From positions 13,324-77,323 of the forward strand of contig CAZCQG010000003.1 in the NCBI GenBank assembly GCA_964500775.1: a stretch of 64,000 bases of DNA, read 5' to 3'. This stretch comes from an uncultured Campylobacterales bacterium. Lineage in GTDB: Bacteria > Campylobacterota > Campylobacteria > Campylobacterales > CAZCQG01. Positions 1 to 64,000 of the stretch are shown in pieces (positions within the stretch are counted from its first letter, which is position 1; the number at the start of each line of letters is the position of its first letter). A program made the translations under genes and the position numbers. The notes under the pieces were generated by a model, which did not search any database, was not told the origin of the DNA, and saw only the letters and a program-made list of their open reading frames with translations.

Positions 1-1730
1 TCAATAAATTTTTGAAGCGACATTTCGGAGTCACCCCCAAGGGAATATGGCTAGCGGAGCGGGTGTGGGATTCGAGTATCATCAAAGACTTGGAAGAGTG
101 CGGCATCGAGTACGTCTTGGTGGATGATTTTCATTTTATTTCAGCGGGTATCGGAAGCGAGGCGCTAGACGGATATTACGTCGCCGAAGACGGCGGTGCA
201 AGAGTAAACGTATTTCCTATAAGTAAAGAGTTGCGCTATATGATTCCTTTTCGAGGGGCGGGAAGTGTCGTAGAGCACCTAGAAGCACAGTCGCAAAACG
301 GAAAAAAATCGGCGATTATTTTTGACGACGGCGAGAAGTTCGGTGTTTGGCCAAATACGTATGATTGGGTATATAATCAAGGATGGCTGGAGCAGTTTTT
401 CGAAAAATTGAGTGCTTCGCAAAGCGTCGAAAGCGCACTATACGCGGATTATGTGCGTACGCACAAAGCACTTGGGTTAGCGTATTTGCCGCTCAATTCC
501 TACTACGAGATGGGTGAGTGGACACATCGCTCCAATGATGCTCCCGCGTATGAAAAGCTTTTTCGTAAGCTAGAGGGTGAGCACGGATACGAGTATGCTG
601 TGAAGTTTTTGCGAGGCGGAATCTGGAAAAACTTTTTTACGAAATATTACGAATCAAACCATATACACAAACGCCTTGTGGAAATCTCTTTAGCAAAAAA
701 AGAGCTCAAAAGAAAAGATTATTATTTCCCGCTGTATAAAAGTCAAGCCAATGATGTTTTGTGGCACGGAGTATTTGGCGGACTGTATTTACCGAATCTG
801 AGAAACAATACGTACAAATACATCTATGAGTGCGAAAATATGCGCTATCTCGGAAAAAAAGACTCCGTAGAGGTGTGTGATTTCAATTATGACGGGTTTG
901 ATGACGTCAAGGTAGTAAATAGCGCCTTTATCGCCTATTTTGATACAAAGCACGGGTGTATGATGTCCGAGCTTGGTTTGCGCGATAAGTTATTCAATAT
1001 GCAAAATACGCTCAAGCGCACTAAAGAGGCGTACCATATCAAAGTAGAAGACGTAATAGAGCACAAAGAAAGTGCAACCGAAGGAGACGGTATCAGCACT
1101 ATCCACACCTCAAATACCGCCGAACTTGCAGCTATGAAACGTGAGTTTGTTTTCGATAGATTCCAAAAACAATCTTTTATAGATCACATCGTCGACTACT
1201 CTTTTTGTTTTGAGAGCTTTAGAGGTGATACATACAAAGAATACGGCACGTTTTGCAATGACGCATATACTATCCAAAACGTAGGGGAGCGCGGTTTTGA
1301 AGCAGTAAGCGACGGACGTATAGTGGGAGAGCACGAGAGTTTTGGAGCATATCTCGTAAAAAAGATAGATTTTAACGGAAAGAGTATCGATTTTGCCGTA
1401 ACGCTCAATTCCGAATGCCATTACGATTTACAGTATTTCTGCGAATTTAACCTCTATTTCGCGGACGTACATGCCCTAAAAATAACGGGTGTAAACATAG
1501 AGCAGGCAGAGAATCTAGGTGTTTTAGAGCAACTAGAGATATATGATCCGTATCTCGATAAAAAGACGCACTTTGCGTTCGCACAGCCTATCGAATGTTT
1601 TTGTACTCCTATCGATACCGTGACGCAGAGCGAAAGCGGATTTGAAAAGACAAATCAAGGAATTTCGCTGTGCTTTAAGATAGGGTATAAATATTCGTTT
1701 AACTTCGGCGGTAGCCTTACTATCGGGTAG
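1..1730 (+). CDS. GH57-family glycoside hydrolase (alpha-amylase / 4-alpha-glucanotransferase type), 5' end outside window
   Basis: The frame is open from base 3 to the stop at 1728-1730. The translation has GH57 signature regions WLAERVW (nucleophile Glu), IFDDGEKFG (acid/base Asp) and SQANDVLWHGVFGGLYLPNLR. The upstream HQP/GQLE regions are missing, so the TTG at 12 is not the true start. Confidence 0.8.
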   Translation, partial: NKFLKRHFGVTPKGIWLAERVWDSSIIKDLEECGIEYVLVDDFHFISAGIGSEALDGYYVAEDGGARVNVFPISKELRYMIPFRGAGSVVEHLEAQSQNGKKSAIIFDDGEKFGVWPNTYDWVYNQGWLEQFFEKLSASQSVESALYADYVRTHKALGLAYLPLNSYYEMGEWTHRSNDAPAYEKLFRKLEGEHGYEYAVKFLRGGIWKNFFTKYYESNHIHKRLVEISLAKKELKRKDYYFPLYKSQANDVLWHGVFGGLYLPNLRNNTYKYIYECENMRYLGKKDSVEVCDFNYDGFDDVKVVNSAFIAYFDTKHGCMMSELGLRDKLFNMQNTLKRTKEAYHIKVEDVIEHKESATEGDGISTIHTSNTAELAAMKREFVFDRFQKQSFIDHIVDYSFCFESFRGDTYKEYGTFCNDAYTIQNVGERGFEAVSDGRIVGEHESFGAYLVKKIDFNGKSIDFAVTLNSECHYDLQYFCEFNLYFADVHALKITGVNIEQAENLGVLEQLEIYDPYLDKKTHFAFAQPIECFCTPIDTVTQSESGFEKTNQGISLCFKIGYKYSFNFGGSLTIG

Positions 1731-1732
1731 CG

Positions 1733-2680
1733 TTGAATCATAATGAAAAATCCCTAGATCCCATAACCGGTGCTAGGGTTTTTTATTCTTCGAGCAGGGG
1801 AAAACGACCTAATAATTATAAAAACGATGTAGATTATGCACCGTTTGAAAAAGGGAGCGAACACCTTACGCCGGATTCTCTTTTGTCTTTGCCCGATGCG
1901 ATAGACTGGGAAGTGCGTGTAGTTCCGAATAAATTTACCCCCTTTTCCATCAAGAGTGCCCCGTACGGGATGCACGAAGTACTTATCGAAGCACCGCACG
2001 CGAGTGAGGCGATAGCCGACTTTTCTCGTGCAAGATTAGAGATGATTTTTCGCGCACTTCTGCTTCGGGTAGCTTCGCACTATGAAGACGAAAAGATCAA
2101 ATATACGGCAATTTTTAAAAACAGCGGTGAAAATTCCGGCGCTACCCTTACACACCCTCATATGCAGCTTGTCGGACTTGATTATCTGCCTATCAAAATT
2201 GAGACGATGCTCAAAAATAAATACGATTTTTTTATTAAAAACGGCATCTCTTATTTACGAAGTTTGGTAGATTCAGAATTAGAATATCAAAAGAGAATTG
2301 TATTAGAAGAGAAAAATTATCTTGTTTTTTGCCCAAAGTATTCCATTACCCCTATGCAAGTAGATATAATTCCCAAGTGCAACGGCGATTTCTTACAGGC
2401 AACAGAGACAATTGAAGAGATTGCCGGCATTATGGGTACGGTATACGCCCTGCTGCAAAAGCTATCTTTGGATTCTTTTAATGCAATTTTCTATGTGTAC
2501 CCTAATATGAAACGCTATTCCGGCGTATTGCTTGAAGATTTCTACGACTGGCATATTTCTATATTGCCTAGAGATTCGAGATTTGCGGGGTTTGAGCTTA
2601 CCTGCGGCGATTTTATAAACGGTGTTTTGCCTGACGATGCAGCGATGAAATATAAAGATGCGTTAGAATCTTTTGCATAA
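1733..2680 (+). CDS. GalT-fold (HIT superfamily) hexose-1-phosphate nucleotidyltransferase / NDP-sugar phosphorylase-like protein
   Basis: 315 aa. Blocks DPITGARVFYSSSRGKRP, VVPNKFTPF, HEVLIEAPH and LTHPHMQLV line up with E. coli GalT blocks (NPLTGQW..RAKRP, TNDFAAL, FSPDH, HPHGQ). The in-frame TTG start lies 2 nt after the upstream stop. Confidence 0.65.
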   Translation: MNHNEKSLDPITGARVFYSSSRGKRPNNYKNDVDYAPFEKGSEHLTPDSLLSLPDAIDWEVRVVPNKFTPFSIKSAPYGMHEVLIEAPHASEAIADFSRARLEMIFRALLLRVASHYEDEKIKYTAIFKNSGENSGATLTHPHMQLVGLDYLPIKIETMLKNKYDFFIKNGISYLRSLVDSELEYQKRIVLEEKNYLVFCPKYSITPMQVDIIPKCNGDFLQATETIEEIAGIMGTVYALLQKLSLDSFNAIFYVYPNMKRYSGVLLEDFYDWHISILPRDSRFAGFELTCGDFINGVLPDDAAMKYKDALESFA

Positions 2681-2710
2681 AAGTGAAACGTGAAATAAGA
2701 AGGAGTCATT

Positions 2711-4150
2711 TTGAATATAGTCTATGTTTTTAGCGAACAGTTTCCTTTTTCAAAAACAGGAGGATTGGGAGATATAGCCGCCTCTTTACCGAAATTTTTC
2801 GCGAGAGAACATAATGTCGTAACCGTAACACCGTTCTACTCTTTTATGGATAAAGAGGCACTCGGTATAGAAGAGATAGGGATGCGATTGGAGTTCTGTG
2901 TAGATAAAAAGGAGTACGAGTTTGATGTCTATATGAGCAAGCATGATGGGCTTACGACCTATTTTTTACACAACAGTTATTTTTTTAATCGCAAAGAGAT
3001 GTATGGTTCATATCTCGATAACTATCTAAGATTCGGGATTTTTTGCTACGGTGTGATTGAGCTTGTAAAGTATATCGATTTTGAAGCGGATATATACCAC
3101 GTGAATGATTGGCAAACCTCTCTCATCCCTTTATTACTTAAAGAGAAATACGCTAACGGTGCAAAATTGGTACTCACGATACATAATCTCTCCTATCAAG
3201 GTATCGCGACAAAAAAAGCGATGAAAGACCTAGACATCGATTGGAATCACTTCAATATGGATAAGGTCGAGTTTTACGACCATTTCAATTTTCTCAAAAC
3301 CGGCATATTCTTTAGCGATGCGTTTACTACCGTATCGGATAGTTATGCGCAAGAGATTCAGACGAAAGAGTACGGGTGCGGAATTAGCGATTTTATCAAA
3401 ACCAATGCAAATAAGCTGCACGGCATTCTGAATGGGATAGATTATGACGAATGGGATACAAAAAAGGATAAGTTCCTCTTGCATAAATATGATGCGAAAA
3501 CATTGGATAAAAAATTATTAAATAAAATCGAACTTTGTAAAGAATTTAATCTAAAAGATGCAGAAGGTAGACCTTTATTTATCCTTATAAGTAGACTTGT
3601 GAAGCAAAAAGGTGTAGATTTTTTACTCGAAAATTATGAATTTTTGAAGGCTTTGGAAGCTAATTTTTTCATTTTAGGGGACGGCGATAACGAAAATATA
3701 AAAAAAGTAAAAGAAACATTTGATTTTAGTGATAATTTTGTTACATTTATAGGCTATAATGAAGAGTTAGCGCATCGTCTCTATGCTTCAGCCGATTTTT
3801 TGATGATGCCTTCTCTGTATGAGCCGTGCGGTCTCAATCAGCTTATCGCCCTTAGATACGGAGCTGTACCTATCGTCAGAGCCACGGGTGGACTAAAAGA
3901 GACTATAGCCGATTATACGCTAGAAAAACAAGATAGCAAGGGGCGAGGGATAGTTTTTGAGTCACCGGACGGTTTTTCATTTATGGTAGCCTTGATGCGG
4001 GCATTTAGCCTTTTTGCCAATAGAAACAAATACGTAACGCTTGTAGAAGATAATATGCAATGCGAGTTTGACTGGTGTCATTCCGCTCAAAAGTACGAAC
4101 TATTATATAAAACTCTAGTAGGAGCAGTGGATGGAGATAAAAAACAGTAG
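2711..4150 (+). CDS. glgA: glycogen/starch synthase (GT5)
   Basis: 479 aa. N-terminal SKTGGLGDIA (KTGGL motif) and C-terminal MMPSLYEPCGLNQL are present. An AAGGAG Shine-Dalgarno sits 5 nt upstream of the TTG start. Confidence 0.9.
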   Translation: MNIVYVFSEQFPFSKTGGLGDIAASLPKFFAREHNVVTVTPFYSFMDKEALGIEEIGMRLEFCVDKKEYEFDVYMSKHDGLTTYFLHNSYFFNRKEMYGSYLDNYLRFGIFCYGVIELVKYIDFEADIYHVNDWQTSLIPLLLKEKYANGAKLVLTIHNLSYQGIATKKAMKDLDIDWNHFNMDKVEFYDHFNFLKTGIFFSDAFTTVSDSYAQEIQTKEYGCGISDFIKTNANKLHGILNGIDYDEWDTKKDKFLLHKYDAKTLDKKLLNKIELCKEFNLKDAEGRPLFILISRLVKQKGVDFLLENYEFLKALEANFFILGDGDNENIKKVKETFDFSDNFVTFIGYNEELAHRLYASADFLMMPSLYEPCGLNQLIALRYGAVPIVRATGGLKETIADYTLEKQDSKGRGIVFESPDGFSFMVALMRAFSLFANRNKYVTLVEDNMQCEFDWCHSAQKYELLYKTLVGAVDGDKKQ

Positions 4151-4823
4151 CGAGGAGATCAAAAGAGAGAGCCTCAAAGACTTCAATGTGTCATCACATA
4201 CGCATGCGGTAGATTCTTTTGCCGACGAACTCAAAGAGTTTAAAAAAGAGGATACTTACGAGATTCCCGATCGATACTTTATCAACAACATAGTTCTCCT
4301 TCCCGTAAATTCGGAAACGGGATATTTTTATTGGGAAGTGACGCTTGATTTTGTAGCGGGAAAATGCGATAGAGAGATTGAAAATTTTGTCGTAAGGGTT
4401 TATGAAATCGATAGCGCGACTGCTTTGGGGCAGTATGATATTTACGGGCAGAAAGGGGGATATTATTTCTCTACGCATAGTGCGAATAAAAATATTTTTG
4501 CTTTACTCGGTGTTTTTGATGAGAAAGGGGAATTTATCGAGATTCTAAGATCCAATACCGTGAAGATGCCCTCCGATTTTATTATCGAAAGTGACGAGAC
4601 GATGTGGGCGGACAAACTTGAAGATTGGACGGAGATACTCAATGCTTCGCTAGAAAAAATCGAAATAGGTTCGTCGGAGAATATGATCAAAGAGATTGAG
4701 AGCATAAAAAGATACCATAAGCTACGTGTTGATTTGAGTGGAAGAGTGGGCGCGAGTTCGCTTAGCTCCGGAGAGTTTTTAGGGAGTTCGAATACCTCCA
4801 GCTTTAGCTTGAGCAAGAAGTAA
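4131..4823 (+). CDS. DUF4912-like protein of glycogen gene clusters (function unknown)
   Basis: 230 aa. The ATG overlaps the glgA 3' end by 20 nt. The block IVLLPVNSETGYFYWEV resembles the DUF4912 core (llprdP.w.y.yWei). The C-terminal tail is Ser/Gly-rich and low in complexity. Confidence 0.5.
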   Translation: MEIKNSSEEIKRESLKDFNVSSHTHAVDSFADELKEFKKEDTYEIPDRYFINNIVLLPVNSETGYFYWEVTLDFVAGKCDREIENFVVRVYEIDSATALGQYDIYGQKGGYYFSTHSANKNIFALLGVFDEKGEFIEILRSNTVKMPSDFIIESDETMWADKLEDWTEILNASLEKIEIGSSENMIKEIESIKRYHKLRVDLSGRVGASSLSSGEFLGSSNTSSFSLSKK

Positions 4824-4834
4824 GGAGGAGGGTT

Positions 4835-6412
4835 ATGTTAGGATATTGGATACCCGTACTCCACTCTCATTTGCCGTTTGTAAAGCATCCCGATTACGAT
4901 TATTTTTTGGAAGAACATTGGCTATTTGAAGCAATAAGCGAGTGTTATATTCCGATTTTGATGCGTTTGAAGCAGCTAGAAGAAGAGGGTGTGGATTATA
5001 GACTTACCACTTCCGTCACGCCACCTTTGGCAGAGATGCTTGACGATAGCCATTTGATGGAAAAATATCTAAGGCATCTAGATAGAACCATAGAGCTTGC
5101 CGTAAAAGAATCCAATAGAATAGGCGAGGGCGACGAGTTTTATCATATGCCGAGATTCTACATAGATAGATATGTAAAGATAAAAAATTTTTTTACCGAT
5201 TTTTTGGATTACAACGTCCTCAACGGATACAGATATTTTATCAAGAGCGGGAAACTAGAGGTTATCACCTGCGGTGCAACGCACGGATTCTTACCCCTCC
5301 TTTCGGTGAACAACAAAGCGGTAGAGGTGCAGATTGAGGTTGCCGTACAGTCCCATGTGAAGCATTTCGGCATCCCGCCAAACGGCATTTGGCTACCGGA
5401 GTGTGCATACTATAATGGACTGGATGAGGTGCTTGCGAAATACGGCATTCGATTCTTTATCATAGATTCGCACGGTTTAGTGTATGGGACTCCGACCCCA
5501 AAATACGGAGTATTCGCTCCTGCGTATACGCATCACGGCGTAGCGGCATTCGGCAGAGACCCCGAGAGTAGCAAACAGGTTTGGAGCTCCAAAGAGGGGT
5601 ATCCCGGCGATGTCGATTATCGTGATTTTTATAAAGATATAGGATACGAACTTGATTATGACTATATTAGACATTATATCGATCCCGACGGCGCGAGGGT
5701 TTTTACCGGCTTAAAGTACTATCGCGTCACGGGGGAGGGTGATGATAAGAGAGCCTACGTACCTGAAAATGCGATGATAAAGGCAAGAGAACATGCGCAA
5801 AACTTTCACTTCAATAGAGTGAAACAATGTGAATACCTCTCTGGTTTGATGGATAGAAAGCCAATGATAGTTTCCCCGTACGATACGGAATTATTCGGTC
5901 ATTGGTGGTTTGAAGGACCGGATTTTCTTTATTATCTATTTAAAGAGATGGATGCACACAAGAACATCAAGGCAATAACGCCTATGGAGTATCTCTCGCA
6001 AGAGACGAAGAATCAAGTAATCAATCCTTCGCCTTCCTCGTGGGGAGACAAAGGGTACTACGACGTATGGCTCAATAGCGGAAATGATTGGATATATAGG
6101 CATTTACACCAAATGGCGGATAGTATGTGCACGTTGGCTAGAGAGAATGAACACGGAGTAGAGTTTAATCTCCATAGGGTGCTCAATCAGATGGCAAGAG
6201 AGCTACTGCTTGCTCAAAGTAGCGATTGGGCGTTTTTGATGACGACAAAAACTGCCGTAGAATATAGCATTCGCAGAACCAAAGAGCACATTTCAAACTT
6301 TTTGAAACTACAGTCTATGTTTGAAGATAGAGAGATTGATTTTGATTTTTTAAGTCGCTGTGAGACGAAAAACTCCATATTTAGTTTCTTGGATTATAAG
6401 GTTTTTCTATAA
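4835..6412 (+). CDS. GH57-type 1,4-alpha-glucan branching enzyme
   Basis: 525 aa. The N-terminus GYWIPVLHSHLPFVKHP, then WLPECAY and PYDTELFGHWWFEGP, are typical of GH57 branching enzymes (Thermus/Thermococcus type). AAGGAGG lies upstream of the ATG. Confidence 0.8.
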   Translation: MLGYWIPVLHSHLPFVKHPDYDYFLEEHWLFEAISECYIPILMRLKQLEEEGVDYRLTTSVTPPLAEMLDDSHLMEKYLRHLDRTIELAVKESNRIGEGDEFYHMPRFYIDRYVKIKNFFTDFLDYNVLNGYRYFIKSGKLEVITCGATHGFLPLLSVNNKAVEVQIEVAVQSHVKHFGIPPNGIWLPECAYYNGLDEVLAKYGIRFFIIDSHGLVYGTPTPKYGVFAPAYTHHGVAAFGRDPESSKQVWSSKEGYPGDVDYRDFYKDIGYELDYDYIRHYIDPDGARVFTGLKYYRVTGEGDDKRAYVPENAMIKAREHAQNFHFNRVKQCEYLSGLMDRKPMIVSPYDTELFGHWWFEGPDFLYYLFKEMDAHKNIKAITPMEYLSQETKNQVINPSPSSWGDKGYYDVWLNSGNDWIYRHLHQMADSMCTLARENEHGVEFNLHRVLNQMARELLLAQSSDWAFLMTTKTAVEYSIRRTKEHISNFLKLQSMFEDREIDFDFLSRCETKNSIFSFLDYKVFL

Positions 6413-7252
6413 TTGAAAGAGCTTATCGTTGATGCCGGCGGTACGAATTTTAGAGCACTTTTAGAGACTGACGGGAGAGAGACGAAGAGATTTCACGCCG
6501 ATTATACACAACGAGGTTTTTTGGCATTGCTCGAAGAGGGCGTGTGTCAACACGGACCCGATGTCGTGTCAATATCCTTTGCGGGGCAAATAGAGGATGG
6601 GACGATAAAATCTTCTCCGAATATCCCCATAGCTCCGATGAATATCGCTCGTTATTTCCGAGAAAAGTATGATGTCGAACTTTTTATAGATAATGATTTG
6701 AATTGCGCGGCATTGGCGGAGAGTGAGTATTTCGGCGTAGATCATACGCTAGTCGTGTATTCGGGTACGGGGCTAGGAGGTGCGTATGTGAGCGGGGGAA
6801 AAATTTTGCGCGGCGCACATAATCAAGCTCTTGAGATTGGGCATATTCCCTACAAAAAAACACCGTTATTGTGCGGATGCGGAAAAAGCGATTGTATAGA
6901 GCTTTTTGCGTCGGGAAGCGGTATCGCAAAAAGAATTAAACTACTGGGTTTAGAAGACAAAAACGAACTTGAGAATCTCATCAAAAGCGAAGATACACGT
7001 TTGCGAGAGATCTATGATGATTACATCGACGCAATGGGTTTTGCACTAGGAAGTGCCATTACGCTGCTCAATCCTTCGCTGATCGTTTTAGGCGGAGGAG
7101 TCTATAATGCAAATCGCGAGAGAGTACATCACGCACTCGTCGAATCTGCTAAAAAATACGCTATGCCGGTATCAATAGATTCTCTACGGTTTGAGAGCTC
7201 GCGACTTGCCGATGCGGGGATACTTGGAGCGAGATTGCTAAAGAGGCTTTAG
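6413..7252 (+). CDS. ROK-family glucokinase
   Basis: 279 aa. The TTG start directly abuts the previous stop. Motifs include N-terminal DAGGTN, the GTGLGG sugar-kinase motif and the ROK zinc motif CGCGKSDCIE. Confidence 0.8.
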   Translation: MKELIVDAGGTNFRALLETDGRETKRFHADYTQRGFLALLEEGVCQHGPDVVSISFAGQIEDGTIKSSPNIPIAPMNIARYFREKYDVELFIDNDLNCAALAESEYFGVDHTLVVYSGTGLGGAYVSGGKILRGAHNQALEIGHIPYKKTPLLCGCGKSDCIELFASGSGIAKRIKLLGLEDKNELENLIKSEDTRLREIYDDYIDAMGFALGSAITLLNPSLIVLGGGVYNANRERVHHALVESAKKYAMPVSIDSLRFESSRLADAGILGARLLKRL

Positions 7253-7271
7253 AGGGCTTGTTTATTATTGT

Positions 7272-8990
7272 TTAATCGGCAAGTAGGGTATCGATTTGTT
7301 GAATACAATTCATAAGTTTGGCATCAAAACGGTGAAGATTCTCCATACATTCCCCCGACAGAACTGCATTTCTAAAAGAGCGCAATTCATTCGTCAATAA
7401 TTTAGCGTAATCGTATAAATCCGCTCGTGCGAGGGCATCAAGGTTTTCAAGAGCCGTTTTCTCTATCTTTGATACCATTGAAGAGAGCGCATACCCTAAT
7501 TCCTTATATTCATAAATCGTATTTAGGACTTGATGATAAGTAGCAAAATAGAGATAGAGCTTTCTCATAAACGCCGCATCCAAGGTATCCTTCGCGTAAA
7601 AAATATCCAAAATCTCCGACTCAAGCGTCTCTATTTGCTCTAACGAATTTCTTTCGATTGAAGATATTTTTTTGTCGTTGGAATATGTAGATTTTGGATT
7701 TTGGGTATCTAGATGATGAATATTAAAAAAAACGGTATCATCGGACGCTTTGCAGTTCGTTTCAGAATCTTCAAATATGCGAGTTTTTCTTTCATCGAAG
7801 CTCGTAATGAGATATTTGAGATTCTCGGTAAAATCAATCATCGATGCGCCTATCGTGTCAAGCGATTTATTATCGGCGACAAATATATCGTTTTGCCATA
7901 CCCCGATGCTCTCGACGGTCGCAATGACTATTTCTTTAAAGCTGTTGTCGTTACCCGTGAGTATCCCGAAGTCGCCGTCTTCGAGTAAGACCATCATGGA
8001 TACGAGTAAAGATACGATTTCATCAAAAACCTCAAAATCTTTTAAAAGTGCTTTATAATGAGCGATGGATTCGGCAAGGCGAATTGCTAGATTTTCGTCT
8101 TTGGGTTCTTTAATGAAGTTAAGTGCTTTTTTATAGACATCAAAGTAGAAAAGGCGTAGTTTTTCGGGATCGAATTTTTTCTTTTCGGAAAGCTCTAGTA
8201 GGGCAGCGAACGCCAACGTGTTTTTCTCTTCTTTCGCTCCGATGCTTTGTATATGGTCTTCTATGTTTTCAAGATTCTCTTGGATTCGACTATATTGCGG
8301 AGGGAGCTGTGAAAAATAGATCCTCCCCATCTCCGTAAAAATCGCATCAATTTTTTGCGAATCCCTCATTGTATTTGAAAAAAAATCGTATCCCGTATTT
8401 TCGAGTTCTACTAAAAAGCTCTTTCTAACGCAACTCTCTTTTGAAATATTTTTTTGTCTTAAAAAGGCGTAATTTCCTACGGTTTCATTTACGACCAAAG
8501 CCTCAAAGTAGTTGATATTTTTATCGTTTCTTTCGTACACGATCGTATTTTTATCGTTTTTCAGCGGATTGTTTTCCCACGCCCTAATCTTGTCGTAAAC
8601 GCTATCAAGCGTGACGTTCTTGTTGTTCAAAAATAAACTCAACGCTTGATTGTTCGCACCGAAGCGCCTTTTGCCTACCATACCCAAAACAAGCTCAAGT
8701 CTCTTTTTGTTGTCGATAGTAGCGTTTGCTATTTCAAGATAGTAGAGCCTATCGACCTTGAGGCTTTGCTCTTTGTAGGTGATCTCGTCTATAAAATTAT
8801 TTTTCTCTTGCTTGTAATTGAGCAGATAAATAAAATGGCTATTTTGATCGTGCTCCGTGATAGAGATAAAGCACTTTTTATAAGGAAGGGTAGTATCGCC
8901 GTCTTCAAGCTCGAAACTAAAAGTATGGGCAAACTCTTTAAGTCTAGCTATTTTGTTCTTGATGCCGTATTTGCTCTCGAAAATAGCCAC
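7272..8990 (-). CDS. hypothetical protein, 572 aa, no recognisable domain
   Basis: Long uninterrupted ORF. The ATG lies 4 nt downstream of the stop of the EAL-HDOD gene on the same strand. There is no signal peptide, TM segment, P-loop or catalytic motif that I can recognise. Confidence 0.7.
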   Translation of the reverse strand: MAIFESKYGIKNKIARLKEFAHTFSFELEDGDTTLPYKKCFISITEHDQNSHFIYLLNYKQEKNNFIDEITYKEQSLKVDRLYYLEIANATIDNKKRLELVLGMVGKRRFGANNQALSLFLNNKNVTLDSVYDKIRAWENNPLKNDKNTIVYERNDKNINYFEALVVNETVGNYAFLRQKNISKESCVRKSFLVELENTGYDFFSNTMRDSQKIDAIFTEMGRIYFSQLPPQYSRIQENLENIEDHIQSIGAKEEKNTLAFAALLELSEKKKFDPEKLRLFYFDVYKKALNFIKEPKDENLAIRLAESIAHYKALLKDFEVFDEIVSLLVSMMVLLEDGDFGILTGNDNSFKEIVIATVESIGVWQNDIFVADNKSLDTIGASMIDFTENLKYLITSFDERKTRIFEDSETNCKASDDTVFFNIHHLDTQNPKSTYSNDKKISSIERNSLEQIETLESEILDIFYAKDTLDAAFMRKLYLYFATYHQVLNTIYEYKELGYALSSMVSKIEKTALENLDALARADLYDYAKLLTNELRSFRNAVLSGECMENLHRFDAKLMNCIQQIDTLLAD

Positions 8991-8994
8991 CCCG

Positions 8995-10245
8995 TTACCC
9001 TTTTATGTTTTTTATATGATTAAACGTCCATTCAAAAGATTCTTTGAGCATATCGATATAGCTGTTCATATCGATATTGAGTTTGTCCAAAAGCTCGATA
9101 AGTTGTTTGAAGTCGTTTTTTTCCGAAGCGATAGAGAGCTCGAGCATTACGCCGAGTACTCCGGAGCGGTTGATGAGGGCGTCTTTGATGTCGTTTTCAA
9201 AATTCGTGTCCATAATAACCGATTTGATGTCGGAGTTAAAAAGGGCATCTAAGGTGGATAAGATTCCTACTAAAAATGCTTTTTCATTAAGCCTCCTGTC
9301 TACTTTTTTCGTGAGAGATTGCATAAGCTTGGCTCGAATCATCCCGCTTTCTAAAAGCGAAAGGGAATATTTACTCATTTTAGAATCGGTGTACAAGAAG
9401 AGCAAAAGCCAAGTTTTGAGTGTTTTTCTACCGAGATAGTTTATAGCTTGCCTAATAGAGCTAATCTCATTTGTTTTCGCGACGGAAGCTCTATTGACGT
9501 ATTGTAATAAATTGATAATGATGTCGGGATAGCTTCTCAATGTTTTTACTATAGATTCGGTATCTACGTCTCTATCGAGTTGATTATATATTTGAAACAC
9601 CCCTTTTGCGCCGGGGGTGAGAGAGTGAAACTTGCTAGTATCGGGTTTGTGAAAGAAGAAACCTTGAAAGTGGGAAGCTCCGCAGTTCTTTGCTTCTTCG
9701 TATTTCTCTAGAGATTCGATTTTCTCTCCGATAACGACAATTTCGTCTTTGAGCGATTTCACGTACTTTATAAATTCAAACGCCTCTTTAAAACCGACGA
9801 CCGAAAAATCGATTTTAATAAATTGCAGGTAGTCGATAAGTTCTTTAACCGATTTTTTTGATGCGTTGTCGCAATGAATATTATCGATCGCGATCCCAAT
9901 CCCTTTGTCTTTGATTTTTTGGAGTATCTCTAGATTCTCCGCTTTTGCATCATAAGAAGCTCTAACCTCGAATATAAAATTATTAAAATCCATAACTTCC
10001 AGTATATCTTCGGCGATACTAAGATCACCCCCGATATTTATGAAAACTTTATGATTTTCGAAAATATTTTTCGTATAGATATAGTTTGCGATGATGAAGA
10101 CGACATTCGCGGTGGCTTTTCTATCATTAGGTTTGTTTGCGAGAGGGTTTTCCCCGTCTCTGTAAAAGACTTCATAGTACTCTATTTTTCCGGATGTATC
10201 AAAAATCGGCTGTCTTCCGAAATATATGCAATCGCTTGTTTCCAT
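8995..10245 (-). CDS. EAL-HDOD two-domain c-di-GMP signalling protein (COG3434-type) with a partly degenerate EAL site
   Basis: 416 aa. EAL blocks are RQPIFD, YEVFYR (ExLxR), INIGG, FEVRAS, AIDNIHCD (in place of DDFGTG), IKIDFS, GEKIES (EGVE) and FQGFFF. The C-terminal half has an HDOD-like block (IRQAINYLGRKTLKTWLLLFLY). Confidence 0.8.
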   Translation of the reverse strand: METSDCIYFGRQPIFDTSGKIEYYEVFYRDGENPLANKPNDRKATANVVFIIANYIYTKNIFENHKVFINIGGDLSIAEDILEVMDFNNFIFEVRASYDAKAENLEILQKIKDKGIGIAIDNIHCDNASKKSVKELIDYLQFIKIDFSVVGFKEAFEFIKYVKSLKDEIVVIGEKIESLEKYEEAKNCGASHFQGFFFHKPDTSKFHSLTPGAKGVFQIYNQLDRDVDTESIVKTLRSYPDIIINLLQYVNRASVAKTNEISSIRQAINYLGRKTLKTWLLLFLYTDSKMSKYSLSLLESGMIRAKLMQSLTKKVDRRLNEKAFLVGILSTLDALFNSDIKSVIMDTNFENDIKDALINRSGVLGVMLELSIASEKNDFKQLIELLDKLNIDMNSYIDMLKESFEWTFNHIKNIKG

Positions 10246-10321
10246 TGGCTTCCCTAAGCTTGTTTAGAAGGTTACGGATATTGTAGTGGTTTAAATCTTA
10301 AATGTAGAGTGTTGCGGTAGA

Positions 10322-10348
10322 AGAGAGGGGGCTTATAGTGCCCCTCTG
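10322..10348 (-). terminator. stem-loop spanning the acnB stop codon
   Basis: GAGGGGGC / GCCCCTC arms flank a loop containing the acnB TAA (10333-10335). On the minus strand the hairpin is followed by TCTTCT. Confidence 0.5.
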
Positions 10349-12900
10349 TCCTTGAGTTTGTAATCTTTGATGAGATTAAAGTTGAGATATTTATATATCG
10401 TCTCCTCTTTACCCGCTATCTTACTAGGTACGATATTCATATACTCCTCTTTTGTAGGGATTCTGCCCAGCATAGCACATACCGCCGCAAGCTCCGCGCT
10501 TCCGAGGTAGACTTGCGTATTTTTCCCCATTCTATTGTCAAAGTTTCTTGTGGAGGTGGAAAATACGACCGAGCCTTCTTTTGTTTGCGCTTGATTTCCC
10601 ATACATAGCGAACAACCCGGCATTTCGATTCTCGCACCTGCACCGCCGAATATTGAGTAATACCCTTCATTTGTGAGTTGTCGCTCATCCATCTTTGTCG
10701 GAGGCGCTATCCATAGCGTGCTCGGAATCTGACCCGCTCCTTTGAGTACTTCACCGAGCGCTCTATAGTGACCGATGTTTGTCATACAGCTTCCTACGAA
10801 TACCTCGTCGATTTTGCTAGGTCGATTGCTTGCTAGGACTTCGCTAAGTGTTGCTACGTCATCAGGGTCATTCGGGCAAGCGAGGATCGGCTCTTTTATT
10901 TCGTTTAAGTCTATCTCTATGATCTCGGCATACTCGGCATCGCTATCAGGCTCTAGAAGTTCCGGATTTTGGAGCCACTTTTTCATCTTGTCGGCTCTTC
11001 TTTGGAGTGTTTTGGCATCTTCGTATCCGGCGGCAACCATCTCTTCGATAAGTTTGACGTTTGAGTTTATATATTCGATTACCGGCTCTTTATTGAGACG
11101 TACGGTACAAGCCGCCGCACTTCTCTCGGCACTTGCGTCGCTTAGCTCAAACGCTTGTTCGACTTTGAGATTCGGTAGTCCTTCGATTTCTAAGATTCTT
11201 CCGTTGAATACGTTCTTTTTCCCTTTTTTCTCAACAGTCAACAACCCTTTTTTGATAGCATAGTAAGGAATTGCGTTTACCAAATCCCTTAGCGTGATTC
11301 CTTGCTGCATCTCCCCTTTGAAGCGTACAAGAACCGATTCCGGCATATCAAGCGGCATAGAACCAGTAACCGCGGCAAATGCTACAAGTCCGCTTCCTGC
11401 AGGAAAGGAGACACCGATCGGGAATCTCGTATGAGAATCTCCGCCCGTACCCACGGTATCAGGAAGCACCAATCTATTGAGCCATGAGTGGATGACGCCA
11501 TCGCCCGGTTTCAAGCTCACGCCTCCTCGACTAGAGATGAAGTATGGGAGCGTGGCGTGGAGTTTTACGTCCGCAGGCTTGGGATACGCCGCCGTGTGGC
11601 AGAAAGACTGCATCACGAGATCGGCACTAAAGCCGAGTGCGGCGAGTTCTTTTATCTCATCTCTCGTCATTGCACCCGTGGTATCTTGACTCCCTACGGT
11701 GAGGGTCATCGGTTCGCAGTATGTGCCGGGTCGCACGCCTGCTACGCCGCACGCTTTTCCGACCATTTTTTGCGCCAACGTGTAGCCTTTGCCCGTGTCT
11801 TTTGGTTGTTCGGGTTTGGCAAATATCTCTTCTTTGCCCATTCCGAGTGCTTCTCTAGCTTTTGCAGTGAGACCTCTACCGATGATAAGGGGGATTCTTC
11901 CTCCCGCGCGTATTTCATCCACAATCGTATTGGGAGAGAGCTTGAAAGTGCTGACGCACGCGCCGTTTTTGTGGATTTCCCCTTTATAGGGATAGACTTC
12001 GATCACATCGCCAGTCTCTAAGCTTGCGACATCAGCTTGAATAGGGAGTGCACCGCTATCTTCACAGGTATTGAAAAATATCGGAGCTATAACACCGCCT
12101 ATGACGATACCGCCCGTCTTTTTGTTCGGCACACCTTCTATATCATCACCCATATGCCAAATGACGCTATTGGCGGCAGACTTTCTAGAACTGCCGGTAC
12201 CGACGACATCACCTACATATACTAGCGGGTGCCCTTTTGTTTTGAGTTCTTCTATCTTCTTGATACCCTCAGGCATTTTTGCTACGAGCATTGATTGGGC
12301 ATGGAGCGGAATGTCGCTTCTTGTGAAAGCTTGACCTGCGGGACTTAAGTCGTCCGTGTTTGTCTCGCCGGGTACCTTGAAAACCGTGAGTGTCATTTTT
12401 TCAGCCAAAGGAGCTTTTTTTGTAAACCACTCCGCATTTGCCCAAGATTCTAATACCTCTTTTGCATATGTGTTGTTTTTACTCAATTCCACTACTTCAT
12501 TGAAGTAATCATATACAAGGAGAGTGTCTTTGAGCTGTTCTGCCGCCTCTTTTGCTACTGCCGCATCGCTATTTTTAAGGGCATCGATAAGGGGTTTGAC
12601 ATTGTAGCCGCCGAGCATCTTGCCGAGCATTTTGACGGCATCGAGTTTGCTCACTCCTTCGCTTTGCTTGGTGCCTGCAACGATGTCGTTCAAAAAACCT
12701 GCTTTGACGTATGCAGCGTCGTCTACGCCGGGACTCACTCTGTTTGCCAAAAGGTCTACTAAGACCTCTTTATGTTGTATCGGGCTTTGAACGAGAAGGG
12801 TGCATAGCTCCTCTGTCTGTTTTGCATCTAACGGGAGCGGAGGGACGTTTTGCTCTTTTCGCTCTGCTACGTGTTTATTATAGTTTTCCAAAAAACTCAT
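10333..12900 (-). CDS. acnB: aconitate hydratase B (bifunctional aconitase / 2-methylisocitrate dehydratase)
   Basis: 855 aa. The AcnB-type N-terminal HEAT-like domain is followed by aconitase domains. Fe-S cluster Cys context includes GSCMTNIGH and [11 protein letters not shown]. Confidence 0.95.
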
Positions 12901-12931
12901 TTACAATCTCCTTCAGTTGTTGATTGGAGAT

Positions 12932-12940
12932 ATTGTAACA
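12932..12940 (-). promoter_or_regulatory. candidate extended -10 (TGTTACAAT) for acnB
   Basis: The reverse complement of ATTGTAACA reads TGTTACAAT, about 35 nt upstream of the acnB ATG and followed by GGAG. Confidence 0.35.
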
Positions 12941-13080
12941 GATTAATGGCGAAGATTCTAATAAATGTTTCTTAGTGTAACAATAAAGCACGAGGATATG
13001 TAGAAAATAGTAACACCCAAGGAGCAACTCTGTTGCAACTTGAGTGTAGTCCTATGGGTTAAAGTGTAAAATCGTAACTT

Positions 13081-14235
13081 CTATCCCTTTTTTTCTTCTT
13101 CGCCTAGCGAGAACCACCCTTTGATTTTATCCACGACGCTTTCAAAGATTCCTTCGTGCGGTACGCCGTCATACCCGAAACTCTTGTGTAGCTCTTCGAT
13201 AAGTTCTCTTTGTTTGTCGCTCAATTTTTCTGGGAAAAGTATTTTGATTTGGACTACGAGATTCCCTTTGAGTCCACTTCTGACATTCTTGATCCCTTCG
13301 CCGCGGAAGGTGAATTGTTGTTTGTCTTTGGCGGTTGTCGGGAGTTTTAGCTCCACTTCCCCTACGAGGGTAGGAATCTTAATCTTTGCGCCGAGACATA
13401 TTTGGGTGAAAAATACGGGCATTTCCAAATAAATATCGTCTCCGTGGCGTATAAAATGATCATCTTCTTCTACTTCTACGATGAGATAGAGATCGCCTCT
13501 AGTTTGATTCTTGCCGATGTTTCCTTTATTGGCGACGCGGATTCTATTGCCCGTGTCGACCCCCTCCGGTATCGAGACCTCGATAGTTTCTTCGACACTC
13601 TCAAAGCCCTCACCCTTGCATTTACCGCAGCGATCCTTAGCGATTTGCCCCTCGCCTTTACATCTAGGGCAAGTTTGGGAAAATGTCATAAACCCTTGTC
13701 GCATATACACTTGTCCTTGACCGCCGCAGTCAGGACATGAGGTGAGCTTGCCCTCTTTTGCACCCGTACCGCTACATTCGCTACACGCTTTCTTGTAGGT
13801 ATATTTGAGCTCCTTTTTACAGCCGAATACCGCTTCCTTGAAAGAGAGGCGTAATTCAATCGCATTATCAAGGTTATATTTCTCTCTATCTTTTTTCTTG
13901 CCTCTTCCTCTTCCCCCTCCAAACCCTGCTCCGAATACCGATTCAAATACCGAACCCAAATCCTCGAATATATCCTCAAACCCTCCGCTAAAGCCGTGAT
14001 AACCGCTATTTTCTAGACCCGCTTTGCCGTATCTGTCGTATAGCGCTTTTTTATCGGGGTCACTCAATACTTGATAGGCTTCGTTGACGGCTTTAAACTT
14101 TTCCTCTGCTTCTTTATCTCCCTGATTTCTATCGGGGTGGTATTTCATCGCTAGTTTTCTGTATGCCTTTTTTATCTCATCGGGAGTGGCATTTTTATTT
14201 GTTTCCAATAATTCGTAATAATCTTGCTCAACCAA
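13081..14235 (-). CDS. dnaJ: molecular chaperone DnaJ
   Basis: 384 aa. It has a J-domain with HPD (KYHPDRN), a G/F-rich linker and four CxxCxGxG zinc-finger repeats. The TTG start has AGGAG 6 nt upstream. Confidence 0.95.
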
Positions 14236-14343
14236 AGGTATCTCCTAAAATAGCTTCAAAGTGATTTGTTTGTTTAAAAAGTCGTGGATTCTAACACAAT
14301 TAAATTTATCGTCTACTAAAGGGAGATCGGGTACATTTACGGT

Positions 14344-14919
14344 ATGAAAAATAGAGGTTTGGCAAAATTTTATAAGCTCGTAGAATCGCTAGAGCAACTC
14401 CCTACGATAGGGAAGAAATCTGCTCAAAAACTAGCCTACTTAATGGTGAGTAGCGAAAAGTTCAATGCTCTGAAGCTCGCACACGCTATCGAAGATGCGA
14501 TCACCTCCGTGCAAAAATGTCAAAAATGCGGTTCGCTCTGTGAAGATGAGTTTTGTGATTTTTGCGTCGATCCTTTGAGGAGTAACGGGAGACTTTGTAT
14601 CGTAGAGAGCGCAAAAGATGTCTTTGTCATCGAAGAATCAAGCAGTTACGACGGAAGATTTTTTGTTTTAGAGAGTTTGGAAGGGTGCGATTTCGACCAT
14701 CTGCGCGAGATGATAAAAAACGATAACATCCAAGAGATCATCTTCGCTCTCACACCCTCTCTGGCAAACGATACGATCATCTTTTATATGGAAGACAAAC
14801 TCGGTGATTTGGGGCTTGCTTTCACTAAAATAGCCCAAGGTGTTCCCACGGGAGTAAACCTTGAAAATGTCGATTTCGCCTCGGTGCATAAAGCATTTGA
14901 GAATCGTGTAAAAGTGTAA
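14344..14919 (+). CDS. recR: recombination protein RecR
   Basis: 191 aa, with the C4 zinc finger CQKCGSLCEDEFCDFC followed by a Toprim-like region. Confidence 0.9.
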   Translation: MKNRGLAKFYKLVESLEQLPTIGKKSAQKLAYLMVSSEKFNALKLAHAIEDAITSVQKCQKCGSLCEDEFCDFCVDPLRSNGRLCIVESAKDVFVIEESSSYDGRFFVLESLEGCDFDHLREMIKNDNIQEIIFALTPSLANDTIIFYMEDKLGDLGLAFTKIAQGVPTGVNLENVDFASVHKAFENRVKV

Positions 14920-14965
14920 TACAGATGGAATTATAATAAAAAGCTTTAAAAAAATTAAGTCTTTT

Positions 14966-14975
14966 TGTAGTAAAT
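14966..14975 (+). promoter_or_regulatory. candidate -10 box TGTAGTAAAT upstream of the cytochrome c553 gene
   Basis: A TGTA(G/A) box sits 42 nt upstream of the ATG. The same box type is seen 39-46 nt upstream of four other plus-strand genes in the window. Confidence 0.3.
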
Positions 14976-15007
14976 TTCACGGTGTTAAATCATAAAGGAG
15001 AACAGAT

Positions 15008-15316
15008 ATGAAAAAAGTAATGATCGCGACAATGGTAGCTGCCGCTACTGCTACGGTACTAAGCGCAAACGGTGCCGATATATTCAAAAAATGTGCAGCC
15101 TGCCACGGACCTACAGGTAAAACCGTGTATGCAGGTAAAGTTCCGGCACTTGCAGGTCAAGATGTTGCTGCCGTAACCGAAAAACTTAAAGGTTATGTAG
15201 CAGGTACTGCTAACCACTACGGTATGGGTCCCGTAATGCAAGCACAAGCTAAAATGAACCTCAAAAGCGACGCTGATATAGCTGCCGTTGCTGAATTCAT
15301 CGCAGGCTTGAAATAA
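15008..15316 (+). CDS. periplasmic monohaem class I cytochrome c (c553-like)
   Basis: 102 aa, with a signal peptide (MKKVMIATMVAAATATVLSA), a single CAACH haem motif and a distal Met in YGMGPVM. Confidence 0.85.
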   Translation: MKKVMIATMVAAATATVLSANGADIFKKCAACHGPTGKTVYAGKVPALAGQDVAAVTEKLKGYVAGTANHYGMGPVMQAQAKMNLKSDADIAAVAEFIAGLK

Positions 15317-15326
15317 TCCCGCAAAA

Positions 15327-15359
15327 CCGACGGAAGCTTAAGCTTCTAGTCGGCTTTTT
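15327..15359. terminator. bidirectional intrinsic terminator between the cytochrome c553 and SulP genes
   Basis: Compound stem CCGAC-G-GAAGC[TTAA]GCTTC-TA-GTCGG, flanked by AAAA on the left and CTTTTT on the right. The SulP stop codon (15346-15348) lies inside the stem. Confidence 0.7.
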
Positions 15360-17064
15360 CTACTAACTCTCTCCCTTTTGCTAGCGCTTTATCTATATGG
15401 TTGAACACCATCTCTTTTCCGATTTTTTTCATAAAACCGAATCTGTGTAGATCTTTTAATAACGGCGGATTGACTCCCGAGAGTATGAGCGTCGTATTTT
15501 TTGTTTTGCACTTGTTGTAAAACTCTTGCAGGGCGTACATTCCCGTCGCATCGATAAATGGAACCTTTCGCATTCTAAGGATGAAGACCTTTGGCGGCGA
15601 GGCGATAGAATCAAGGACAAATTTGAGTTTATCGGCGATGCCGAAAAAGAACGGACCGTCAATTTCATACACTTCGATTCCTTCGGGTATCTCTTTGTAT
15701 TGGATATTATCGGGATCAAAAGCAGGTTCGGTATCGTCATCGGATTCTAGATTCCGTAGTTTGTTGTCTCGTATCTCGCTTACCGACACTACTCGTTTGA
15801 TAAATAAAATAGCCGCAAGGATGATTCCCACTTGTACGGCTACCGTGAGGTCGATAATCACAGTCAATAAAAATGTCGTCAAAAGTACGGCAATATCGCT
15901 TTTTGGAGCTTTCAAAAGATTTTTAAAATTTTCCGCTTCGGACATATTCCACGCTACGACCATCAAAATCGCCGCTAGCGATGCCATAGGAATCATAATA
16001 ATAAAATCGCTCAAAAAAAACATAAACGCGCCCAGAAAGATAGCGTGTATGATTCCCGAAAGCGGAGTTTTTCCACCGGATTTGATGTTTGTCGCCGTCC
16101 TCGCAATCGCACCCGTAGCAGGTATCCCGCCAAAGGCTACGGAAGCGATATTTGCGAAGCCTTGCCCTAAGAGCTCGCTATTTGAGTTGTGTTTTGAGCC
16201 TATCATACCATCGGCTACGACTGCGCAGAGGAGTGACTCGATAGCTGCTAAAAGCGCTATGGTAGTGGCATCGGGTATGAGGAGTTTTATTTTTTCAAGA
16301 CTTATGTCAAAATAGAAGCTTGGTGGCGGGATAGTGTTTGGAATCTCACCGAAGCGACTCTCGATAGTCTCAATCGGGAGTTGGAGGATTTGCACCGCTA
16401 ACGCTCCGAATATGACTGCTACGATGGGTCCGGGGATTCTCGGTGCAAATTTTTTCATAAGTATGATTATCGTGATACAAACTAGCCCGACAATTAATGT
16501 ATAAAAATCGGTTTTATCGATATTTGATAGTATCAAAGCCCATTTTGAAATAAAATCTCCGGGGAGTTTTTCTAGTCCGAGACCCAAAATATCCACCACT
16601 TGCGAAGAGAAAATAATAAGTGCTATACCGGAGGTAAAACCCGTAATAACGGGATAGGGGATGTACTTGATGACCACCCCCATTTTAAAGAAACCCATAA
16701 AGAGCAGTATCACTCCCGCCATAACCGTAGCAAGTGCCAGCCCTTCGTATCCATGCCGCAAGACTATATCGTATATGACTACGACGAATGCTCCGGTCGG
16801 ACCGCTGATTTGCACGCGACTACCCCCAAGAAGCGAGGCTACGACCCCTGCAATAATTGCCGTAATTATCCCTTTTTCAGGACCTACGCCGCTTGCGATC
16901 GCAAATGCCATAGCCAAAGGCAAAGCAACGATAGCTACGGTGATTCCTCCAAAGAAATCACCCATTAAACACTCTTTTTTATACCCTTGCTTCAAGGTGC
17001 AGTAGAGTGCAGGCTTAAACTCTTTTAAAGTCGAAAAAAACCGCTCCATTTTTATTTTCCTCAA
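15346..17064 (-). CDS. SulP-family anion transporter with C-terminal STAS domain
   Basis: 572 aa. The N-terminal GDFFGGITVAIVALPLAMAFAIASG motif is followed by multiple TM segments and a cytoplasmic STAS-like tail (FILRMRKVPFIDATG). Confidence 0.9.
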   Translation of the reverse strand: MRKIKMERFFSTLKEFKPALYCTLKQGYKKECLMGDFFGGITVAIVALPLAMAFAIASGVGPEKGIITAIIAGVVASLLGGSRVQISGPTGAFVVVIYDIVLRHGYEGLALATVMAGVILLFMGFFKMGVVIKYIPYPVITGFTSGIALIIFSSQVVDILGLGLEKLPGDFISKWALILSNIDKTDFYTLIVGLVCITIIILMKKFAPRIPGPIVAVIFGALAVQILQLPIETIESRFGEIPNTIPPPSFYFDISLEKIKLLIPDATTIALLAAIESLLCAVVADGMIGSKHNSNSELLGQGFANIASVAFGGIPATGAIARTATNIKSGGKTPLSGIIHAIFLGAFMFFLSDFIIMIPMASLAAILMVVAWNMSEAENFKNLLKAPKSDIAVLLTTFLLTVIIDLTVAVQVGIILAAILFIKRVVSVSEIRDNKLRNLESDDDTEPAFDPDNIQYKEIPEGIEVYEIDGPFFFGIADKLKFVLDSIASPPKVFILRMRKVPFIDATGMYALQEFYNKCKTKNTTLILSGVNPPLLKDLHRFGFMKKIGKEMVFNHIDKALAKGRELVEKAD

Positions 17065-17105
17065 AAAATTGAAACGGAATTATACATCAGCTTTTTTCTT
17101 TTGCG

Positions 17106-19478
17106 TCAACGAAAGCTTTTTTCAACAAGTCCTCTGTGCATCAAACCGTAAAACATCTCCAAATAACGACGAATCTCTTCTCTGTCTTTGTTGGTGACGT
17201 GTTTATAGAAGCCGTAAACTTTTGAGAGGGCGAGTAGCCTGTCGGTGTAGTGTCTCCAGTTGTACTCTTCGTTTACTCGCCGCAGCGCTTGATTTGAGAT
17301 ACTTTCCCACAATGCAAAACCGTCGTTGTTATTGTGTTCGAAAAAATCGACTAGCGTTTTTGTGGAGCGCTCTTTATCGGTAGGGTCGATATGATAGCCG
17401 CTGATTTGATCTTGTATGATCTCCAATGGACCTCCGTATTTAGTGGCGAAAACAGGAAGTCCGCTACTCATTGCCTCTATGACCGTTAGTCCAAAAGCTT
17501 CAAAAAGCGCAGGTTGGACAAACACCCCTTTTTTATCGGCGATAAAGCGATAAATCTCTCCCGAGAGTTGTTTTTCTAGCTGCACTCCGAGCCAACGACA
17601 ATCATTATCGAGGGAATATTTATCAAAAAGTGCGTGCATAGTTTGGATCTGCTCTATCTCCTCTTGGTCTTTTGATTTTTGCGTATCGGTATAGCCTGCT
17701 ACGATAAGGAGATTTGCCATACTTCTTAGGGCTTTGCTCTCGCCGTACCACTCAACTAGCGAGGTGAGATTCTTTACTTTATCAAGCCTAGCGATACTAT
17801 AGATGATGGGCTTTTCGATGTTTAGTAGCTCTCCTCTGCTTTTATCGTCGGGTTTTCCGTAGATGAGATTCTCTATCTCTTCATTGAGGAGGTATTTTCT
17901 CGATTCTCTATTATAGTAGGGGAAAAATATCTCCTCATTTGCGCCCGGAGAGATGATATTAAACTTCGGGTCTCTGACGTCTAATCCGTTTACGACCTGA
18001 TAGAGTTCGGGTAAGGTGAAATGCTTGTAGGATTCGTATTGTCCCACGCTTTTTTCATTGCCTGCTATCTCTTGATAGGTGCTCGTGATGATAAAATCCG
18101 CCGAGTTCATCGCAATCAAATCTGCGGTAAATTGGCACGAGAAGTGGTATTCGTCTTCATTGTCCCTCCAATAGAGGTCGGAGAAAAGGTATTTTGATTT
18201 TTCGAGAGCATGCGCGATGTTACATTGCGTCACTTTGAGCTGTTGCGATAAAAGGGTCGCCACGAGATTCCCATCAGAGTAGTTACCGATGATGAGATCG
18301 GGCTTTGAGCCAAATTCAAGAAGCAGCTCGTTTTTTGCATCTATGGCAAATCGTTCCAAATAGGGCCAAATCTTAAATCTCGAAATCCAAGAATCTATGA
18401 TATTGCCGCTACTATCGCTAAAAGGGACACGCAAAATCTTTGCATGCTCACATCCCCATATCTTTTCGATTCTCGTATCGCACGTCGTCCCTTCGGATTC
18501 GGGGATGAGCCTTGTGAGGACGATTATTTGGGGTTTGATATTGAGCCCTTGTGAGGCTATATTTTCCATCATCTTTTTTTCCAATGAACGCACTTGGTCA
18601 AGTATATAGACGACCTGACCTCCCGTATCGGGGAATCCAAGGACGTTTGACTGTCCGAAGAATCCGTGGGGCGAGATGATGGCTACTTTGAAGATCATCG
18701 GGATGATAGAGATAAATCTCTCCAAATCCTGCGGTTCGGGATCGAGCAGGATTTTTTGAAGGAGTTGTAGATTCTCGATTATATTTTTCTTGTTGATTCC
18801 CCAGCCGGCTTCAAAGCCTAGCGAGGTCATAGCATCTTTAAAAGAATCATAGGGCGTGTCGTCATCATAAGATCTAATATCGGTAAAAAGTGTTTCGATA
18901 GCTTGCTGCAATGTCTCTTCGGAATCAATCCTTTCATTGATCATAAAGCTGATACCTTCGTACTTATGAAGCTTCAAATAATCTAAGAAGTCTTTTCTGT
19001 ATTTTTGATTATTTTTCAAAGAGCGGCAGAGATGGATATTGAGATTCTCTATCCCTTTCCCGATAGATTGCTTATCGGGAACTTTTGGAAAATCCCTGAT
19101 AAAGGGCTCAAAATCAAGTTTGAGCGACCACGTCTCTTTATGGTGTCTCCCGACAAACTTCTCTTTAAAATCCAAATACGCGCTTGTCTTGACCTCGGTG
19201 TATTGGAGACTATCGATGTCAAACGCATAGTGCTTCCACTCTCCCACATCGGTGCGGATAGCACCGTAGAGTTTTGGATACTGCATCGTAAGTTCTTGGA
19301 TTTTATCTATGATTCCAAATATCTCTTCTTTAGAATCTTTAAGTTGTTTTGAGAAATTGTCATACGCTTTTAGTATCTCCGTCTTTAAAATTATCCTATC
19401 TCCATTTTCGATTATCCTCCGAAAAAAGATAAAAAATTCACTCTTGTATTTATTTAAAACCGATTCAATCTCGCACAT
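17106..19478 (-). CDS. sucrose synthase (GT4)
   Basis: 790 aa, the typical SuSy length. A long N-terminal regulatory region precedes a GT-B core with FVQPALFEAFGLTVIEAMSSGLPVFATKYGGPLEII. It overlaps the upstream SPS gene by 14 nt. Confidence 0.85.
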   Translation of the reverse strand: MCEIESVLNKYKSEFFIFFRRIIENGDRIILKTEILKAYDNFSKQLKDSKEEIFGIIDKIQELTMQYPKLYGAIRTDVGEWKHYAFDIDSLQYTEVKTSAYLDFKEKFVGRHHKETWSLKLDFEPFIRDFPKVPDKQSIGKGIENLNIHLCRSLKNNQKYRKDFLDYLKLHKYEGISFMINERIDSEETLQQAIETLFTDIRSYDDDTPYDSFKDAMTSLGFEAGWGINKKNIIENLQLLQKILLDPEPQDLERFISIIPMIFKVAIISPHGFFGQSNVLGFPDTGGQVVYILDQVRSLEKKMMENIASQGLNIKPQIIVLTRLIPESEGTTCDTRIEKIWGCEHAKILRVPFSDSSGNIIDSWISRFKIWPYLERFAIDAKNELLLEFGSKPDLIIGNYSDGNLVATLLSQQLKVTQCNIAHALEKSKYLFSDLYWRDNEDEYHFSCQFTADLIAMNSADFIITSTYQEIAGNEKSVGQYESYKHFTLPELYQVVNGLDVRDPKFNIISPGANEEIFFPYYNRESRKYLLNEEIENLIYGKPDDKSRGELLNIEKPIIYSIARLDKVKNLTSLVEWYGESKALRSMANLLIVAGYTDTQKSKDQEEIEQIQTMHALFDKYSLDNDCRWLGVQLEKQLSGEIYRFIADKKGVFVQPALFEAFGLTVIEAMSSGLPVFATKYGGPLEIIQDQISGYHIDPTDKERSTKTLVDFFEHNNNDGFALWESISNQALRRVNEEYNWRHYTDRLLALSKVYGFYKHVTNKDREEIRRYLEMFYGLMHRGLVEKSFR

Positions 19479-21612
19479 AATTTACCTCCCCGTCACCGAA
19501 AAAATCGTAATAGTGTATACCTTCTAATATCCCCATCGCATAGTCTTTATGGGCAAAATAGATGTTGATATTGCCTCGAAGCTTGTTTAGCTCATTGGAG
19601 TAGTTGCCCACCACTACCCCTAGCGTGCTATCTTTAAGCATCTCCTCGTCATTTCCCGAATCTCCGGCGACCAAGATATTTCCGAAAGGGACACCCCATT
19701 TTAGCGCCATAAATCGTATCGCATGCCCTTTTGAGGCGCGTATAGGCAAGATGTCCAAAAACTCGCCGTGGGAAAAAATGACATTCGCTTTGACTCCCGA
19801 GCGTCGCAGATATTTCCTGATCTCGGTGATTCTCGGAGCTTTTTTCGTATCGATAAGATAGCTGATTTTATGCTCTCGTTGTTCAAGTTTTGATTGCAGT
19901 TTGATACCCGGAATATTCGATAATAGCGACTTTATCTTAGCATTATCCCAAGCGTGGCTTATGTGCTTATTCCAAGAGTGCTCTTGTTTCCAAGTTTTGC
20001 CGTAATGAATCTCCGCTCCTACTGATGTGATAAAGAGATCAGGCGTGGGTACTCCCCATTCTTCGAGTACTTTTTTTGCGCTTTGCAGATTTCTCCCTGT
20101 CGCTACCCCGAATACCAATTTATCTTTATTGGAATCCAATACGTCGATCAGTTGTCGTAGCGAGGTATTGTCCCCTAGGAGCGTGTTGTCGATGTCGCAA
20201 ATGAGAAGGCGATTCATCAAAGAGAGTTTTTGTGTCGGTTTTAAAAATTCGACATTAGGATGTAATGCAGGCTTGATGTATTTTTCGATATTTTTAATAT
20301 AGTTATTGACGTGACTTTTCCAAGTGTAGGTTTTGGGTGTCTTTATAGTGCCGTTTCGTGAGAATTTACTCCAAAGATTCTTGTCTCTTAAGAGTTGTAA
20401 TAGAGCCTCTTGGATCTGTACTTTGTCTTGAGGATCGACCAAAATACCATTTTGGAGATTCTTGATTATATCTTTCGGACCGCCGTCATTTGTCGATACT
20501 ATCGGTACTCCACACGCAGAAGCTTCAATAAGCGTCAACCCAAACGGTTCGGTGAGCGCGGCGTTTATAAAAACTCCTTTTATATTTTTTGCATTTCTGT
20601 AAAATGAAGGAATATCTTCGGATGAATGTTTTTTCGGATAGGCGACTTTTCCGTAAAGTTCAAATTTGTCGATATGTAAGAGGACTTGCGTGAGTACTTT
20701 TCTCTGACCCGAATCCATAGCGGTGATGTCGTCTCTATTACCCAAGATCAATACGAGATTCGCCGCGGCTTGTAACTCCGTACTTTCTCCGTACGCTTCT
20801 AACAGTCTTTGGATATTCTTTCTCTCATCAGCCCTACTTATTGCTAGAATGATGGGTTTTGAGGGATCTTTGAGGAACTCATCGTAAATCTTGGCAGAAT
20901 TTTTATCGTTGATATTAGAGGTTGAGAAAAATTTTTGTTCGTCGTAGCCGGGCGGAAGTACCGTCATTTTGCTTTTTTGGTAGTTTTCGTAGATTCTGTA
21001 TTGCTCTTCTATCTCTTGAAAAGTGCTTGCGACGACGAAAGAGGCGACACTTAACGTAAATTCCTCGGCTTCGATACGCATCTCTATGTTGTACTTTTCC
21101 CTGATTTCATTAATATCGGCTCCGTTGTCCAAAAGCCTCCTTTTCTTTTCACGCCCCAAGGAGTGTCCCGTAAACACCAAGGGAATCTCTAGTAATGAGC
21201 TAAGCGAAGCACCGACATATCCCGCATCTGCATAATGGGCGTGGATAAGGGTGGGAATCATTTTGATTCTTTTAAAATGCAATAAAACTCCGTCAGTGAA
21301 ATAATCCAAATACGGCCACAATGATTCTTTGCGCAAATATCTCCGAGGACCGCACGGAATACGAATAATGGCTGCTTTTTCGGTGAGCTGTTCATATTCT
21401 TGGGAGTAGATAGGATCGAGTTTACTATCGCGAATCTGCCTCGTGATAAGATCCACCCTTGCGACTTTAGGATGCTCCGAGAGCGCTTTTGCTAGCTCTA
21501 CGACGTATCTTGTTTGCCCTCCCGTATCGGCATCTTTGCCAAGTTCGAGATTCTCTGCTCGTATGAGTCCGTGTATACTTATCAAGGCGATATATAATCC
21601 CTCCTGTTTCAT
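19465..21612 (-). CDS. sucrose-phosphate synthase fused to a sucrose-phosphate phosphatase-like HAD domain
   Basis: 715 aa. The N-terminal GT4 domain has DTGGQTRYVVELAKAL and EPFGLTLIEASACGVPIV. The C-terminal HAD domain has DIDNTL (DxDxT), GVATGR and GDSGNDEEML. Confidence 0.85.
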   Translation of the reverse strand: MKQEGLYIALISIHGLIRAENLELGKDADTGGQTRYVVELAKALSEHPKVARVDLITRQIRDSKLDPIYSQEYEQLTEKAAIIRIPCGPRRYLRKESLWPYLDYFTDGVLLHFKRIKMIPTLIHAHYADAGYVGASLSSLLEIPLVFTGHSLGREKKRRLLDNGADINEIREKYNIEMRIEAEEFTLSVASFVVASTFQEIEEQYRIYENYQKSKMTVLPPGYDEQKFFSTSNINDKNSAKIYDEFLKDPSKPIILAISRADERKNIQRLLEAYGESTELQAAANLVLILGNRDDITAMDSGQRKVLTQVLLHIDKFELYGKVAYPKKHSSEDIPSFYRNAKNIKGVFINAALTEPFGLTLIEASACGVPIVSTNDGGPKDIIKNLQNGILVDPQDKVQIQEALLQLLRDKNLWSKFSRNGTIKTPKTYTWKSHVNNYIKNIEKYIKPALHPNVEFLKPTQKLSLMNRLLICDIDNTLLGDNTSLRQLIDVLDSNKDKLVFGVATGRNLQSAKKVLEEWGVPTPDLFITSVGAEIHYGKTWKQEHSWNKHISHAWDNAKIKSLLSNIPGIKLQSKLEQREHKISYLIDTKKAPRITEIRKYLRRSGVKANVIFSHGEFLDILPIRASKGHAIRFMALKWGVPFGNILVAGDSGNDEEMLKDSTLGVVVGNYSNELNKLRGNINIYFAHKDYAMGILEGIHYYDFFGDGEVNYVRD

Positions 21613-22469
21613 AGCACTCCTTTGTAAAAATTTTTGTCGTAGCTAATCGCACCTTTGATGTCGCAAACCGCGGATGCGAGGTGCAATGCGTACTCCAAGC
21701 GCTCTTGCGTAGAAGCGCCGTGCGATAAGCCGTAAATATACCCCGCACAAAACGCATCTCCGGCGCCTACGCTATCGATAAAGTGCTTTGCGGGTTTTAT
21801 CTCGGCGGTATATTTTTTTTCTCGCGTGATGATCTCTGCACCGTCGGCACCTTTGGTGAGGATTATCTCTTTGATATTTGTCTCTTGAAAGATTTGTTGC
21901 AAAATGTCGGAATCTCGAAAGATATTTTCCGAGAGCCAAAGGAGTTCATCGGCATTTAATTTGAGATAGTCGGAATCCTCTAGGAGAAGTTTTATTTTTT
22001 GTGCATCGACGTAAGGCGGGCGGAGATTAATGTCGAAAAAAATATCGGCATTCGAGTTGTTTTTCAATATGCAAAGACTCTCATACGTGACACTACTTCT
22101 AAGTGCCAATGTGCCGTGATATAGGAGTGTATTTTCGGGTGCAATGAAGTTGCTCGGCATTTGAATATGATCGTAGGCCCTCTGCTCTAAGATTTCATAC
22201 GAAGGCTCACCGTTTATCAAAGAGACCTGTACGGCACCTGTCGGAAAAGCATTTGTTTGTAAGTCGCCATCTCGTAAGTCTAGCGTTTTATACAAACGCT
22301 TTATTTCGTTACCGGCATCGTCATCTCCTACGGCGGTAATAAAACGGGAATTTACCTGAAGATTTGTCAAGTGGTAAAAGAGGTTAAAGGGCGCGCCGCC
22401 CAAGATTTTTATGTCGCCGAAAAAATCGAACAACACCTCCCCGAAAATTAAAATATTAGAATAACTCAT
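21609..22469 (-). CDS. PfkB-family fructokinase
   Basis: 286 aa, with N-terminal GEVLFDFF..LGGAPFNL and C-terminal DSVGAGDAFCAG. It overlaps the SPS start by 4 nt. Confidence 0.75.
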   Translation of the reverse strand: MSYSNILIFGEVLFDFFGDIKILGGAPFNLFYHLTNLQVNSRFITAVGDDDAGNEIKRLYKTLDLRDGDLQTNAFPTGAVQVSLINGEPSYEILEQRAYDHIQMPSNFIAPENTLLYHGTLALRSSVTYESLCILKNNSNADIFFDINLRPPYVDAQKIKLLLEDSDYLKLNADELLWLSENIFRDSDILQQIFQETNIKEIILTKGADGAEIITREKKYTAEIKPAKHFIDSVGAGDAFCAGYIYGLSHGASTQERLEYALHLASAVCDIKGAISYDKNFYKGVL

Positions 22470-22494
22470 AGGCCATCCTTTCCTAATTATTAAG

Positions 22495-22504
22495 TGTAGA
22501 GAGG
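22495..22504 (+). promoter_or_regulatory. candidate -10 box TGTAGAGAGG (plus adjacent TAAAAT) upstream of alr
   Basis: A TGTAG box lies 46 nt upstream of the alr ATG, and a TAAAAT hexamer follows at 22505-22510. Confidence 0.3.
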
Positions 22505-22540
22505 TAAAATTCTCTCCAAAACACCACGTAATGAGTATTT

Positions 22541-23569
22541 ATGGCATATATCAAGCTTAGCAAAAAGAATCTGTTCAATAACTTAAACATTTTTAAGGAG
22601 CACCTAGGCTCGGTCGAAAAAATAGGGGCAGTATTGAAAGATAACGCCTATGGACACGGGATCGAGGAGATGGCGAAGTTATGTAATGAATATGGAATAA
22701 AACGTGCGATAGTAAAAGATTGTGCCGAAGCGAAGAAGATTTATGACCTATTTGAAGAGGTGATAGTCCTCTATCCTATGGGGATGATTTGTGATGCTCC
22801 GAACGTATCGTATGCCCTCTATTCATACGAGGATATACAAAAGTATCCTAGCGGTACGAAAGTACATTTAAAAATCGATACGGGTATGCATAGAAACGGT
22901 ATTTTCAAAGATGAAATCAAAAAGTGCTTACATACGATTTTTGAAAAAAAGATAGTGCTTTCAGGGGTTTTTACCCATTATAGAGGCGGAGACGATTTAG
23001 ATAGTTCATTGTTTGTCCAAAGAGCAGCATTTGCGGAATCTAAACAAATCGTGAGAGAGATATGTAATAGACAAAACTATCCAACTCCGTCTTTTCACTC
23101 GTGTAATAGCGCATCGGCTTTAAGGATAAATGATTTTGACGAAGAGTTTGCGAGAATCGGCATCTCAATGTACGGATACAACGAATTAGATGCACTTTTC
23201 GGTACTTTTCCGTTTGCTCCGGTGATGTCGCTCTATGCAAAAAAAATCTCTTCAAGAACACTCGAAAAAGGGGCAAGGGTAGGGTATAGCGGGGTAAGTG
23301 AAGTTGAGGAGAAGTGCGTCGTCTCTACATATGACATCGGATACGGAGACGGCTTTTTTCGACTGAATGAAAGAAGCGGAGAATATAGAACCCCCAAAGG
23401 ATATAAATTACTTCCTAGGGTTTCAATGGATTGCGTTTCTATCGTATCTAGCGATGAAGAAGTTGAAATATTTAATGACGTAGCGCCACTCGCAAAGCTA
23501 TTTGATACGATAACTTATGACGTATTGGTAAAGCTCAACTCATCGATTCCGAGAGTTGTTGTAGAGTAG
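22541..23569 (+). CDS. alr: alanine racemase
   Basis: 342 aa, with PLP-lysine context AVLKDNAYGHG and the C-terminal Tyr-containing block GYGDGF. Confidence 0.9.
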   Translation: MAYIKLSKKNLFNNLNIFKEHLGSVEKIGAVLKDNAYGHGIEEMAKLCNEYGIKRAIVKDCAEAKKIYDLFEEVIVLYPMGMICDAPNVSYALYSYEDIQKYPSGTKVHLKIDTGMHRNGIFKDEIKKCLHTIFEKKIVLSGVFTHYRGGDDLDSSLFVQRAAFAESKQIVREICNRQNYPTPSFHSCNSASALRINDFDEEFARIGISMYGYNELDALFGTFPFAPVMSLYAKKISSRTLEKGARVGYSGVSEVEEKCVVSTYDIGYGDGFFRLNERSGEYRTPKGYKLLPRVSMDCVSIVSSDEEVEIFNDVAPLAKLFDTITYDVLVKLNSSIPRVVVE

Positions 23570-23596
23570 TGAAAAATTTAAAATCAAGGTGTATGT

Positions 23597-23809
23597 ATGA
23601 ATGATGAAAATCTAGCTCTGGAGACCTCAAGAAAGGCCATTAAAATTACGCTTATTACAAGTTTGATAGTGATTATGCTCGGCATATGTCTTGCATGGAT
23701 AATGCTCAATAATACAGCGGCACTCGCGCAGCTCACCAAAGAGAAAAATGAGATGAATCTACGAATCGATGCTTTGCAGAAAAGAGTAGGGGAGCTTGAA
23801 AAGAAATAA
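23597..23809 (+). CDS. small bitopic membrane protein with C-terminal coiled coil (FtsB/DivIC-like architecture)
   Basis: 70 aa, with one TM helix (ITLITSLIVIMLGICLAWIML) followed by heptad-like LTKEKNEMNLRIDALQKRVGELEKK. The function is only guessed from this architecture. Confidence 0.35.
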   Translation: MNDENLALETSRKAIKITLITSLIVIMLGICLAWIMLNNTAALAQLTKEKNEMNLRIDALQKRVGELEKK

Positions 23810-23853
23810 GCTTAGGGCACGCCGTTAGATAACGGCGTATGAAACCCCTAAGC
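23810..23853. terminator. nested stem-loop between convergent genes, overlapping the serA 3' end
   Basis: Outer arms GCTTAGGG / CCCTAAGC enclose an inner hairpin ACGCCGTT-AGAT-AACGGCGT. The serA stop (23825-23827) lies inside the structure. Confidence 0.6.
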
Positions 23854-25411
23854 AAGCTTTGATGGATTTGAGTTCTTCGAGTACGTTTTTTTCTGCCTCA
23901 TCGTCAATAATAATAACCGCTAGCGCATGACCGTGCTTATCTCTTCCTAGTCTAAAATCGGCGATGTTTATATTGTGTTTGGCGAGTACCGTGCCAAGGT
24001 CGCCGATTACACCCGGAACGTCGGTATTTTTAAAGAGGATCATCTTTCCTTTGGGTTCGACATCAAGGTCGAAACCGTTTATCTCGACGATACGTTGCAC
24101 GTTTTCATCAAATATAGTTCCCGAAATTGTGATTGTCTCTTTTTCGGTAGTGAGTTTGATAGAGACGAGATTTTTATAGATACTGTGATTCCCTTTTTCG
24201 CAATGCTCAACATTGATACCTCGCTCTTTGGCTACATATGAAGCATTGACGTAGTTGATGTTTTCTCCGAGACTGCTACTAAGCGCACCTACGATACAGA
24301 AAGTGCTTAGCGATTCAAGGAATCTAGATATTTCACCCTCGGTTGTGACTTTTATTGATGAGATAGGTGCTTTATTTATTTGCGCCGATAAGAATCCGAT
24401 CTTTTGTGCGAGCTCTAAGTACGGTTTTACAAACGGAGGAATCTCGTTTTCTTTTATCGGTAAGTTGAGCGCATTGGGAAAGCTCACTCCTCTTGCGGCT
24501 TCGAGTGCTTGTTCTGCGGCTTGTATGGCGATACGCTCTTGCGATTCTAAGGTATTTGCACCCAAGTGCGGAGTGACGTAGATATTTGGGAGGTCAAGCA
24601 GGGGATTGCTTGTAGCCGGTTCTTTGTTGAATACGTCGATTCCCGCAACCTTGATTTTACCGCTTTTGAGACCTTCATATAACGCATCCTCATTGTAAAG
24701 ACCGCCTCTAGCGCAGTTTATGAGAATCACCCCTTCTTTCATTTTTTCGATCTCGGCTTTACCTATCATATTGATAGTCTCTTTGTTTTTTGGCGTATGG
24801 ATAGTAATGATGTCACACGCTAAAATATCTTCAAAGTTTTCGGTATACGCTACGCCCAAATCGGTAGCCTTTGAGGGCTTGATGTACGGATCGTATGTAA
24901 CCACATCCATCTCAAACCCTTTTGCGCGGACACCCACGCGGCTACCGATATTGCCGAAACCGATAATTCCGAGTTTTTTGTCTTTTAGTTCGATTCCGTA
25001 CCAATTCTCTCTTTTCCAAACCCTGTCGTTTTTCAGCTCATGGTGGGCATCGGGAAAGTTTCTCATACAGTTTAATATATGTGCCATAGTAAGTTCAACC
25101 GCGGCAATCGTGTTTGCCGTAGGGACGTTCATCACGACGATGCCTCTTTTGCTGCAACCGTCGATGTCTACATTATCCACCCCTACGCCTGCGCGCACTA
25201 TCGCTTTCATGCTTAATGCGTTGTTTAAAAAGTTTTCATCTACGTCCGTAGAGCTTCTAGTGATGCTCACATCCGCATCTTTTATCAAATCCAAAAGCTC
25301 ATCTTTCGGTATATTAGCGGCATTTACGTATTGAATATCGCTTTGTTTCGAAAGTATATCAAGCCCTTTTTGGTGTATATGATCGCACACAACAATTTTA
25401 TGCTTTTTCAT
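23825..25411 (-). CDS. serA: D-3-phosphoglycerate dehydrogenase (long form with ACT domain)
   Basis: 528 aa, with NAD-binding GIIGFGNIGSRVG, the 2-hydroxyacid dehydrogenase catalytic region and a C-terminal ACT-like segment. Confidence 0.9.
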   Translation of the reverse strand: MKKHKIVVCDHIHQKGLDILSKQSDIQYVNAANIPKDELLDLIKDADVSITRSSTDVDENFLNNALSMKAIVRAGVGVDNVDIDGCSKRGIVVMNVPTANTIAAVELTMAHILNCMRNFPDAHHELKNDRVWKRENWYGIELKDKKLGIIGFGNIGSRVGVRAKGFEMDVVTYDPYIKPSKATDLGVAYTENFEDILACDIITIHTPKNKETINMIGKAEIEKMKEGVILINCARGGLYNEDALYEGLKSGKIKVAGIDVFNKEPATSNPLLDLPNIYVTPHLGANTLESQERIAIQAAEQALEAARGVSFPNALNLPIKENEIPPFVKPYLELAQKIGFLSAQINKAPISSIKVTTEGEISRFLESLSTFCIVGALSSSLGENINYVNASYVAKERGINVEHCEKGNHSIYKNLVSIKLTTEKETITISGTIFDENVQRIVEINGFDLDVEPKGKMILFKNTDVPGVIGDLGTVLAKHNINIADFRLGRDKHGHALAVIIIDDEAEKNVLEELKSIKACLGVSYAVI

Positions 25412-25414
25412 AAA

Positions 25415-25897
25415 TTATTCCTCGTAAGTTTTATCTAGTTTGTATTCTATTCCGTATTTTTTCAGCTCTTTTAGTATGCTCTCAAGCTCGACTTTGTCGG
25501 GAGTGACGATGACGAGCTTAATATAGCCGTCTTTTTTATAATATGAGTATTCTATGCCGTTGGCTTTGAATACCTGATTGAGGCAAAAGAACTTATATGA
25601 GTCGAGCTTTTCGATCTCTATCCTGTATACCTCGATTAACTCTTTTTTTTGATTGTCTTCTAGCTTTATTTGAAGTTCTGTGGTGGGGAGCATAAATTTT
25701 TCATTCTTCTTATCCGCTAGCTCCCCAAGCCAGCCTTTATCTTGGCTAGCGACGACATCCCCTTGTAGTTCATATTCCTTCTTTACTTCAAAATTCTGCA
25801 CCTCGACCCCGCTGACGGTCTTATAGAGAAGCAGAGTCGAGAGGGCAAGAAGAATCGCTACGGAAGCTACAATTATCCAAGGGATATATTTGCGCAT
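25415..25897 (-). CDS. membrane-anchored hypothetical protein
   Basis: 160 aa, with an N-terminal TM helix (IPWIIVASVAILLALSTLLLY) and a C-terminal alpha/beta-looking region. It is wedged 2-3 nt from rpsA and serA on the same strand. Confidence 0.6.
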   Translation of the reverse strand: MRKYIPWIIVASVAILLALSTLLLYKTVSGVEVQNFEVKKEYELQGDVVASQDKGWLGELADKKNEKFMLPTTELQIKLEDNQKKELIEVYRIEIEKLDSYKFFCLNQVFKANGIEYSYYKKDGYIKLVIVTPDKVELESILKELKKYGIEYKLDKTYEE

Positions 25898-25899
25898 TT

Positions 25900-27576
25900 C
25901 TATTGCATTTGATCTTTAAGAATATCTCCAAGAGTCATCTTGTCATCGTCGTTAAACTGTTTGAGCGACTCTTTTTCTTTGATTTTCTCGAGTCTTCTAA
26001 TAGAAACTCTGATTTTGTTTGTTTTTGGATCCACCATAGAGACTACACCTTCAATATCATCCCCAACTTTTATCGTCTCTGGATTCATAGGGTGTAAGTC
26101 TTCTTTTCGGATAAGCGCATCAACTCCGTCTTCAAGGCTGATGAAAACACCGAAATCTTTTATATCGCGCACTTTTCCTTTGACGATGTCATCAATATTG
26201 TGTTTTTTCATAAAACCTTGCGCAGGGCTTTCTATCAACTCTTTTCTGCTGAGTGATACCCGCTCTTTATCTTTATCGATTTTTACGATGACCGCTTCGA
26301 CTTTATCGCCGACTTTGAAAACATCTTTGCATTTTTCGTTTTTATTCCAAAATGCATCTTCGTTGTGCAATAGACCGTCGATGCCGCCGATTCTGATAAA
26401 TGCACCGAAATCGGTCAATGTTGCGACTTCTCCCGTGATTTTTTCACCTTCTTTATGGGAAGAGAGGAATTTTTCAAAAGGTTTTGCCGTAAGTTTTTTT
26501 AGAGAAACTCGCAATCTTCTATTTTGTGAATCGATCTCGATAACCTCTACGTCTATCTCTTGATTTTGCTCTAGGTATTCAGACGGGTGTTTGATGTTTT
26601 TATTCCAAGAGATTTTGGAGATATGTAAAAATCCTTCAATATCGTTGCCGAGGTCTACGAATACGCCGTAAGGTTCGATATTGCTCACGGTTACTTTGAT
26701 GGCATCTCCTACGACAAGCTCATCTTTTATCTCGTTCCAAGGATCGTCGTGTGTTTGTTTGATAGATAGAGAAAGTCTCCTTTTCTCTTCATCGTATCCG
26801 ATGGGGATTACGACTACCTTATCACCTTCTTGATAGTGTTTAGCAGGGTTTACGGGACCTTTATAGCTTATCTCGGTGTAATGCACCAAGCCCTCTACAC
26901 CGTCTACGTCTACAAACATACCGAAGCTAGTGATTTTATTGACTACCCCTTCGGCAGGCACTTTTTTCTCTAGTAGCGTGTCGATTACTTCTTTTTTCTT
27001 TTTGAATTCATTTTCGAAGAATTTTTTCCTAGAGATGATGATCGAACCGTCTTCAGGCTTGACGTTGATGATCATTGCTTTTACGCTTTTTCCCATCACT
27101 TTAGCATCATCTTTAAAGCCTGACATATATTTAGGCATAAAGAAATCAACATTGTTACTCGTGACTATAAAGCCGCCTTTGTTTTTCTTGGTGACTTTTC
27201 CTTCGATGATTATATTTTCAAAATCATCCCCGAGACTTTTTATAAAATTCTCTGTTTTTTCTTGTTTGATAGCTTTCTGATACGATACCATCGGTCTTTC
27301 GTTTCTGTAGCCCATGATGAGTACGGGGATAGAATCGCCCTCTTTGAAGCAGATGACGCCGCTTTCATCTTGTAGTTCGGTGCAGTAAAGTCTACCCTCG
27401 ACCTTTTGCCCTACGTCAACGAGAGCAAATTCGTCGTTAATGGATATTAATACCCCCGTCGTAACAGTCTTATTTCCATCCTGATTCATTGAGTTGTCGA
27501 TAAGGGAGGCAAACTCCTCGTCGCTCATCTCGTCTTCCATTCCGTCAAAATCGCCGTTGCTATAATCTTTGTCCAT
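25900..27576 (-). CDS. rpsA: 30S ribosomal protein S1
   Basis: 558 aa with six S1/OB repeats (recurring GxV..I..FGAFV/GVFVDL..GL.H blocks). Confidence 0.95.
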   Translation of the reverse strand: MDKDYSNGDFDGMEDEMSDEEFASLIDNSMNQDGNKTVTTGVLISINDEFALVDVGQKVEGRLYCTELQDESGVICFKEGDSIPVLIMGYRNERPMVSYQKAIKQEKTENFIKSLGDDFENIIIEGKVTKKNKGGFIVTSNNVDFFMPKYMSGFKDDAKVMGKSVKAMIINVKPEDGSIIISRKKFFENEFKKKKEVIDTLLEKKVPAEGVVNKITSFGMFVDVDGVEGLVHYTEISYKGPVNPAKHYQEGDKVVVIPIGYDEEKRRLSLSIKQTHDDPWNEIKDELVVGDAIKVTVSNIEPYGVFVDLGNDIEGFLHISKISWNKNIKHPSEYLEQNQEIDVEVIEIDSQNRRLRVSLKKLTAKPFEKFLSSHKEGEKITGEVATLTDFGAFIRIGGIDGLLHNEDAFWNKNEKCKDVFKVGDKVEAVIVKIDKDKERVSLSRKELIESPAQGFMKKHNIDDIVKGKVRDIKDFGVFISLEDGVDALIRKEDLHPMNPETIKVGDDIEGVVSMVDPKTNKIRVSIRRLEKIKEKESLKQFNDDDKMTLGDILKDQMQ

Positions 27577-27618
27577 AGATTCCCTTTGTGATGTTTCCCT
27601 AAAATTTACTTATTCTAG

Positions 27619-28443
27619 TTAAAATTTGCTTATTTTATCAATAATGCCCTGAATAATCCACTCCGGAGTTGAAGCTCCGGCAGTAATTCCGCATAATTTT
27701 TTACCTGTAAACCATCCGTTTTGCACTTCATTTGCCTCTTCTACTAGATAACTTTCTTTGCAATTTTCCAGTGAAATTTTTAAAAGCTGCTTTGTATTCG
27801 AAGAGTTTTTTCCGCCGACGATTATCATAATATCGGCTTCCTGCGACAACTCTCTTGCAGATTCTTGATTATCGAATGTCGCATTGCAGATCGTGTTAAA
27901 AACCCTTACTTCCGAAACGTTGCGTATTAAAAATTCGGCAATTTTAATGAAGTTATCGACTTTTCTAGTGGTTTGGGAGACGAGGGCAACTTTGTTTCTA
28001 AGCTTTGAAAGATCAATATCTTCGACGGATAAAACGACCATCGGTTCAGATTCCGAATAGCTTTTTACCCCTTTGACTTCGGGGTGGTATTCATCACCGA
28101 AAATGACTATTTGGTATCCTTCGCTAGACATATTTTCTACGATTTTTTGCGGTTTCGTGACGAAAGGACAGGTGGCATCTATGAGATTCACCTCTTTTTT
28201 TTGTAGCTCTAAAAGGTCATTTTTTGTAATCCCGTGTGTCCTGATGATTACATTTTGCCCATTTTCTACCTCGGAAGTCTTTTCCACCACCCCTACGTTA
28301 TGATGATTTTTTAATCGATCTATCTCGGACTGGTTGTGTATTAAAGGTCCATATGTCACGCCGCCCCGAATGCTTTCAGCAATGTTTATCGCCCGTTTTA
28401 CTCCGAAGCAAAAACCGAAATTTTTCGCAAGCTTTATCTCCAA
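27619..28443 (-). CDS. ispH: 4-hydroxy-3-methylbut-2-enyl diphosphate reductase
   Basis: The conserved N-terminus (M)EIKLAKNFGFCFGVKRAI begins at an in-frame TTG at 28443, 2 nt after the aroA stop. The longer ORF running to 28515 would overlap aroA by 70 nt. Confidence 0.9.
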   Translation of the reverse strand: MEIKLAKNFGFCFGVKRAINIAESIRGGVTYGPLIHNQSEIDRLKNHHNVGVVEKTSEVENGQNVIIRTHGITKNDLLELQKKEVNLIDATCPFVTKPQKIVENMSSEGYQIVIFGDEYHPEVKGVKSYSESEPMVVLSVEDIDLSKLRNKVALVSQTTRKVDNFIKIAEFLIRNVSEVRVFNTICNATFDNQESARELSQEADIMIIVGGKNSSNTKQLLKISLENCKESYLVEEANEVQNGWFTGKKLCGITAGASTPEWIIQGIIDKISKF

Positions 28444-28445
28444 AA

Positions 28446-29735
28446 TTAATACTCTTGCACGCTTGTTATTTGTGAAAGAATCTCGAAAAATGCGGGAAAA
28501 GAGGTATTTATACACTCAATATCTTCAATCTCCATACCGCACTTTAAGCCCGCTATCGCAAAGCTCATAGCGATTCTGTGGTCACCGTAAGAATCTATCG
28601 TACTTTTTTGGAGTTCTCCGCCGAAAACCTCGAAACCGTCTTCAAATTCGTTTGTTTTGATGCCGCATTTATTGAGGTTCGTGACGGTGGTTTTGATCCT
28701 GTCGCTCTCCTTTACGCGGAGCTCCTCGGCATTTTTGACACTACTTTTTCCCGTGGCACATGCAAAAGCGATAGAGAGTGCAGGAATCTCGTCTATAAGC
28801 CAAGAGATATTTTCTTCGACGCTAACACCTCGCAACGCATCGCCGACGACCGTTACGTCCCCGATACTTTCAAATTTGTTTGAAGTCTCTTTGATCTCTA
28901 AAATCGCCCCCATTTTCTCTAAAATTTTAAACGCTTCGATTCTAGTTTTGTTAAGCAGCATATTTTTTATAGTGACTTTTGCCTCTTTGTGTATCGCCGC
29001 GGCAACCGCGAAGAAAAATGCGCTTGATGGGTCGCTAGGTACTTCGATTTCTAGTTGCGTGGTAAATTTTTCGGGATGGGGTTGAATATACACCGTCGTC
29101 CCTTCGGTACTGATATTTGCTCCGAGACCTTTGAGCATATTTTCCGTGTGGTCGCGGCTTAGTTCCGGCTCCGTATATACGCATTCACCCTCTGCGTTGA
29201 GTGCGGCGAGTATCATCGCGCTTTTTACTTGAGCGGAGGCGATTTTGCTTTCAAAACGGAAGCTTTGTAATTTTTTTCCGCGTATTACTAGCGGGGCAAG
29301 GTTGCCGTTGTCTCTACCGTCAATCTCCGCACCGATTTCTCTTAGGGGGTTTGCGACCCGTTTCATCGGTCGTTTGCGTAAATATTTGTCGCCGCTTAGG
29401 ATAAATAGTCCCTCTTGTGAGGCGAGCAGACCCGTATAGAGGCGAATGGCAGTCCCTGCATTGCCGCAATCAAGGACATCATCGGGCTCTTGAATTTTTT
29501 TCGGCGGCGTGATGCGGTAGAGTGCTCCCTCTTTTACTACCGTTGCACCGAGTTTTTGGGCGATTTGGAGCGAGTTGAGCGTATCTTCGGCTTCGAGAAA
29601 GTTTTTAATAATCGAAGGTTTTTCGCAAAGAAGCGAAAACATCGCGCATCGGTGCGAAATGGATTTGTCGGTAGAGACTTTGTCCGTGGTGATTGCAAAG
29701 GGGGTGTGAATCTGTCCGATACGTATTTTTTTCAT
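28446..29735 (-). CDS. aroA: 3-phosphoshikimate 1-carboxyvinyltransferase
   Basis: 429 aa, with EPSP synthase blocks [18 protein letters not shown] and [10 protein letters not shown]. Confidence 0.95.
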
Positions 29736-32062
29736 CGCAGTTCTACTTTTAGCTCTTCTTTCAATCCGCCTAAAATCGTCGTCATAATCGTGCTAATTTC
29801 CTCTTCGTTAAAGGTCTTTTCCATCGATTCTAGCTCAAACCTCAAAGTGAGACTGATTTTGCCTTGGGTATCGGGAATCTCGTATATATCTACGGGATAA
29901 AATTTCGTTATCGCACTCGGAGCGGTTTTGGCGATGACCTCTTTTATTTTTGCAAACGGCATCGATTTATCTATGACGATACTCAAATCCCTTTCTGATT
30001 TGGGGAATTTTGAATACTCTTGAGCGATCTTGGGTGTAAATGGAAGAGCGCCAAACTCTACCTCACAAATAAAAGTGTCGTCTAGTCCGTAAGATTGGGC
30101 TATTTCGGGATGGAGTTTTGCTATATAGCCACACTCTTCTCCCTCTACCATAACTTTTCCAAATTGATATGGATGGACGAGCTTATTGGGCAAATCGAGC
30201 GTCTCTTTGATCGAAAAATTACCGATAACGTTAGCAATCTTATTTGCAAAATCAAAGAAGGTCATATTTGTAGGTTTGCCCGCATTTTGCAGAGAATCTC
30301 TCTCTTTCGCACCGCTATGCAAAAACGCTATTTTGGTGGATTCTTCTCTTTTTTGACCATAAACGGAGCCTATCTCAAAAAGCGATAAGCTTTTTTTACC
30401 GTTATTTCTATTTCTTTGCGCCGATTCGATAAGGTGTAAAAGGAGAGTAGGGCGTAGCGTATTGAGTTCGGATGTGATGGGATTGGCGACATCAAGGTCG
30501 GAATCTAGGACGATAAATCCGAGTTCTTTGAGTTTTTCTTTGTGGTCAAACACGAAATGGATTGTTTCGTTAAAACCGTTGCTAGCGGAAGTTTTCCTGA
30601 AATGCGACCTTTTCTTGAACTCTTCGTATCCTTTTGTGAGCTTTCTCTCTTCTCTCATAATTGTGGGCGAAGATTGTATATTGTCGATTCCTATCACTCT
30701 CACTATCTCTTCGGTGATGTCTTGTTCGCTCACGACATCGTGTCGAAAATCAGGTATACCCACAACAAGCGAATCACCCGAGCTACTCACCTCTACGCCG
30801 AAGTTGAGCCTTTTTAATATCGTTACTATCTGCTGTTTTTGGATAGAGATTCCGATGGCGGCAGAGAGCGAATCTACACTAATATTTATAGAGTGATTAT
30901 GGGGCTTTTGGAGTATCTCGTGCGTGCCCGAATAGGGTTTGCAAAAACCGCTTTCCGCAAGTATCTTTGATAAAACGTCGATCCCGAATTTGAGGTTTGG
31001 GTTTGAGCCTCGGGAGCTTCTGAAAAATATCTCTTGTTTCTTTTTGCATTTTTTTTCAAAAACCGCTTGAGAAACTATTTGCGGCGGGATATATGATGCT
31101 TCGAAAAAGACCAAAGCCCCTTTCTTTTCGCTCTCTTCCGCAAATATGCCGGTCGTGGAGAGTTTTTTATTACCGTAAACGGTATCAAGACCTTCTTCTT
31201 TTTTGATTTCGAGTTTGCGCTTTCCGTCATCCCCTTTTAGCGTGTCTTCTTCGTAATAAGGGTGCAATATGACTCCGCTTACCAGCATCGAGTAGTTGGC
31301 GATATTTTTAGCGGTAGATTCGTCCAAAAGTCCGTTTTGTGCTAATCTCAAAAGGATTTTAAGTGAAAGTTCTCCGTGACCGACCTCTGCTGCTTTAAAC
31401 ATATACGAAGAATCAAGGTGTCCGTGGTGGGAGAGTTGAAGTATCCTGCCGATTCCTATGGAGGTTTCATTTTCGTTTGCAGGTTCGGGATTTTTGATCT
31501 TGATGTCAAAGTAGGCGCAAATATCTCTTGCTATACCGTAGATGTTGAGACAATCGCCTCTGTTTGGGGTGATGTCTATTTCAAATATATCGTCGTTGAA
31601 AAACGGGATGGCGGAGAGCTCTTGCCCGATTTTGAAGTTACCGATGGAGCTATCAAGTTTCATGATTCCGTCATTTATCTTTACTAATCCGATTTCGGTA
31701 GAGGAGCATATCATCCCGCTACTTTTTACCCCGCGCAGTTCACTCTCTTTTATCTCTAGCTCACCCAATTTGGTTCCGACGGTAGCTACGGGGACGAAGA
31801 TGTTTGCACATACGTTTTTGGCGCCGCAGACTATTTGGAGCGGCTCTTTTTCGCCCACATCGACGCTACATACGCTAAGTTTGTCGGAGTTGGCGTGTTT
31901 TTCACACGTCAGTACCTTGCCGACTTTGACCCCTTTTGGCGCACAATAGTGCTCTAGCGAATCGACTTCAAGTCCCAATGTATTTAATGCTTTGTATATT
32001 TGTTCGGTTTTTATATCGTTTATGTTTAAAAATTCGGATAAGAATCCTCTAGTGAATATCAT
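29732..32062 (-). CDS. pheT: phenylalanine--tRNA ligase beta subunit
   Basis: 776 aa with an N-terminal tRNA-binding OB, B3/4 and B5 regions and a C-terminal FDX-ACB-like domain. It overlaps both pheS and aroA by 4 nt. Confidence 0.95.
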
Positions 32063-33054
32063 ATAAATTGCTCCAACATTCTAAGATCGCCTTCAAAAAA
32101 TGAGCGTAGGTCGTTCACGCCGTGGATAAGCATGGCAAATCGCTCTACACCGAGACCGAATGCGTATCCGCTGACGTTTTTATATCCTACCGCTTCAAAT
32201 ACGGCATTGTCCACGCTACCGCATCCAAGTACTTCTAGCCAACCGGTATGGGAGCACACCCTGCACCCTTTCCCTTTGCAGAAGATACAGGAGATGTCTA
32301 CCTCTGCGCTCGGTTCCGTAAAAGGGAAGAATGAAGAGCGGAATCGCACCTCTACCTCGCCGAACATATATTTAAGGAAGTCCTCTAAAATATACTTGAG
32401 ATTCGCAAACGAAATCTTGCCCGATTCATCCACGACAAGCCCTTCTATCTGGTGAAACATCGGCGTATGGGTGAGATCATAATCTCTTCTAAAAACCGCC
32501 CCCGGACTTATCATCCGAATAGGAGGGGTGACGTTTTGCATCGTTCGAATCTGCACGGGTGACGTGTGTGTCCGTAGTAGCATAGAATCATTGGTGTAGA
32601 ACGTATCCTGCATATCTCTAGCGGGGTGGTATTTCGGGATATTGAGCGCCTCGAAGTTGTGGAAATCATCCTCCACCAAAGGACCTGTCTCGATGGAGAA
32701 ATTCATAGAGACGAAATACTCTATCATTTTTTCCATAATGGAGTTGACCGGATGGAGCGCCCCTTTGTTTATCGATGGTTCAAAAAGGGTGACGTCGATT
32801 TTTTCGTTTTGGAGTTTTATAAAGAGTTCTTTGGCTTTTAGCTCTTCGTTCATAGCATCTAAAAGCTCGGTTGTTTTTGTTTTGGCTATGTTGAGCGACT
32901 TTGCTTTTTCCTGTTTTTCTTGTCCGTCTAGATTCTTAAGATCGGCAAACTCCTTAGTGAGTATCCCTTTTTTGCCGAGGATTTTAATCCTCAACTCTTC
33001 GAGTTCCTGCGTGGACTTTGCGGAACTTATCTCTTGTAATAATTGATCTAACAC
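32059..33054 (-). CDS. pheS: phenylalanine--tRNA ligase alpha subunit
   Basis: 331 aa with class II aaRS motifs ([27 protein letters not shown]). Confidence 0.95.
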
Positions 33055-33173
33055 GCATACCTCATCGTTTTATTTCTGGTGATTTTTTGGTGTGATTATA
33101 GGGAAATATTGTTTATAGTCAGATAATATCGGGTATACTTAAAGATTATGAAAATTACCGAAACTAAGGGGCA

Positions 33174-33539
33174 ATGATGACGATATTCGAAAAGATTGTC
33201 GCAGGAGAGATTCCTTGCAATAAAGTATACGAAAACGAAAACTTTTTGGCGTTTCACGATATTAATCCCAAAGCGCCGATTCACGTCTTGGCGATACCGA
33301 AGAAATGTTATGCCGATTTTCAAGTGGCGGATGTGAATATCATGGCGGGAATGACCGCTTTTATTCAAGAGGTCGCGGCAAAATTGGGGCTAGATGAGAG
33401 CGGGTATAGGCTTATCACCAATATCGGCAGCGACGGCGGACAGGAAGTGCCGCATCTCCATTTTCATATCCTCGGCGGCACAAGACTCAAATGGACCGAT
33501 TTGCGAGAGCATGAAGGGGATGCGAGAAAAAGCATATAA
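33174..33539 (+). CDS. HIT-family (HinT-like) nucleotide hydrolase
   Basis: 121 aa with the histidine triad HLHFHILGG. Confidence 0.9.
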   Translation: MMTIFEKIVAGEIPCNKVYENENFLAFHDINPKAPIHVLAIPKKCYADFQVADVNIMAGMTAFIQEVAAKLGLDESGYRLITNIGSDGGQEVPHLHFHILGGTRLKWTDLREHEGDARKSI

Positions 33540-33553
33540 AGGGCACCTCTAAA

Positions 33554-35686
33554 TTAGTTTTTTAATCTCGCTATTATCGTATTGAGGATCGGAAGGTTTT
33601 TATACCCTTCCTTATCCCCTTTGATTTTTATCTCTTTATAATACCCCTCAAGTTTATTTTCAAATGCCACCCTCTGAAGCTCGTCTATCTTGCCGTATCG
33701 TTGGATAAAATATTCAAAACTTTTATTCCAATCGATGTCGTCTTTTTCGTGAGAGTTTGCATTTATCTCAAATTCTTTTAAATACGATATTTTCATAATC
33801 GAGCAAACTTTTTCTTTCCAATATTCACATTCGGCTATTTCTCCGAGTCTATCGATGGCTATAAAGCTCCGTCCTTCTAAAGCGCTTTCGTATGCGTAGT
33901 TTATTATATCTTTGACCTTGTGGTTGAAGTCTATAAACTCGTTGAGAGATTTGAGCTGCGGCGATTCGCTGATAAGGGCATAAGCTCTTTTGATCTCGTT
34001 ATTTTGTGCAGTTTCGATAAATTGGAGTTTTTTCTCGATGAGTTTCACTCTTGCTTTGGCGAGATTTTTATACGGCGCGAACGTGCTTAGCAGATTGGCA
34101 TATTCGGTGGCTTTTTGGAAATTTTGCGAGTTTTCGAGTTTGTTGATATTATCCATCACTTGTTCGGCAAAATTCAACATTTTTTTGTAGAGATCGGTGT
34201 CTTTTAAAAACGTAAATTTTTCACAGAGGGTAAAGTATTGAGCATAACTCCTCTCTTTGACGAGTTTATCGGCAATAGCGTATTTGTCGGAGTTGTTGAT
34301 GAGGTTTAAAACAACGTCTTTTTTTGATTTTACGTTTGCAAACGGTTCAAGAATCCTACGAGCAGGTTCTTTGTTATTGTTTGGATCTTGGTAAAGTAGC
34401 TTTTTTGCATTCACGAACGCTAAATTCCAACTGTTTTCGAGCGACTCGAATTCAGTAGTTTCTTTGATCTCTGGATATTTATTGGCAAGCTCGTATGCCA
34501 ATTGGACATTTTTCCCTTGAATAGCATCCAAAAATTCGGCGATAGTCTGTTTTTGGGAGATATAAAAATCGAATTCTTGCTTTTTTTCTGCGTCGTCTAT
34601 AAAGAGTGATACGGTTTGCAGTGCTTCTTGTATTTGATTTTTTGCGAGTAAATCTATAGCCACTTTCATCGTGGATTTCCAGTTTTCCTCAAGGAAATTG
34701 GAAAATTCGGGATACGTTTTTAAAAAAATATTCTTTTCGCACAAAGCAATAAGTTTTTTTATCTCTTTTACGGCGATCGCTGCAAGAAGCTCTTCTTTGT
34801 TTTCGGCGATATTTACGACCGATATTGTTCCGTCTATAAACCCGATAAGCAGTGCATCGTTGATTTGCGTCACTTTGGTCATCCCGATATTCTCAAAAGT
34901 GAGCGTTTTTAATAAAGAGTTTGAAGTCGTGTCCATAAGATAAAGGAGATTGCTTCGAGTCGCTATCGCACAGTATTTTCCGCCATTGAGAAGCGTGAGC
35001 GAGGTTGGCCAATCGTTGATACTTTTAGATTCGGCGATTTTCTTTTTTTCATCTATGGAGTATATGCCCGTGGTGCCGTCTTTGCAGGCATAAAATACCG
35101 TGCTTTGCGGTGTAAAAGTTACTGCCTCGGCGATGTCGGGAGTCTCAAACTCGCCGAGGGTTTTACTTGATTCGAGGTCATATATTTGGCATTTCTTGTC
35201 AAATCCGGATATTGCCAAAAGTTCACCCTCTTTTTCGAAGGCAAAGTCGGAAATATAATCGGGTCTAGGGTCCAAAATGGCGTAGGGTTCATAATCGGGA
35301 GCTTTGAATACAAAAGTCTTTCCGTCTTCGCCGCCGCTCAATATGTACTCGTCGCCGTTTGCAAACATTGTGGTATAGATACCGGCTTTGTGCCAAAAAA
35401 GTGATTTAAAATTTTTTAGTCCGTCGCGCGTGTCAATAAGAAACGATTTTGATGAGTTATTGAGTACTAAACAGATGATTCCGTTCGAAGAAGTTGAGAT
35501 GGATTTGCTGTATTTATGTAGCGGTGCTGCCTTTTTGGTTATATTTACACTTTTAAGAAAGTTTAACTTTTGAATATTTAGTAAATAATAGTTGTACAAA
35601 TTATCACAAATAGAAACATTATCTCCACTTTGTTTTATACTTATGACACTTCCGTTTACTTTTACAGTATCCTGCTTTGGTACCAA
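33554..35686 (-). CDS. cytoplasmic beta-propeller (WD40-like) plus alpha-helical repeat protein, function unknown
   Basis: 710 aa. Roughly the first 300 aa show repeated strand-turn blocks (ILSGGEDGKTFVF, LLAISGFDKKCQIYDL, FYACKDGTTGIYS, LLIGFIDGTISVVN). The remaining ~400 aa are helix-rich and repeat-like. There is no signal peptide. The TTG start has AGGGG upstream. Confidence 0.6.
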   Translation of the reverse strand: MVPKQDTVKVNGSVISIKQSGDNVSICDNLYNYYLLNIQKLNFLKSVNITKKAAPLHKYSKSISTSSNGIICLVLNNSSKSFLIDTRDGLKNFKSLFWHKAGIYTTMFANGDEYILSGGEDGKTFVFKAPDYEPYAILDPRPDYISDFAFEKEGELLAISGFDKKCQIYDLESSKTLGEFETPDIAEAVTFTPQSTVFYACKDGTTGIYSIDEKKKIAESKSINDWPTSLTLLNGGKYCAIATRSNLLYLMDTTSNSLLKTLTFENIGMTKVTQINDALLIGFIDGTISVVNIAENKEELLAAIAVKEIKKLIALCEKNIFLKTYPEFSNFLEENWKSTMKVAIDLLAKNQIQEALQTVSLFIDDAEKKQEFDFYISQKQTIAEFLDAIQGKNVQLAYELANKYPEIKETTEFESLENSWNLAFVNAKKLLYQDPNNNKEPARRILEPFANVKSKKDVVLNLINNSDKYAIADKLVKERSYAQYFTLCEKFTFLKDTDLYKKMLNFAEQVMDNINKLENSQNFQKATEYANLLSTFAPYKNLAKARVKLIEKKLQFIETAQNNEIKRAYALISESPQLKSLNEFIDFNHKVKDIINYAYESALEGRSFIAIDRLGEIAECEYWKEKVCSIMKISYLKEFEINANSHEKDDIDWNKSFEYFIQRYGKIDELQRVAFENKLEGYYKEIKIKGDKEGYKNLPILNTIIARLKN

Positions 35687-35805
35687 GAAAACCCCTAATA
35701 TTCGAAAAGTAAAACATTATTACAAAACAGAGCTTTTGTCAAGATTATTCTACTTGTAAAAAAAATGTAAACATCTTTTAAAAACGGCTTTCTAAGAACA
35801 GATAA

Positions 35806-35813
35806 TGTAAAAT
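35806..35813 (+). promoter_or_regulatory. candidate -10 box TGTAAAAT upstream of the LOG-family gene
   Basis: It lies 42 nt upstream of the ATG at 35848, the same spacing as the TGTAG boxes upstream of other plus-strand genes. Confidence 0.3.
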
Positions 35814-35847
35814 CTCTGCCTAAATCAAAAAAATTTTCGGAGATGAT

Positions 35848-36390
35848 ATGGCATGCAAAACTCAAGGTAAATTCGCTACTACTTTTGGATCCTCAACGAT
35901 AAAAGAGGGGGAGAAAGAGTATGAAGAGGGGATGAGGCTTGGGGCGTTTTTGTCGGAAAACGGCTTTAGCGTAAAGTGCGGCGGGTACGGCGGATTGATG
36001 GAGGCCGTTTCGAAAGGCGTACATAAAAACGGAGGAAATTGTATAGGTGTTTGCGTAGAGTATTTTGAAGATAAGCGCCCGCAAAACCCTTATATTAGTC
36101 AAAAGATCATTGCCAAAGATTTGATCGAGCGTTTGAGAATTCTCATCGAAGATAGTGAGCTTTTTATTATACAAAAAGGGTCTATCGGGACGCTCAATGA
36201 ACTTTTTTTGGTTTGGTGTTTGGAATATACGAAAATGCTAGAATCCGCTAGAATCGTTCTTATCGGAAAAGAATATGAATTCCTGAAACATACGGGACTT
36301 ATTCCAAGTGCAGAAGTGGATAGGTTATATTTTTTCGAAGATGCCGAATCTTTTATCGCTAACTTTACTACTTTGGAATCGGCTCGTTAG
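35848..36390 (+). CDS. LOG / TIGR00730-like Rossmann-fold protein (often mis-annotated as lysine decarboxylase)
   Basis: 180 aa. CGGYGGLMEAVSKG corresponds to the GGGxGxMG block. QKGSIGTLNELF corresponds to PGGxGTxEE, with substitutions. Confidence 0.6.
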   Translation: MACKTQGKFATTFGSSTIKEGEKEYEEGMRLGAFLSENGFSVKCGGYGGLMEAVSKGVHKNGGNCIGVCVEYFEDKRPQNPYISQKIIAKDLIERLRILIEDSELFIIQKGSIGTLNELFLVWCLEYTKMLESARIVLIGKEYEFLKHTGLIPSAEVDRLYFFEDAESFIANFTTLESAR

Positions 36391-37455
36391 ATGTCGGCGC
36401 GAAGAGAGACGAAGGTAATTAGCGTCGGGGGAATCAAGATAGGCGGAGATAACCCCGTTTCGGTGCAATCGATGACTTTTTCCAAAACCGCGGACGTGAA
36501 AAGTACGGTGGAGCAAATCAATCGCCTCCATTTTGCGGGGTGTGACATCGTGCGTGTGGCGGTGAGTGATGAAGAAGATGCACTCGCGCTCAAAGAGATC
36601 AAAAAACAAATATCGCTTCCGCTCGTGGCAGATATTCATTTTCGATACAAATTAGCGCTCATTGCTGCCGAAACCGTCGATTGCATCAGGATAAATCCGG
36701 GCAATATCGGGGACAAAGGGAGAGTCAAAGCCGTCGTGGATGCGTGCAAACAAAGAAATATCCCGATTCGCATAGGGGTAAACGGCGGTAGTTTGGAAGA
36801 GCAGTTTGAACAAAAATACGGTGCTACGTCAAAAGCGATGATAGAATCGGCATTGTACAATATCAAATTACTCGAAGATTTCGATTTTACCGATATAAAA
36901 ATCTCAATGAAGGCAAGCGACGTGCAACGAACTATCGAAGCATACCTCGGTTTGGCTCCGCTTGTGAGATACCCATTTCACATCGGAGTGACGGAGGCAG
37001 GGACGCTTTTTAGCTCTACGGTCAAAAGCTCCATCGGGCTTGGGTATCTCTTGCTAGAAGGGATCGGTGATACGATTCGCGTCTCTATCACCGGAGAATT
37101 GGAAAAAGAGATAGAGGTGGCTCGGGCGATACTCAAACACTCCGGTCGCGCGAAGGGGGGGATTAATATCATCTCTTGTCCTACGTGCGGAAGACTCGAA
37201 TCAGACCTCGTGAGTGCCGTAAAGGTAGTCGAAGAGCGTTTGAAAGATGTCAAGCAACCCCTCAATATATCGGTAATGGGGTGTGCGGTAAACGCTATCG
37301 GCGAAGCAAAGCACGCCGATGTAGCAATCGCATTTGGAAAAAACGGTGGACTGGTGATAAAAAAAGGTGAAATTTTAGGAAAATTCAAAGGGGATACCCT
37401 TTTGGAGCGCTTTATAGAAGAGGTTTATAAAGCTGCTTTGGAATACAAGGAATAA
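36391..37455 (+). CDS. ispG: 4-hydroxy-3-methylbut-2-en-1-yl diphosphate synthase
   Basis: 354 aa, with typical GcpE blocks ([27 protein letters not shown]). The ATG directly follows the upstream TAG. Confidence 0.95.
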
Positions 37456-37457
37456 CG

Positions 37458-38693
37458 ATGGAACAATTTTTACGGACGGCCAAAGAATCGCAAACCGTCT
37501 TAAACGGCATAAAAGGTGAAGCGAAAAACAACGTGCTACGCGCTATGAGTGAGGGCTTACGCACACATATGGGTGTGATCATAGAAGCCAACAAAAAAGA
37601 TATGGAATACGCTACCCAAGCGAAGCTAAGTAGTGCACTTTTGGATAGACTCCTTTTGGATGAAAAAAGAATCGAAGCGATGGCTCAAAGCATCGAAGAG
37701 ATAGCGATGATGAACGAGCCTGTAGGCAGGGTGCTAGATGGATGGATTAATAAAGACGGACTAAAAATAGAAAAAGTGAGTGTCCCTATAGGTGTCATCG
37801 GCATCATTTACGAATCGCGCCCGAATGTCACAAGCGACACGGCGGCTTTGTGCTTTAAGAGCGGTAACGTGTGTATACTCAAAGGGGGAAAGGAGGCTGC
37901 CCATAGCAATGAGGCTATCGCGTCTGTTTTACAAGGCGTACTAGAAGCGCACGGGCTCCCTAAAGAGATTATCTCTTTGATTCCAGATGCGAGCAGAGAA
38001 GGGGTCGCAAAACTCATAAAATTTGACAAATATATTGATCTTATCATCCCAAGAGGAGGCGAGACACTTATCCGTTTTGTGTTAGATAATGCGACCGTCC
38101 CCGTCGTCAAACACGACAAAGGACTTTGCCACGTCTATCTCCACAAAGATGCCGATATGAACAAAGCACTCCCGATTATTATAAATGCGAAGGTGCAAAG
38201 ACCGGGTGTTTGTAATGCGATGGAAACTTTGCTTATCGATGAAAGTATCGCTAGTAACAATCTTTTAAATATTCAAAATGAATTTTTAAAACACGGAACG
38301 AAACTCAAAGGATGTCAAAAAACGCAGAGAATCATCGATATAGAAGCGGCGAGCGAAGAGGATTTTGATACCGAATATTTGGAAAATATTCTTTCGATAA
38401 AAGTGGTAAGCGACCTTGATGAAGCGATAAGACATATCAATACGCATGGATCACAGCATTCCGATTCTATCGTGACCGAGAGCTATGAAGCGAGCGAGAG
38501 ATTCTTAAATGAGATCGATTCGGCGTGCGTGTATGTCAACGCTAGTACGCGCTTTACCGATGGAGGCGTGTTTGGCTTTGGGGCAGAAGTGGGGATAAGC
38601 ACCAATAAACTCCACGCGAGAGGTCCTATGGGAATCAACGACCTCACGACGTATAAATTTATGATTCGCGGTAGCGGTCAGACTAGAAAATAA
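37458..38693 (+). CDS. proA: glutamate-5-semialdehyde dehydrogenase
   Basis: 411 aa of the aldehyde dehydrogenase family, with a ProA-type catalytic Cys context (VCNAMETLLI). Confidence 0.9.
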   Translation: MEQFLRTAKESQTVLNGIKGEAKNNVLRAMSEGLRTHMGVIIEANKKDMEYATQAKLSSALLDRLLLDEKRIEAMAQSIEEIAMMNEPVGRVLDGWINKDGLKIEKVSVPIGVIGIIYESRPNVTSDTAALCFKSGNVCILKGGKEAAHSNEAIASVLQGVLEAHGLPKEIISLIPDASREGVAKLIKFDKYIDLIIPRGGETLIRFVLDNATVPVVKHDKGLCHVYLHKDADMNKALPIIINAKVQRPGVCNAMETLLIDESIASNNLLNIQNEFLKHGTKLKGCQKTQRIIDIEAASEEDFDTEYLENILSIKVVSDLDEAIRHINTHGSQHSDSIVTESYEASERFLNEIDSACVYVNASTRFTDGGVFGFGAEVGISTNKLHARGPMGINDLTTYKFMIRGSGQTRK

Positions 38694-38707
38694 CCTTAGG
38701 AGTAAAT

Positions 38708-38917
38708 ATGCCGTATGTAAATATTAGGGTAGCAGGGAGTCTCACTATCGAGCAAAAAAGAGAGATAGCAAAAGATGTCAGCGATAGTCTAAACAGAGTA
38801 GCGGGCAAGCCTAAAGAGAGCTGCTATATCACTTTTGATGAAGTACCGAGGACAAATTGGGCAAAGGGGTATGATATACTTGATGATGTCGATAAAAGAC
38901 AAGGAGAGAAGAGATAG
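38708..38917 (+). CDS. 4-oxalocrotonate tautomerase family protein
   Basis: 69 aa. The N-terminal MPYVNIRV provides the catalytic Pro-1 after Met removal, and the beta-alpha-beta size matches the family. Confidence 0.8.
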   Translation: MPYVNIRVAGSLTIEQKREIAKDVSDSLNRVAGKPKESCYITFDEVPRTNWAKGYDILDDVDKRQGEKR

Positions 38918-39516
38918 CTCCCATTCTCTCTATAAATAACCTCTCATTCGGCTACAAAAAAGAGAAACTTTTATATAGGAGCTTTTCTCTCTCCGTGGGC
39001 AAAGGCGAGCTTGTATCACTCGTAGGACCTAGCGGGATAGGAAAAAGCACGTTGTTTGATATTATCGCAGGCTTTATCAAGCCGCTAGAGGGGAATCTTA
39101 CAGTCGGCAAAATATCGCAGATTTATCAAGATCCTTACGATTCGTTCCACCACTCCTATTCGATTTTAGATCAGATCGTCGATACGGTAGGCAGGATGGA
39201 AGATCTAGACTTACTACTGTCTCGTCTCGGGTTGGAATATCGAGTGTTGGAGAAAAAGCCATTTGAATTATCGGGCGGGCAGTTACAGCGTTGTAGTATT
39301 TTGCGGGCGGTACTGATGAAACCTGATTTGATACTTGCAGATGAGCCTACTAGCGCGCTTGACAATGTGACCGCATTGGAAGTGATGCGACTTTTGGTCG
39401 GGCTATTGGATGATGTAGGTATATTGCTTATCACCCATGATTTGGAATTGGCAAAATGGTGTAGCGACAGGATTGTCGATTTGGAGAGTTTGAATTTCGC
39501 GGAGGAGACACGATGA
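38914..39516 (+). CDS. stand-alone minimal ABC-type ATPase (DppF/NikE-like NBD); start codon uncertain
   Basis: Motifs present are Walker A GPSGIGKST, Q-loop/QDPYDSF, signature LSGGQLQR, Walker B LILADEPTSALD and H-loop ITHD. The conserved N-terminal strand (PILSINNLSFGYKKEKLLYRSFSLSV) is encoded upstream of the first canonical start (GTG 38995). In that stretch only ATA (38914) and ATT (38923) are available as starts. Confidence 0.65.
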   Translation: MAPILSINNLSFGYKKEKLLYRSFSLSVGKGELVSLVGPSGIGKSTLFDIIAGFIKPLEGNLTVGKISQIYQDPYDSFHHSYSILDQIVDTVGRMEDLDLLLSRLGLEYRVLEKKPFELSGGQLQRCSILRAVLMKPDLILADEPTSALDNVTALEVMRLLVGLLDDVGILLITHDLELAKWCSDRIVDLESLNFAEETR

Positions 39517-40817
39517 ATTTTCAAAAAATGCACATACTGGGCAAGTATACTGATGAGGCTTTTGATACGTTTTATGAGAGGATCTTCACTACCGAGCATT
39601 TTTCAATATTTTTCGACAATGTCATCGGAATCAGATTTTTTCTCAAAAAACAGCAAAAGAATTTTCTCAAATCTTTTGACGATGACCAAAAAGGGTTTGA
39701 ACAGCGCTATAAAAAGCTAGGAGAATTCCATTTTAATAGCAACATCCCTTACGCGAATTTTTTACTCGGGACAAAAATTCTTAGCGAGATTTTTATAGAG
39801 ATAGTTGTTAAGTATAACCTAGATTCCTCATTGATAGCCCTCATCACCAACTACTTCTACGACGCTACGGAAGTGATGGCAAAAGTCTATTTAAAGATGA
39901 TGATTCGTAACGATAAAAAAGATCTCAAAGCGCTACTGAAAAGCTATGAATACTCGGTGCATAAAGAGGAAAAGGTAATACTTATCGCCCATTTTGAATG
40001 GCTCATCAAGCTCATAGACGCGATAGATCACGAAGATGAGACCTTGGCTCCGAATCGGGAAGCCGATGATGATATTAATAAAAATACTACGCAAATACTC
40101 GACAGAATAGACCCCTCTACCTTTAATCATTTCAATAAAAAATATATTGAAAATATTTACGCAAAAATGAGAATCGATGCTAAAAACATCTTCTTTTTTA
40201 TCAAAGAAAAGCGTTATGCCGAAGCCTTGCCTATTTACACGAGTTTGCTAGAGATTTACAAGCTCACGCTACTACTCGGCAATATCCTCTCTAGCTCTAT
40301 CTCGATGAAGACCGAAAAAATGTATTTGGAGCAAAGCAAGCTTGCCACTTACGATGTTTTAACAGGAGCGTTCAATAGACGAAAATACGAAGAGATAATA
40401 GATTATCAATTAAGTCATGCGCAAAGGTATGGCAGGAATCTTAGTCTAGCGATGATAGACATAGACTATTTTAAAAAAATCAACGATAGATACGGACATC
40501 TAAGGGGTGATGAGATCTTAAAGATTCTAAGTCAAATAGTTTTAAGCAGTATACGCTCTACCGATTATTTTGTCCGGTACGGCGGAGAAGAGTTTCTCAT
40601 CCTTTGCCCCGAAACGAATATCGAGGGAGTGGTGCGGATGGTCGAGAAGCTACGAGATAAAATTGCTACTTTTGATTTCGGCATAGGGGAAAAAGTGAGT
40701 GTGAGTATAGGGGTGACGCTTGCTTTAAAAGAGGACACTTCGAAGGATTTGCTAGACAGGGTAGATAAACTGCTCTATAAAGCCAAAAACGAGGGGCGAG
40801 ATAGGGTTTGTCACTAG
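39513..40817 (+). CDS. diguanylate cyclase (GGDEF) with globin-coupled-sensor-like N-terminal domain
   Basis: 434 aa. The C-terminus has an active-type GGEEF with an RxxD I-site (RSTD-YFVRY-GGEEF). The N-terminal blocks FYERIF...LGEFHFNSNIPYANFLLG parallel E. coli DosC FYRIV...VAEVHARIGIPVEIVEMG (distal Tyr, proximal His). The ATGA junction overlaps the ABC ATPase stop. Confidence 0.75.
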   Translation: MNFQKMHILGKYTDEAFDTFYERIFTTEHFSIFFDNVIGIRFFLKKQQKNFLKSFDDDQKGFEQRYKKLGEFHFNSNIPYANFLLGTKILSEIFIEIVVKYNLDSSLIALITNYFYDATEVMAKVYLKMMIRNDKKDLKALLKSYEYSVHKEEKVILIAHFEWLIKLIDAIDHEDETLAPNREADDDINKNTTQILDRIDPSTFNHFNKKYIENIYAKMRIDAKNIFFFIKEKRYAEALPIYTSLLEIYKLTLLLGNILSSSISMKTEKMYLEQSKLATYDVLTGAFNRRKYEEIIDYQLSHAQRYGRNLSLAMIDIDYFKKINDRYGHLRGDEILKILSQIVLSSIRSTDYFVRYGGEEFLILCPETNIEGVVRMVEKLRDKIATFDFGIGEKVSVSIGVTLALKEDTSKDLLDRVDKLLYKAKNEGRDRVCH

Positions 40818-41497
40818 GTTTTTGAGCTAAAAATCACTACTCGTTGCTCTTTGTTGGCATAAAACTCTTTTTCCAAGAGGAAATATTTTTGGAAAATATA
40901 GTCGTGTACGGGCACGACGTATATGATGTATATCTGTTTTTTGCCTTTTTTCGCGAAAGTATAGAGCCTTTCTGCTACGATTTTCGTACTCTCCTCATCA
41001 AACGGATTATAGAGATAAAACGTAGTCACATCGGTCGGAAAAGCTATTTTTTTTGCATCCCCGATAAATACTTCTCCGTGATGCAGGGCAAGTTTTTCAA
41101 GGTTGTTTTTTGATATATCTGCGAGGTATTTTGAGTGCTCGATGCCGTAGAGTTTTTTAAATCCGAATTTTGAGGCAATAAGGAGTGCTTTGCCTTTCCC
41201 GCTCCCTATATCGCAAAATCCTCCTTCTGATACCTCTTTTGGAAGATAGCGCAGAGCCAGCCTGATGGCTTCGGGTCTTGATGCTTGGTATCTTTTTGAG
41301 CTATGTTTATTTTCGGACGGAATATCTAATTGATGGGATTCGTAAATGCCTGCTGTATCTACGGACATTTTGATGTCGTAAAAGAGTTCCGAAAACCACA
41401 AAAGGGTCTTTTGTTTGTAAGGACGGTGTTGATTTGGTTTTGCCCTCCAGGGGGAGGAGGGCATTGGGGGGTTTGATGACTTTGCGCCAAGTGACAT
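40814..41497 (-). CDS. class I SAM-dependent methyltransferase (substrate unknown)
   Basis: 227 aa, with motif I FCDIGSGKGKALL. The N-terminal FYDIKMSVDTAG...YQASRP resembles a methyltransferase family that has a GVDT...YEP lead-in. No NPPY/DPPY DNA-methyltransferase motif is present. Confidence 0.7.
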   Translation of the reverse strand: MSLGAKSSNPPMPSSPWRAKPNQHRPYKQKTLLWFSELFYDIKMSVDTAGIYESHQLDIPSENKHSSKRYQASRPEAIRLALRYLPKEVSEGGFCDIGSGKGKALLIASKFGFKKLYGIEHSKYLADISKNNLEKLALHHGEVFIGDAKKIAFPTDVTTFYLYNPFDEESTKIVAERLYTFAKKGKKQIYIIYVVPVHDYIFQKYFLLEKEFYANKEQRVVIFSSKT

Positions 41498-41535
41498 GCT
41501 TACTCGTCAATCCTTGTACACTTCAGCATTAAGTC

Positions 41536-41556
41536 TAGGAAGTGGCCACTTCCTTT
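41536..41556 (+). terminator. 18-bp perfect palindrome followed by a T-run (terminator-like on the plus strand, or an operator)
   Basis: AGGAAGTGGCCACTTCCT is followed by TTTT. The T-run is only on the plus-strand side, although both flanking genes are on the minus strand. Confidence 0.4.
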
Positions 41557-41599
41557 TGGCTCAAAGTATATATCGGTGCTATTTCGGAAAACTTGAATC

Positions 41600-41986
41600 T
41601 TAGGATTTGACATATACCGTTCCGCTAAAAGTCGCTACCAAGCTCTCATCGGATTTAGTGACTTTTATCTCGTAACTACCGAGTCTTTTAGAGCGAGAAA
41701 GCTCTTTGGCTTCGGCGATGAGGGTTTCTCCGATGAGGGTGGGGGCGAGAAAATTGATGTTGGCGTTTATCGCTAACGCCAACTCCCCTTTTGCATTTGA
41801 AGCCGCCGCAAACGTAAAATCAGCTAGCGAAAAGACCACTCCGCCATGCGCTATTTGCGCACCGTTAAGATGCTTTTGGGTGATAGTCAAACTTGCACGA
41901 GCATAACCGACATCCATTGCTTGCAACACAATACCAAGTTCTCTCGCAAAAATATCTTTGCGTAAAAAATCCTCTTTATTGACCAT
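41600..41986 (-). CDS. PaaI-type hotdog-fold thioesterase
   Basis: 128 aa from the ATG at 41986, which has GGAG 6 nt upstream; the GTG at 42004 is less likely. The family-typical block is HLNGAQIAHGGVVFSLADFTF. Confidence 0.8.
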   Translation of the reverse strand: MVNKEDFLRKDIFARELGIVLQAMDVGYARASLTITQKHLNGAQIAHGGVVFSLADFTFAAASNAKGELALAINANINFLAPTLIGETLIAEAKELSRSKRLGSYEIKVTKSDESLVATFSGTVYVKS

Positions 41987-42040
41987 ATTGACTCCTAGTG
42001 ACACAATTATATTGCGTCTAGCTTGAATTTTTAAGTCACT

Positions 42041-42050
42041 TGTAGTATCT
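42041..42050 (+). promoter_or_regulatory. candidate -10 box TGTAGTATCT upstream of the usp gene
   Basis: A TGTAG box lies 39 nt upstream of the ATG at 42080. Confidence 0.3.
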
Positions 42051-42079
42051 TAGAGATAATAAAACTCAAAGGAGTCAAG

Positions 42080-42979
42080 ATGAGAGATAGGATTGTAGTC
42101 GCAACCGATTTGTCGGAAAAAAGTAACATAGCCGTAAAAAAAGCGATTGATATTTCCAAGAAATATGATTTGTGGTTAGAAGTATTACACGTGATCAATC
42201 CCCCGTTGTTTGAGTGGGCATGGGGTGGCGAAGCACTTGATTCTAGGAAGGACAAAGAGCATCTTATCAAGCAAAAGGCCGAAGAGATTAGCAAAAAAAT
42301 AGAGGAAGAGCTCAAAAGAAAACACAATAAGATAAATGTAGACATCAGGGTGGGGAATCCAAGCGAAGAGATCATCGCCTATGCAAAAGCCAAAAGAGCA
42401 AATGCCATCATCCTAGGTGACGTAGGTGAGTACGGTAGTCTGCAAGAGCTGGTCCTAGGTACGACGACGACAAATGTAATAGATAGATCGAGCGTCCCTG
42501 TATTGATAGCTAGAAATACCGATAGTATCGAGTACAAAAAGATTTTGATTCCAACCGATTTTAGCGAGGATTCTAAAGAGAGCATAGAATACGTCTCCAC
42601 CCTTTTTCCCGATGCGAAACTGTATATTTTAAATGTTATGGAGATTCCTTCGGAACTCCGTCTAAAATATTACGGCTTGGAAGATAAAGAGATTGCCGAT
42701 TTGACCGAAGTGCACAAGATAAAAAATGAAAATGACTTCAATAAGTTTATCGAGAGTTTGGATGTGAAAAATCCTATCGAAAAAGTCGTTGCTTTCGGTT
42801 CTATTCGAGCGAGGATCATTATGGAGGAGGGGAGAGATTTGAGTGTGGATCTCATAGCGGTAAACGCTCATAATATCGCGAACATCACCTCTAAGATTAT
42901 TGGAAATATCGCATCTGAAGTGATAAAAAAATCTAAGCGTGATGTGTTGGTATATCAAACAAGAAGAAAAGAAAGTTAA
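42080..42979 (+). CDS. tandem universal stress protein (2 x UspA domains)
   Basis: 299 aa with two repeats, each ending in a G..G(9)G(S/T)-like ATP-binding block (GDVGEYGSLQELVLGTTT; AHNIANITSKIIGNIAS). Confidence 0.8.
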   Translation: MRDRIVVATDLSEKSNIAVKKAIDISKKYDLWLEVLHVINPPLFEWAWGGEALDSRKDKEHLIKQKAEEISKKIEEELKRKHNKINVDIRVGNPSEEIIAYAKAKRANAIILGDVGEYGSLQELVLGTTTTNVIDRSSVPVLIARNTDSIEYKKILIPTDFSEDSKESIEYVSTLFPDAKLYILNVMEIPSELRLKYYGLEDKEIADLTEVHKIKNENDFNKFIESLDVKNPIEKVVAFGSIRARIIMEEGRDLSVDLIAVNAHNIANITSKIIGNIASEVIKKSKRDVLVYQTRRKES

Positions 42980-42983
42980 GAAG

Positions 42984-43004
42984 CTAGGCGGGAAAACCGC
43001 CTAG
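42984..43004. terminator. hairpin between the convergent usp and helicase genes
   Basis: CTAGGCGG-GAAAA-CCGCCTAG, an 8-bp GC-rich stem. Confidence 0.6.
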
Positions 43005-43009
43005 GGTAA

Positions 43010-44530
43010 CTACCAAGTAGAGCCTTTGCCGCTTGCGTAGCTTTTATTTTGTGATTTATTTTTATTGTAACCGCCGCCTGAAGCGTTATCTTTCTTTTGA
43101 TAGCCGCCGCCACTGCTTTTGTTTCTATCTCTAAAGCCGCCCTTACTTCTGTGTCTGCTATTTCTATTGCCACCGTTGTTTTTCTCTCTAGAGAGGAGAA
43201 GTTTTTTGAGTTTTTCGGCGCTGATTCCTATATGTTCCGGTCCTGCGACGCTTTTCTCGTCCATAAACATTGAGATGAGCTTCAACGTCGCCGTCGTCAA
43301 GTCCATATCGTCTTTGAGGAGATTGAGTATCTCGATGGCTTCGGATTTCACCTCTTGATTTCTGATTTTTTCTATATTTCTCGTGAGGTTAGAGTTGCTT
43401 ATCTCTTTTGCGCTCGGGATTTGTGCTAGCTCTATATCGGTTCTGATGAGTGATTTTATCTTGTCTAGCTCTCTAAATTCTTGTGGAGTGACAAACGTGA
43501 TAGCTATACCGCTAGCCCCGCCTCTTCCCGTTCTTCCGATTCTGTGTACGTAGCTTTCGGGATCAAAAGGGATATGGTAGTTAAACACGTGGCTTACGCC
43601 TGAAATGTCGATCCCTCTAGCCGCTACGTCGGTAGCGACCAAAATGTCGAGTTCACCGAGTTTAAAGCTTTTTATGATTGTTTCTCGTTGTCTTTGCTCC
43701 ATATCTCCGTGGAGACCGCCTGCCCCGTAACCGCGACCGATAAGCATAGTAGCTACTCTGTCTACCTCTTTTTTCATCCTACAAAAGACGATTGATTTTT
43801 GTTTTTCGCACGCATCGAGTAGTCTCGCGAGTGCGTCGTCTCTTTCGTGTTCGTCTATGACGTAGTATTGCTGTTTAATATTGACGTTCGCAGTCTCTTT
43901 CGTGCTGACCGTGATAAATTTCGGGTCTTTGAGGATAGTGTTTGCGAGATTTTTTATCGCCGTAGGCATCGTAGCCGAAAATAGCAATGTTTGTCGCTCA
44001 TTAGGGATAAAATCAAAAATCTCTTTGATGTCGTCCAAGAATCCCATATCGAGCATCTCATCCGCTTCGTCTAGTACGACGTATTTGGGCTTGAGCTTGA
44101 TTTTTCCGCTCTTTACAAGGTCAAGTAGTCTACCCGGAGTGGCTACTATGATGTGGACACCTTTTTCGATGATGTTGAGTTGCCTTGAATACGATTGTCC
44201 GCCGTAGACGGTTGCGGTGCGAATATCGTTATAGCGCCCGAGCTTGTAGAGTTCGTCGCTCACTTGTGTCGCTAGTTCTCTCGTGGGAGTGATGACGAGG
44301 ACTTGTCCTCGCTCTTTGGGGTCTATCGCGTTTAGTAGCGGTAACCCGAATGCGGCGGTCTTTCCCGTGCCGGTATGTGCTTGGGCGATGATGTCTAGCC
44401 CTTTCATCACTTCGGGGATCGCTAGGCTTTGTATCGGGCTAGGGACGGTAAACCCCGCCTCTTTTATCCCCTTGCTGATTGCTGCGTTGAAGCCGAATAC
44501 CTCAAAAGATATGTTTTCTTCAGTAGTCAT
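43010..44530 (-). CDS. DEAD-box ATP-dependent RNA helicase with Gly/Arg/Asn-rich C-terminal tail
   Basis: 506 aa with a Q-motif region, AQAHTGTGKT (motif I), DEAD (VLDEADEML), SAT and HRIGRTGRGG. The tail is NNGGNRNSRHRSKGGFRDRNKSSGGGY. Confidence 0.9.
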   Translation of the reverse strand: MTTEENISFEVFGFNAAISKGIKEAGFTVPSPIQSLAIPEVMKGLDIIAQAHTGTGKTAAFGLPLLNAIDPKERGQVLVITPTRELATQVSDELYKLGRYNDIRTATVYGGQSYSRQLNIIEKGVHIIVATPGRLLDLVKSGKIKLKPKYVVLDEADEMLDMGFLDDIKEIFDFIPNERQTLLFSATMPTAIKNLANTILKDPKFITVSTKETANVNIKQQYYVIDEHERDDALARLLDACEKQKSIVFCRMKKEVDRVATMLIGRGYGAGGLHGDMEQRQRETIIKSFKLGELDILVATDVAARGIDISGVSHVFNYHIPFDPESYVHRIGRTGRGGASGIAITFVTPQEFRELDKIKSLIRTDIELAQIPSAKEISNSNLTRNIEKIRNQEVKSEAIEILNLLKDDMDLTTATLKLISMFMDEKSVAGPEHIGISAEKLKKLLLSREKNNGGNRNSRHRSKGGFRDRNKSSGGGYQKKDNASGGGYNKNKSQNKSYASGKGSTW

Positions 44531-44653
44531 ATGTACCTTTATGTTTTTTATTTAAATAGCTTGCGGTTAAAAAGTATGTAGAAATCTAATACATTAATGT
44601 GTTCAAGCAAAATTAGTGGGCGATTATAGCGTAAAATTTGCGAAAAAGCTACT

Positions 44654-45274
44654 CTATTTTAGATATTCCAACATATTTATATAAAACCCCCTATGCTCTT
44701 TTAAAAATGCCGTAGCCGTGCGGTGGTCTTTGGTATGGAGATTTACAAATTCCCAATACTGTTTGGAATGATTGTGATATTTCGTGTGTGCTAATTCGTG
44801 GGTGATGACGTAGTCGATGACCCATTTGGGCGCAAAAGCCAATAATAGATTGAAACTCAATTTTTTAGACGCACTACAACTTCCCCATCGATTTTTAGCC
44901 GCCCTGATTCCGATAGCTACGTACTCCGTATCGAGAATCTCGGCTATTTCCGCTACTCTTTTTGCAAGATAGACGTTGAGTGCGTTTCGCAAGAATTTTT
45001 TGCCGTTTTTTTCCGAGAGCGCTATCCATTCCCCAAAAAGGAGAATCTCCCCTTTGTGCGATTCTATTTGTCGAGCGAAATATTCCGTAGCTTCTCTTTT
45101 TTGAAGTACGCTTTGGTGTATCCAATCGTGATTTTGACGGATGATACCCTCACATGCCTCTTTTGAGGTATATTTAGGGACGGAGAGGACGACATTGCTT
45201 GATTCGTCGATCCTTATGGTGATCCTGCGTGCTTTTTTTCGACGCTTTATTAGTATTGTAATATCGTTATTCAT
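44654..45274 (-). CDS. YgjP-like (DUF45 / M48-related) zinc metallohydrolase
   Basis: It carries the HELAH(x)KYHNHS motif. The start is moved to the ATG at 45274 (MNNDITILIKRRKKARRITIRI, a family-typical N-terminus). The ORF start at 45376 would overlap the divergent gene. Confidence 0.75.
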   Translation of the reverse strand: MNNDITILIKRRKKARRITIRIDESSNVVLSVPKYTSKEACEGIIRQNHDWIHQSVLQKREATEYFARQIESHKGEILLFGEWIALSEKNGKKFLRNALNVYLAKRVAEIAEILDTEYVAIGIRAAKNRWGSCSASKKLSFNLLLAFAPKWVIDYVITHELAHTKYHNHSKQYWEFVNLHTKDHRTATAFLKEHRGFYINMLEYLK

Positions 45275-45339
45275 CTCGCTAATTTTATCTATTTTCGTTA
45301 AAATTCCAAAGAAAAAATTATAGCTTAAAGGAATATAAA

Positions 45340-46068
45340 TTGAGCGAATCACTAAAAAAAATCGACCCCGAATCACAAGAATTCCAAGAGGAATTACAAA
45401 ACACCATTAAATTTACCGACAAAGTAGTTTCGCAATTTGAATTTGCCTATAACCCCGACGTAGAGATAGTCCAGTCGGTACAGTTTGGTCTGACGAGAAA
45501 CAAACTTATCTACGGCAAAAGATACTGCCCATGCTTCTTCGTGACCCAAAGTGCCGAGGATAGAATCTGCCCCTGTAAACCTGCGCTCAATGACGAGATT
45601 CCTAGCGAAGGAAAGTGTCACTGCGGGATATTCTGTACGCTCGAATATGCAGAAGAGCAGAAATGTATCGAAGAGCTAGAAGACGCGGCACACACCCACT
45701 CTAGGGGACTTAGCAAAGAAGAGTGCGAAATGCTCCTCAAAAAATCGCAACTCGACGGCGATGAACTCGAATCGCTTTTAGAGGCTAGGGCGCTCGGAAT
45801 GGTGGAATTTTATCTCGTAGACGTGCGGGAGTGGATGGAATATAGACACGGAAGAATTAGAGGCGTAGATTTCCTCGTGCCGACCACCACGTTCTATGAA
45901 TCGGTAAAGCAATTAGACGACGTAAAACAAAAAACAATCATTTTGTATTGCCACGTCGGAAGCAGAAGTGCCTACTGCCAAAGGATATTAAAGGACTTCG
46001 GTTTTGGTCATGTAGGGAATCTCACGTATGGAATCGTAAGTTATAAAGGTGATTTAGATAGAGGTTAG
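45340..46068 (+). CDS. ferredoxin-thioredoxin reductase catalytic-subunit-like domain fused to a rhodanese domain
   Basis: 242 aa. The N-terminal half has the CPC..CPC..CHC array (YCPCFF, ICPCKP, KCHCGIFC). The C-terminal half has a rhodanese active-site loop YCHVGSRSAY. The TTG start has AAGGA 7 nt upstream. Confidence 0.7.
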   Translation: MSESLKKIDPESQEFQEELQNTIKFTDKVVSQFEFAYNPDVEIVQSVQFGLTRNKLIYGKRYCPCFFVTQSAEDRICPCKPALNDEIPSEGKCHCGIFCTLEYAEEQKCIEELEDAAHTHSRGLSKEECEMLLKKSQLDGDELESLLEARALGMVEFYLVDVREWMEYRHGRIRGVDFLVPTTTFYESVKQLDDVKQKTIILYCHVGSRSAYCQRILKDFGFGHVGNLTYGIVSYKGDLDRG

Positions 46069-46078
46069 TGTAGAATCC
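46069..46078 (+). promoter_or_regulatory. candidate -10 box TGTAGAATCC upstream of rplI
   Basis: It lies 41 nt upstream of the rplI ATG. The TAGAATCC part is shared with the candidate dnaJ promoter (minus strand, 14288-14296). Confidence 0.3.
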
Positions 46079-46109
46079 GAAAATAAAAAATAATTCGGAG
46101 TTTTACACA

Positions 46110-46562
46110 ATGAAAGTATTATTGATAAAAGACGTAAAAGGGGTGGGCAAAGCCGGCGAGATCAAAGAGGTCAAAGACGGCTACGGTCAGAACTTCCTCA
46201 TCGCGAAAGGGAACGCCAAACTCGCTACCAACGAAGTAGTGAATAAATGGAAGGCAGATCAAAAAAAGATCGCTGAAGAGCAAGCCGCAGAACTTGCAGA
46301 GCTAAAAAAACAAAATGACATTATCCAAGGAAAGACACTCAAACTAACGAAAAAAGTGGGTGCGAACGGCGCGTTGTACGGCGCTATCACAAAAGAGGAA
46401 TTGAGCGAAGCGCTCAAAGAGCAATATAATCTCGATATAGACAAAAAACATATCGAACTCGACCACCCGATAAAAAGCACGGGAATCTACGAAGTGACGA
46501 TAAAGCTCGGACACGGCATGCATCCAAGTATCAGCGTGGATGTAGAGGGGGAAAATGTTTAA
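46110..46562 (+). CDS. rplI: 50S ribosomal protein L9
   Basis: 150 aa with N-terminus [30 protein letters not shown]. Confidence 0.95.
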
Positions 46563-47091
46563 GGCGACTACCATACTCGCCTACAGAGGCGAAGAGGGCG
46601 CGGTCATCGGGGGAGACGGGCAGGTCTCTTTCGGCAATACCGTGATGAAAGGAAATGCCACGAAGATTCGCTCTCTCTATAACGGTAAGATTCTTAGTGG
46701 ATTCGCAGGAAGCACCGCCGATGCGTTCAATCTTTTTGATATGTTTGAAAATATATTAGAGAATCGCAAAGGGGAGTTGCTCAAATCGGTCGTCGATTTT
46801 AGTAAAGAGTGGCGCAAAGATAAATACTTGAGACGACTCGAAGCGATGATGATCGTGCTAGACCTCGACAATATCTTTATCCTAAGCGGTACCGGAGACG
46901 TCGTCGAACCTGAAGACCGCAAGATAGCATCCATCGGTAGCGGCGGTAATTTTGCTATTTCGGCAGCGCGTGCACTTGACAGACATGCGAATTTATCTCC
47001 AAAAGAGGTAGTGGAAAACTCCCTAAAAATAGCCGCCGAGCTTTGTATATACACCAACGACAATATAAAAATCCTAGAGTTAAAGAAGTGA
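46555..47091 (+). CDS. hslV: ATP-dependent protease subunit HslV
   Basis: 178 aa. TTILAYRG follows a short MFKA lead, with GSGGNFA further in. It overlaps rplI by 8 nt. Confidence 0.95.
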
Positions 47092-47095
47092 CGTT

Positions 47096-48427
47096 ATGCT
47101 AGAGATGACCCCAAAAGAGATAGTAAGTTATTTGGATCAGTATATTATCGGTCAAAAAGATGCCAAAAAAGCAGTAGCGGTAGCGCTTCGAAACCGTTAT
47201 CGAAGGATGCAGCTCCCAAAAGAGATACAAGAGGAGATTATGCCAAAAAATATCCTCATGATAGGCTCTACGGGTGTAGGCAAGACGGAGATCGCCAGAC
47301 GGATGGCGAAGATGATGGGATTTCCTTTTGTCAAAGTAGAGGCGAGTAAATACACCGAAGTGGGATTTGTCGGGCGCGACGTAGAATCGATGGTGCGCGA
47401 TTTGGTCGGCGAATCGATAAACCTTGTCCGCGATGAACATCGTGAAAAGATGACCGAGCAGATAGAAGAATACGTCATCAAAAAAATAGTAGAAAAGCTC
47501 CTCCCGCCGCTCCCGAAAGGCTCTACGGAGACAAAGCAAGAAGAGTATAAACACAGCTTTGAGAAGATGCGCCAAAAAGTGATAAGCGGAGACGTCGACC
47601 ACTTGAAGATTGAAATCCAAACTCCCAAAAAAGCCCCCGAATTTTCCGATAACGGTATGCCGCCGGAGATGGTGCGAGTACAAGAATCATTAATAAAAGT
47701 ATTTATGAGCGGCAACAAAGACGATCTCAAAAAAGAGGTCACCGTCAAAGAGGCAAAAGATATACTCAAAATTGAAGCCGCGGATAAACTGTTGGATGTG
47801 GAGCTTATCAAAAGCGAAGGGCTCAAAAGGGCAGAAGAGGGTGGTATCATCTTTATCGACGAGATAGACAAGATAGCCGTCTCTAACGGCAATAGCGGCA
47901 GACAAGATCCGAGTAAAGAGGGGGTACAAAGAGACCTCCTCCCTATCGTAGAAGGCTCTAGCATCTCTACAAAATACGGGCAGATAAAGTCCGACCATAT
48001 CCTTTTTATCGCCGCAGGGGCGTTTCACGTGAGTAAGCCTAGTGATCTTATCCCCGAACTTCAAGGACGTTTCCCATTAAGAGTAGAGATGAAGAGTTTG
48101 GACGAAGAGGCGCTGTATAAGATTCTTACTATGACCAAAAATTCGATTCTTTCGCAATACGAGGCACTTTTAGGAGTGGAAGAGCTTACGATTATTTTTG
48201 AAGAGGAGGCAATAAGGGCGATCGCCTCCCTCGCGCAAAATGCCAACGAAAAGACCGAAGACATCGGTGCTAGACGTTTGCATACTATCGTAGAGCGTGT
48301 TTTGGAGGACATCAGCTTTGAGGCGGATGAGCACAAAGGTGAGACCTACACCGTGACCAAAGCAATGGTACACGGTAAGCTCGACAATCTCATAAATGAC
48401 GTAGACGTCGCTAGATATATACTCTGA
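47096..48427 (+). CDS. hslU: ATP-dependent protease ATPase subunit HslU
   Basis: 443 aa. It is an AAA+ protein with GSTGVGKTEIARR (Walker A) and IIFIDEIDKI (Walker B). Confidence 0.95.
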   Translation: MLEMTPKEIVSYLDQYIIGQKDAKKAVAVALRNRYRRMQLPKEIQEEIMPKNILMIGSTGVGKTEIARRMAKMMGFPFVKVEASKYTEVGFVGRDVESMVRDLVGESINLVRDEHREKMTEQIEEYVIKKIVEKLLPPLPKGSTETKQEEYKHSFEKMRQKVISGDVDHLKIEIQTPKKAPEFSDNGMPPEMVRVQESLIKVFMSGNKDDLKKEVTVKEAKDILKIEAADKLLDVELIKSEGLKRAEEGGIIFIDEIDKIAVSNGNSGRQDPSKEGVQRDLLPIVEGSSISTKYGQIKSDHILFIAAGAFHVSKPSDLIPELQGRFPLRVEMKSLDEEALYKILTMTKNSILSQYEALLGVEELTIIFEEEAIRAIASLAQNANEKTEDIGARRLHTIVERVLEDISFEADEHKGETYTVTKAMVHGKLDNLINDVDVARYIL

Positions 48428-49317
48428 TGGAAGCAGTCACAAAATCGGGTTTTGTCTCGGTAGTAGGCAGACCAAATGCGGGAAAGAGCACTCTCTTGAA
48501 TTGGCTCGTGGGCGAACGTTTGGCGATGGTCTCGCACAAGGCGAACGCTACGAGAAAGCGGATGAATATCATCGTGATGCACGACAAAGATCAAATCATC
48601 TTCGTCGATACGCCGGGTATCCACCAAAAAGAGAAACTTATCAACCAATTTATGATGAAAGAGGTATTGCGCTCCATCGGCGATTGCGACTTGCTTATTT
48701 TTTTGGCTCCCGTCACGGATAGTACGTCTCATTACGAGGAGTTTCTAGAACTAAGCGAAGGGAAAAAACACATTCTTGCCCTCGCCAAAAGTGATACGCT
48801 TGATAGAGAAGAGACGCTAAAAAAGATAAAAGAGTATGAAAAGTTTCAAGATTCTTATCTCGAACTCGTACCCGTAAGCTCCAAAAAAGAGGTCGGGAAA
48901 AAAGAGCTGCTTGATTGCATCGTAAAATACCTTCCTGATTCTCCTTACCTCTTCGACCCCGAAGACCTGACCACCGAAAACTTGCGCGGGATCTACAAAG
49001 AGATCATACGTGAAGCGATATTTGAAAAACTCTCCGATGAGATTCCTTATGAGGCGGATGTCCTTATCACAAAATTTGAAGAGCTAAAGGGCTTGGATAG
49101 AATCTACGCGACGATAGTGGTGGAAAAAGAGACCCAAAAGGCGATGATAATAGGCAAAGGTGGCGCAACGCTCAAAAGGGTAGGGAGCTATGCAAGAGAA
49201 AAGATGGAAGAGTTTTCTCAAAAGAAAGTCTATCTCAACCTTTTTGTTTCGGTAAAGCGAGGGTGGAGTAAGAGCAAAAAAGGTTTGAAAGAGTTTGGAT
49301 ATAAAATCGATGATTAA
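48427..49317 (+). CDS. era: GTPase Era
   Basis: 296 aa with GRPNAGKSTL (G1), DTPG (G3) and a C-terminal KH domain. A TGATG junction overlaps hslU by 1 nt. Confidence 0.95.
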   Translation: MEAVTKSGFVSVVGRPNAGKSTLLNWLVGERLAMVSHKANATRKRMNIIVMHDKDQIIFVDTPGIHQKEKLINQFMMKEVLRSIGDCDLLIFLAPVTDSTSHYEEFLELSEGKKHILALAKSDTLDREETLKKIKEYEKFQDSYLELVPVSSKKEVGKKELLDCIVKYLPDSPYLFDPEDLTTENLRGIYKEIIREAIFEKLSDEIPYEADVLITKFEELKGLDRIYATIVVEKETQKAMIIGKGGATLKRVGSYAREKMEEFSQKKVYLNLFVSVKRGWSKSKKGLKEFGYKIDD

Positions 49318-49327
49318 CGGAGTGAAG

Positions 49328-50287
49328 ATGCGGTTTGTTTTGGCGGTGATTTTATTGGCGGCAAATATTGCTTTCGCGCAGGATTTGGTACAGATGTACC
49401 GGACGCAAGGGATTGAAAAGGTACGAGAACATTTTGAGAGATCTTTGCAGGATGTCGACTATTGGAAAAATTATCTCAAAAATATGGATACGAGATACGG
49501 CTATTACGAAAATATGGATTTTGTCCTCGTGTCGCAAAAAGGGCTCCCCGATCTAAGCGTGTACACGATAAAAGAGCATAAATTTACAAAAACGCTTAAC
49601 GCTCCATCGCTAGTGGGTCTCAAAGGGGATAAGGAGAGTGAAGGGGATCTCAAAACTCCCGTGGGTGCGTATGATTTGGTCACAAAACTTACAAACGTCG
49701 ATCAGTTTTACGGTCCGTTTGCTTTTGCCACTTCGTATCCGAATCTTTATGATAGACTTTTAGGAAAAAGCGGGCACGGTATTTGGATACACGGTGTTCC
49801 TTTGAACGGTGAGCGTGCCGATTCTACAAAAGGGTGTATAGCGGTAAAAAACGACTTTTTACGAGAGATTGATGAAGTGATAGATCACAAACACGCCGTG
49901 CTCCTAATTGCCGAAGAGACTTTCAAAGAGCCGAAAAATGAGACTATCGCAACACTTATCGCTTCGCTCTATAAATGGCGCGATGCGTGGAGAGATAGCG
50001 ATTTGGAAACCTATATCGATTTTTACGCCGATGATTTTAAGAGATTTGACGGTAAAAATATCGCTCAATTCAAGGCTATGAAGAGGCAGATATTTACTAG
50101 AAAAGAGCGAAAAACCATCCTTTTTGATAAAATTAACGTGATCCCTTATCCTGCTACAGACGGGAAAGAGTATTTTCGAATCGATTTTTTTGAGCGCTAT
50201 TATGCGCCGAATTATACGTTTGAAGGGGATAAAGAGATTTACGTGAGGGTAGAAGACGGTAAGATGAAAATCATTGCGGAGAAATAA
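49328..50287 (+). CDS. Csd6/Pgp2-type L,D-carboxypeptidase (YkuD-fold domain plus C-terminal NTF2-like domain)
   Basis: From the ATG at 49328 the N-terminus is a signal peptide (MRFVLAVILLAANIAFAQ). The YkuD catalytic block is HGIWIHG...STKGCIAV. The C-terminal block LYKWRDAWRDSDLETYIDFYADDF is NTF2-like. The gene sits after era, as does H. pylori csd6. Confidence 0.7.
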   Translation: MRFVLAVILLAANIAFAQDLVQMYRTQGIEKVREHFERSLQDVDYWKNYLKNMDTRYGYYENMDFVLVSQKGLPDLSVYTIKEHKFTKTLNAPSLVGLKGDKESEGDLKTPVGAYDLVTKLTNVDQFYGPFAFATSYPNLYDRLLGKSGHGIWIHGVPLNGERADSTKGCIAVKNDFLREIDEVIDHKHAVLLIAEETFKEPKNETIATLIASLYKWRDAWRDSDLETYIDFYADDFKRFDGKNIAQFKAMKRQIFTRKERKTILFDKINVIPYPATDGKEYFRIDFFERYYAPNYTFEGDKEIYVRVEDGKMKIIAEK

Positions 50288-50289
50288 TA

Positions 50290-51099
50290 ATGAATATGAG
50301 TGATATTAATACTTGGATGGGGTTTCTTAGCGGCTATTCACTGAAAATACTCGGATCGTTGCTTATCTTTGTTTTCGGTATCTATATGTCTAAGATTCTC
50401 AAAAAATATCTTAGTAAAGGGCTACAAAAGACCAATCTAGATGCTACGATCATCAAATTTTTAGAGAATGTTCTCTATTTTGTATTGCTCATCTTAGTAG
50501 TGATTTTTGCCTTGAGTAATCTCGGCGTACAGACGGCTTCTATCATAGCGGTACTCGGTACGGCAGGTTTGGCGATTGCTTTGTCGCTCAAAGATTCGCT
50601 CTCTAATATCGCTTCGGGGATTATGATCGTGGGGATGCGATATTTTAGGGTAGGGGACGTGATAGAGGTATCGGGTAATATCGGTACGGTAAAAGAGATA
50701 CAGCTTTTTATCACGAAGATGACGACGTTTGACAACAAAGAGATCATTATTCCCAATAAAGACATAGTAAACGGAAGCGTAATAAATGTGACCGCCAACG
50801 ATACAAGGCGGGTAGAGTGGATATTTGGGGTAGGGTATGACGAGGATGTGAAAAAAGTGAAATCTGTTTTGGAAGAGATACTGAATGCCAATACGTTAGT
50901 ACTTCAAGACCCCGCACCGCTCGTGGCGGTAAATGGACTTAACGACTTTAGCGTCGATTTTATCGTGCGGGCATGGTGTAAAAAAGAGGACTATTTGGAT
51001 CTGATGCTGGGAGTCAACGAATCGGTGAAGATTCGCTTCGATGCCGAGGGGATCGAAATACCGTATCCAAAACGGGAATTAAAGATCATCCAAGGCTGA
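50290..51099 (+). CDS. small-conductance mechanosensitive channel (MscS family)
   Basis: 269 aa with three N-terminal TM helices and the conserved block FRVGDVIEVSGNIGTVKEIQLFITKMTTFDNKEIIIPN. Confidence 0.9.
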   Translation: MNMSDINTWMGFLSGYSLKILGSLLIFVFGIYMSKILKKYLSKGLQKTNLDATIIKFLENVLYFVLLILVVIFALSNLGVQTASIIAVLGTAGLAIALSLKDSLSNIASGIMIVGMRYFRVGDVIEVSGNIGTVKEIQLFITKMTTFDNKEIIIPNKDIVNGSVINVTANDTRRVEWIFGVGYDEDVKKVKSVLEEILNANTLVLQDPAPLVAVNGLNDFSVDFIVRAWCKKEDYLDLMLGVNESVKIRFDAEGIEIPYPKRELKIIQG

Positions 51100-52137
51100 A
51101 GCCGCGGCTTTGAGGCGCTCTTTGTCGAAATGGGTGTAGATTCTTGAGGTATTGAGATCGGCATGCCCGAGCGCTTCTTGCACGAGGACTAGGTCGCGAT
51201 TTTTTTGATAGAGACGGGTGGCAAAAGTGTGGCGGAGCATATGGGCGCCGTTTTTCTCTTTGCGGATACCTGCGTGGAGCAGTATCTTTTCCATGATCTT
51301 ACTCACATACGCCTGCGAGAGAGGAGTGCCGCTGTTATTGCAGAAGAGGTGGGTGCCCTCGCATCGCCGCTTCTCTAGCCATTCGGTCATATCTTTGGCG
51401 ATATAGCGCTCTTTGATCATTGCGATTCTTGGCTTGTTCCCTTTTCCTTTGACCCTAAAAACATAGAAACCCTCCTCTAGTGTAATCTCTTTTGTGGTAA
51501 GTCCCAATGCTTCGCTCACGCGCATCCCCGAGTAGAGTATAGTTTTTATAAGAAGTCTATTTTTTGCCTGCACCGAGGGCTTGAAAGGGCAGGTGTCTAT
51601 CGCCTCTAAAAATCGCTCGATCTCATTATCTATCATATATGCAGGTAGTTTTTGCCCGCTTTTTCCCGTGATGCCACCCCATTTTTTCAGTTCGATTCTA
51701 AAGAGGTGCGATTTCTCGTCCTCTTCGTTTTGCTTCTCGATATAGCCGAAAAATGAGATCATCGCAATACGGTAGTTTTTCTTTGTAGCATCACTAAGAC
51801 CGCTCGTGCTTGCAGCGAGAAAATCGGCGATCATCTCCTCATCTATTTCTTTTAGAGATTCTAGTCCTAGGGAGCAGAGATTTTTGTAGAGTTTTTCGAG
51901 TGGATTTATGTAGGTATTTATCCCTATCAAACCGATATTGCGTGCCTCTTTCGCTAGTGCTTTAAGAGCGTTAATATCTAACGTCTCTTTATTGAGGCGT
52001 AGCAAGATTTTCGCCAACGCATCAGAATCTTTAACCTGTCTATTCGAAAGGGTAGTGAGTTTATTGCGGATATAGCGGTTGAGCCAAAAAAGGAGCGACT
52101 CTGCAAATGTGGCTTCAGCATCAAGTTTGTATCGCAT
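51079..52137 (-). CDS. xerH: XerH-type tyrosine site-specific recombinase
   Basis: 352 aa. The catalytic set is R (GMRVSEALGL), HxxR (HMLRHTFAT) and H...Y (LGHADLNTSRIYTH). The size and long N-terminal domain resemble single-recombinase Xer proteins of Helicobacter and Campylobacter. Confidence 0.7.
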   Translation of the reverse strand: MRYKLDAEATFAESLLFWLNRYIRNKLTTLSNRQVKDSDALAKILLRLNKETLDINALKALAKEARNIGLIGINTYINPLEKLYKNLCSLGLESLKEIDEEMIADFLAASTSGLSDATKKNYRIAMISFFGYIEKQNEEDEKSHLFRIELKKWGGITGKSGQKLPAYMIDNEIERFLEAIDTCPFKPSVQAKNRLLIKTILYSGMRVSEALGLTTKEITLEEGFYVFRVKGKGNKPRIAMIKERYIAKDMTEWLEKRRCEGTHLFCNNSGTPLSQAYVSKIMEKILLHAGIRKEKNGAHMLRHTFATRLYQKNRDLVLVQEALGHADLNTSRIYTHFDKERLKAAASALDDL

Positions 52138-52165
52138 TTGTTCCTAAATTTTTTACAAATGGAAG

Positions 52166-52969
52166 CTAATTCAATTCCATATTTGCATAATTTTTCCAAA
52201 AATCTTTCCATCCTGTCTCGTGGGTGCAATTGTCAATTCGAATAATATTCTCTACTCCACTTTTTTCGGTAAAACTTTTTGTCACTTGCAGAGGGACGAT
52301 AGTGTCACTATTGCAAACAATGTGCATATGGGGAATGGTCTTAAGATTTGACGCATAATCGGCAGGATTAAGAGAACCTTTTAATAGAGAGATATTATGA
52401 AAATGACTAAGAGCGATGTGGTCAATATTTCCTGCCACGGTTATTATTTTGGCTATGTCATCTCTATATTCCGACAAAAGAATCGCGATAGCCGCCCCGC
52501 CGGAGTATCCTACGATTTCTATTTTTTGTTTGGGAGTTTTTTTCAGTTCATTTATCGCGTTGTTGATTGACAAAACAACCTCTTTGGCAAATCTGTGGCT
52601 AGTCCAATATTTTACGGTACACTTTTCATCGTCTGTGTACTGACAAGGTCTAGCTATATAGGCAATATTCGGATAAGAATCAACGGATGCTAACTCCAAA
52701 GCTACAGGATTTGTTGGAGTAGGGTTGCTGGATGGTGTGTATCTGTTTTCCCATGCAAAACCGTCACCTTCTATATAGAACCTGATTGGTTTTTCAATAG
52801 CATCTATCCTGCTTAGCGTAAATATCTTGAATGTATCGGTGGCGACTATATGAGAATTAAGACTAGAGTGCAGAGCCAATGAATCTTTGAGTGAAAATCT
52901 ATTTTCGAGTGAAAGCTTTGAGCAGGAGAGAAAAATCAATGGGAAAATAAAAAGCAAAATACGAAACAT
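52166..52969 (-). CDS. secreted/lipoprotein alpha/beta-hydrolase
   Basis: 267 aa. The signal sequence ends in FLSC. The nucleophile elbow is GYSGGA, and Asp and His lie downstream (NSDTIV, CTHETGW). Confidence 0.6.
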   Translation of the reverse strand: MFRILLFIFPLIFLSCSKLSLENRFSLKDSLALHSSLNSHIVATDTFKIFTLSRIDAIEKPIRFYIEGDGFAWENRYTPSSNPTPTNPVALELASVDSYPNIAYIARPCQYTDDEKCTVKYWTSHRFAKEVVLSINNAINELKKTPKQKIEIVGYSGGAAIAILLSEYRDDIAKIITVAGNIDHIALSHFHNISLLKGSLNPADYASNLKTIPHMHIVCNSDTIVPLQVTKSFTEKSGVENIIRIDNCTHETGWKDFWKNYANMELN

Positions 52970-52984
52970 AACTTTGCTTTTACC

Positions 52985-53010
52985 TATAATCAGGGAAAAC
53001 CCTGATTATA
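52985..53010. terminator. hairpin downstream of the autotransporter gene
   Basis: TATAATCAGGG-AAAA-CCCTGATTATA, an 11-bp perfect stem 8 nt after the stop codon. Confidence 0.6.
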
Positions 53011-53017
53011 TCGGTAA

Positions 53018-54940
53018 TTAGAATTTAAACTTGGCAGTTAATCTAACATCGTGACTTGTTAAGTCAGAGTTGGTGTTTAAACCATAGTCAAAGCTTAGTT
53101 CTTTAGAGTTGTCGTCAGTTACATATTTTAGACCCGCACCTACAACGCCAGAAAGCTCAGAAGTTTCTACACCGTCTGTTTTAAATGCGCCGCCACCTGC
53201 AACGAAGCTAGAGTTTGCAGAAGCATAGTTATCGCCCATATTATATGAAGCACCTAGTTTAAGTTCTGGAATTAGAGTTCCATTTGACTTTTTGTACTCT
53301 TTACTAATGGCTACACCTGCATCAAGGATAAATTTATCTAGGTCCTCAATAGCTACTTTCAAAGGAATGCCGGCAGTACTTTTCTCTGTATATGAATCAA
53401 AAGAGACGTTTGTATAAGTTAAAGATGCCATAGGAGTAAGCATTAAATCATTATATTGCTTAGGCATGCCTGCACCCACTCTTGCAGAGAATACTTGAGA
53501 ATCGTACTCTGCGGTATAAATATTTGCCGCCGCATCTTGTCTGCTTACGTCGTTTTTATTGATACCGTATGCCAAAGAGCCTTCAACATAGAATTTATCG
53601 TAAGTTTTGCTTCCATAAACGGTTAGTTGATAAGCATCAATATCGTTAGATGATTTTGTAACAGGATCGTTTCCTGAAACGTCAGTAGCACCGTAGCTGA
53701 ATGCGATACCGACAAGTGCAGTGTCGTTAAGATATTTTTCTAGACCGAAAACTACACCGCCGCCGTCAGCTTCATAACCTTGTACGCCTTTATTGTCGCC
53801 ATGGTCTTGATTTACATAGTAACCTTGTACCCAAAATGCTTTGCCAAGACCCATGTTTCCTGTTGCTATACCGCTTTCGGCTAGGTCTGCTCTAGCAGTT
53901 TTCATATGTGAACCGATGGTATTGAATACGCTTGTTGTTGTCGCTACAGCACCTACACCTGCAGAAGATACATCAGGCAATAAAGTATTCAAGTAATTCT
54001 TTAGCGTAGCAACACTTAAATCTGTTGCATTTAAGTCTTCCATCATGGCTGCGTTTGTTGAAAGGGCTACTTTGATCGCCTCTGTATACAATGCAGCTTC
54101 ATTTCCGGAAAGACCAAGATTTGCTGAAGTATTATAGTCTGCACCGATCGATATATTTCCATCAGCACCAAGAGATGTGTATATATTATATGTGACCAAA
54201 ATATTGTTTGTGAGCAGCGAGCTATCAACACTTGCTACAGATAGGTTGACATCGTTAGCACCAGAGTAAACACGTAGAACAGTTACGTTGTTATCTGCAT
54301 CGTCACCTCTTACTAAGCCGTAGCCAAGAACTACGGTAGAGATATTAGCATCTCCGTAAACTGTCATGGAGCCGCCGTTATGAAGATGAACGACATCGGC
54401 ATATACGGTTTCGTTTGCTGTAGCAGTACCGACTGTTAGAGCACCTTCGGATACATTCACATCAGTTCTTACTCCGCCAACACCTATTGAGCCCATCAAC
54501 GATACCGCTGCCGTAGTTTTGAATATACCAGATCCATTGATGTCTGTGTAGATAGTACCTGCTTCGTCAACCAACAATGTTGCACCTGAGGTGATACCTG
54601 TTCTGTAAACATAATAAGCGTCACCTTTGATTGTAGTAGTGCCACTTGTAACGTTCAATTCGCTAACGTTCTTGTCAGCCGCACCGATTGAAAGTATAGT
54701 CGTATCTGCACCGATATACACGCTACCGTTGTTATCAGAGCTTGTCGTAATGCTACTAATAGTTGCCGCAGAAGTGATTGTTAGGTTACCCTCAACACCA
54801 TCCGTATCCCAAGCGAAGTTAAACGAGCTTCCGTCAGCTTGAGTTTTGTTAGTGTCATTAATATCTACAGTCGCCGCAGAAACCGAACTGCCAAGCAACA
54901 ACCCACATACTACTCCCGAAATGGCTATCTTTTTTACCAT
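53018..54940 (-). CDS. autotransporter (type Va) outer-membrane protein with a T/S/G/N-rich passenger
   Basis: 640 aa. A signal peptide (MVKKIAISGVVCGLLLGSSVSAA) precedes a ~330-aa low-complexity beta-helix-like passenger. The C-terminal ~270 aa show an alternating-hydrophobic beta-barrel pattern ending in LTAKFKF. Confidence 0.8.
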   Translation of the reverse strand: MVKKIAISGVVCGLLLGSSVSAATVDINDTNKTQADGSSFNFAWDTDGVEGNLTITSAATISSITTSSDNNGSVYIGADTTILSIGAADKNVSELNVTSGTTTIKGDAYYVYRTGITSGATLLVDEAGTIYTDINGSGIFKTTAAVSLMGSIGVGGVRTDVNVSEGALTVGTATANETVYADVVHLHNGGSMTVYGDANISTVVLGYGLVRGDDADNNVTVLRVYSGANDVNLSVASVDSSLLTNNILVTYNIYTSLGADGNISIGADYNTSANLGLSGNEAALYTEAIKVALSTNAAMMEDLNATDLSVATLKNYLNTLLPDVSSAGVGAVATTTSVFNTIGSHMKTARADLAESGIATGNMGLGKAFWVQGYYVNQDHGDNKGVQGYEADGGGVVFGLEKYLNDTALVGIAFSYGATDVSGNDPVTKSSNDIDAYQLTVYGSKTYDKFYVEGSLAYGINKNDVSRQDAAANIYTAEYDSQVFSARVGAGMPKQYNDLMLTPMASLTYTNVSFDSYTEKSTAGIPLKVAIEDLDKFILDAGVAISKEYKKSNGTLIPELKLGASYNMGDNYASANSSFVAGGGAFKTDGVETSELSGVVGAGLKYVTDDNSKELSFDYGLNTNSDLTSHDVRLTAKFKF

Positions 54941-55051
54941 TTTCCCCTCCAGTTAGATTTGTTTTTCATCCATTCATTCAAAGAGACGAGTTTAACATAA
55001 AAAAAATAAATTAGATTAAAAAAAATACTAAAATTGCCGATAGGCTGACGA

Positions 55052-55071
55052 AAATGTAGCTTAAATGTAGC
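55052..55071. repeat. tandem direct repeat AAATGTAGC x2 with 11-bp periodicity
   Basis: AAATGTAGC-TT-AAATGTAGC lies in the 227-bp intergenic region upstream of the autotransporter gene. Confidence 0.8.
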
Positions 55072-55084
55072 ATTATCGTTTAAA

Positions 55085-55112
55085 AGTTATGAAAACCGTA
55101 ATTTTCAATAAA
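55085..55112. other. candidate difH-like Xer recombination site
   Basis: AGTTATGAAAA-CCGTAA-TTTTCAATAAA has 11-bp arms, a 6-bp spacer and an inner inverted repeat TGAAAA/TTTTCA. The left arm matches the H. pylori difH left arm as I recall it. The site is 3 kb from xerH. Confidence 0.45.
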
Positions 55113-55131
55113 ATATCTTAGTGTGATGGGG

Positions 55132-55166
55132 TAGATACTGCATAGGAAAACCCTATGCAGTATCTA
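55132..55166. terminator. 15-bp perfect-stem hairpin immediately after the lipoprotein cytochrome c gene
   Basis: TAGATACTGCATAGG-AAAAC-CCTATGCAGTATCTA ends 1 nt before the stop codon at 55168-55170. Confidence 0.7.
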
Positions 55167-55167
55167 T

Positions 55168-55638
55168 TTAAAACGAAGCAATATATGTACTAAGTGCCTC
55201 TATGCTTTTCTCATCTAAGTTTTTGACTTGCGGAATCATAAGTGCTTTTCTTTCGTTTCCAAAGGTACCGTCTTTGTACCCTGATATTTTTTTACTCAAA
55301 TCGCTAGCACTTTGTCCTGCGAGTTTCGGGAAATTACCCAAGCCTTCTCCTTTTGCGCCGTGGCAAGTTGCACAAGTTTTATATTTGATAGTCGGATCAA
55401 AGGTTGATGCCGCTGATTCTACTTGTTGGATTGTATCCTTACTTATTTGGGCGATTTCCTTTTGTGCAGGAGGTGCAGGAGGTGCAGGAGGTGCAGGTTG
55501 TACCGGTACCTCTTGTTTTTGTACCTGCGTATTTTCTACTTTAGGTGTGTTTGTCTGTGTTTGCGTTTGTTTCTCTTCCCCGCAACCTACCAAAAGTGCA
55601 GTGCATACTGCTAATGATGTAAACCCTATTTTATACAT
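55168..55638 (-). CDS. lipoprotein monohaem cytochrome c with Pro/Ala-rich linker
   Basis: 156 aa with lipobox LLVGC, linker QTQTQT...PAPPAPPAPPA, haem motif CATCHG and a distal Met in KALMIPQV. Confidence 0.85.
   Translation of the reverse strand: MYKIGFTSLAVCTALLVGCGEEKQTQTQTNTPKVENTQVQKQEVPVQPAPPAPPAPPAQKEIAQISKDTIQQVESAASTFDPTIKYKTCATCHGAKGEGLGNFPKLAGQSASDLSKKISGYKDGTFGNERKALMIPQVKNLDEKSIEALSTYIASF
55464..55499. repeat. 9-bp tandem repeat (GTGCAGGAG x3 plus one partial copy) inside the cytochrome c linker
   Basis: It can be read directly at 55464-55499 and encodes the PAPPAPPAPPA stretch on the minus strand. Confidence 0.9.
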
Positions 55639-56569
55639 AACTCCCCTCTCCTTTTAATGATTTGATTCTATTTTCGACACTTGGATGTGTGCTAAATAAT
55701 TCACTCGGGTCAAAGATATACAGTGCTCTTCGGCTTTTGTTTTGTGATTCGCTACTATTCGGCGATGCGTGCCGTGCGCTTATTTTCTGCAATGCGGCAA
55801 TCATTGAGCGGTTTTCGCCCATTATCTCCGCAGCCCCCGTGTCTGCCATATACTCCCTGCTCCGAGAAAGAAACATTTGCAGTACGAATGTAATCAAAGG
55901 CAAAACAAACTGCAGAATTAATAATATCATCCTCGCCTTATTTGCACCTTCGCTTCTTCTATTGCCCATAAAGGCATACACTAAAAAGTTGACCGCTAAC
56001 AAAAGGACGTTTGAAAGTATCCCGACGGTCATGGTAAGTTTTATGTCGCCGTGCTTTATGTGGCTAAGTTCGTGTGCTATTACCGCGGCAAGCTCATCTC
56101 GACTAAGTTTATCTATGATCGCCGTCGTGAGGGCGACGATCGAATTCTCCCCATTCCATCCGCTTGCAAAGGCATTCAGGTAATCTGCTTCGATGATGTA
56201 GAGTGTCGGGCGAAACGGAAGCCCTGCTCTTTTTCGGAGCGTATCCACGAGTTCGTAGAGAGCCGATTCTTCGCTGTTGAGGACGAAATCGGGATTTATC
56301 TCCTTGTATCGCTCATCGCCGAGAAGTATCTTCTTGAAGTTTGTGATGCTGTAATATATCATCGACAAAGCGATGAATCCCATTATTAGTGTAACAATGG
56401 GAATCTGTTGCAATGTCAAGAATGTGTAAAACCCCTCTCCGAGAGTCGGGGCATTTATAACTATGATGTCAAATAGTAAGCCAATACATACAAAAATCAA
56501 CATATAGAGTGCGATGGCGAGATAGGTTTTGTATGTGTTAAACATCAATATCGCAGTGTTCACTCTCAT
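55631..56569 (-). CDS. htpX: HtpX-like M48 zinc metalloprotease (membrane)
   Basis: 312 aa with TM helices flanking HELSHIKHGD. It overlaps the cytochrome c gene start by 8 nt. The exact start is uncertain, with an alternative ATG at 56545. Confidence 0.8.
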   Translation of the reverse strand: MRVNTAILMFNTYKTYLAIALYMLIFVCIGLLFDIIVINAPTLGEGFYTFLTLQQIPIVTLIMGFIALSMIYYSITNFKKILLGDERYKEINPDFVLNSEESALYELVDTLRKRAGLPFRPTLYIIEADYLNAFASGWNGENSIVALTTAIIDKLSRDELAAVIAHELSHIKHGDIKLTMTVGILSNVLLLAVNFLVYAFMGNRRSEGANKARMILLILQFVLPLITFVLQMFLSRSREYMADTGAAEIMGENRSMIAALQKISARHASPNSSESQNKSRRALYIFDPSELFSTHPSVENRIKSLKGEGSYV

Positions 56570-57680
56570 TGTCGCTCCTTTGAATCTCTTGATTTTTTAT
56601 ACATTCGATAAGCGTGGTTGCGTACGTCCCTTTAGGAAGGGAGAAGTTGAGCTCATAATGGGCTTTTTCTTCGATGTAACGCCCATCGATATTGTCGCAA
56701 AATACTACCCCGTATCTCCTCGCACCCGCAACTTGAATTTTATCATCAAAAAAAGGTTGTTCAAATACTAAAGCATCATCTATCGGCTGCGTCCCGCCTT
56801 TCCCGATGAGCGGTCCTGTGGGTGCGATCGATTTTTGGGCAAAACGTCCACTTTCGGCTTGCAGCTCTTCTGCAAGAAAAAGTTTGCCGTAGGGATAGTG
56901 CATCATCACATCGCCCGAAAGTAGTTTAAAACGGGTCTCTTGTGTTTTGAGTAGCGCTATTTTCTTTTTGTCGCATCCGAGTAGTTTTGCGAGTTCATCG
57001 TTTGAAAATTCCTCGATAGTTTTCGAAAGTGCTACGCGCGTTGCAAGCCATTTGTTGAATACCTCGCTTTGATAGGCGCTTATGAAAAATTTATCCATAC
57101 GCTTATGCTTTTTCCCTTTTTTGTCTCTAGCGAGCTGCTTGCCTAGTTGGTGATTCTGACCGTCTCTGCCGAAGCGTTGAAAGCCGAAATAGTTTGGAAA
57201 ACCATTTTTTTCGATAGACTTTATTTCATTTTCCATCTTCAAAAGATTGATTTTATCGACTTTTTTTAATCTAATAAAAAATTTATTCCCTTTAAGGTGC
57301 CCGATCTTGATTTTATTATTATGGTAGGTCTCTTGGAGAATCTTGATATTTTCATTTTCGATTTTATGGATGTCGTGTGCTAGCTTTTTATTGAGTGATA
57401 TGTATTGCGTCGTGAGGGCATTTTTATCTTTTAGTCCTGCATATCCTAGCTCCATTGACCTGATACCGAGGGTGGCACTTATGTGATTGATGAGCTCGTG
57501 GGTACTCGTCTCTTTTTTTCTGATTTTGAGAATGAGGTGTTCCCCCTCCCCGCTAAAGTCATAAAGCGGAATCTCCTCTACCGTGAAATCCCTAGAGCTT
57601 TGTTTGAAGTAAAAATCTAGAGGCGTGTGATTTGCAAGATAAAGACGTGTGTCGTTATCTAAAAATGGTGGCTTTTGCAT
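56538..57680 (-). CDS. truD: tRNA pseudouridine(13) synthase TruD
   Basis: 380 aa with the TruD-type blocks FTVEEIP and GYAGLKDKNALTTQ (catalytic Asp context). Confidence 0.85.
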   Translation of the reverse strand: MQKPPFLDNDTRLYLANHTPLDFYFKQSSRDFTVEEIPLYDFSGEGEHLILKIRKKETSTHELINHISATLGIRSMELGYAGLKDKNALTTQYISLNKKLAHDIHKIENENIKILQETYHNNKIKIGHLKGNKFFIRLKKVDKINLLKMENEIKSIEKNGFPNYFGFQRFGRDGQNHQLGKQLARDKKGKKHKRMDKFFISAYQSEVFNKWLATRVALSKTIEEFSNDELAKLLGCDKKKIALLKTQETRFKLLSGDVMMHYPYGKLFLAEELQAESGRFAQKSIAPTGPLIGKGGTQPIDDALVFEQPFFDDKIQVAGARRYGVVFCDNIDGRYIEEKAHYELNFSLPKGTYATTLIECIKNQEIQRSDNESEHCDIDV

Positions 57681-58489
57681 CTGCTTTTGTATCTCCCTCG
57701 TACCGCTTTCGCGAAAATATTAATATCTATTTTGTATCTCTTGGATAGCGATACTATCTTTCTTTTGTCCTTTTTACTAAAGCTAAACAATAGTTCATAT
57801 TCTTCTCCGCTACATTGAGAATCTTGGGGGATAGATTTTAAAAACTTCACCCCCACCCTGCTCTCTGTAGACATCCTAGCCAAGTCTGTCGAGAGTCCAT
57901 CGGATATATCCATCGCCGCGTGGATATATCTCGCACTATGTTTTATAAAATCGGGCATAAGCCTAGGGGTAAACATCTTGGAATCTTTATTGACTACGCG
58001 ATTCCTAAAAAGCGCCCGTAAATCCTTTTTAACTCCGCCGATCGTCCCCGTGTACGCCAATAGATCCCCTGCCCTTACCCCGTTTCTATAGAGTAATTTT
58101 TTATTGGGTTTGGAGATAACGGTGATGGTGAAAGTTAGCAATGAAGATGCGATAGTATCGCCACCTATAAGTTTCAAATGGTATTTGTCCAACACACTTT
58201 TAAAACCCTTAGCGATGCTATCAAGGTCATTTTTTGTGAAATGTTTCGGGATGGAGATAGTGAGTAAAATATATTTTGGCGTAGCATTCATAGCAAACGC
58301 ATCCGAGAGATTTACAAGCAGCGCTTTTTTTGCAATATCCTCTAGGCGCATCCAAGAGAGCTTGAAATGAGTGTTCTCGTAAAAAGCGTCTTGTGTGTAG
58401 ACGTACCCCTCCACCAAAACTCCGTCATCACCCACATATTGTTTCGACCCATCGGTGATTTGACTGATAAAATAGGATTCTTTATCCAA
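57659..58489 (-). CDS. thiL: thiamine-monophosphate kinase
   Basis: 276 aa of the AIR-synthase-like fold, with VGDDGVLVEG and DISDGL blocks. Confidence 0.8.
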   Translation of the reverse strand: MDKESYFISQITDGSKQYVGDDGVLVEGYVYTQDAFYENTHFKLSWMRLEDIAKKALLVNLSDAFAMNATPKYILLTISIPKHFTKNDLDSIAKGFKSVLDKYHLKLIGGDTIASSLLTFTITVISKPNKKLLYRNGVRAGDLLAYTGTIGGVKKDLRALFRNRVVNKDSKMFTPRLMPDFIKHSARYIHAAMDISDGLSTDLARMSTESRVGVKFLKSIPQDSQCSGEEYELLFSFSKKDKRKIVSLSKRYKIDINIFAKAVRGRYKSRCKSHHF

Positions 58490-58491
58490 GA

Positions 58492-59310
58492 CTACTCTAT
58501 TTTCATACTAAAATCTAGCCAAACTGCTTGATGTATGAGGCTGCCGGAGCTTATGGCATCTACACCCGCTTTTGCATATTCTGCGATATTCTCTTTTGTG
58601 ATATTGCCACTCGCTTCTACGAGAGTTTGTTTATATTCTTTGTCTCGATATGCTACGACTTTTTCTATCTCTTCTATTTTCATATTATCGCACATAACGA
58701 TATTTGCGCCGCACTCCATTGCCTCTTTTGCCATATCGAGATTCTCACATTCGATCTCTATTTGCGACGTAAAGGGTATCTTTTGTTTTGCGAGAGTGAT
58801 GAATTCTTTTAGCGGTAAATGGAGCGTCTTTAAGTGTGTGTCTTTGATCATAAGTGCATCGTCAAGCCCCATCCTGTGATTCGTAGCGCCTCCGATTCTC
58901 GCGGCATATTTTTCAAAGATTCGAAGATTTGGGCGTGTTTTTCGCGTATCGAGTAATTTTGTCTTATACCCTTTGAGCGCATCGACATAACCCCTGACAT
59001 TCGTAGCTATTCCGCTAGCGTGCTGTATAGTATTGAGTAACGTGCGTTCGGTTGAGAGTATCGTGTGCGTTTTTCCTTTGAGGGTAAAGAGAATCTCGTT
59101 TTTTTTGATCGTATCCCCGTCTTTGTGCAGAAAATCGGGAGTGAGATTCATAAGCTCACAAAGTGCTACCACATACGGCTCTCCCGCAAAAACACCGTCG
59201 GTTTTTGTGATAACTTTTGCGGTGCAATCATTGTTTTCACCGACTAAAGTAAAAAGGTCGCCTCTCCCTATGTCTTCGATGAGGGCTTTTTTCATAAACT
59301 CTTTTATCAT
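58492..59310 (-). CDS. nadC: nicotinate-nucleotide diphosphorylase (carboxylating)
   Basis: 272 aa with QPRTase blocks LLDTRKTRPNLR and MLDN-like CDNM. Confidence 0.9.
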   Translation of the reverse strand: MIKEFMKKALIEDIGRGDLFTLVGENNDCTAKVITKTDGVFAGEPYVVALCELMNLTPDFLHKDGDTIKKNEILFTLKGKTHTILSTERTLLNTIQHASGIATNVRGYVDALKGYKTKLLDTRKTRPNLRIFEKYAARIGGATNHRMGLDDALMIKDTHLKTLHLPLKEFITLAKQKIPFTSQIEIECENLDMAKEAMECGANIVMCDNMKIEEIEKVVAYRDKEYKQTLVEASGNITKENIAEYAKAGVDAISSGSLIHQAVWLDFSMKIE

Positions 59311-60299
59311 CGTACTTCCAACATCCTATCGAGTGCTATTTTTGCCCATTTTGCTATCGTAGCGTCGACGAATACTTCATTCATAGGTGAGCCGTTTTTG
59401 ATAGAGCGTAGGGTATTTGCGACATCTTCCAAGCTCGTCTCGTTCATCGTCGGGCAAGAGGGCTTGGTGGATGAGAGGACGTAGGTGTTTTTTTCTCGAA
59501 GTCTATTGACGAGATTGAACTCCGTGCCGACCGCGATGATTTGCTCTTCGGGAAGTGATTTGACGTATTGGATTATTTGGCTTGTAGAGCCGACGAAATC
59601 AGCTTTTTCTACGACTTCAGGTTTGCATTCGGGATGGACGATGATTTGTATATCGTCGTATTTTTCGCGGTAGAAAGCTATATCTTCGACATCGAATAAT
59701 TGGTGTACCGAACAGAATCCATCAAAGCACAGTATCTTGGAATTTCTGAGTTTTTCATCGTTATCGATTCCTATCACCGATGAGGAGAGTTTCTTTTGGT
59801 TGGCGATATTTTGCCCCAAGCATCTATCAGGTACAAAAAGTATCCTCTTTCCCTCGACAAGCGCGCGGTCGATTATCTTTTCGGCATTTGAACTCGTACA
59901 TACGCTTCCCCTCATCATCCCGACTTTTGATTTTATTTCCGCCGAGGAGTTGATGTAGGTTATAGGCAGAATCTCATCTTTTTTGATCCCGATAGATTCG
60001 AGCTTTTGTATGGTTTTGTCATAAGAATCCCCATCAATCATTTTCGCCATAGAGCAACAAGCGATTTTAGGCATCAATACCCTTTTTTCAGGAGCGATGA
60101 TCTTGACACTTTCTCCCATAAAACCTACGCCGCAAAAGACAATGTACTCGCTTTTGCACTCTTTTGCTTTGCGTGCGAGCTCTAAACTATCACCCGTTAT
60201 ATCTCCGCAAGCGTACACTTCGTCATTTTGATAAAAATGGGCGACGATAGTGACATCTAACTCTTGTTTTAATGCCTCGACCTCTTCTAGAATCGTCAT
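59307..60299 (-). CDS. nadA: quinolinate synthase
   Basis: 330 aa with the three conserved Cys regions (ACCSMA-like KIACCSMAKM, FCSVHQ, PSCPTMN). Confidence 0.9.
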   Translation of the reverse strand: MTILEEVEALKQELDVTIVAHFYQNDEVYACGDITGDSLELARKAKECKSEYIVFCGVGFMGESVKIIAPEKRVLMPKIACCSMAKMIDGDSYDKTIQKLESIGIKKDEILPITYINSSAEIKSKVGMMRGSVCTSSNAEKIIDRALVEGKRILFVPDRCLGQNIANQKKLSSSVIGIDNDEKLRNSKILCFDGFCSVHQLFDVEDIAFYREKYDDIQIIVHPECKPEVVEKADFVGSTSQIIQYVKSLPEEQIIAVGTEFNLVNRLREKNTYVLSSTKPSCPTMNETSLEDVANTLRSIKNGSPMNEVFVDATIAKWAKIALDRMLEVR

Positions 60300-61102
60300 T
60301 CCGCCCCCTTTCTTTTACCGATACTTTCGCCAAATCTCACTTTACAAGGCGGAGTAAGAATCCCGCTAAATTCCTCGCATATCATTACGATACTCGAACC
60401 CATTTTGAAATACCCTATTTCATCCCCTTTTTTGAGTTTGAGGTGTGCATATTCATATACCTCCACATCCTCTTTACAGCTATTCGTATTTATATTTTCT
60501 TCGTATTTAATAGCGATTTTACCGACATTTAAAGCGCCGACAAAAATTAAAAATATTTTCTTTCCATTATTTGTTTCGCCCTCCAAAACTACTCTCTCGT
60601 TTTTAGAAAACAGTTTTGGCCATTTTTGAAGCGAAGGGGCATTTACGGGATAGAGTGAGCCGGGGATATAGAGCGTCCTTTTTACGATGATGTCGCAGGG
60701 TGCATGGAATCGATGATAATCGGTCGGCGAGAGATAAAAATTGAGAAACGTAAATCCTTCAAGCGTACCGTGCGTTTCAAAGCCCAAAAGTTCATCTACG
60801 CCGTAGTCATTGCCTTTGACTTGATAAAGTGCACCCTCTTGTATTTTTGCTATCTCTAATAGCTTAGAATCTGCGGGCGAGATGAATATGTCATCGTCGT
60901 CCGAATATTCGCGAGGCACGACTAGTTCGCGAGTAAAAAGGGCATTGAGGGTTTTGTACTCTTCGATATTTTTGTGTTCGGTAAGGTTTATGCTAAAGAG
61001 CTTCACGAAAGCTTTATTGAGTGCTTTTTGACAAAAATTCGGAAATCGTGTCTCTGCAATAGCGCCGAAGAGTTTTGAAACTCCGCGAGTTAGTGTTTTC
61101 AA
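60296..61102 (-). CDS. psd: phosphatidylserine decarboxylase proenzyme
   Basis: 268 aa with the self-cleavage motif FKMGSSIV near the C-terminus and the FLSPTDYHRFH block. Confidence 0.9.
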   Translation of the reverse strand: MKTLTRGVSKLFGAIAETRFPNFCQKALNKAFVKLFSINLTEHKNIEEYKTLNALFTRELVVPREYSDDDDIFISPADSKLLEIAKIQEGALYQVKGNDYGVDELLGFETHGTLEGFTFLNFYLSPTDYHRFHAPCDIIVKRTLYIPGSLYPVNAPSLQKWPKLFSKNERVVLEGETNNGKKIFLIFVGALNVGKIAIKYEENINTNSCKEDVEVYEYAHLKLKKGDEIGYFKMGSSIVMICEEFSGILTPPCKVRFGESIGKRKGAE

Positions 61103-61845
61103 TAGTCTCCTTTGCGGTAGGTGTGATTTATGTAGATCGGTTGTTCGTGTAATCCCGGGCGACCGAGAAGTATCTCAAAAGGTTTAAAATCGCTTTTATA
61201 CCCCATCGCATAATGTCCCTCTATCCAGTATCCCGGATAAAAATGACGCATCCCTAAACGCTTGCCGATCTCAAGCTGCTTGAGGATGGAAAACTTTCCT
61301 AGTGAGCGATCCTGCATTTCAGGGTCATAAAAGCAGTATACCGCCGAAATAGAAGAGGGAAGCATATCCACAAGAGCAATCGCTACCACCCTATCTCCCA
61401 AAGAGTAGATAAGTTCATATCCAAATTCACAGAAGCCCTCTACAAACATATCATAGTATAGCTCACCGCTAATGCCTGAAAACTCCCAACCCTTCTTTTC
61501 CTTCATAAAGAGGTGATATTTCTCATAGAGTCTTAGGTGCGTGTCGGTAACACTCGGTCTTTGGATTGTCACCTTTACATCGCCGTTTTTTTTCATAATT
61601 CTCTGATTGGATCTTGTAAAAGCGTATGTTTGTATATGTTGTCTAATGGTGATACATTCCATACACCCCGCACAAATGGGTACAAAAAAATATTCGCCGA
61701 ATCTTCTGTATCCTCGCTCAAGCAACGCTTGATAGAGGTCATTGGAGCAGTTCTCGATTTTGAGATAGCGAAATAACGATTTTTTGTCACCGAGATAACT
61801 ACATTTTTTCTCGTCGGGAATAAACTCGAATATCTTTTCTTTCAT
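61099..61845 (-). CDS. bpt: arginyl/leucyl-tRNA--protein transferase (Ate/Bpt family)
   Basis: 248 aa with an N-terminal Cys cluster (C..CxxC) and a C-terminal GYRRFG...SAVYCFYDP...LGKFSIL block typical of ATE_N/ATE_C. Confidence 0.8.
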   Translation of the reverse strand: MKEKIFEFIPDEKKCSYLGDKKSLFRYLKIENCSNDLYQALLERGYRRFGEYFFVPICAGCMECITIRQHIQTYAFTRSNQRIMKKNGDVKVTIQRPSVTDTHLRLYEKYHLFMKEKKGWEFSGISGELYYDMFVEGFCEFGYELIYSLGDRVVAIALVDMLPSSISAVYCFYDPEMQDRSLGKFSILKQLEIGKRLGMRHFYPGYWIEGHYAMGYKSDFKPFEILLGRPGLHEQPIYINHTYRKGDY

Positions 61846-61885
61846 ACAGAGGATTTTAACAAAAAATATTGATAAATACTCGTCC

Positions 61886-63052
61886 TTACCCCCGAATAAA
61901 TTGCTTTTTTGCTTCGGTTACTTTTTGTATGTAGCGTCTCGTTTCGGCATAAGGGAGAGCGGTTTTGAGTTTCCAGTATACGCTATTACTATCTAGTCGG
62001 TTTATCGTGTCGAGCGCCTTGTTTTTGTCTTTGTTGAAAGTACGCAGCACATTGCTCGCACCCGTATTGTACGCAGAGATCACGCAATACTCTTGCGATT
62101 GTTTGTTTTTGATACCCGCGAGATATTTATCAAACAGGATATTGAGGTATGTCGTGCCGTATTTGATGTTATTTTTTGGATCAAACAATACCTCTTTGCT
62201 CGGCATTCCGTCTTTTCCTTCTAGTGCTCTGTGTGCGTCTCTCCCTGCGCTACTAGGCACTATCTGCATTAATCCGTATGCGGGTATATGGCTTACCGCA
62301 TACGGATTAAAATTGCTCTCGGTTTTGATGATGGCATACACCAACGATTCTTCAAGACCGTATTTTTTTGCGTAGAGCTTTACGATGCCTGCATATTTAT
62401 TGGAGCTTTTGAGCTCAAAATCTTTCACGAGATTAAAGGTGACGTAGTCTATTTGCTTTCCGTCTGAATATCTTGTTTTTTTATTGTTATTTACAAGATA
62501 TTCTGCATATCTATTTGCTCTCCAAGAGTACAAAACCACCGTATCTTGATTGTCTTTGATGAGTCCCGCGAGATAAGGCTCACCTTTTAACTCTATCTCT
62601 TTGGAGGAGTAAAGGTCTACTTTTGACGGGTCTTCAGGGGTGAGCATGGTAACTACGAGCGCTTTTTTGAGCGCGGCATCGTTATTTTGTATGTCTGTCG
62701 TCTCTACGGTGACCAAGCCGCTTTCGAAGTCGACTATCGCCCTACTCTTGTAGTTGTCGGTATATTTTACGTATTTTTTCGTAGTAGGTTCTTGGGTCTC
62801 TTTTTTCCCCCAAACCTTCGTCACATCTCCTAAAAAGATACTAAGAATCTTTAGAAAATCACCCTCTATCGAAGCTATATCGTTTTTTATCGCGGCAGGA
62901 TTCTTTGCATACCCTACCCCTTTGTTGATTGCTACGTTTTTTATCGTATCGATATTTTTTGTCTTTGCGGCGTTTATTAAAGAGTTGTAGTCGCTAACAC
63001 TACATCCATAAAACAAAAATACGCCCAATAATACACTTACTACTCTATTCAA
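61886..63052 (-). CDS. MltC-like membrane-bound lytic murein transglycosylase
   Basis: 388 aa with lipobox LFYGC and the SLT catalytic block IIKTESNFNPYAVSHIPAYGLMQIV. Confidence 0.8.
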   Translation of the reverse strand: MNRVVSVLLGVFLFYGCSVSDYNSLINAAKTKNIDTIKNVAINKGVGYAKNPAAIKNDIASIEGDFLKILSIFLGDVTKVWGKKETQEPTTKKYVKYTDNYKSRAIVDFESGLVTVETTDIQNNDAALKKALVVTMLTPEDPSKVDLYSSKEIELKGEPYLAGLIKDNQDTVVLYSWRANRYAEYLVNNNKKTRYSDGKQIDYVTFNLVKDFELKSSNKYAGIVKLYAKKYGLEESLVYAIIKTESNFNPYAVSHIPAYGLMQIVPSSAGRDAHRALEGKDGMPSKEVLFDPKNNIKYGTTYLNILFDKYLAGIKNKQSQEYCVISAYNTGASNVLRTFNKDKNKALDTINRLDSNSVYWKLKTALPYAETRRYIQKVTEAKKQFIRG

Positions 63053-63054
63053 AA

Positions 63055-63603
63055 CTATGCTAAAAGCCCTTTTTTTACATTTTCGTATATCGTATTATCT
63101 AATAGCCTTTTAACTATTTCCAAAGCAAATTCTATCGCCGTGCCCGGACCTCTAGAGGTGATAATATTTTCACTTGAAACGACGTTTTTATCGTCTCTAA
63201 AGCCGGATGAGGCAATACTTTTTTCTATATTGGGATAGCAAGTAAAATCACCCTTGAGCACTCTAGCTTTATCGAGCGCCATCGGAGCGGCACAAATAGC
63301 ACCTATGAGTTTTTGGTTTTTATCGAGCTCTTTGATGAGATTCTGAACATTGTCGTTGTGGGCGAGGATATTTGTCCCGCCATAGCCTCCGGGGAGGATT
63401 ATCATATCGATATTTTGGTGTTTTATCTCCGTGATGTTTGCTTCGGTCAAAACAAAAATACCGTGTCCGCCTTCGACAATTTCCTCTTCCCCTACCGCTA
63501 CGACAAGCACTTTTATCTCCGCTCTGCGAAGTACATCGATAACGGTTATCGCCTCTATCTCTTCAAAACCGTGCGCCAATGGAACTACGACCGTCTTTTG
63601 CAT
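63055..63603 (-). CDS. DJ-1/PfpI (ThiJ/YajL-like) family protein
   Basis: 182 aa with nucleophile-elbow Cys in GAICAAP and the LPGG block. Confidence 0.85.
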   Translation of the reverse strand: MQKTVVVPLAHGFEEIEAITVIDVLRRAEIKVLVVAVGEEEIVEGGHGIFVLTEANITEIKHQNIDMIILPGGYGGTNILAHNDNVQNLIKELDKNQKLIGAICAAPMALDKARVLKGDFTCYPNIEKSIASSGFRDDKNVVSSENIITSRGPGTAIEFALEIVKRLLDNTIYENVKKGLLA

Positions 63604-63622
63604 AGGTGCTCCTTTGTTTGGG

Positions 63623-64000
63623 TTATTTTACCTTCTCTAGATACTCCCCTTCTTCCGTGTTGACTTTTATCTTATCGCCTTCAAGTATATGATAAGGCAC
63701 TTGTACTACCGCCCCTGTCTCCAAAGTCGCAGGTTTTCTACTGCCGCTTGAAGTATCCCCTTTGAAGTTTGGAGGCGTTTCGCTTACCGTAAGCTCTACG
63801 ATGAGAGGCGGGTCTATCGAGATTGGTTTATCATTGTGAAATAAAACCGTGACGTTCATACTTTCAATAATCCACTTCGCGGTATCCCCTACTTGCTCTT
63901 CGGTGAGTGCGAGTTGTTCGTATGATTCCGTATCCATAACTTGGAAGTTTTCGCCGTCGTGATACAGGTATTGCATAGTTTTTTCTGCGAGGTTCGGCTC
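63623..64000 (-). CDS. efp: elongation factor P, N-terminus outside window
   Basis: The frame stays open to the window edge (..EPNLAEKTMQYLYHDGENFQVMD..). The C-terminal OB domains are present (GDKIKVNTEEGEYLEKV). Confidence 0.9.
   Translation of the reverse strand, partial: EPNLAEKTMQYLYHDGENFQVMDTESYEQLALTEEQVGDTAKWIIESMNVTVLFHNDKPISIDPPLIVELTVSETPPNFKGDTSSGSRKPATLETGAVVQVPYHILEGDKIKVNTEEGEYLEKVK

Follow-up and report, generated by a model that had tools for sequence, protein, structure and literature searches.

The window analysed here, a stretch of 64,000 nucleotides from an uncultured Campylobacterales bacterium, contains a compact run of co-directional genes ordered 5' to 3' as a LOG-like gene, ispG, proA, a tautomerase gene, an ABC ATPase gene and a diguanylate cyclase gene, with the cyclase gene at the 3' end (Table 1). 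The palindrome CTAG (40814-40817) is common to the stop codons of the cyclase gene and a convergent methyltransferase-like gene. The stop codon of the tautomerase gene (TAG, 38915-38917) overlaps the ATA codon at 38914 of the ATPase frame in the tetranucleotide ATAG. The ATPase and cyclase genes were originally predicted to overlap by ATGA at 39513-39516, and this was reproduced: the cyclase start codon ATG occupies 39513-39515 and the ATPase stop codon TGA 39514-39516.

Table 1. Genes and sequence features at the locus, given as positions of the window.
Feature	Position	Strand	Basis or remark
LOG-like gene, ispG, proA	35848..38693	+	Packed co-directional run upstream; gaps of 0, 2 and 14 nt
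4-oxalocrotonate tautomerase-family gene, 69 aa	38708..38917	+	Pfam Tautomerase, 45.9 bits
Shine-Dalgarno-like AAGGAG, 7 nt 5' of ATA 38914	38901..38906	+	Read from sequence
Predicted minimal orphan ABC ATPase, 200 aa read from ATA 38914	38914..39516	+	Frame open from 38896
First canonical in-frame start of the ATPase, GTG	38995..38997	+	Gives 173 aa
Walker A GPSGIGKST, G38-T46	39025..39051	+	
Q-loop region IYQDP, Q72; Dpp/Opp/Nik-type QDPY motif next	39121..39135	+	
ABC signature LSGGQ, aa 119-123	39268..39282	+	
Walker B LILADE (139-144, catalytic Glu) and D-loop SALD (147-150)	39328..39363	+	
H-loop ITHD, H175	39430..39441	+	
ATPase C-terminal extension, about 8-10 aa past the end of every orthologue	39480..39516	+	Orthologue alignments
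Predicted globin-coupled diguanylate cyclase, 434 aa	39513..40817	+	
Sensor-globin domain, aa 1-150	39513..39962	+	Profile, fold, conserved residues
Helical middle domain, CZB-derived, aa ~151-276	39963..40340	+	CZB region of DgcZ covered by the profile and NCBIfam alignments
GGDEF catalytic domain, aa 278-431	40344..40805	+	Pfam GGDEF, 136 bits
I-site RSTD (RxxD), aa 348-351	40554..40565	+	Five residues upstream of GGEEF
Putative active site GGEEF, aa 357-361	40581..40595	+	
Methyltransferase-like gene, convergent to the cyclase gene	40814..41497	-	Weak methyltransferase Pfam matches

An overlap of exactly 4 nt was found in 7 of the 43 co-directional adjacent ORF pairs of the window, including nadA-psd and psd-ate. 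Such an overlap is uninformative, as it is seen between functionally unrelated genes of the window too. The original prediction was silent on the frequency of these overlaps and on the ATA codon at 38914. A scan of 35.6-42.1 kb for promoters and terminators gave nothing better than shuffled sequences, and no operon boundaries were found in this region. A fusion of the tautomerase and the ATPase by programmed -1 frameshifting was ruled out by a TAA codon in the ATPase frame (38893-38895) and by the lack of a slippery heptamer in an 18-nt window.

The ATPase matched Pfam ABC_tran with 85.7 bits (cut-off 25). It had been predicted to carry all ATP-site motifs, and the set was found complete and in canonical order (A-loop, Walker A, Q-loop, signature, Walker B, D-loop, and H-loop), running from the A-loop aromatic residue Y14 to H175. 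Compared to Mycobacterium tuberculosis DppD, the ATPase is about 18 aa shorter from Walker A to the Q-loop (residues 63-66 of the window ATPase correspond to chain residues 349-370), in agreement with the predicted shortening of about 15 aa relative to DppF/NikE-type domains. The deletion is common to all ATPase orthologues aligned. The C-terminal extension is present in the window copy only and runs into the cyclase start.

The closest likeness of the ATPase is to the DppF/OppF/NikE clade. Among solved structures it matches M. tuberculosis DppD best, the QDPY..F.. motif typical of the clade after the Q-loop is also present, and its relatives carry the JGI label 'peptide/nickel transport system ATP-binding protein'. 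It differs from the clade in the shortened segment described above and in having no C-terminal oligopeptide-transporter domain, and its scores for the NikE (104 bits vs. 332) and NikD (94 vs. 319) equivalogs fall far short of the cut-offs. Unlike the genes of Dpp/Opp/Nik importers, it has no adjacent gene for a permease, a binding protein or a second ATPase in the lineages examined. In the window itself, nearly all ORFs of at least 150 aa at 27.6-51 kb and most of those at 55.6-63 kb were scanned without a match to any permease or binding-protein family, as the original prediction of no such gene nearby had it, and no second ABC domain was found in the 64 kb.

Some single-domain ABC ATPases function although no classical transporter is encoded next to them, e.g., SufC, PhnK/PhnL, and LptB, and ABC domains with a short segment occur in ABC-F proteins and ABCE1. 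The window ATPase resembles SufC, PhnK/PhnL, and LptB in being encoded by a stand-alone gene, but their partner genes are not adjacent here. Its length matches that of domain 2 of EttA almost without gaps (residues 4-188 vs. 323-508). Its sequence affinity is nevertheless to the Dpp/Nik clade.

Judged from sequence comparison, the window ATPase is a member of an unnamed and uncharacterised Campylobacterota-wide family of minimal orphan ABC ATPases of 187-207 aa with 55-68% identity to the window copy. The matches listed included at least 120 homologues in this size range at 58-68% identity (P0001, which is 99% identical, apart), and these come from Nitrosophilus, Nitratiruptor, and Campylobacterales. 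The window ATPase shares the family traits, i.e., the short Walker A to Q-loop segment, the QDPY.SFH motif and an identity of at least 55% over the full length. A literature search for an orphan ABC ATPase described in Campylobacter or Helicobacter returned nothing relevant.

Orthologues of the ATPase were compared at about 65 loci, of which 27 are genomic and 38 metagenomic. The ATPase gene follows a YjdM gene in Nitrosophilus and Nitratiruptor, and it is followed by hemH in Arcobacteraceae. In Sulfurimonas it follows a dUTPase_2 gene, with convergent genes for CrcB and a PlsC-like acyltransferase opposite, an arrangement found in 21 of 23 genomic loci and in most metagenomic loci. Locus L038 has the order proA, ABC ATPase, S4, trpD, and proA is kept upstream of the ATPase gene both there and in Nitratiruptor. 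In L039 and L040 an orthologous tautomerase gene lies directly 5' of the ATPase gene, which is followed by four tRNA genes. The closest relatives of the window ATPase (65-66% identity) have proA and/or the tautomerase gene kept upstream, while the cyclase gene is absent. None of the loci with annotated flanking genes had a permease gene beside the ATPase gene, and in representative loci of each lineage the neighbours annotated by Pfam did not include an ABC permease or binding protein.

The cyclase consists of a sensor globin, a helical middle domain and a GGDEF domain. Its N-terminal region had been predicted to contain blocks parallel to those of the DosC globin. The FY and H....IP blocks were found to align with the haem-pocket residues of DosC, with F20, Y21, and H73 corresponding to F42, Y43, and H98, which in DosC are the distal Phe-Tyr pair and the proximal His of the haem pocket (PMC5549716). 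F20/Y21 (distal B9/B10) and H73 (proximal F8) are invariant in 20 relatives, and so is P79. The globin profile matched the globin domains of globin-coupled sensors (GCS) 7o0i, 4uii, 4zva/4zvb, and 1or4. As a Foldseek search with the full-length model returned mostly GGDEF domains, a separate model of the globin domain was made for the fold search. The best PDB folds for the AF2 model of aa 1-150 (pLDDT 92) were all sensor globins with TM scores of 0.6-0.73, and GCS or other globin domains made up nearly all of the top 20 or so PDB matches. Both the profile and the fold comparison point to a sensor-globin fold.

The middle domain is helical in the predicted structure (helices at 151-279) and derives from a CZB domain, in which three His and one Cys bind zinc. 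Pfam CZB gave no match to the window cyclase. The domain keeps H160 (in AHFEW), whereas the columns of the Cys and HxxxH zinc ligands hold D/N and MRIDA. These ligands are present in the relatives P0180, P0147, and P0177, and the score of P0180 also exceeds the threshold of Pfam CZB. In the GGDEF domain D316, D318, N324, D325, and K425 are conserved, and Foldseek matched the domain to solved GGDEF domains with an rmsd of about 2 Å. The GGEEF motif and the RxxD I-site were both located as predicted. On the evidence of sequence and model, the cyclase is a GCS diguanylate cyclase of the haem-globin type with a putatively active GGEEF and an RxxD I-site.

Relatives of the cyclase are few. An exhaustive HMMER scan of 1.84 billion representatives gave only 75 clusters (defined at 50% identity), with at most 36% identity to the window cyclase. 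A word-indexed search for homologues of the sensor region retrieved nothing but the cyclase itself, a profile search gave five short matches, and an exact-sequence look-up of the cyclase found no contig. The sensor module made up of the globin and middle domains was found fused to histidine kinases and to an EAL domain in other proteins, and it can therefore be regarded as a self-contained sensor. No paper with the term 'globin-coupled' was among the ten top-ranked results of a literature search on Campylobacterota genera.

The cyclase shares its three-part architecture with DosC (EcGReg/YddV) and BpeGReg, as well as the distal Phe-Tyr and proximal His at equivalent positions and a GGEEF with an RxxD I-site. 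Its GGDEF domain is 39% identical to that of DosC in structural alignment, whereas globin identity to DosC and BpeGReg is only about 12-16%. It also differs from both in belonging to a small separate subfamily and in having a middle domain recognisably derived from CZB. The middle and GGDEF domains align along almost all of the zinc-regulated CZB-GGDEF protein DgcZ (YdeH), covering positions 19-285 of NF007380 and residues 17-284 of 4h54. As in DgcZ, a CZB domain with the Cys and HxxxH ligands is retained in some members of the subfamily (P0180), where it is Pfam-significant. Compared to DgcZ, the window cyclase has an added N-terminal globin and keeps the first His (H160) only, and zinc control is therefore unlikely. 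Whereas dosC is adjacent to the gene for a haem-PAS EAL phosphodiesterase in dosCP, the window cyclase gene adjoins the ABC ATPase gene and the convergent methyltransferase-like gene, with no DosP-like gene. The original prediction had also counted an EAL-HDOD module as a further c-di-GMP unit of the window. This gene exists (8995-10245) and is the sole EAL gene found, but it lies 30 kb from the ATPase-cyclase locus and nothing links it to the latter. Altogether, the cyclase is a new, divergent representative of an already known type of protein.

Whether both genes encode what their motifs suggest was considered for each of them. Orthologue alignment places the ATG or TTG start of the other ATPases at codon 38914, which in the window is ATA and not a canonical start; no canonical start lies upstream of GTG 38995. 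The NCBI and Logan gene calls take this GTG and predict the truncated protein of 173 aa (P0001), which would lack strand beta1 and the A-loop Tyr14. An independently assembled Logan contig has ATA at this position too. These observations would fit an early pseudogene, in which the start was mutated to ATA, GTG 38995 gives a truncated, non-functional product or no product is made, and the cyclase gene lies behind a dying gene. We consider this unlikely, because the frame is intact over its 200 codons and no catalytic motif is lost, and because identity to the L039 orthologue is 58% over the 24 residues that precede GTG 38995 compared to 66% overall, which gives no sign of relaxed constraint. 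Since the ATA is placed 7 nt after a strong Shine-Dalgarno-like sequence, an ideal spacing, and overlaps the tautomerase stop codon, full-length ATPase would probably be made by weak or re-initiation-type translation from 38914. Expression of the full-length protein is uncertain, given the ATA start. For the cyclase, the N-terminal domain might be globin-like in shape only, binding a lipid or another ligand instead of haem and not acting as a gas sensor. The Pfam Protoglobin score of the window cyclase taken alone is below the gathering threshold (18.7 vs. 25 bits), Foldseek E-values are modest (about 1e-2) with structure-based identities of 11-18%, and the fold matches also include 3pmd and 3zta, sensor domains with a globin fold that bind no haem. 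Protoglobin did match 20 of 22 relatives at E-values up to 0.01, the best being 2.8e-9 and some above the threshold. As the haem-pocket residues shared with DosC are invariant in the subfamily, and as the best profile and fold matches are haem-binding GCS domains, a non-haem domain is improbable.

The original prediction further proposed that the ATPase and the gas-sensing cyclase form a signalling arrangement. In such a two-protein unit ATP binding or hydrolysis by the ATPase would act on the gas-regulated cyclase, or the ATPase itself would be under c-di-GMP control, and translational coupling would enforce their stoichiometry. The ATGA overlap and the lack of a permease near the ATPase speak for it, and so does the fact that in three independent lineages a GGDEF-family gene is the next gene on the 3' side of the ATPase gene, i.e., the window, L009 (a co-directional MASE6-GGDEF gene after a 46-nt gap) and Nitratiruptor L003 (a convergent GGDEF-EAL gene). 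This is somewhat above the expectation from a GGDEF gene density of about 1.5-2% at these loci. However, the three GGDEF proteins carry unrelated sensor domains and one of the genes is convergent, overlaps of 4 nt are common among unrelated genes in the window, and the globin-plus-middle module serves other outputs without any ATPase. A globin cyclase gene was found downstream of the ATPase orthologue in none of the 27 genomic and 38 metagenomic loci, the closest relatives included, and none of the three loci of the cyclase relatives P0122, P0123, and P0124 had an ABC gene. The pair is found in a sole genome, and there the ATPase start codon is degenerate. With the gene pair not conserved, the proposed signalling unit is unsupported, and we give it very little credence. 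We find it just as hard to believe that the ATPase family consists of soluble regulators recurrently tied to c-di-GMP enzymes and not of transporter subunits, with the overlap representing a nascent ATP- or c-di-GMP-dependent control of the gas-sensing cyclase. In a tblastn comparison the methyltransferase-like gene of the window showed no homology to the methyltransferase gene upstream of P0122.

The sequence data indicate that the adjacency of the ATPase and cyclase genes is confined to the window lineage and is an ordinary juxtaposition, not a conserved signalling pair. We therefore regard it as highly probable that these are two functionally independent genes that stand side by side and close the compact run on its 3' side, with the following course of events. 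Through an insertion or a rearrangement, the cyclase gene would have come to lie at the 3' boundary of the ATPase gene, which is variable, in the window lineage only. The ATPase frame would thereby have gained about 10 codons, and the ATGA overlap would have arisen. Signs of such an insertion are the ATPase extension in the window copy only and the lower GC content of the cyclase gene (37.9%) compared to its neighbours (44.4% in the ATPase gene, 44.6% in the LOG-ispG-proA run and 41.4% in each of the tautomerase and methyltransferase genes). The two genes are probably co-transcribed and likely translationally coupled, and the proteins would thus be made together. They may still interact physically, but the sequence analysis gave no sign of joint action. 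The ATPase, which would derive from the Dpp/Opp/Nik clade, may form the usual ATP-sandwich dimer and power a partner encoded elsewhere in the genome. In the cyclase, haem would be bound to H73, Y21 would stabilise the ligand on the distal side, and the gas sensed would be O2, NO or CO. The signal would cross the middle domain, four helices of CZB origin that have lost zinc binding, and arrive at a catalytically competent GGEEF domain on which RxxD would exert product inhibition, as it does in DosC and BpeGReg.

A true pairing of the ATPase with the cyclase would have been a new route for feeding cellular ATP status into c-di-GMP signalling. As the evidence points to a lineage-specific juxtaposition, this claim is to be dropped. 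The locus offers two leads instead, modest and without surprises, which are suited to annotation and biochemistry. One is a phylum-wide family of orphan ABC ATPases of about 190 aa without known partner or function. The other is a small and very divergent subfamily of globin-coupled sensors with a CZB-derived linker, some members of which may be dual haem/zinc sensors, since they still carry the zinc ligands.

Sequence profiles and predicted fold both mark the cyclase as a true globin-coupled sensor (GCS). A word-indexed search with it found no relative, and an exhaustive scan gave 75 clusters, every one at 36% identity or less. The window cyclase alone scored a sub-threshold 18.7 bits against Pfam Protoglobin; 20 of 22 aligned relatives matched this family. 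A profile of residues 1-150 matched solved sensor globins, namely a Vibrio RsbR-type GCS (7o0i), AvGReg (4uii), DosC (4zva/4zvb), HemAT (1or4), and BpeGReg (6m9a). Residues F20-Y21 and H73, which are invariant in the cyclase subfamily, aligned with F42-Y43 and H98 of DosC, whose distal and proximal positions in the haem pocket were established experimentally (PMC5549716). The AlphaFold2 model of the same 150 residues had a pLDDT of 92, and its best PDB matches were GCS globin domains (TM 0.6-0.73). The DosC-like N-terminus proposed in the original prediction was thus borne out by both profile and fold.

The region from residue ~151 to 276 was found to be helical, and the alignment of this middle region plus the GGDEF domain covered the zinc-regulated cyclase DgcZ at near full length. 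The window cyclase has only the first of the zinc ligands (H160), and one relative, P0180, passed the Pfam CZB threshold. The GGDEF domain (136 bits) carries the expected GGEEF with an RxxD I-site, here RSTD five residues upstream, has conserved metal- and GTP-binding residues, and superposed on solved GGDEF domains at ~2 Å. The divergent globin-plus-middle module recurs with other outputs: the relatives P0128, P0129, and P0131 have it fused to PAS-histidine kinase-receiver parts, and in P0148 it is placed after an EAL domain. P0200 (526 aa), in the 90% cluster of the closest relative P0122, was sequenced as part of an assembled eukaryotic transcriptome (eukprot, TRINITY contig), where it is probably a bacterial contaminant.

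Translated from 38914, the ATPase frame shows the complete ABC motif set that had been predicted: Y14, Walker A (38-46), Q72, LSGGQ (119-123), Walker B with its Glu (139-145), SALD, and H175; the Pfam ABC_tran match is 85.7 bits. By sequence it falls with the Dpp/Opp/Nik clade, but it scores far beneath the equivalog cut-offs of both NikD and NikE. Between query residues 63 and 66, the alignment to M. tuberculosis DppD skips from chain residue 349 to 370; ~18 beta-subdomain residues between Walker A and Q-loop are therefore absent, close to the ~15 originally estimated. More than 100 proteins, 187-207 aa long and 58-68% identical to the ATPase, were among the matches listed by the word-indexed search; their sources are Nitrosophilus, Nitratiruptor, Campylobacterales, and many metagenomes. 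We identified 27 orthologous loci in species-representative genomes (Sulfurimonas, Arcobacteraceae, and other Campylobacterota) and a further 38 in a metagenome scan. Since the short segment, together with a QDPY.SFH motif, is common to all orthologues, it is a family trait rather than a mark of decay in the window ATPase.

The ATPase frame is open from 38896 but has no ATG, GTG, or TTG ahead of GTG 38995, which is why gene calling gave a 173-aa product (P0001) in which strand beta1 and the A-loop tyrosine would be missing. Over the 24 residues ahead of this GTG, identity to the closest long orthologue is 58% vs. 66% overall, and the segment has therefore been under protein-level constraint. 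ATG or TTG starts of orthologues line up with ATA 38914, located 7 nt past AAGGAG and overlapping the tautomerase stop (ATAG). Translation from this ATA would be weak or re-initiation-dependent. Less probably, the start codon was lost very recently; a separately assembled Logan contig carries the same ATA.

Features of the window and of orthologous ATPase loci
Locus	Feature	Position	Strand
Window	ORF, 572 aa	7272-8990	-
Window	EAL-HDOD protein	8995-10245	-
Window	WD40-type protein, 710 aa	33554-35686	-
Window	Run of six closely packed genes	35848-40817	+
Window	LOG-like gene	35848-36390	+
Window	ispG	36391-37455	+
Window	proA	37458-38693	+
Window	Tautomerase, 69 aa	38708-38917	+
Window	ABC ATPase frame	38914-39516	+
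Window	ATGA, ATPase stop/cyclase start	39513-39516	
Window	GGDEF protein (cyclase), 434 aa	39513-40817	+
Window	CTAG palindrome	40814-40817	
Window	Ferredoxin-thioredoxin reductase catalytic-chain/rhodanese fusion	45340-46068	+
L002 (Nitrosophilus)	YjdM/PhnA zinc-ribbon gene, ABC	5666-6579	
L003 (Nitratiruptor)	YjdM/PhnA zinc-ribbon gene, ABC	5691-6600	
L019 (Sulfurimonas)	Run ending in orphan ABC ATPase	1143-6570	

The ATPase and the cyclase end a closely packed run of six genes. The cyclase is followed by a convergent methyltransferase-like gene, and one CTAG palindrome provides the stop codons of both, leaving no space for a terminator. Just upstream of the run, on the opposite strand, lies a TTG-initiated gene for an N-terminal WD40-type beta-propeller with a long helical C-terminal part and many weak matches to eukaryote-type WD40 families. 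In agreement with the original prediction, permease and binding-protein families were absent from the genes scanned (nearly all ORFs of at least 150 aa at 27.6-51 kb and most at 55.6-63 kb). The 64-kb window holds no second ABC domain. The EAL-HDOD protein was also found to be real. Its EAL match (44 bits; HDOD, 34 bits) is limited to profile positions 82-236, and the domain may therefore be N-terminally degenerate; the adjoining 572-aa ORF had no Pfam match at E ≤ 1e-4.

The neighbors of the ATPase vary with lineage. In Nitrosophilus/Nitratiruptor a YjdM/PhnA gene overlaps the ABC gene stop to start, and in Nitratiruptor both come after proA and cheB/cheR genes. In Sulfurimonas the order is an ovoA-like gene (DinB_2, FGE-sulfatase, and methyltransferase; 699 aa), a class I/II aminotransferase, a 76-aa ORF, a PNPOx-like gene, a dimeric dUTPase, and, after 0-12 nt, the ABC gene; this run is strongly conserved in L019 and 22 other Sulfurimonas loci. 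There the ATPase faces convergent CrcB and PlsC-like acyltransferase genes (21 of 23 genomic loci and most metagenomic ones). Arcobacteraceae have ABC followed by ferrochelatase. Among the closest relatives, L038 (65% identity) has proA, ABC, an S4-domain gene, and trpD, and L039/L040 (66%) have tautomerase, ABC, and four tRNA genes. The upstream context (proA and/or tautomerase) is thus kept in the closest relatives while the downstream boundary is variable. Two Sulfurimonas-type metagenomic loci, L049 and L071, have an extra ~0.8 kb, not a GGDEF gene, between ATPase and CrcB, which is further evidence for the 3' boundary as an insertion site.

The two proteins were proposed to form a signaling pair. 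Their identities were confirmed, but the pairing was not supported: no globin cyclase was found at ~65 orthologous ATPase loci (27 genomic, 38 metagenomic), and no ABC gene at three loci of cyclase relatives. The sequence comparison thus argues against a unit. The fusion of the globin-plus-middle module to histidine kinases and EAL would itself be expected of a self-contained sensor. The ATGA overlap, although correctly described, is functionally little informative because 7 of 43 co-directional pairs in the window, among them nadA-psd and psd-ate, share a 4-nt overlap. GC content is 37.9% in the cyclase, lower than in the ATPase (44.4%) and in the housekeeping genes upstream (44.6%). The cyclase gene would have inserted at the 3' boundary of the ATPase gene and displaced its original stop, which fits the ~10 extra C-terminal ATPase residues that occur in no orthologue and end in ATGA.

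A broader functional link between the ATPase family and GGDEF-family genes might be read from their direct 3' adjacency in three independent lineages, i.e., the window (globin cyclase), L009 (MASE6-GGDEF, co-directional), and Nitratiruptor (GGDEF-EAL, convergent), which is more than expected from a GGDEF density of ~1.5-2% at ATPase loci. The 3' boundary, however, is a hot spot of rearrangement, and such sites are the usual landing places of accessory signaling genes; we consider the link very improbable.

The ATPase belongs to an uncharacterized, ordinary-looking orphan ABC family, and the cyclase adds a new, divergent member to the known kind of globin-coupled cyclases. Its relatives P0180, P0147, and P0177, in which the CZB Cys and HxxxH zinc ligands are kept (alignment A1, columns ~200-260), may be dual sensors, each a single cyclase with both haem-based and zinc/HOCl-type sensing.

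Follow-up and report, generated by a model that had tools for sequence, protein, structure and literature searches.

A single gene in the window (the whole 64,000-nt stretch of DNA that was analysed) encodes a conserved two-domain protein, in which a reductase domain resembling the catalytic chain of ferredoxin:thioredoxin reductase (FTR) is joined through a linker to a rhodanese domain; the gene is real. The best explanation for its product is a cytoplasmic two-domain enzyme, and the function tentatively proposed for it, at somewhat less than even confidence for the whole reading, is that of a ferredoxin-driven [4Fe-4S] persulfide/sulfane-sulfur reductase, akin to the flavoprotein Npsr/CoADR-rhodanese fusions. 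The proposal draws on the sequence, a structural model, and analogy. The initial annotation had described an FTR-like cysteine array and an intact rhodanese loop in one ORF, and both the translation and the Pfam matches bear this out. The locus contains the following features.

44654..45274, minus strand: divergent gene for a YgjP-like metallopeptidase (Pfam PF01863, E 6e-39)
45328..45332, plus strand: AAGGA, Shine-Dalgarno-like, 7 nt 5' of the TTG start (read from the sequence)
45340..46068, plus strand: complete ORF of 242 aa with a TTG start, comprising the FTR/FDR-like domain, the linker, and the rhodanese domain
45391..45663, plus strand: FeThRed_B, ferredoxin:thioredoxin reductase catalytic chain-like, aa 18–108 (Pfam PF02943, E 3.3e-28)
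45526..45624, plus strand: cysteine array C63-P-C65 x11 C77-P-C79 x13 C93-H94-C95 (alignment to the FTR catalytic subunit, FTRc)
45634..45636, plus strand: C99, the seventh cysteine (CHCxxxC), conserved in 120/120
45691..45726, plus strand: linker motif H118-x-H120-S-R-G-L-S-K-x-E-C129, conserved among homologues
45763..46047, plus strand: rhodanese domain, aa 142–236 (Pfam PF00581, E 6.9e-13)
45949..45969, plus strand: active-site loop C204-H-V-G-S-R-S of the sulfurtransferase type CxxGxR[ST] (read from the translation)
45976..45978, plus strand: C213, nine residues past the active-site Cys, on the next helix (120/120 close homologues)
46110..49317, plus strand: rplI, hslV, hslU, and era, directly downstream in the same orientation (Pfam)

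Architecture of the fused protein

The TTG start is supported by the conservation of the N-terminus, where K7, D9, P10, and S12 are kept in the alignment of homologues. Public data hold a 100% identical protein (P0001; L081). A few public fragments (P0126–P0128 and P0130) resemble frameshifted or truncated copies. The profile search confirms the FeThRed_B plus Rhodanese architecture, each domain clearing its Pfam cutoff by a wide margin: FeThRed_B reaches 98.2 bits against a cutoff of 22, which passes the threshold of the FTR catalytic-subunit superfamily, and Rhodanese reaches 49.4 bits against a cutoff of 22.2. The AF2 model of the whole 242-aa protein has a mean pLDDT of 89.3 and a pTM of 0.64. 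Foldseek superposes the reductase domain on 7pwe, 1dj7, and 4tpu with an rmsd of 2.5–2.7 Å over ~95 residues.

The CPC-x11-CPC-x13-CHC array reported at the outset is present in the translation as C63-P-C65, C77-P-C79, and C93-H-C95. In the HMMER alignment to the Synechocystis and spinach FTRc (1dj7, 2pvd, and 2pu9), the six Cys and the His are in register, and the array also lines up with the residues of 4tpu that ligate the cluster and form its redox-active pair. From FTR structural work, we take C63, C77, C79, and C93 to be the predicted cluster ligands, C65 and C95 the redox-active pair, and H94 the catalytic His; the reductase domain is predicted to bind a [4Fe-4S] cluster. All six Cys are kept in 120 of 120 homologues, and H94 is invariant in a 50-sequence alignment and in 80 of 80 loci. 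The spacing is x11/x13 in this protein and x11–18/x13 across the 80 loci. The additional C99, invariant in the fusion, is particular to this FTR-like subfamily; classical FTRc, 4TPU, and 7PWE have no counterpart, the position being occupied by Leu in FTRc and Val/Ser in the FDRs, whereas an equivalent exists in the stand-alone relatives P0132, P0146, and P0150. A selenoprotein variant was rejected, as the loci contain no in-frame TGA codons and the redox-active residues are Cys. The protein also falls outside the NCBIfam FtrB family double-selenoprotein (NF041072), with 64.6 bits against a cutoff of 160.

Within the linker, H120, R122, and E128 are invariant, and conservation is 90% or more at H118, S121, G123, L124, and C129. 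C129, kept in 109 of the 120 close homologues, sits on a helix ahead of the canonical rhodanese fold, and the LSKxEC portion, C129 included, is also found in stand-alone rhodanese relatives. The pLDDT of the linker, 74–82, is below that of the rest of the AF2 model.

The rhodanese domain matches many single-domain rhodaneses in Foldseek (rmsd ~2 Å), and in NCBIfam it comes closest to the rhodanese ends of the MoeZ/MoeB models, though it falls well short of every one of their cutoffs. The CHVGSRS loop, first described as intact, is so in the translation; it is of the six-residue, catalytically active type and reads C-x-x-G-[SG]-R-S in 80 of 80 loci, with C204 kept in 119 of 120 homologues. Persulfide formation on C204 and sulfane-sulfur transfer are the predicted substrate chemistry. 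An arsenate-reductase or Cdc25-type rhodanese was rejected, the loop being of the six-residue sulfurtransferase type and not the seven-residue CX5R. C213 sits in the helix that follows the loop, five residues in; its position is Val/Ala in the more distant fusions P0124 and P0123 and aligns to Ala of PspE. Together, C99, C129, and C213 are three further, family-specific cysteines.

Conservation, distribution, and gene neighbourhood

The architecture, conservation, and distribution of the fusion are observed in the 120 closest cluster representatives (homologue set) and in 80 species-level genomes (locus set). All 120 representatives are 237–251 aa long and contain both domains, and the six FTR Cys, the active-site His, and the rhodanese Cys are 99–100% conserved among them. 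The mean identity is 67% in the reductase domain and 62% in the rhodanese domain; with overall conservation so similar, both domains are under selection. A survey of its spread, called for by the initial annotation, finds relatives encoded in at least 524 GTDB species, all named ones being Campylobacterota: Sulfuricurvum, Sulfurimonadaceae, Sulfurovum, Sulfurospirillum, Arcobacteraceae, and Nitrosophilus. The gene is best explained as belonging to the core genome of the free-living Campylobacterota, most of them sulfur-associated. In the S8 transcriptome paper on Sulfurovum indicum, two rhodanese-like genes, which may or may not belong to the fusion family, are up-regulated.

The initial annotation had also allowed for an artefact, namely two genes with a stop between them. 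This is refuted by the 80 genomes, in every one of which the fusion is one uninterrupted ORF, with a single HSP spanning both domains and no internal stop. More broadly, wrongly joined genes, a frameshift, or a decaying gene whose reductase domain binds no cluster would have to account for the uniform length of the representatives and the invariance of every predicted cluster ligand, and the probability of any of these is negligible.

No terminator-like site was found in the 41-nt gap before rplI, and the fusion gene probably forms one transcription unit with rplI, hslV, hslU, and era. The order from the gene through rplI-hslV-hslU-era is the same in 54 of 80 related genomes, the YgjP-like metallopeptidase gene adjoins the fusion in 13 of 80 related loci, and the general context, argG – gene – rplI – hslVU – era, is a housekeeping one. 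Neighbour clustering over the 80 loci returned only housekeeping genes (argG, rplI, hslVU, era, the YgjP-like peptidase, rarA, and slyD), and the neighbourhoods in these loci and the window contain no sulfur-pathway link; a 2-oxoacid:ferredoxin oxidoreductase is near the fusion in only two loci. As first noted, no FTR variable-subunit gene is adjacent, the neighbours being the divergent metallopeptidase gene and that for ribosomal protein L9. Furthermore, FeThRed_A, the variable subunit, has no match among the scanned small ORFs of the window, and when the window was scanned for motifs, neither ferredoxin genes (CxxCxxCxxxCP) nor thioredoxin genes (CGPC-type) turned up. In C. jejuni, argG presumably lies directly beside rplI; if so, the gene has been lost in host-associated lineages.

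Comparison with known reductases

In sequence, the reductase domain is nearer to the archaeal and bacterial FDRs, Fe-S disulfide reductases related to FTRc (PMC6262447; PMC7278568), than to plant-type FTR. The best matches with solved structures are the FDR of Methanosarcina acetivorans (4TPU, E 4e-8) and the glutaredoxin-FDR fusion of Desulfotalea psychrophila (7PWE, E 4e-4), compared with ~0.01–0.02 for FTRc. In common with 4TPU and 7PWE, the protein has a six-Cys FTR-like fold, no variable subunit, and a redox partner domain in the same polypeptide, but the partner is a rubredoxin in 4TPU, a glutaredoxin in 7PWE, and a C-terminal rhodanese in the fusion. Rubredoxin, the 4TPU-type electron entry, has no match in the fusion protein. 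The FDR spacing of x14/x12 is closer to the x11/x13 of the fusion than the x16/x8 of classical FTRc. However, His separates the last two Cys in 80 of 80 fusion loci (CHC), where 4tpu and 7pwe have Tyr (CYC).

In the case of the plant and cyanobacterial FTRc, which belong to the same Pfam family, the CPC...CPC...CHC motifs with the His are retained, all seven residues are in register, and Foldseek gives an rmsd of 2.7 Å over 95 residues, whereas direct sequence similarity is weak (E about 0.01–0.02). The fusion shares the active-site His between the last two Cys (H94) with classical FTR but differs from its CPC-x16-CPC-x8-CHC spacing, both in this protein and across the 80 loci, and has no FeThRed_A partner among its neighbours and the small ORFs of the window. 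Unlike the classical plant and cyanobacterial system, the FTRc-like domain is here fused to a rhodanese, in a non-photosynthetic chemotroph.

Npsr and CoAPR (3NT6, 8A56, and 6PFZ) follow the plan of the fusion, a reductase with a single-Cys rhodanese at its C-terminus. Experiments on Npsr have established that the rhodanese Cys is the first sulfane-sulfur acceptor and that persulfide and polysulfide are converted to H2S (PMC7969121). The structures 3nt6, 8a56, and 6pfz are among the rhodanese-domain matches; the rhodanese domains are alike in structure, and only that part aligns. The reductase module of Npsr and CoAPR is unrelated, an FAD/NADH pyridine-nucleotide disulfide oxidoreductase with bound CoA, compared with the small [4Fe-4S] FTR-like domain of the fusion, presumably fed by ferredoxin. 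The Pfam scan of the fusion gave no Pyr_redox match, which places it outside the Npsr/CoADR-rhodanese class; the likeness is a functional analogy only.

The closest relatives of the N-terminal domain are stand-alone FTR-like CHCGIFC proteins of Nitrospirota and Campylobacterota (P0146, P0317, and P0132), with the same seventh Cys and a similar spacing but no rhodanese domain. In some Campylobacterota, a stand-alone FTR-like gene lies directly upstream of the fusion gene. One Nitrospirota neighbourhood (P0317, on two contigs) contains no rhodanese gene nearby, so 'Rosetta stone' support is not obtained from this stand-alone gene.

Proposed reaction and alternative functions

In the proposed reaction, the N-terminal domain would act as an FTR/FDR-type disulfide reductase with no variable subunit, C63, C77, C79, and C93 holding the [4Fe-4S] cluster and the redox-active C65/C95 pair lying beside it, with H94 between them. 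The C-terminal sulfurtransferase-type rhodanese would be loaded as a persulfide at C204 from thiosulfate, polysulfide, or low-molecular-weight or protein persulfides. Reduced ferredoxin would give two successive electrons to the cluster/disulfide centre, and the exposed C65 thiolate would attack the persulfide on C204, either of its own chain or of the partner chain in a homodimer, releasing HS- and forming a C65–C204 mixed disulfide, which the second electron would resolve. The net reaction would be the ferredoxin-dependent reduction of persulfide/sulfane sulfur (or thiosulfate) to H2S, with sulfane-sulfur homeostasis or sulfide supply as possible physiological roles. Cluster binding, the electron donor, the substrate, and the reaction direction are all predicted parts of this scheme.

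The persulfide-reductase reading is favoured because the catalytic residues of both halves are conserved (99–100% of 120; 80/80 loci), both domains lie far above the Pfam cutoffs, the AF2 model (pLDDT 89) matches the FTRc/FDR and rhodanese folds, and the fusion is a single ORF in 80/80 genomes with relatives in at least 524 species. It is further favoured by the sulfurtransferase type of the loop, by the known fusions of FTR-like domains to redox partners in 4TPU and 7PWE, by the kinship of the FDRs with FTRc, by the precedent of Npsr as a reductase with a C-terminal rhodanese, and by the identity of the named carriers. Against it stand the housekeeping neighbours, which provide no functional gene linkage, the missing 'Rosetta stone' support from the stand-alone Nitrospirota FTR-like gene, and the conserved C99, C129, and C213 and HxHSRGL motif, for which the proposed mechanism does not account. 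Owing to the pTM of 0.64, which hints that the relative orientation of the domains is undefined, and the lower-confidence linker, C204 is not confidently docked onto the C65/C95 site in the AF2 model. Of the function first suggested, a ferredoxin-driven persulfide or disulfide reductase, the domains, the conserved residues, and the Npsr precedent give support and the gene neighbourhood, with no sulfur link, gives none; similarly, the suggested tie to a sulfur-metabolising lineage is upheld circumstantially by the sulfur-associated carriers but not by sulfur genes nearby.

The same active site could serve a ferredoxin:thioredoxin or general protein-disulfide reductase with a separate thioredoxin- or glutaredoxin-like target, as in FTR and FDR, in which the rhodanese would be an accessory docking, regulatory, or sulfane-sensing module replacing the missing variable subunit. 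The site is FTR-like, including the His that the FDRs have replaced by Tyr, the FDRs themselves reduce specific Trx or methanoredoxin partners (PMC6262447), and a gene that is almost universal in the clade and sits among housekeeping genes fits general redox maintenance. We nevertheless consider this function unlikely: the conservation of the rhodanese Cys and of its entire loop is as strict as that of the reductase site, which is unexpected for a mere scaffold, and neither the window nor the related loci contain a linked thioredoxin-like gene. A biosynthetic sulfur relay would be in keeping with MoeZ/MoeB, sulfur-carrier activating enzymes whose C-terminal rhodanese is the one most like the rhodanese domain of the fusion, although the scores are far under the family cutoffs (39.7 vs 647 bits). 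Here, a cysteine desulfurase would load the rhodanese with a persulfide, to be handed on to a sulfur-carrier protein, a tRNA thiolase, an Fe-S or methylthiotransferase enzyme, or a similar acceptor, and the FTR-like domain would add two electrons, releasing sulfide or resolving a rhodanese–acceptor disulfide. An operon probably shared with the translation-associated rplI and era would suit such a relay, but the argG-rplI-hslVU-era order looks inherited and not a functional coupling; ThiS lies ~4 kb downstream in one locus, but genes for an E1, ThiS/MoaD, a cysteine desulfurase, or a thiolase are not conserved in the vicinity, and the relay is likewise improbable.

Alternatively, the rhodanese could be a thioredoxin surrogate, with C204 forming a disulfide with C213 or C129 that the FTR-like domain would re-reduce; the pair would then reduce other targets, and persulfide chemistry would be uninvolved. 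Such a role is very unlikely. C213 is retained in 120/120 and C129 in 109/120 close homologues, the latter also in stand-alone rhodanese-module relatives, but C213 aligns to a small helix residue in the post-loop helix (Ala in PspE) and is replaced in distant fusions, the loop is of the sulfurtransferase type, and no structure puts the thiols of C204, C213, and C129 within bonding distance.

A full-text literature search, with the key survey and mechanism papers outside its reach, found no description of the FTR-rhodanese fusion and, in agreement with the initial annotation, no biochemical characterisation; the architecture is already annotated in databases. The survey of Balsera et al. (2013, Planta) reportedly covered 'structural diversification' among FTRc-like proteins, and the present architecture may already be listed there. 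To our knowledge, FTR-type enzymes are the only disulfide reductases with an Fe-S cluster instead of a flavin, and the characterised members that we know of act on thioredoxin- or glutaredoxin-like proteins; if the persulfide-reductase reading is true, a rhodanese-wired version extends Fe-S disulfide chemistry to persulfides. Sulfur-oxidising Campylobacterota dominate vents, sulfidic caves, and aquifers, and would thereby gain a ferredoxin-linked route for reactive sulfane sulfur. It is possible, though put forward with more reserve, that the fusion, as a core-genome component in free-living Campylobacterota, represents a previously unrecognised activity, that of a 'depersulfidase': a small [4Fe-4S] ferredoxin:persulfide (sulfane-sulfur) reductase that works without a flavin. 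Through such an enzyme, the low-potential ferredoxin pool, which 2-oxoacid:ferredoxin oxidoreductases and the rTCA cycle replenish, would be tied directly to sulfane-sulfur homeostasis or sulfide supply in the cytoplasm. With a small protein that is easy to assay and is conserved across hundreds of species, the hypothesis lends itself to direct testing. If the fusion simply reduces thioredoxin, it would still be an FTR system in non-photosynthetic rTCA chemolithotrophs and would bear on proposals of an FTR origin in such bacteria. The family-specific C99, C129, and C213 and HxHSRGL elements might constitute an additional thiol relay or metal site.

Architecture and spread of the fusion

By its profile matches, the fusion protein is a member of the Pfam families FeThRed_B and Rhodanese, and the two-domain architecture proposed in the initial annotation is thus borne out:

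45340–46068, + strand: fusion ORF, 242 codons, TTG start
aa 18–108, + strand: FeThRed_B domain (Pfam, 98.2 bits, E = 3.3e-28)
aa 142–236, + strand: Rhodanese domain (Pfam, 49.4 bits, E = 6.9e-13)

A ribosome-binding-like AAGGA lies 7 nt 5' of the TTG start, and this start is supported because homologue alignments to the protein begin at residue 4–7. Direct reading of the translation gives the Cys array YC63PC65-FFVTQSAEDRI-C77PC79-KPALNDEIPSEGK-C93HC95GIFC99 and the rhodanese loop region LYC204HVGSRSAYC213, exactly the CPC-x11-CPC-x13-CHC array and CHVGSRS loop previously claimed. In the NCBIfam scan, zero models reach the cutoff; the top match is an 'FtrB family double-selenoprotein' (64.6 bits versus a cutoff of 160), followed by sub-cutoff matches to the rhodanese ends of MoeZ/MoeB.

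A search of 5.8 billion proteins yields 1793 relatives. Each of the 120 best cluster representatives is 237–251 aa long and contains both Pfam domains, with identities of 58–100%. A frameshift or assembly artefact, which would appear in relatives as two genes with a stop between them, is rejected, since these representatives are two-domain and a single HSP with zero stops spans both domains in 80/80 best loci; the fusion is real. Its spread, surveyed with one genome per GTDB species, extends to at least 524 species with a relative, and the best 80 of these all belong to Campylobacterota, including Sulfuricurvum, Sulfurimonadaceae, Sulfurovum, Arcobacteraceae and 'Helicobacteraceae'/Campylobacterales MAGs of sulfidic sites. 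Named isolates include Nitrosophilus alvini (family Nitratiruptoraceae, 74% identity) and Sulfurospirillum. Furthermore, in a profile search against 1.84 billion representatives clustered at 50% identity, the best 150 of 11,910 matches contain only about five full-length fusion clusters (P0121–P0125); the others are fragments, halves that stand alone and multi-rhodanese proteins of no relation, and no fusion member outside Campylobacterota is seen among these 150. Within the matches listed, FTR–rhodanese fusions form one compact family; fusions that are more distant, or that arose independently in other phyla, would lie outside this list.

Two divergent members were observed. P0124 (uncultured Sulfurovum, 308 aa), mis-annotated as 'Rubredoxin', has an additional C-terminal tail of about 75 aa and lacks the HxHSRGL motif and C213. 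In P0133 (155 aa), the Cys-array core is lost, but the N-terminal helix and rhodanese domain remain.

The architecture itself is no discovery, because public databases already annotate such proteins as 'ferredoxin-thioredoxin reductase catalytic domain-containing protein' or 'FTR catalytic subunit/rhodanese-related sulfurtransferase'. Full-text literature searches found no description or characterisation of the fusion; the main survey of FTR diversity, Balsera et al. 2013, may mention it. The finding is solid, widespread and testable, but the modules are familiar ones and the function of the fusion is putative.

Conserved residues and solved structures

The six Cys residues of the array (C63, C65, C77, C79, C93 and C95) are 100% conserved in 120 homologues, and C204 is kept in 119 of them. 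H94 is never substituted, either in the 50-sequence alignment or in the 80 loci; in all 80 loci the rhodanese loop reads C-x-x-G-[SG]-R-S and the second spacer has 13 residues. The FTR and rhodanese parts, with mean identities of 67% and 62%, are under comparable constraint. Additional residues are unexplained by known FTR or ferredoxin:disulfide reductase (FDR) chemistry and are family-specific: C99 of CHCxxxC (100% of the 120, and shared with stand-alone relatives of Nitrospirota and Campylobacterota), the conserved linker motif H118-x-H120-S-R-G-L, C129 (91%, on the helix before the rhodanese fold and also retained by rhodanese-module relatives that stand alone), and C213 (100% of the 120 close homologues, but Val/Ala in distant fusions, and aligned with an Ala in PspE).

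The solved chain nearest in sequence to the reductase domain is 4TPU, the Methanosarcina acetivorans FDR (E = 4e-8), followed by 7PWE, the Desulfotalea glutaredoxin–FDR fusion (E = 4e-4), and the classical FTR catalytic chains 1DJ7, 2PVD and 2PU9 at only about 0.01. In the alignment, the six Cys and the His are in register with the FTR catalytic subunit, but the middle CPC is displaced, the spacing being x11/x13 in the fusion protein, x16/x8 in the catalytic subunit and x14/x12 in FDRs. Whereas FDRs possess CYC, the fusion family retains the FTR histidine (CHC). A classical FTR identity is rejected on the Cys spacing and the lack of a variable-subunit gene in the window, and a 4TPU-type FDR identity on the lack of rubredoxin and the His in place of Tyr.

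The AlphaFold2 model, built from the 50-sequence alignment, is confident, with a mean pLDDT of 89.3 and 166 residues at or above 90. Its N-terminal half superposes on 7PWE, 1DJ7 and 4TPU over about 95 residues (Foldseek, rmsd 2.5–2.7 Å), and its C-terminal half on many single-domain rhodaneses (about 2 Å); no solved chain covers both halves (top query TM-score 0.39). The domain orientation is undefined, because the pTM is 0.64 and the linker has a lower pLDDT of 74–82.

Gene neighbourhood

Upstream of the fusion gene lie two genes on the opposite strand:

43010–44530, − strand: DEAD-box helicase, with a low-complexity, Gly/Asn/Ser/Lys-rich C-terminal tail of about 80 aa
44654–45376 (longest frame), − strand: YgjP-like metallopeptidase gene, divergent from the fusion gene

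With its GTG start, the longest YgjP-like frame runs 37 nt into the start of the fusion gene. Judging from the Pfam match and an internal Met (MNNDITIL...), the true start seems to lie near 45274, and the two divergent genes would then be separated by about 65 nt. Further upstream than the YgjP-like gene, besides the helicase gene, lie genes for a 4HBT thioesterase and a tandem Usp protein. Downstream, on the same strand as the fusion gene, are rplI, hslV, hslU, era and a YkuD-type L,D-transpeptidase gene; the 41-nt gap before rplI contains no terminator-like site. With YgjP-like and rplI as neighbours, the initial statement that no FTR variable-subunit gene is adjacent holds, and the scanned small ORFs of the window include none. 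Obvious ferredoxin or thioredoxin genes are likewise absent from the window.

Among 80 related loci, the fusion gene is directly 5' of rplI in 54, with era following in 51 and hslVU in 30. Argininosuccinate synthase, assigned by eye from sequence without a profile, is directly upstream in 47 of 72 parsed loci. In an alternative order, the YgjP-like gene is upstream (13 loci) and rarA downstream (10 loci), and still other loci have slyD, fabD and similar genes close by. Among the neighbours in the 80 loci, sox, sqr, psr, dsr, thioredoxin, ferredoxin and cysteine desulfurase genes do not recur; the conserved position therefore looks like gene order inherited with a block of housekeeping genes, without functional coupling, and suggests constitutive expression. 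A 2-oxoacid:ferredoxin oxidoreductase is near the fusion gene in only two loci, its subunits lying directly upstream (L061, 3227–5806) or a few genes upstream (L084, 1–1686). These genes are the sole neighbourhood hint of a ferredoxin link, and their rarity bars counting them as evidence.

About 24 of the 54 syntenic loci, most Sulfuricurvum loci among them, lack hslVU between rplI and era (for example L019, L020, L029 and L037, within loci L019–L075); this lineage has apparently lost the HslVU protease or relocated its genes.

Putative function and stand-alone relatives

Once FTR has taken up its first electron, the exposed Cys in the first CPC motif attacks the disulfide of the substrate; the mixed disulfide is then resolved by the second electron. 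Dithiol proteins reduce rhodanese persulfides with release of H2S, as in GlpE/thioredoxin and 3-MST/thioredoxin. FDRs are related Fe-S disulfide reductases (PMC6262447, PMC7278568). Npsr is a flavoprotein reductase that carries a rhodanese at its C-terminus; its surface Cys takes up the sulfur first, and the enzyme reduces persulfides and polysulfide, though not bulky disulfides, to H2S (PMC7969121). Npsr is a functional analogue only.

The fusion protein appears to combine a complete FTR-type [4Fe-4S]/disulfide site with a competent sulfurtransferase Cys and a linker that is both flexible and conserved, so that the rhodanese Cys would, most economically, be read as the substrate site of the FTR-type reductase. 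Because the FTR, rhodanese-persulfide and Npsr chemistries are established, a ferredoxin-dependent persulfide or sulfane-sulfur (or net thiosulfate) reductase is tentatively proposed by analogy as a quite possible function; every step past architecture and conservation is one that we infer. A ferredoxin:thioredoxin or ferredoxin:disulfide reductase with an accessory rhodanese is unlikely. A biosynthetic sulfur relay dependent on reductive release is similarly improbable. Least probable, and quite doubtful, is a rhodanese dithiol that stands in for thioredoxin.

In some Campylobacterota, the gene just before the fusion gene, in the same orientation, is a stand-alone FTR-like gene:

L067, 2960–3304: stand-alone FTR-like gene
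L069, 2651–2995: stand-alone FTR-like gene
L084, 5001–5315: stand-alone FTR-like gene

Their products (104–114 aa) contain the complete CPC...CPC...CHCGIFC array and could be heterodimer partners replacing the absent variable subunit. In L022 (2950–3318), a 122-aa stand-alone 'linker helix + rhodanese' paralogue with the loop CQAGIKS is directly upstream of the fusion gene. In addition, Nitrospirota locus L082 (2832–5661) contains stand-alone proteins that are related to the FTR-like domain and have CHCGIFC, just ahead of the nuo (complex I) operon, with an L-aspartate-oxidase-like flavoprotein and an HTH_8 regulator on one flank and an ABM-domain gene on the other.

Follow-up and report, generated by a model that had tools for sequence, protein, structure and literature searches.

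Among the described Xer systems, XerH/difH of Helicobacter pylori offers the closest comparison for the locus reported here. Its recombination site consists of two arms around a 6-bp central region, and its recombinase is a two-domain protein (PMC3325230; PMC5241119; PDB 5JJV, 5JK0). The same arrangement is found in the window, by which we mean the whole stretch of 64,000 nucleotides that was analysed. The left arm AGTTATGAAAA is identical to that of H. pylori, where difH has been characterised by experiment, and T4 and the extra base pair are part of this identity; both sites have C as first central base and TTTTCAA as inner right arm; and the recombinase encoded in the window is alike in its two domains, its catalytic residues and its size. 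In H. pylori 26695 the site lies a few kilobases upstream of xerH (1,981 bp), which resembles the situation in the window (2,947 bp). The two systems differ in that their XerH proteins are only 52% identical and that the host of the window is not a Helicobacter, whereas at the level of the site the central region is CCGTAA here and CTGCAC in H. pylori, and the outer right arm is TAAA here and ACTT there. The difH of H. mustelae 12198 (PMC3325230 Table 2) agrees with the window site at 26 of 28 positions and at 21 of the 22 arm positions, a likeness that concerns the site only.

The xerH-difH modules of Arcobacteraceae, Hydrogenimonas, Nitratiruptor and Wolinella (PMC2731167 and the related loci described below) have the site upstream of xerH and the gene transcribed away from it, and share the core and its polarity relative to skew with the window. 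However, the gap between site and gene is mostly 16-165 bp in these modules, compared with 2,947 bp and two unrelated genes here. The XerS/difSL system of streptococci and lactococci likewise couples a single recombinase to a related, linked site and requires FtsK (PMC1914069); it differs in belonging to another recombinase lineage and in the length of its site, which is 31 bp for difSL and 28 bp here. Classical XerCD/dif, as found in E. coli, Sulfurimonas and Sulfurovum, has the same function, 11-bp arms with a 6-bp spacer and an association with the terminus, but it employs two recombinases and has an arm consensus, ATAA with TTATGTTAA, that is absent here. A classical XerCD dif was accordingly rejected for the 28-mer, which contains neither the XerD arm TTATGTTAAAT nor a XerC arm ending in ATAA (classical dif sequences are listed in PMC2731167 Table 1). 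The difH and XerH of the window are an ordinary new example of a well-described dimer-resolution system.

The candidate difH site

The features discussed in this work are collected in Table 1.

Table 1. Position of the putative difH site, its parts and the neighbouring genes in the window
Feature	Coordinates	Strand	Description
Putative difH site	55085..55112	+	28 bp; motif match and matrix score
Left arm AGTTATGAAAA	55085-55095	+	11 bp of the difH site
Central region CCGTAA	55096-55101	+	6 bp of the difH site
Right arm TTTTCAATAAA	55102-55112	+	11 bp of the difH site
Intergenic gap with difH	54941..55167		227 bp
xerH	51079..52137	-	352 aa; PF18644 and PF00589; transcribed away from difH
Alpha/beta-hydrolase-like gene	52166..52969	-	Weak FSH1 and Abhydrolase_1 matches
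Autotransporter gene	53018..54940	-	Between difH and xerH; PF03797, 2.5e-48
Cytochrome c gene	55168-55638	-	Right-hand neighbour of difH

The sequence-only reading had singled out this 28-mer for its Xer-site layout and its perfect inner inverted repeat, and had proposed that it is the chromosome dimer resolution site and may mark the replication terminus. The layout is present as described, with the inverted hexamers TGAAAA and TTTTCA exactly 6 bp apart, and this TGAAAA-N6-TTTTCA core is seen once in the 64-kb window for an expectation of 0.01. The 28-mer itself, AGTTATGAAAACCGTAATTTTCAATAAA, is the only copy in the window, even when three mismatches are allowed, and it had no match in 100 shuffles. 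Its G+C content is 21%, compared with about 42% for the window; published difH 40-mers range from 10 to 22.5% (PMC2731167).

The site was scored with a matrix built from the 24 published difH sites of the 24-species table (PMC3325230 Table 2). It reaches 28.0 bits, the lowest of the 24 published sites being at 27.8, and the next best position on either strand of the window, within a gene at 58154, has 10.3 bits. The closest published sequence is the H. mustelae difH mentioned above. The H. pylori site that the sequence-only reading had quoted, AGTTATGAAAACTGCACTTTTCAAACTT, is exactly as published (PMC3325230 Table 1), and the identity that it had claimed for the left arm (11/11 positions) and the inner right arm is correct. 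When aligned to the 24-species table (PMC3325230), the window site carries the invariant TGAAAAC and TTTTCA and keeps the non-palindromic positions C23 (the first central base), A27 and T14. The last of these positions in the 50-nt alignment corresponds to T4 of the structure paper, whose substitution in the H. pylori left arm abolishes recombination (PMC5241119). Every invariant or functionally critical position within the XerH footprint is thus matched. Position 10 of the alignment is A in the window and T in 24/24 published species. Since this position lies outside the 30-bp crystal substrate and A also occurs in at least one related locus (L018, Hydrogenimonas), T at position 10 is not treated as a defining feature of difH.

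Given the match to published sites, the single copy in the window, the low-G+C intergenic place, the intact xerH upstream of which it lies and the linkage found among relatives, the 28-mer is very probably the chromosomal difH of this bacterium and the target of its XerH. In a metagenome scan, the pattern GTTATGAAAACNNNAATTTTCAAT was found in two unrelated short contigs, both of which are without xerH.

The intergenic gap and the genes around it

The candidate difH lies 144 bp upstream of the autotransporter start (54940, minus strand), 55 bp beyond the cytochrome c stop (55168, minus strand) and 2,947 bp upstream of the xerH start (52137, minus strand), in agreement with the earlier description of an intergenic site 3 kb from xerH. 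The promoter of the autotransporter must also be located in this gap. Between the cytochrome c stop and difH there is a perfect 15-bp hairpin (55132-55166), which is 19 bp away from difH, and a scan of the gap for promoters and terminators returned nothing relevant. Another hairpin, terminator-like, follows the autotransporter stop ahead of the hydrolase gene and xerH; the latter two are separated by 28 bp and may be co-transcribed. We know of no role for the autotransporter in recombination.

The base composition of these genes is unusual for the window. With 57 window genes as reference (mean GC3 0.451, standard deviation 0.049), the cytochrome c gene has a GC3 of 0.293, the autotransporter gene of 0.323 (z = -2.6) and the hydrolase gene of 0.358 (z = -1.9), and these three genes nearest to difH (52166-55638) rank among the four lowest of the 57. 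Terminus regions have been described as enriched in A+T, and the low GC3 beside difH would fit either such an enrichment or a recent acquisition of foreign origin. Within the cytochrome c gene, three tandem 9-bp units GTGCAGGAG (55464-55499) specify a short repeat rich in proline and alanine; this may serve as a flexible linker and may be variable in length.

The XerH recombinase

The recombinase gene of the window encodes a protein with the architecture of XerH, which consists of an N-terminal PF18644 domain and a catalytic PF00589 domain in about 350-363 aa. It matches H. pylori XerH (5jjv_A) over the full length with E = 3.6e-103 and 52% identity, compared with E = 1e-23 for XerD, and the NCBIfam models of XerC, XerD, XerS and XerA all score far under their cut-offs on it (78 bits for XerS, with a cut-off of 267). 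The window protein is XerH, nearer in sequence to XerH than to XerC, XerD, XerS or XerA. When aligned to the H. pylori protein, the catalytic residues are all kept (R206, K232, H299, R302, H325 and Y334), and K280 is the counterpart of the lysine that contacts T4 in the left arm. A second Xer-type recombinase, which the sequence-only reading had not seen in the window, was not detected by tblastn with XerH, and no PF00589 domain was found in the other window ORFs scanned with Pfam or NCBIfam.

Linkage of difH to xerH among relatives

The linkage was evaluated in 83 xerH loci, comprising the best 80 matches (one genome per species, 59-67% identity) and three metagenomic loci. A difH-type site is found in 47 of the 83, and in 47/47 it lies upstream of xerH, as in the window. 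The distance from the site to the xerH start codon is 23-165 bp in 44 of these loci, and 1.6, 3.9 and 9.3 kb in the other three. Published distances between difH and xerH extend from 16 bp to 215 kb, with 1,981 bp in H. pylori 26695 and 36-215 kb in several Campylobacter species (PMC2731167). The distance observed in the window is therefore inside the ranges of both the relatives and the published sites.

Beyond xerH, the window has no genes in common with the related loci. This is also the case for the contigs with the closest XerH (L082-L084), which hold no flanking gene in common with the window; in L082 difH lies 77 bp upstream of xerH, and none was found within the little sequence that L083 and L084 hold. 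The closest XerH relatives include Marinarcus, Sulfurospirillum and Hydrogenimonas at 64-68%, the best XerH match being at 68%. The best 80 matches include no Helicobacter genome; the only one with an H. pylori label, L069 (60%), comes from a metagenome bin. The best match of PheT outside its own contig is at 68% (one metagenome contig) and the next at 49%. The host is a deep-branching Campylobacterota lineage, without a close relative in the collections searched.

Several variations were observed among the relatives. In roughly half of the related loci, most of them Sulfurospirillum-type (L001, L003, L005, L006, L012, L038 and L039 are examples), no difH-like site occurs up to 10 kb from xerH, where the contig allows; the xerH-difH module is therefore unlinked in the Sulfurospirillum-type clade, as published for several Campylobacter. 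The Malaciobacter-type loci L058, L061, L063, L072 and L077 carry, at about 9950-9977, the core TGGAAA-N6-TTTCCA, in which A to G and T to C have changed together in the two arms and the palindrome is kept. Such a paired change is compensatory, as expected when one recombinase reads both arms. In L076 the change affects one arm only (TGAAAG / TTTTCA).

GC skew and the position of the terminus

The raw cumulative GC skew of the window peaks at 52-53 kb. The orientation of the genes had been described as mostly plus before 51 kb and entirely minus after it, and this is what we find: 13 of the 17 genes at 35.8-51.1 kb are on the plus strand and 14/14 at 51.1-64 kb on the minus strand. The switch of orientation at 51 kb coincides with the raw peak, which could arise from coding-strand bias alone. 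For this reason, the skew was computed from the G and C of fourfold-degenerate sites in a model that includes gene orientation as a covariate. On the plus strand, the synonymous-site skew is +0.118 to the left of difH (bootstrap 95% interval 0.080 to 0.157) and +0.005 to the right of it (-0.107 to +0.102). Of 51 gene boundaries, the best breakpoint is the very intergenic gap that holds difH (likelihood ratio 5.9; nominal p 0.016, or 0.047 with overdispersion; bootstrap P = 0.01). At third codon positions the skew passes from +0.109 to +0.018 across difH; when all codon positions are pooled, no significant change is seen.

The skew falls at difH and does not change sign in the 8.9 kb to the right of it. 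With gene orientation as covariate, a symmetric reversal at difH fits no better than no reversal, the change in log-likelihood being -0.17 at fourfold sites, -3.3 at third positions and -12.5 at all positions. The AT skew across the window is uninformative. Of the 20 genes at 7-36 kb, 16 are on the minus strand; with the terminus at difH, replication would meet these 16 head-on, so that gene orientation favours a terminus only close to difH. For published difH sites, the distance to the skew extremum ranges from 0.8 to 90 kb (PMC2731167 Table 2). The two parts of the original proposal thus fare differently: the identification as a dimer-resolution site is supported by the matrix, the linkage and the intact XerH, while the position at the terminus is supported only weakly, by a fall in skew without reversal. 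It is plausible that difH lies in or near the replication termination zone, the local support being weak.

The relatives provide a further point of comparison, for which we used loci in which difH is flanked on each side by 4 kb or more. When the site is read with its left arm first (TGAAAAC...), the left side has the higher GC skew in 23/23 relatives and also in the window, where the values are +0.072 on the left and -0.037 on the right. After correction for gene orientation the rule holds in 23/24. At 80% identity, the XerH proteins of the 24 polarity loci form eight clusters, and xerH occurs in both arrangements among these loci. The polarity of difH thus appears to be fixed relative to the replichores in the loci L002-L082 and the window, and in the limited set of Xer literature consulted we found no mention of such a fixed polarity. 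A clean sign reversal within 10 kb of difH is seen in only about half of the relatives, so that the window behaves as its relatives do. In the relatives xerH stands on either side of difH and is always transcribed away from it, which places it head-on to the incoming fork.

Alternative explanations

The skew to the right of the site, which does not reverse, and the 16 of 20 genes at 7-36 kb that would be head-on to a terminus placed here could also be accommodated if the 28-mer did bind XerH but were a displaced copy or a relic, carried along with xerH, the working difH being located at the true terminus elsewhere. Linkage is indeed not obligatory, as the 36-215 kb between difH and xerH in several Campylobacter indicate. 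We consider this explanation quite unlikely. A relic would be expected to decay, whereas no critical position of the site is altered; if a chromosome had two active direct copies, the intervening DNA would be deleted; and the site obeys the skew polarity rule of the relatives, with the best skew breakpoint at the site itself. The composition of the neighbouring genes raises another question, namely whether the site could be the attachment junction of an IMEX-type element, integrated by way of XerH, with which the autotransporter and the hydrolase arrived. Both genes between site and xerH have an atypically low GC3, like the cytochrome c gene on the other side, and the site directly abuts xerH in 44/47 relatives. 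On the other hand, the window contains no second difH-like site, even a degenerate one (the next position scoring 10.3 bits), there is no dif-like junction between 52.1 and 55.0 kb, and neither flanking repeats nor element boundaries, integrase or phage genes were found. Moreover, no XerH-dependent IMEX was found in the limited set of Xer literature, nor any description of a mobile element exploiting a XerH/difH system. We therefore judge such a junction very unlikely: with no second junction, repeat, integrase or phage gene, an Xer-mediated insertion is not supported. That the low-GC3 autotransporter and hydrolase genes (52166-54940) entered by XerH integration at difH, with subsequent decay of the second junction, is decidedly unlikely as well. 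A milder variant would have foreign genes land preferentially next to difH in this lineage.

It could further be argued that the site is mainly an operator, at which bound XerH would regulate the string of autotransporter, hydrolase and xerH instead of recombining. Its position 144 bp upstream of this co-oriented three-gene string ending in xerH, and the 23-165 bp that separate the sites of relatives from the xerH start, would be suitable for such a function. However, autoregulation would be a function in addition to recombination and no substitute for it, the site retains the asymmetric arms and 6-bp central region needed for recombination, and the terminator-like hairpin stands between the autotransporter and the hydrolase/xerH pair. 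An operator in place of a recombination site is thus extremely improbable. As regards a chance palindrome, the intergenic DNA is AT-rich here and could be thought prone to yield one, but for the core alone chance predicts 0.01 copies per window, and the 28-mer combines a 26/28 match to a published difH with the gene of the cognate recombinase nearby. Chance is effectively excluded. The chromosomal difH of this bacterium is the reading that we retain in what follows.

Proposed mechanism

For the difH of the window we infer XerH binding, the order of cleavage, dependence on FtsK and the position at the terminus. By analogy with H. pylori, two XerH monomers would bind the two arms cooperatively, AGTTATGAAAA being presumably the high-affinity arm and the first to be cleaved (PMC5241119, PMC3325230). 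Two sister sites would then synapse in antiparallel orientation as a tetramer at the division septum, where FtsK would license DNA bending and cleavage. The first pair of strands would be exchanged across the central 6 bp by the left-arm subunits; those on the right arm would then resolve the Holliday junction, converting the dimer to chromosome monomers. The site belongs to the conserved xerH-difH module, into which, in this genome, two low-GC3 genes are interposed between site and gene.

Genomic context and significance

The window is ordinary chromosome. It carries the housekeeping genes acnB, dnaJ, recR, serA, rpsA, ispH, aroA, pheST and ispG, together with hslUV, era, truD, nadAC, psd and efp, and contains no IS, phage or second recombinase; Rfam and tRNA scans gave no RNA genes in the window. 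With this locus, a dimer-resolution site and its recombinase are annotated in a deep-branching Campylobacterota lineage, and difH provides a landmark for ordering the contigs and locating the termination zone of the genome. The known range of the Helicobacter-type left arm (GTTATGAAAA) now extends beyond Helicobacter, and the understanding of Xer recombination is unchanged by this difH.

Some other features of the window deserve mention. A glycogen/alpha-glucan cluster at 12-7252 comprises two GH57 enzymes, one of amylase/4-alpha-glucanotransferase type and one of branching-enzyme type, as well as a starch synthase, a GalT-like protein, a DUF4912 protein and a ROK kinase. It is followed at 7272-8990 by a 572-aa ORF that has no Pfam match. 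At 33554-35686 a 710-aa beta-propeller (WD40-like) protein is encoded, with weak, sub-threshold family matches only. A sucrose cluster at 17106-22469 contains a sucrose synthase (TIGR02470, 1072 bits), a sucrose-phosphate synthase/phosphatase fusion and a PfkB-family sugar kinase.
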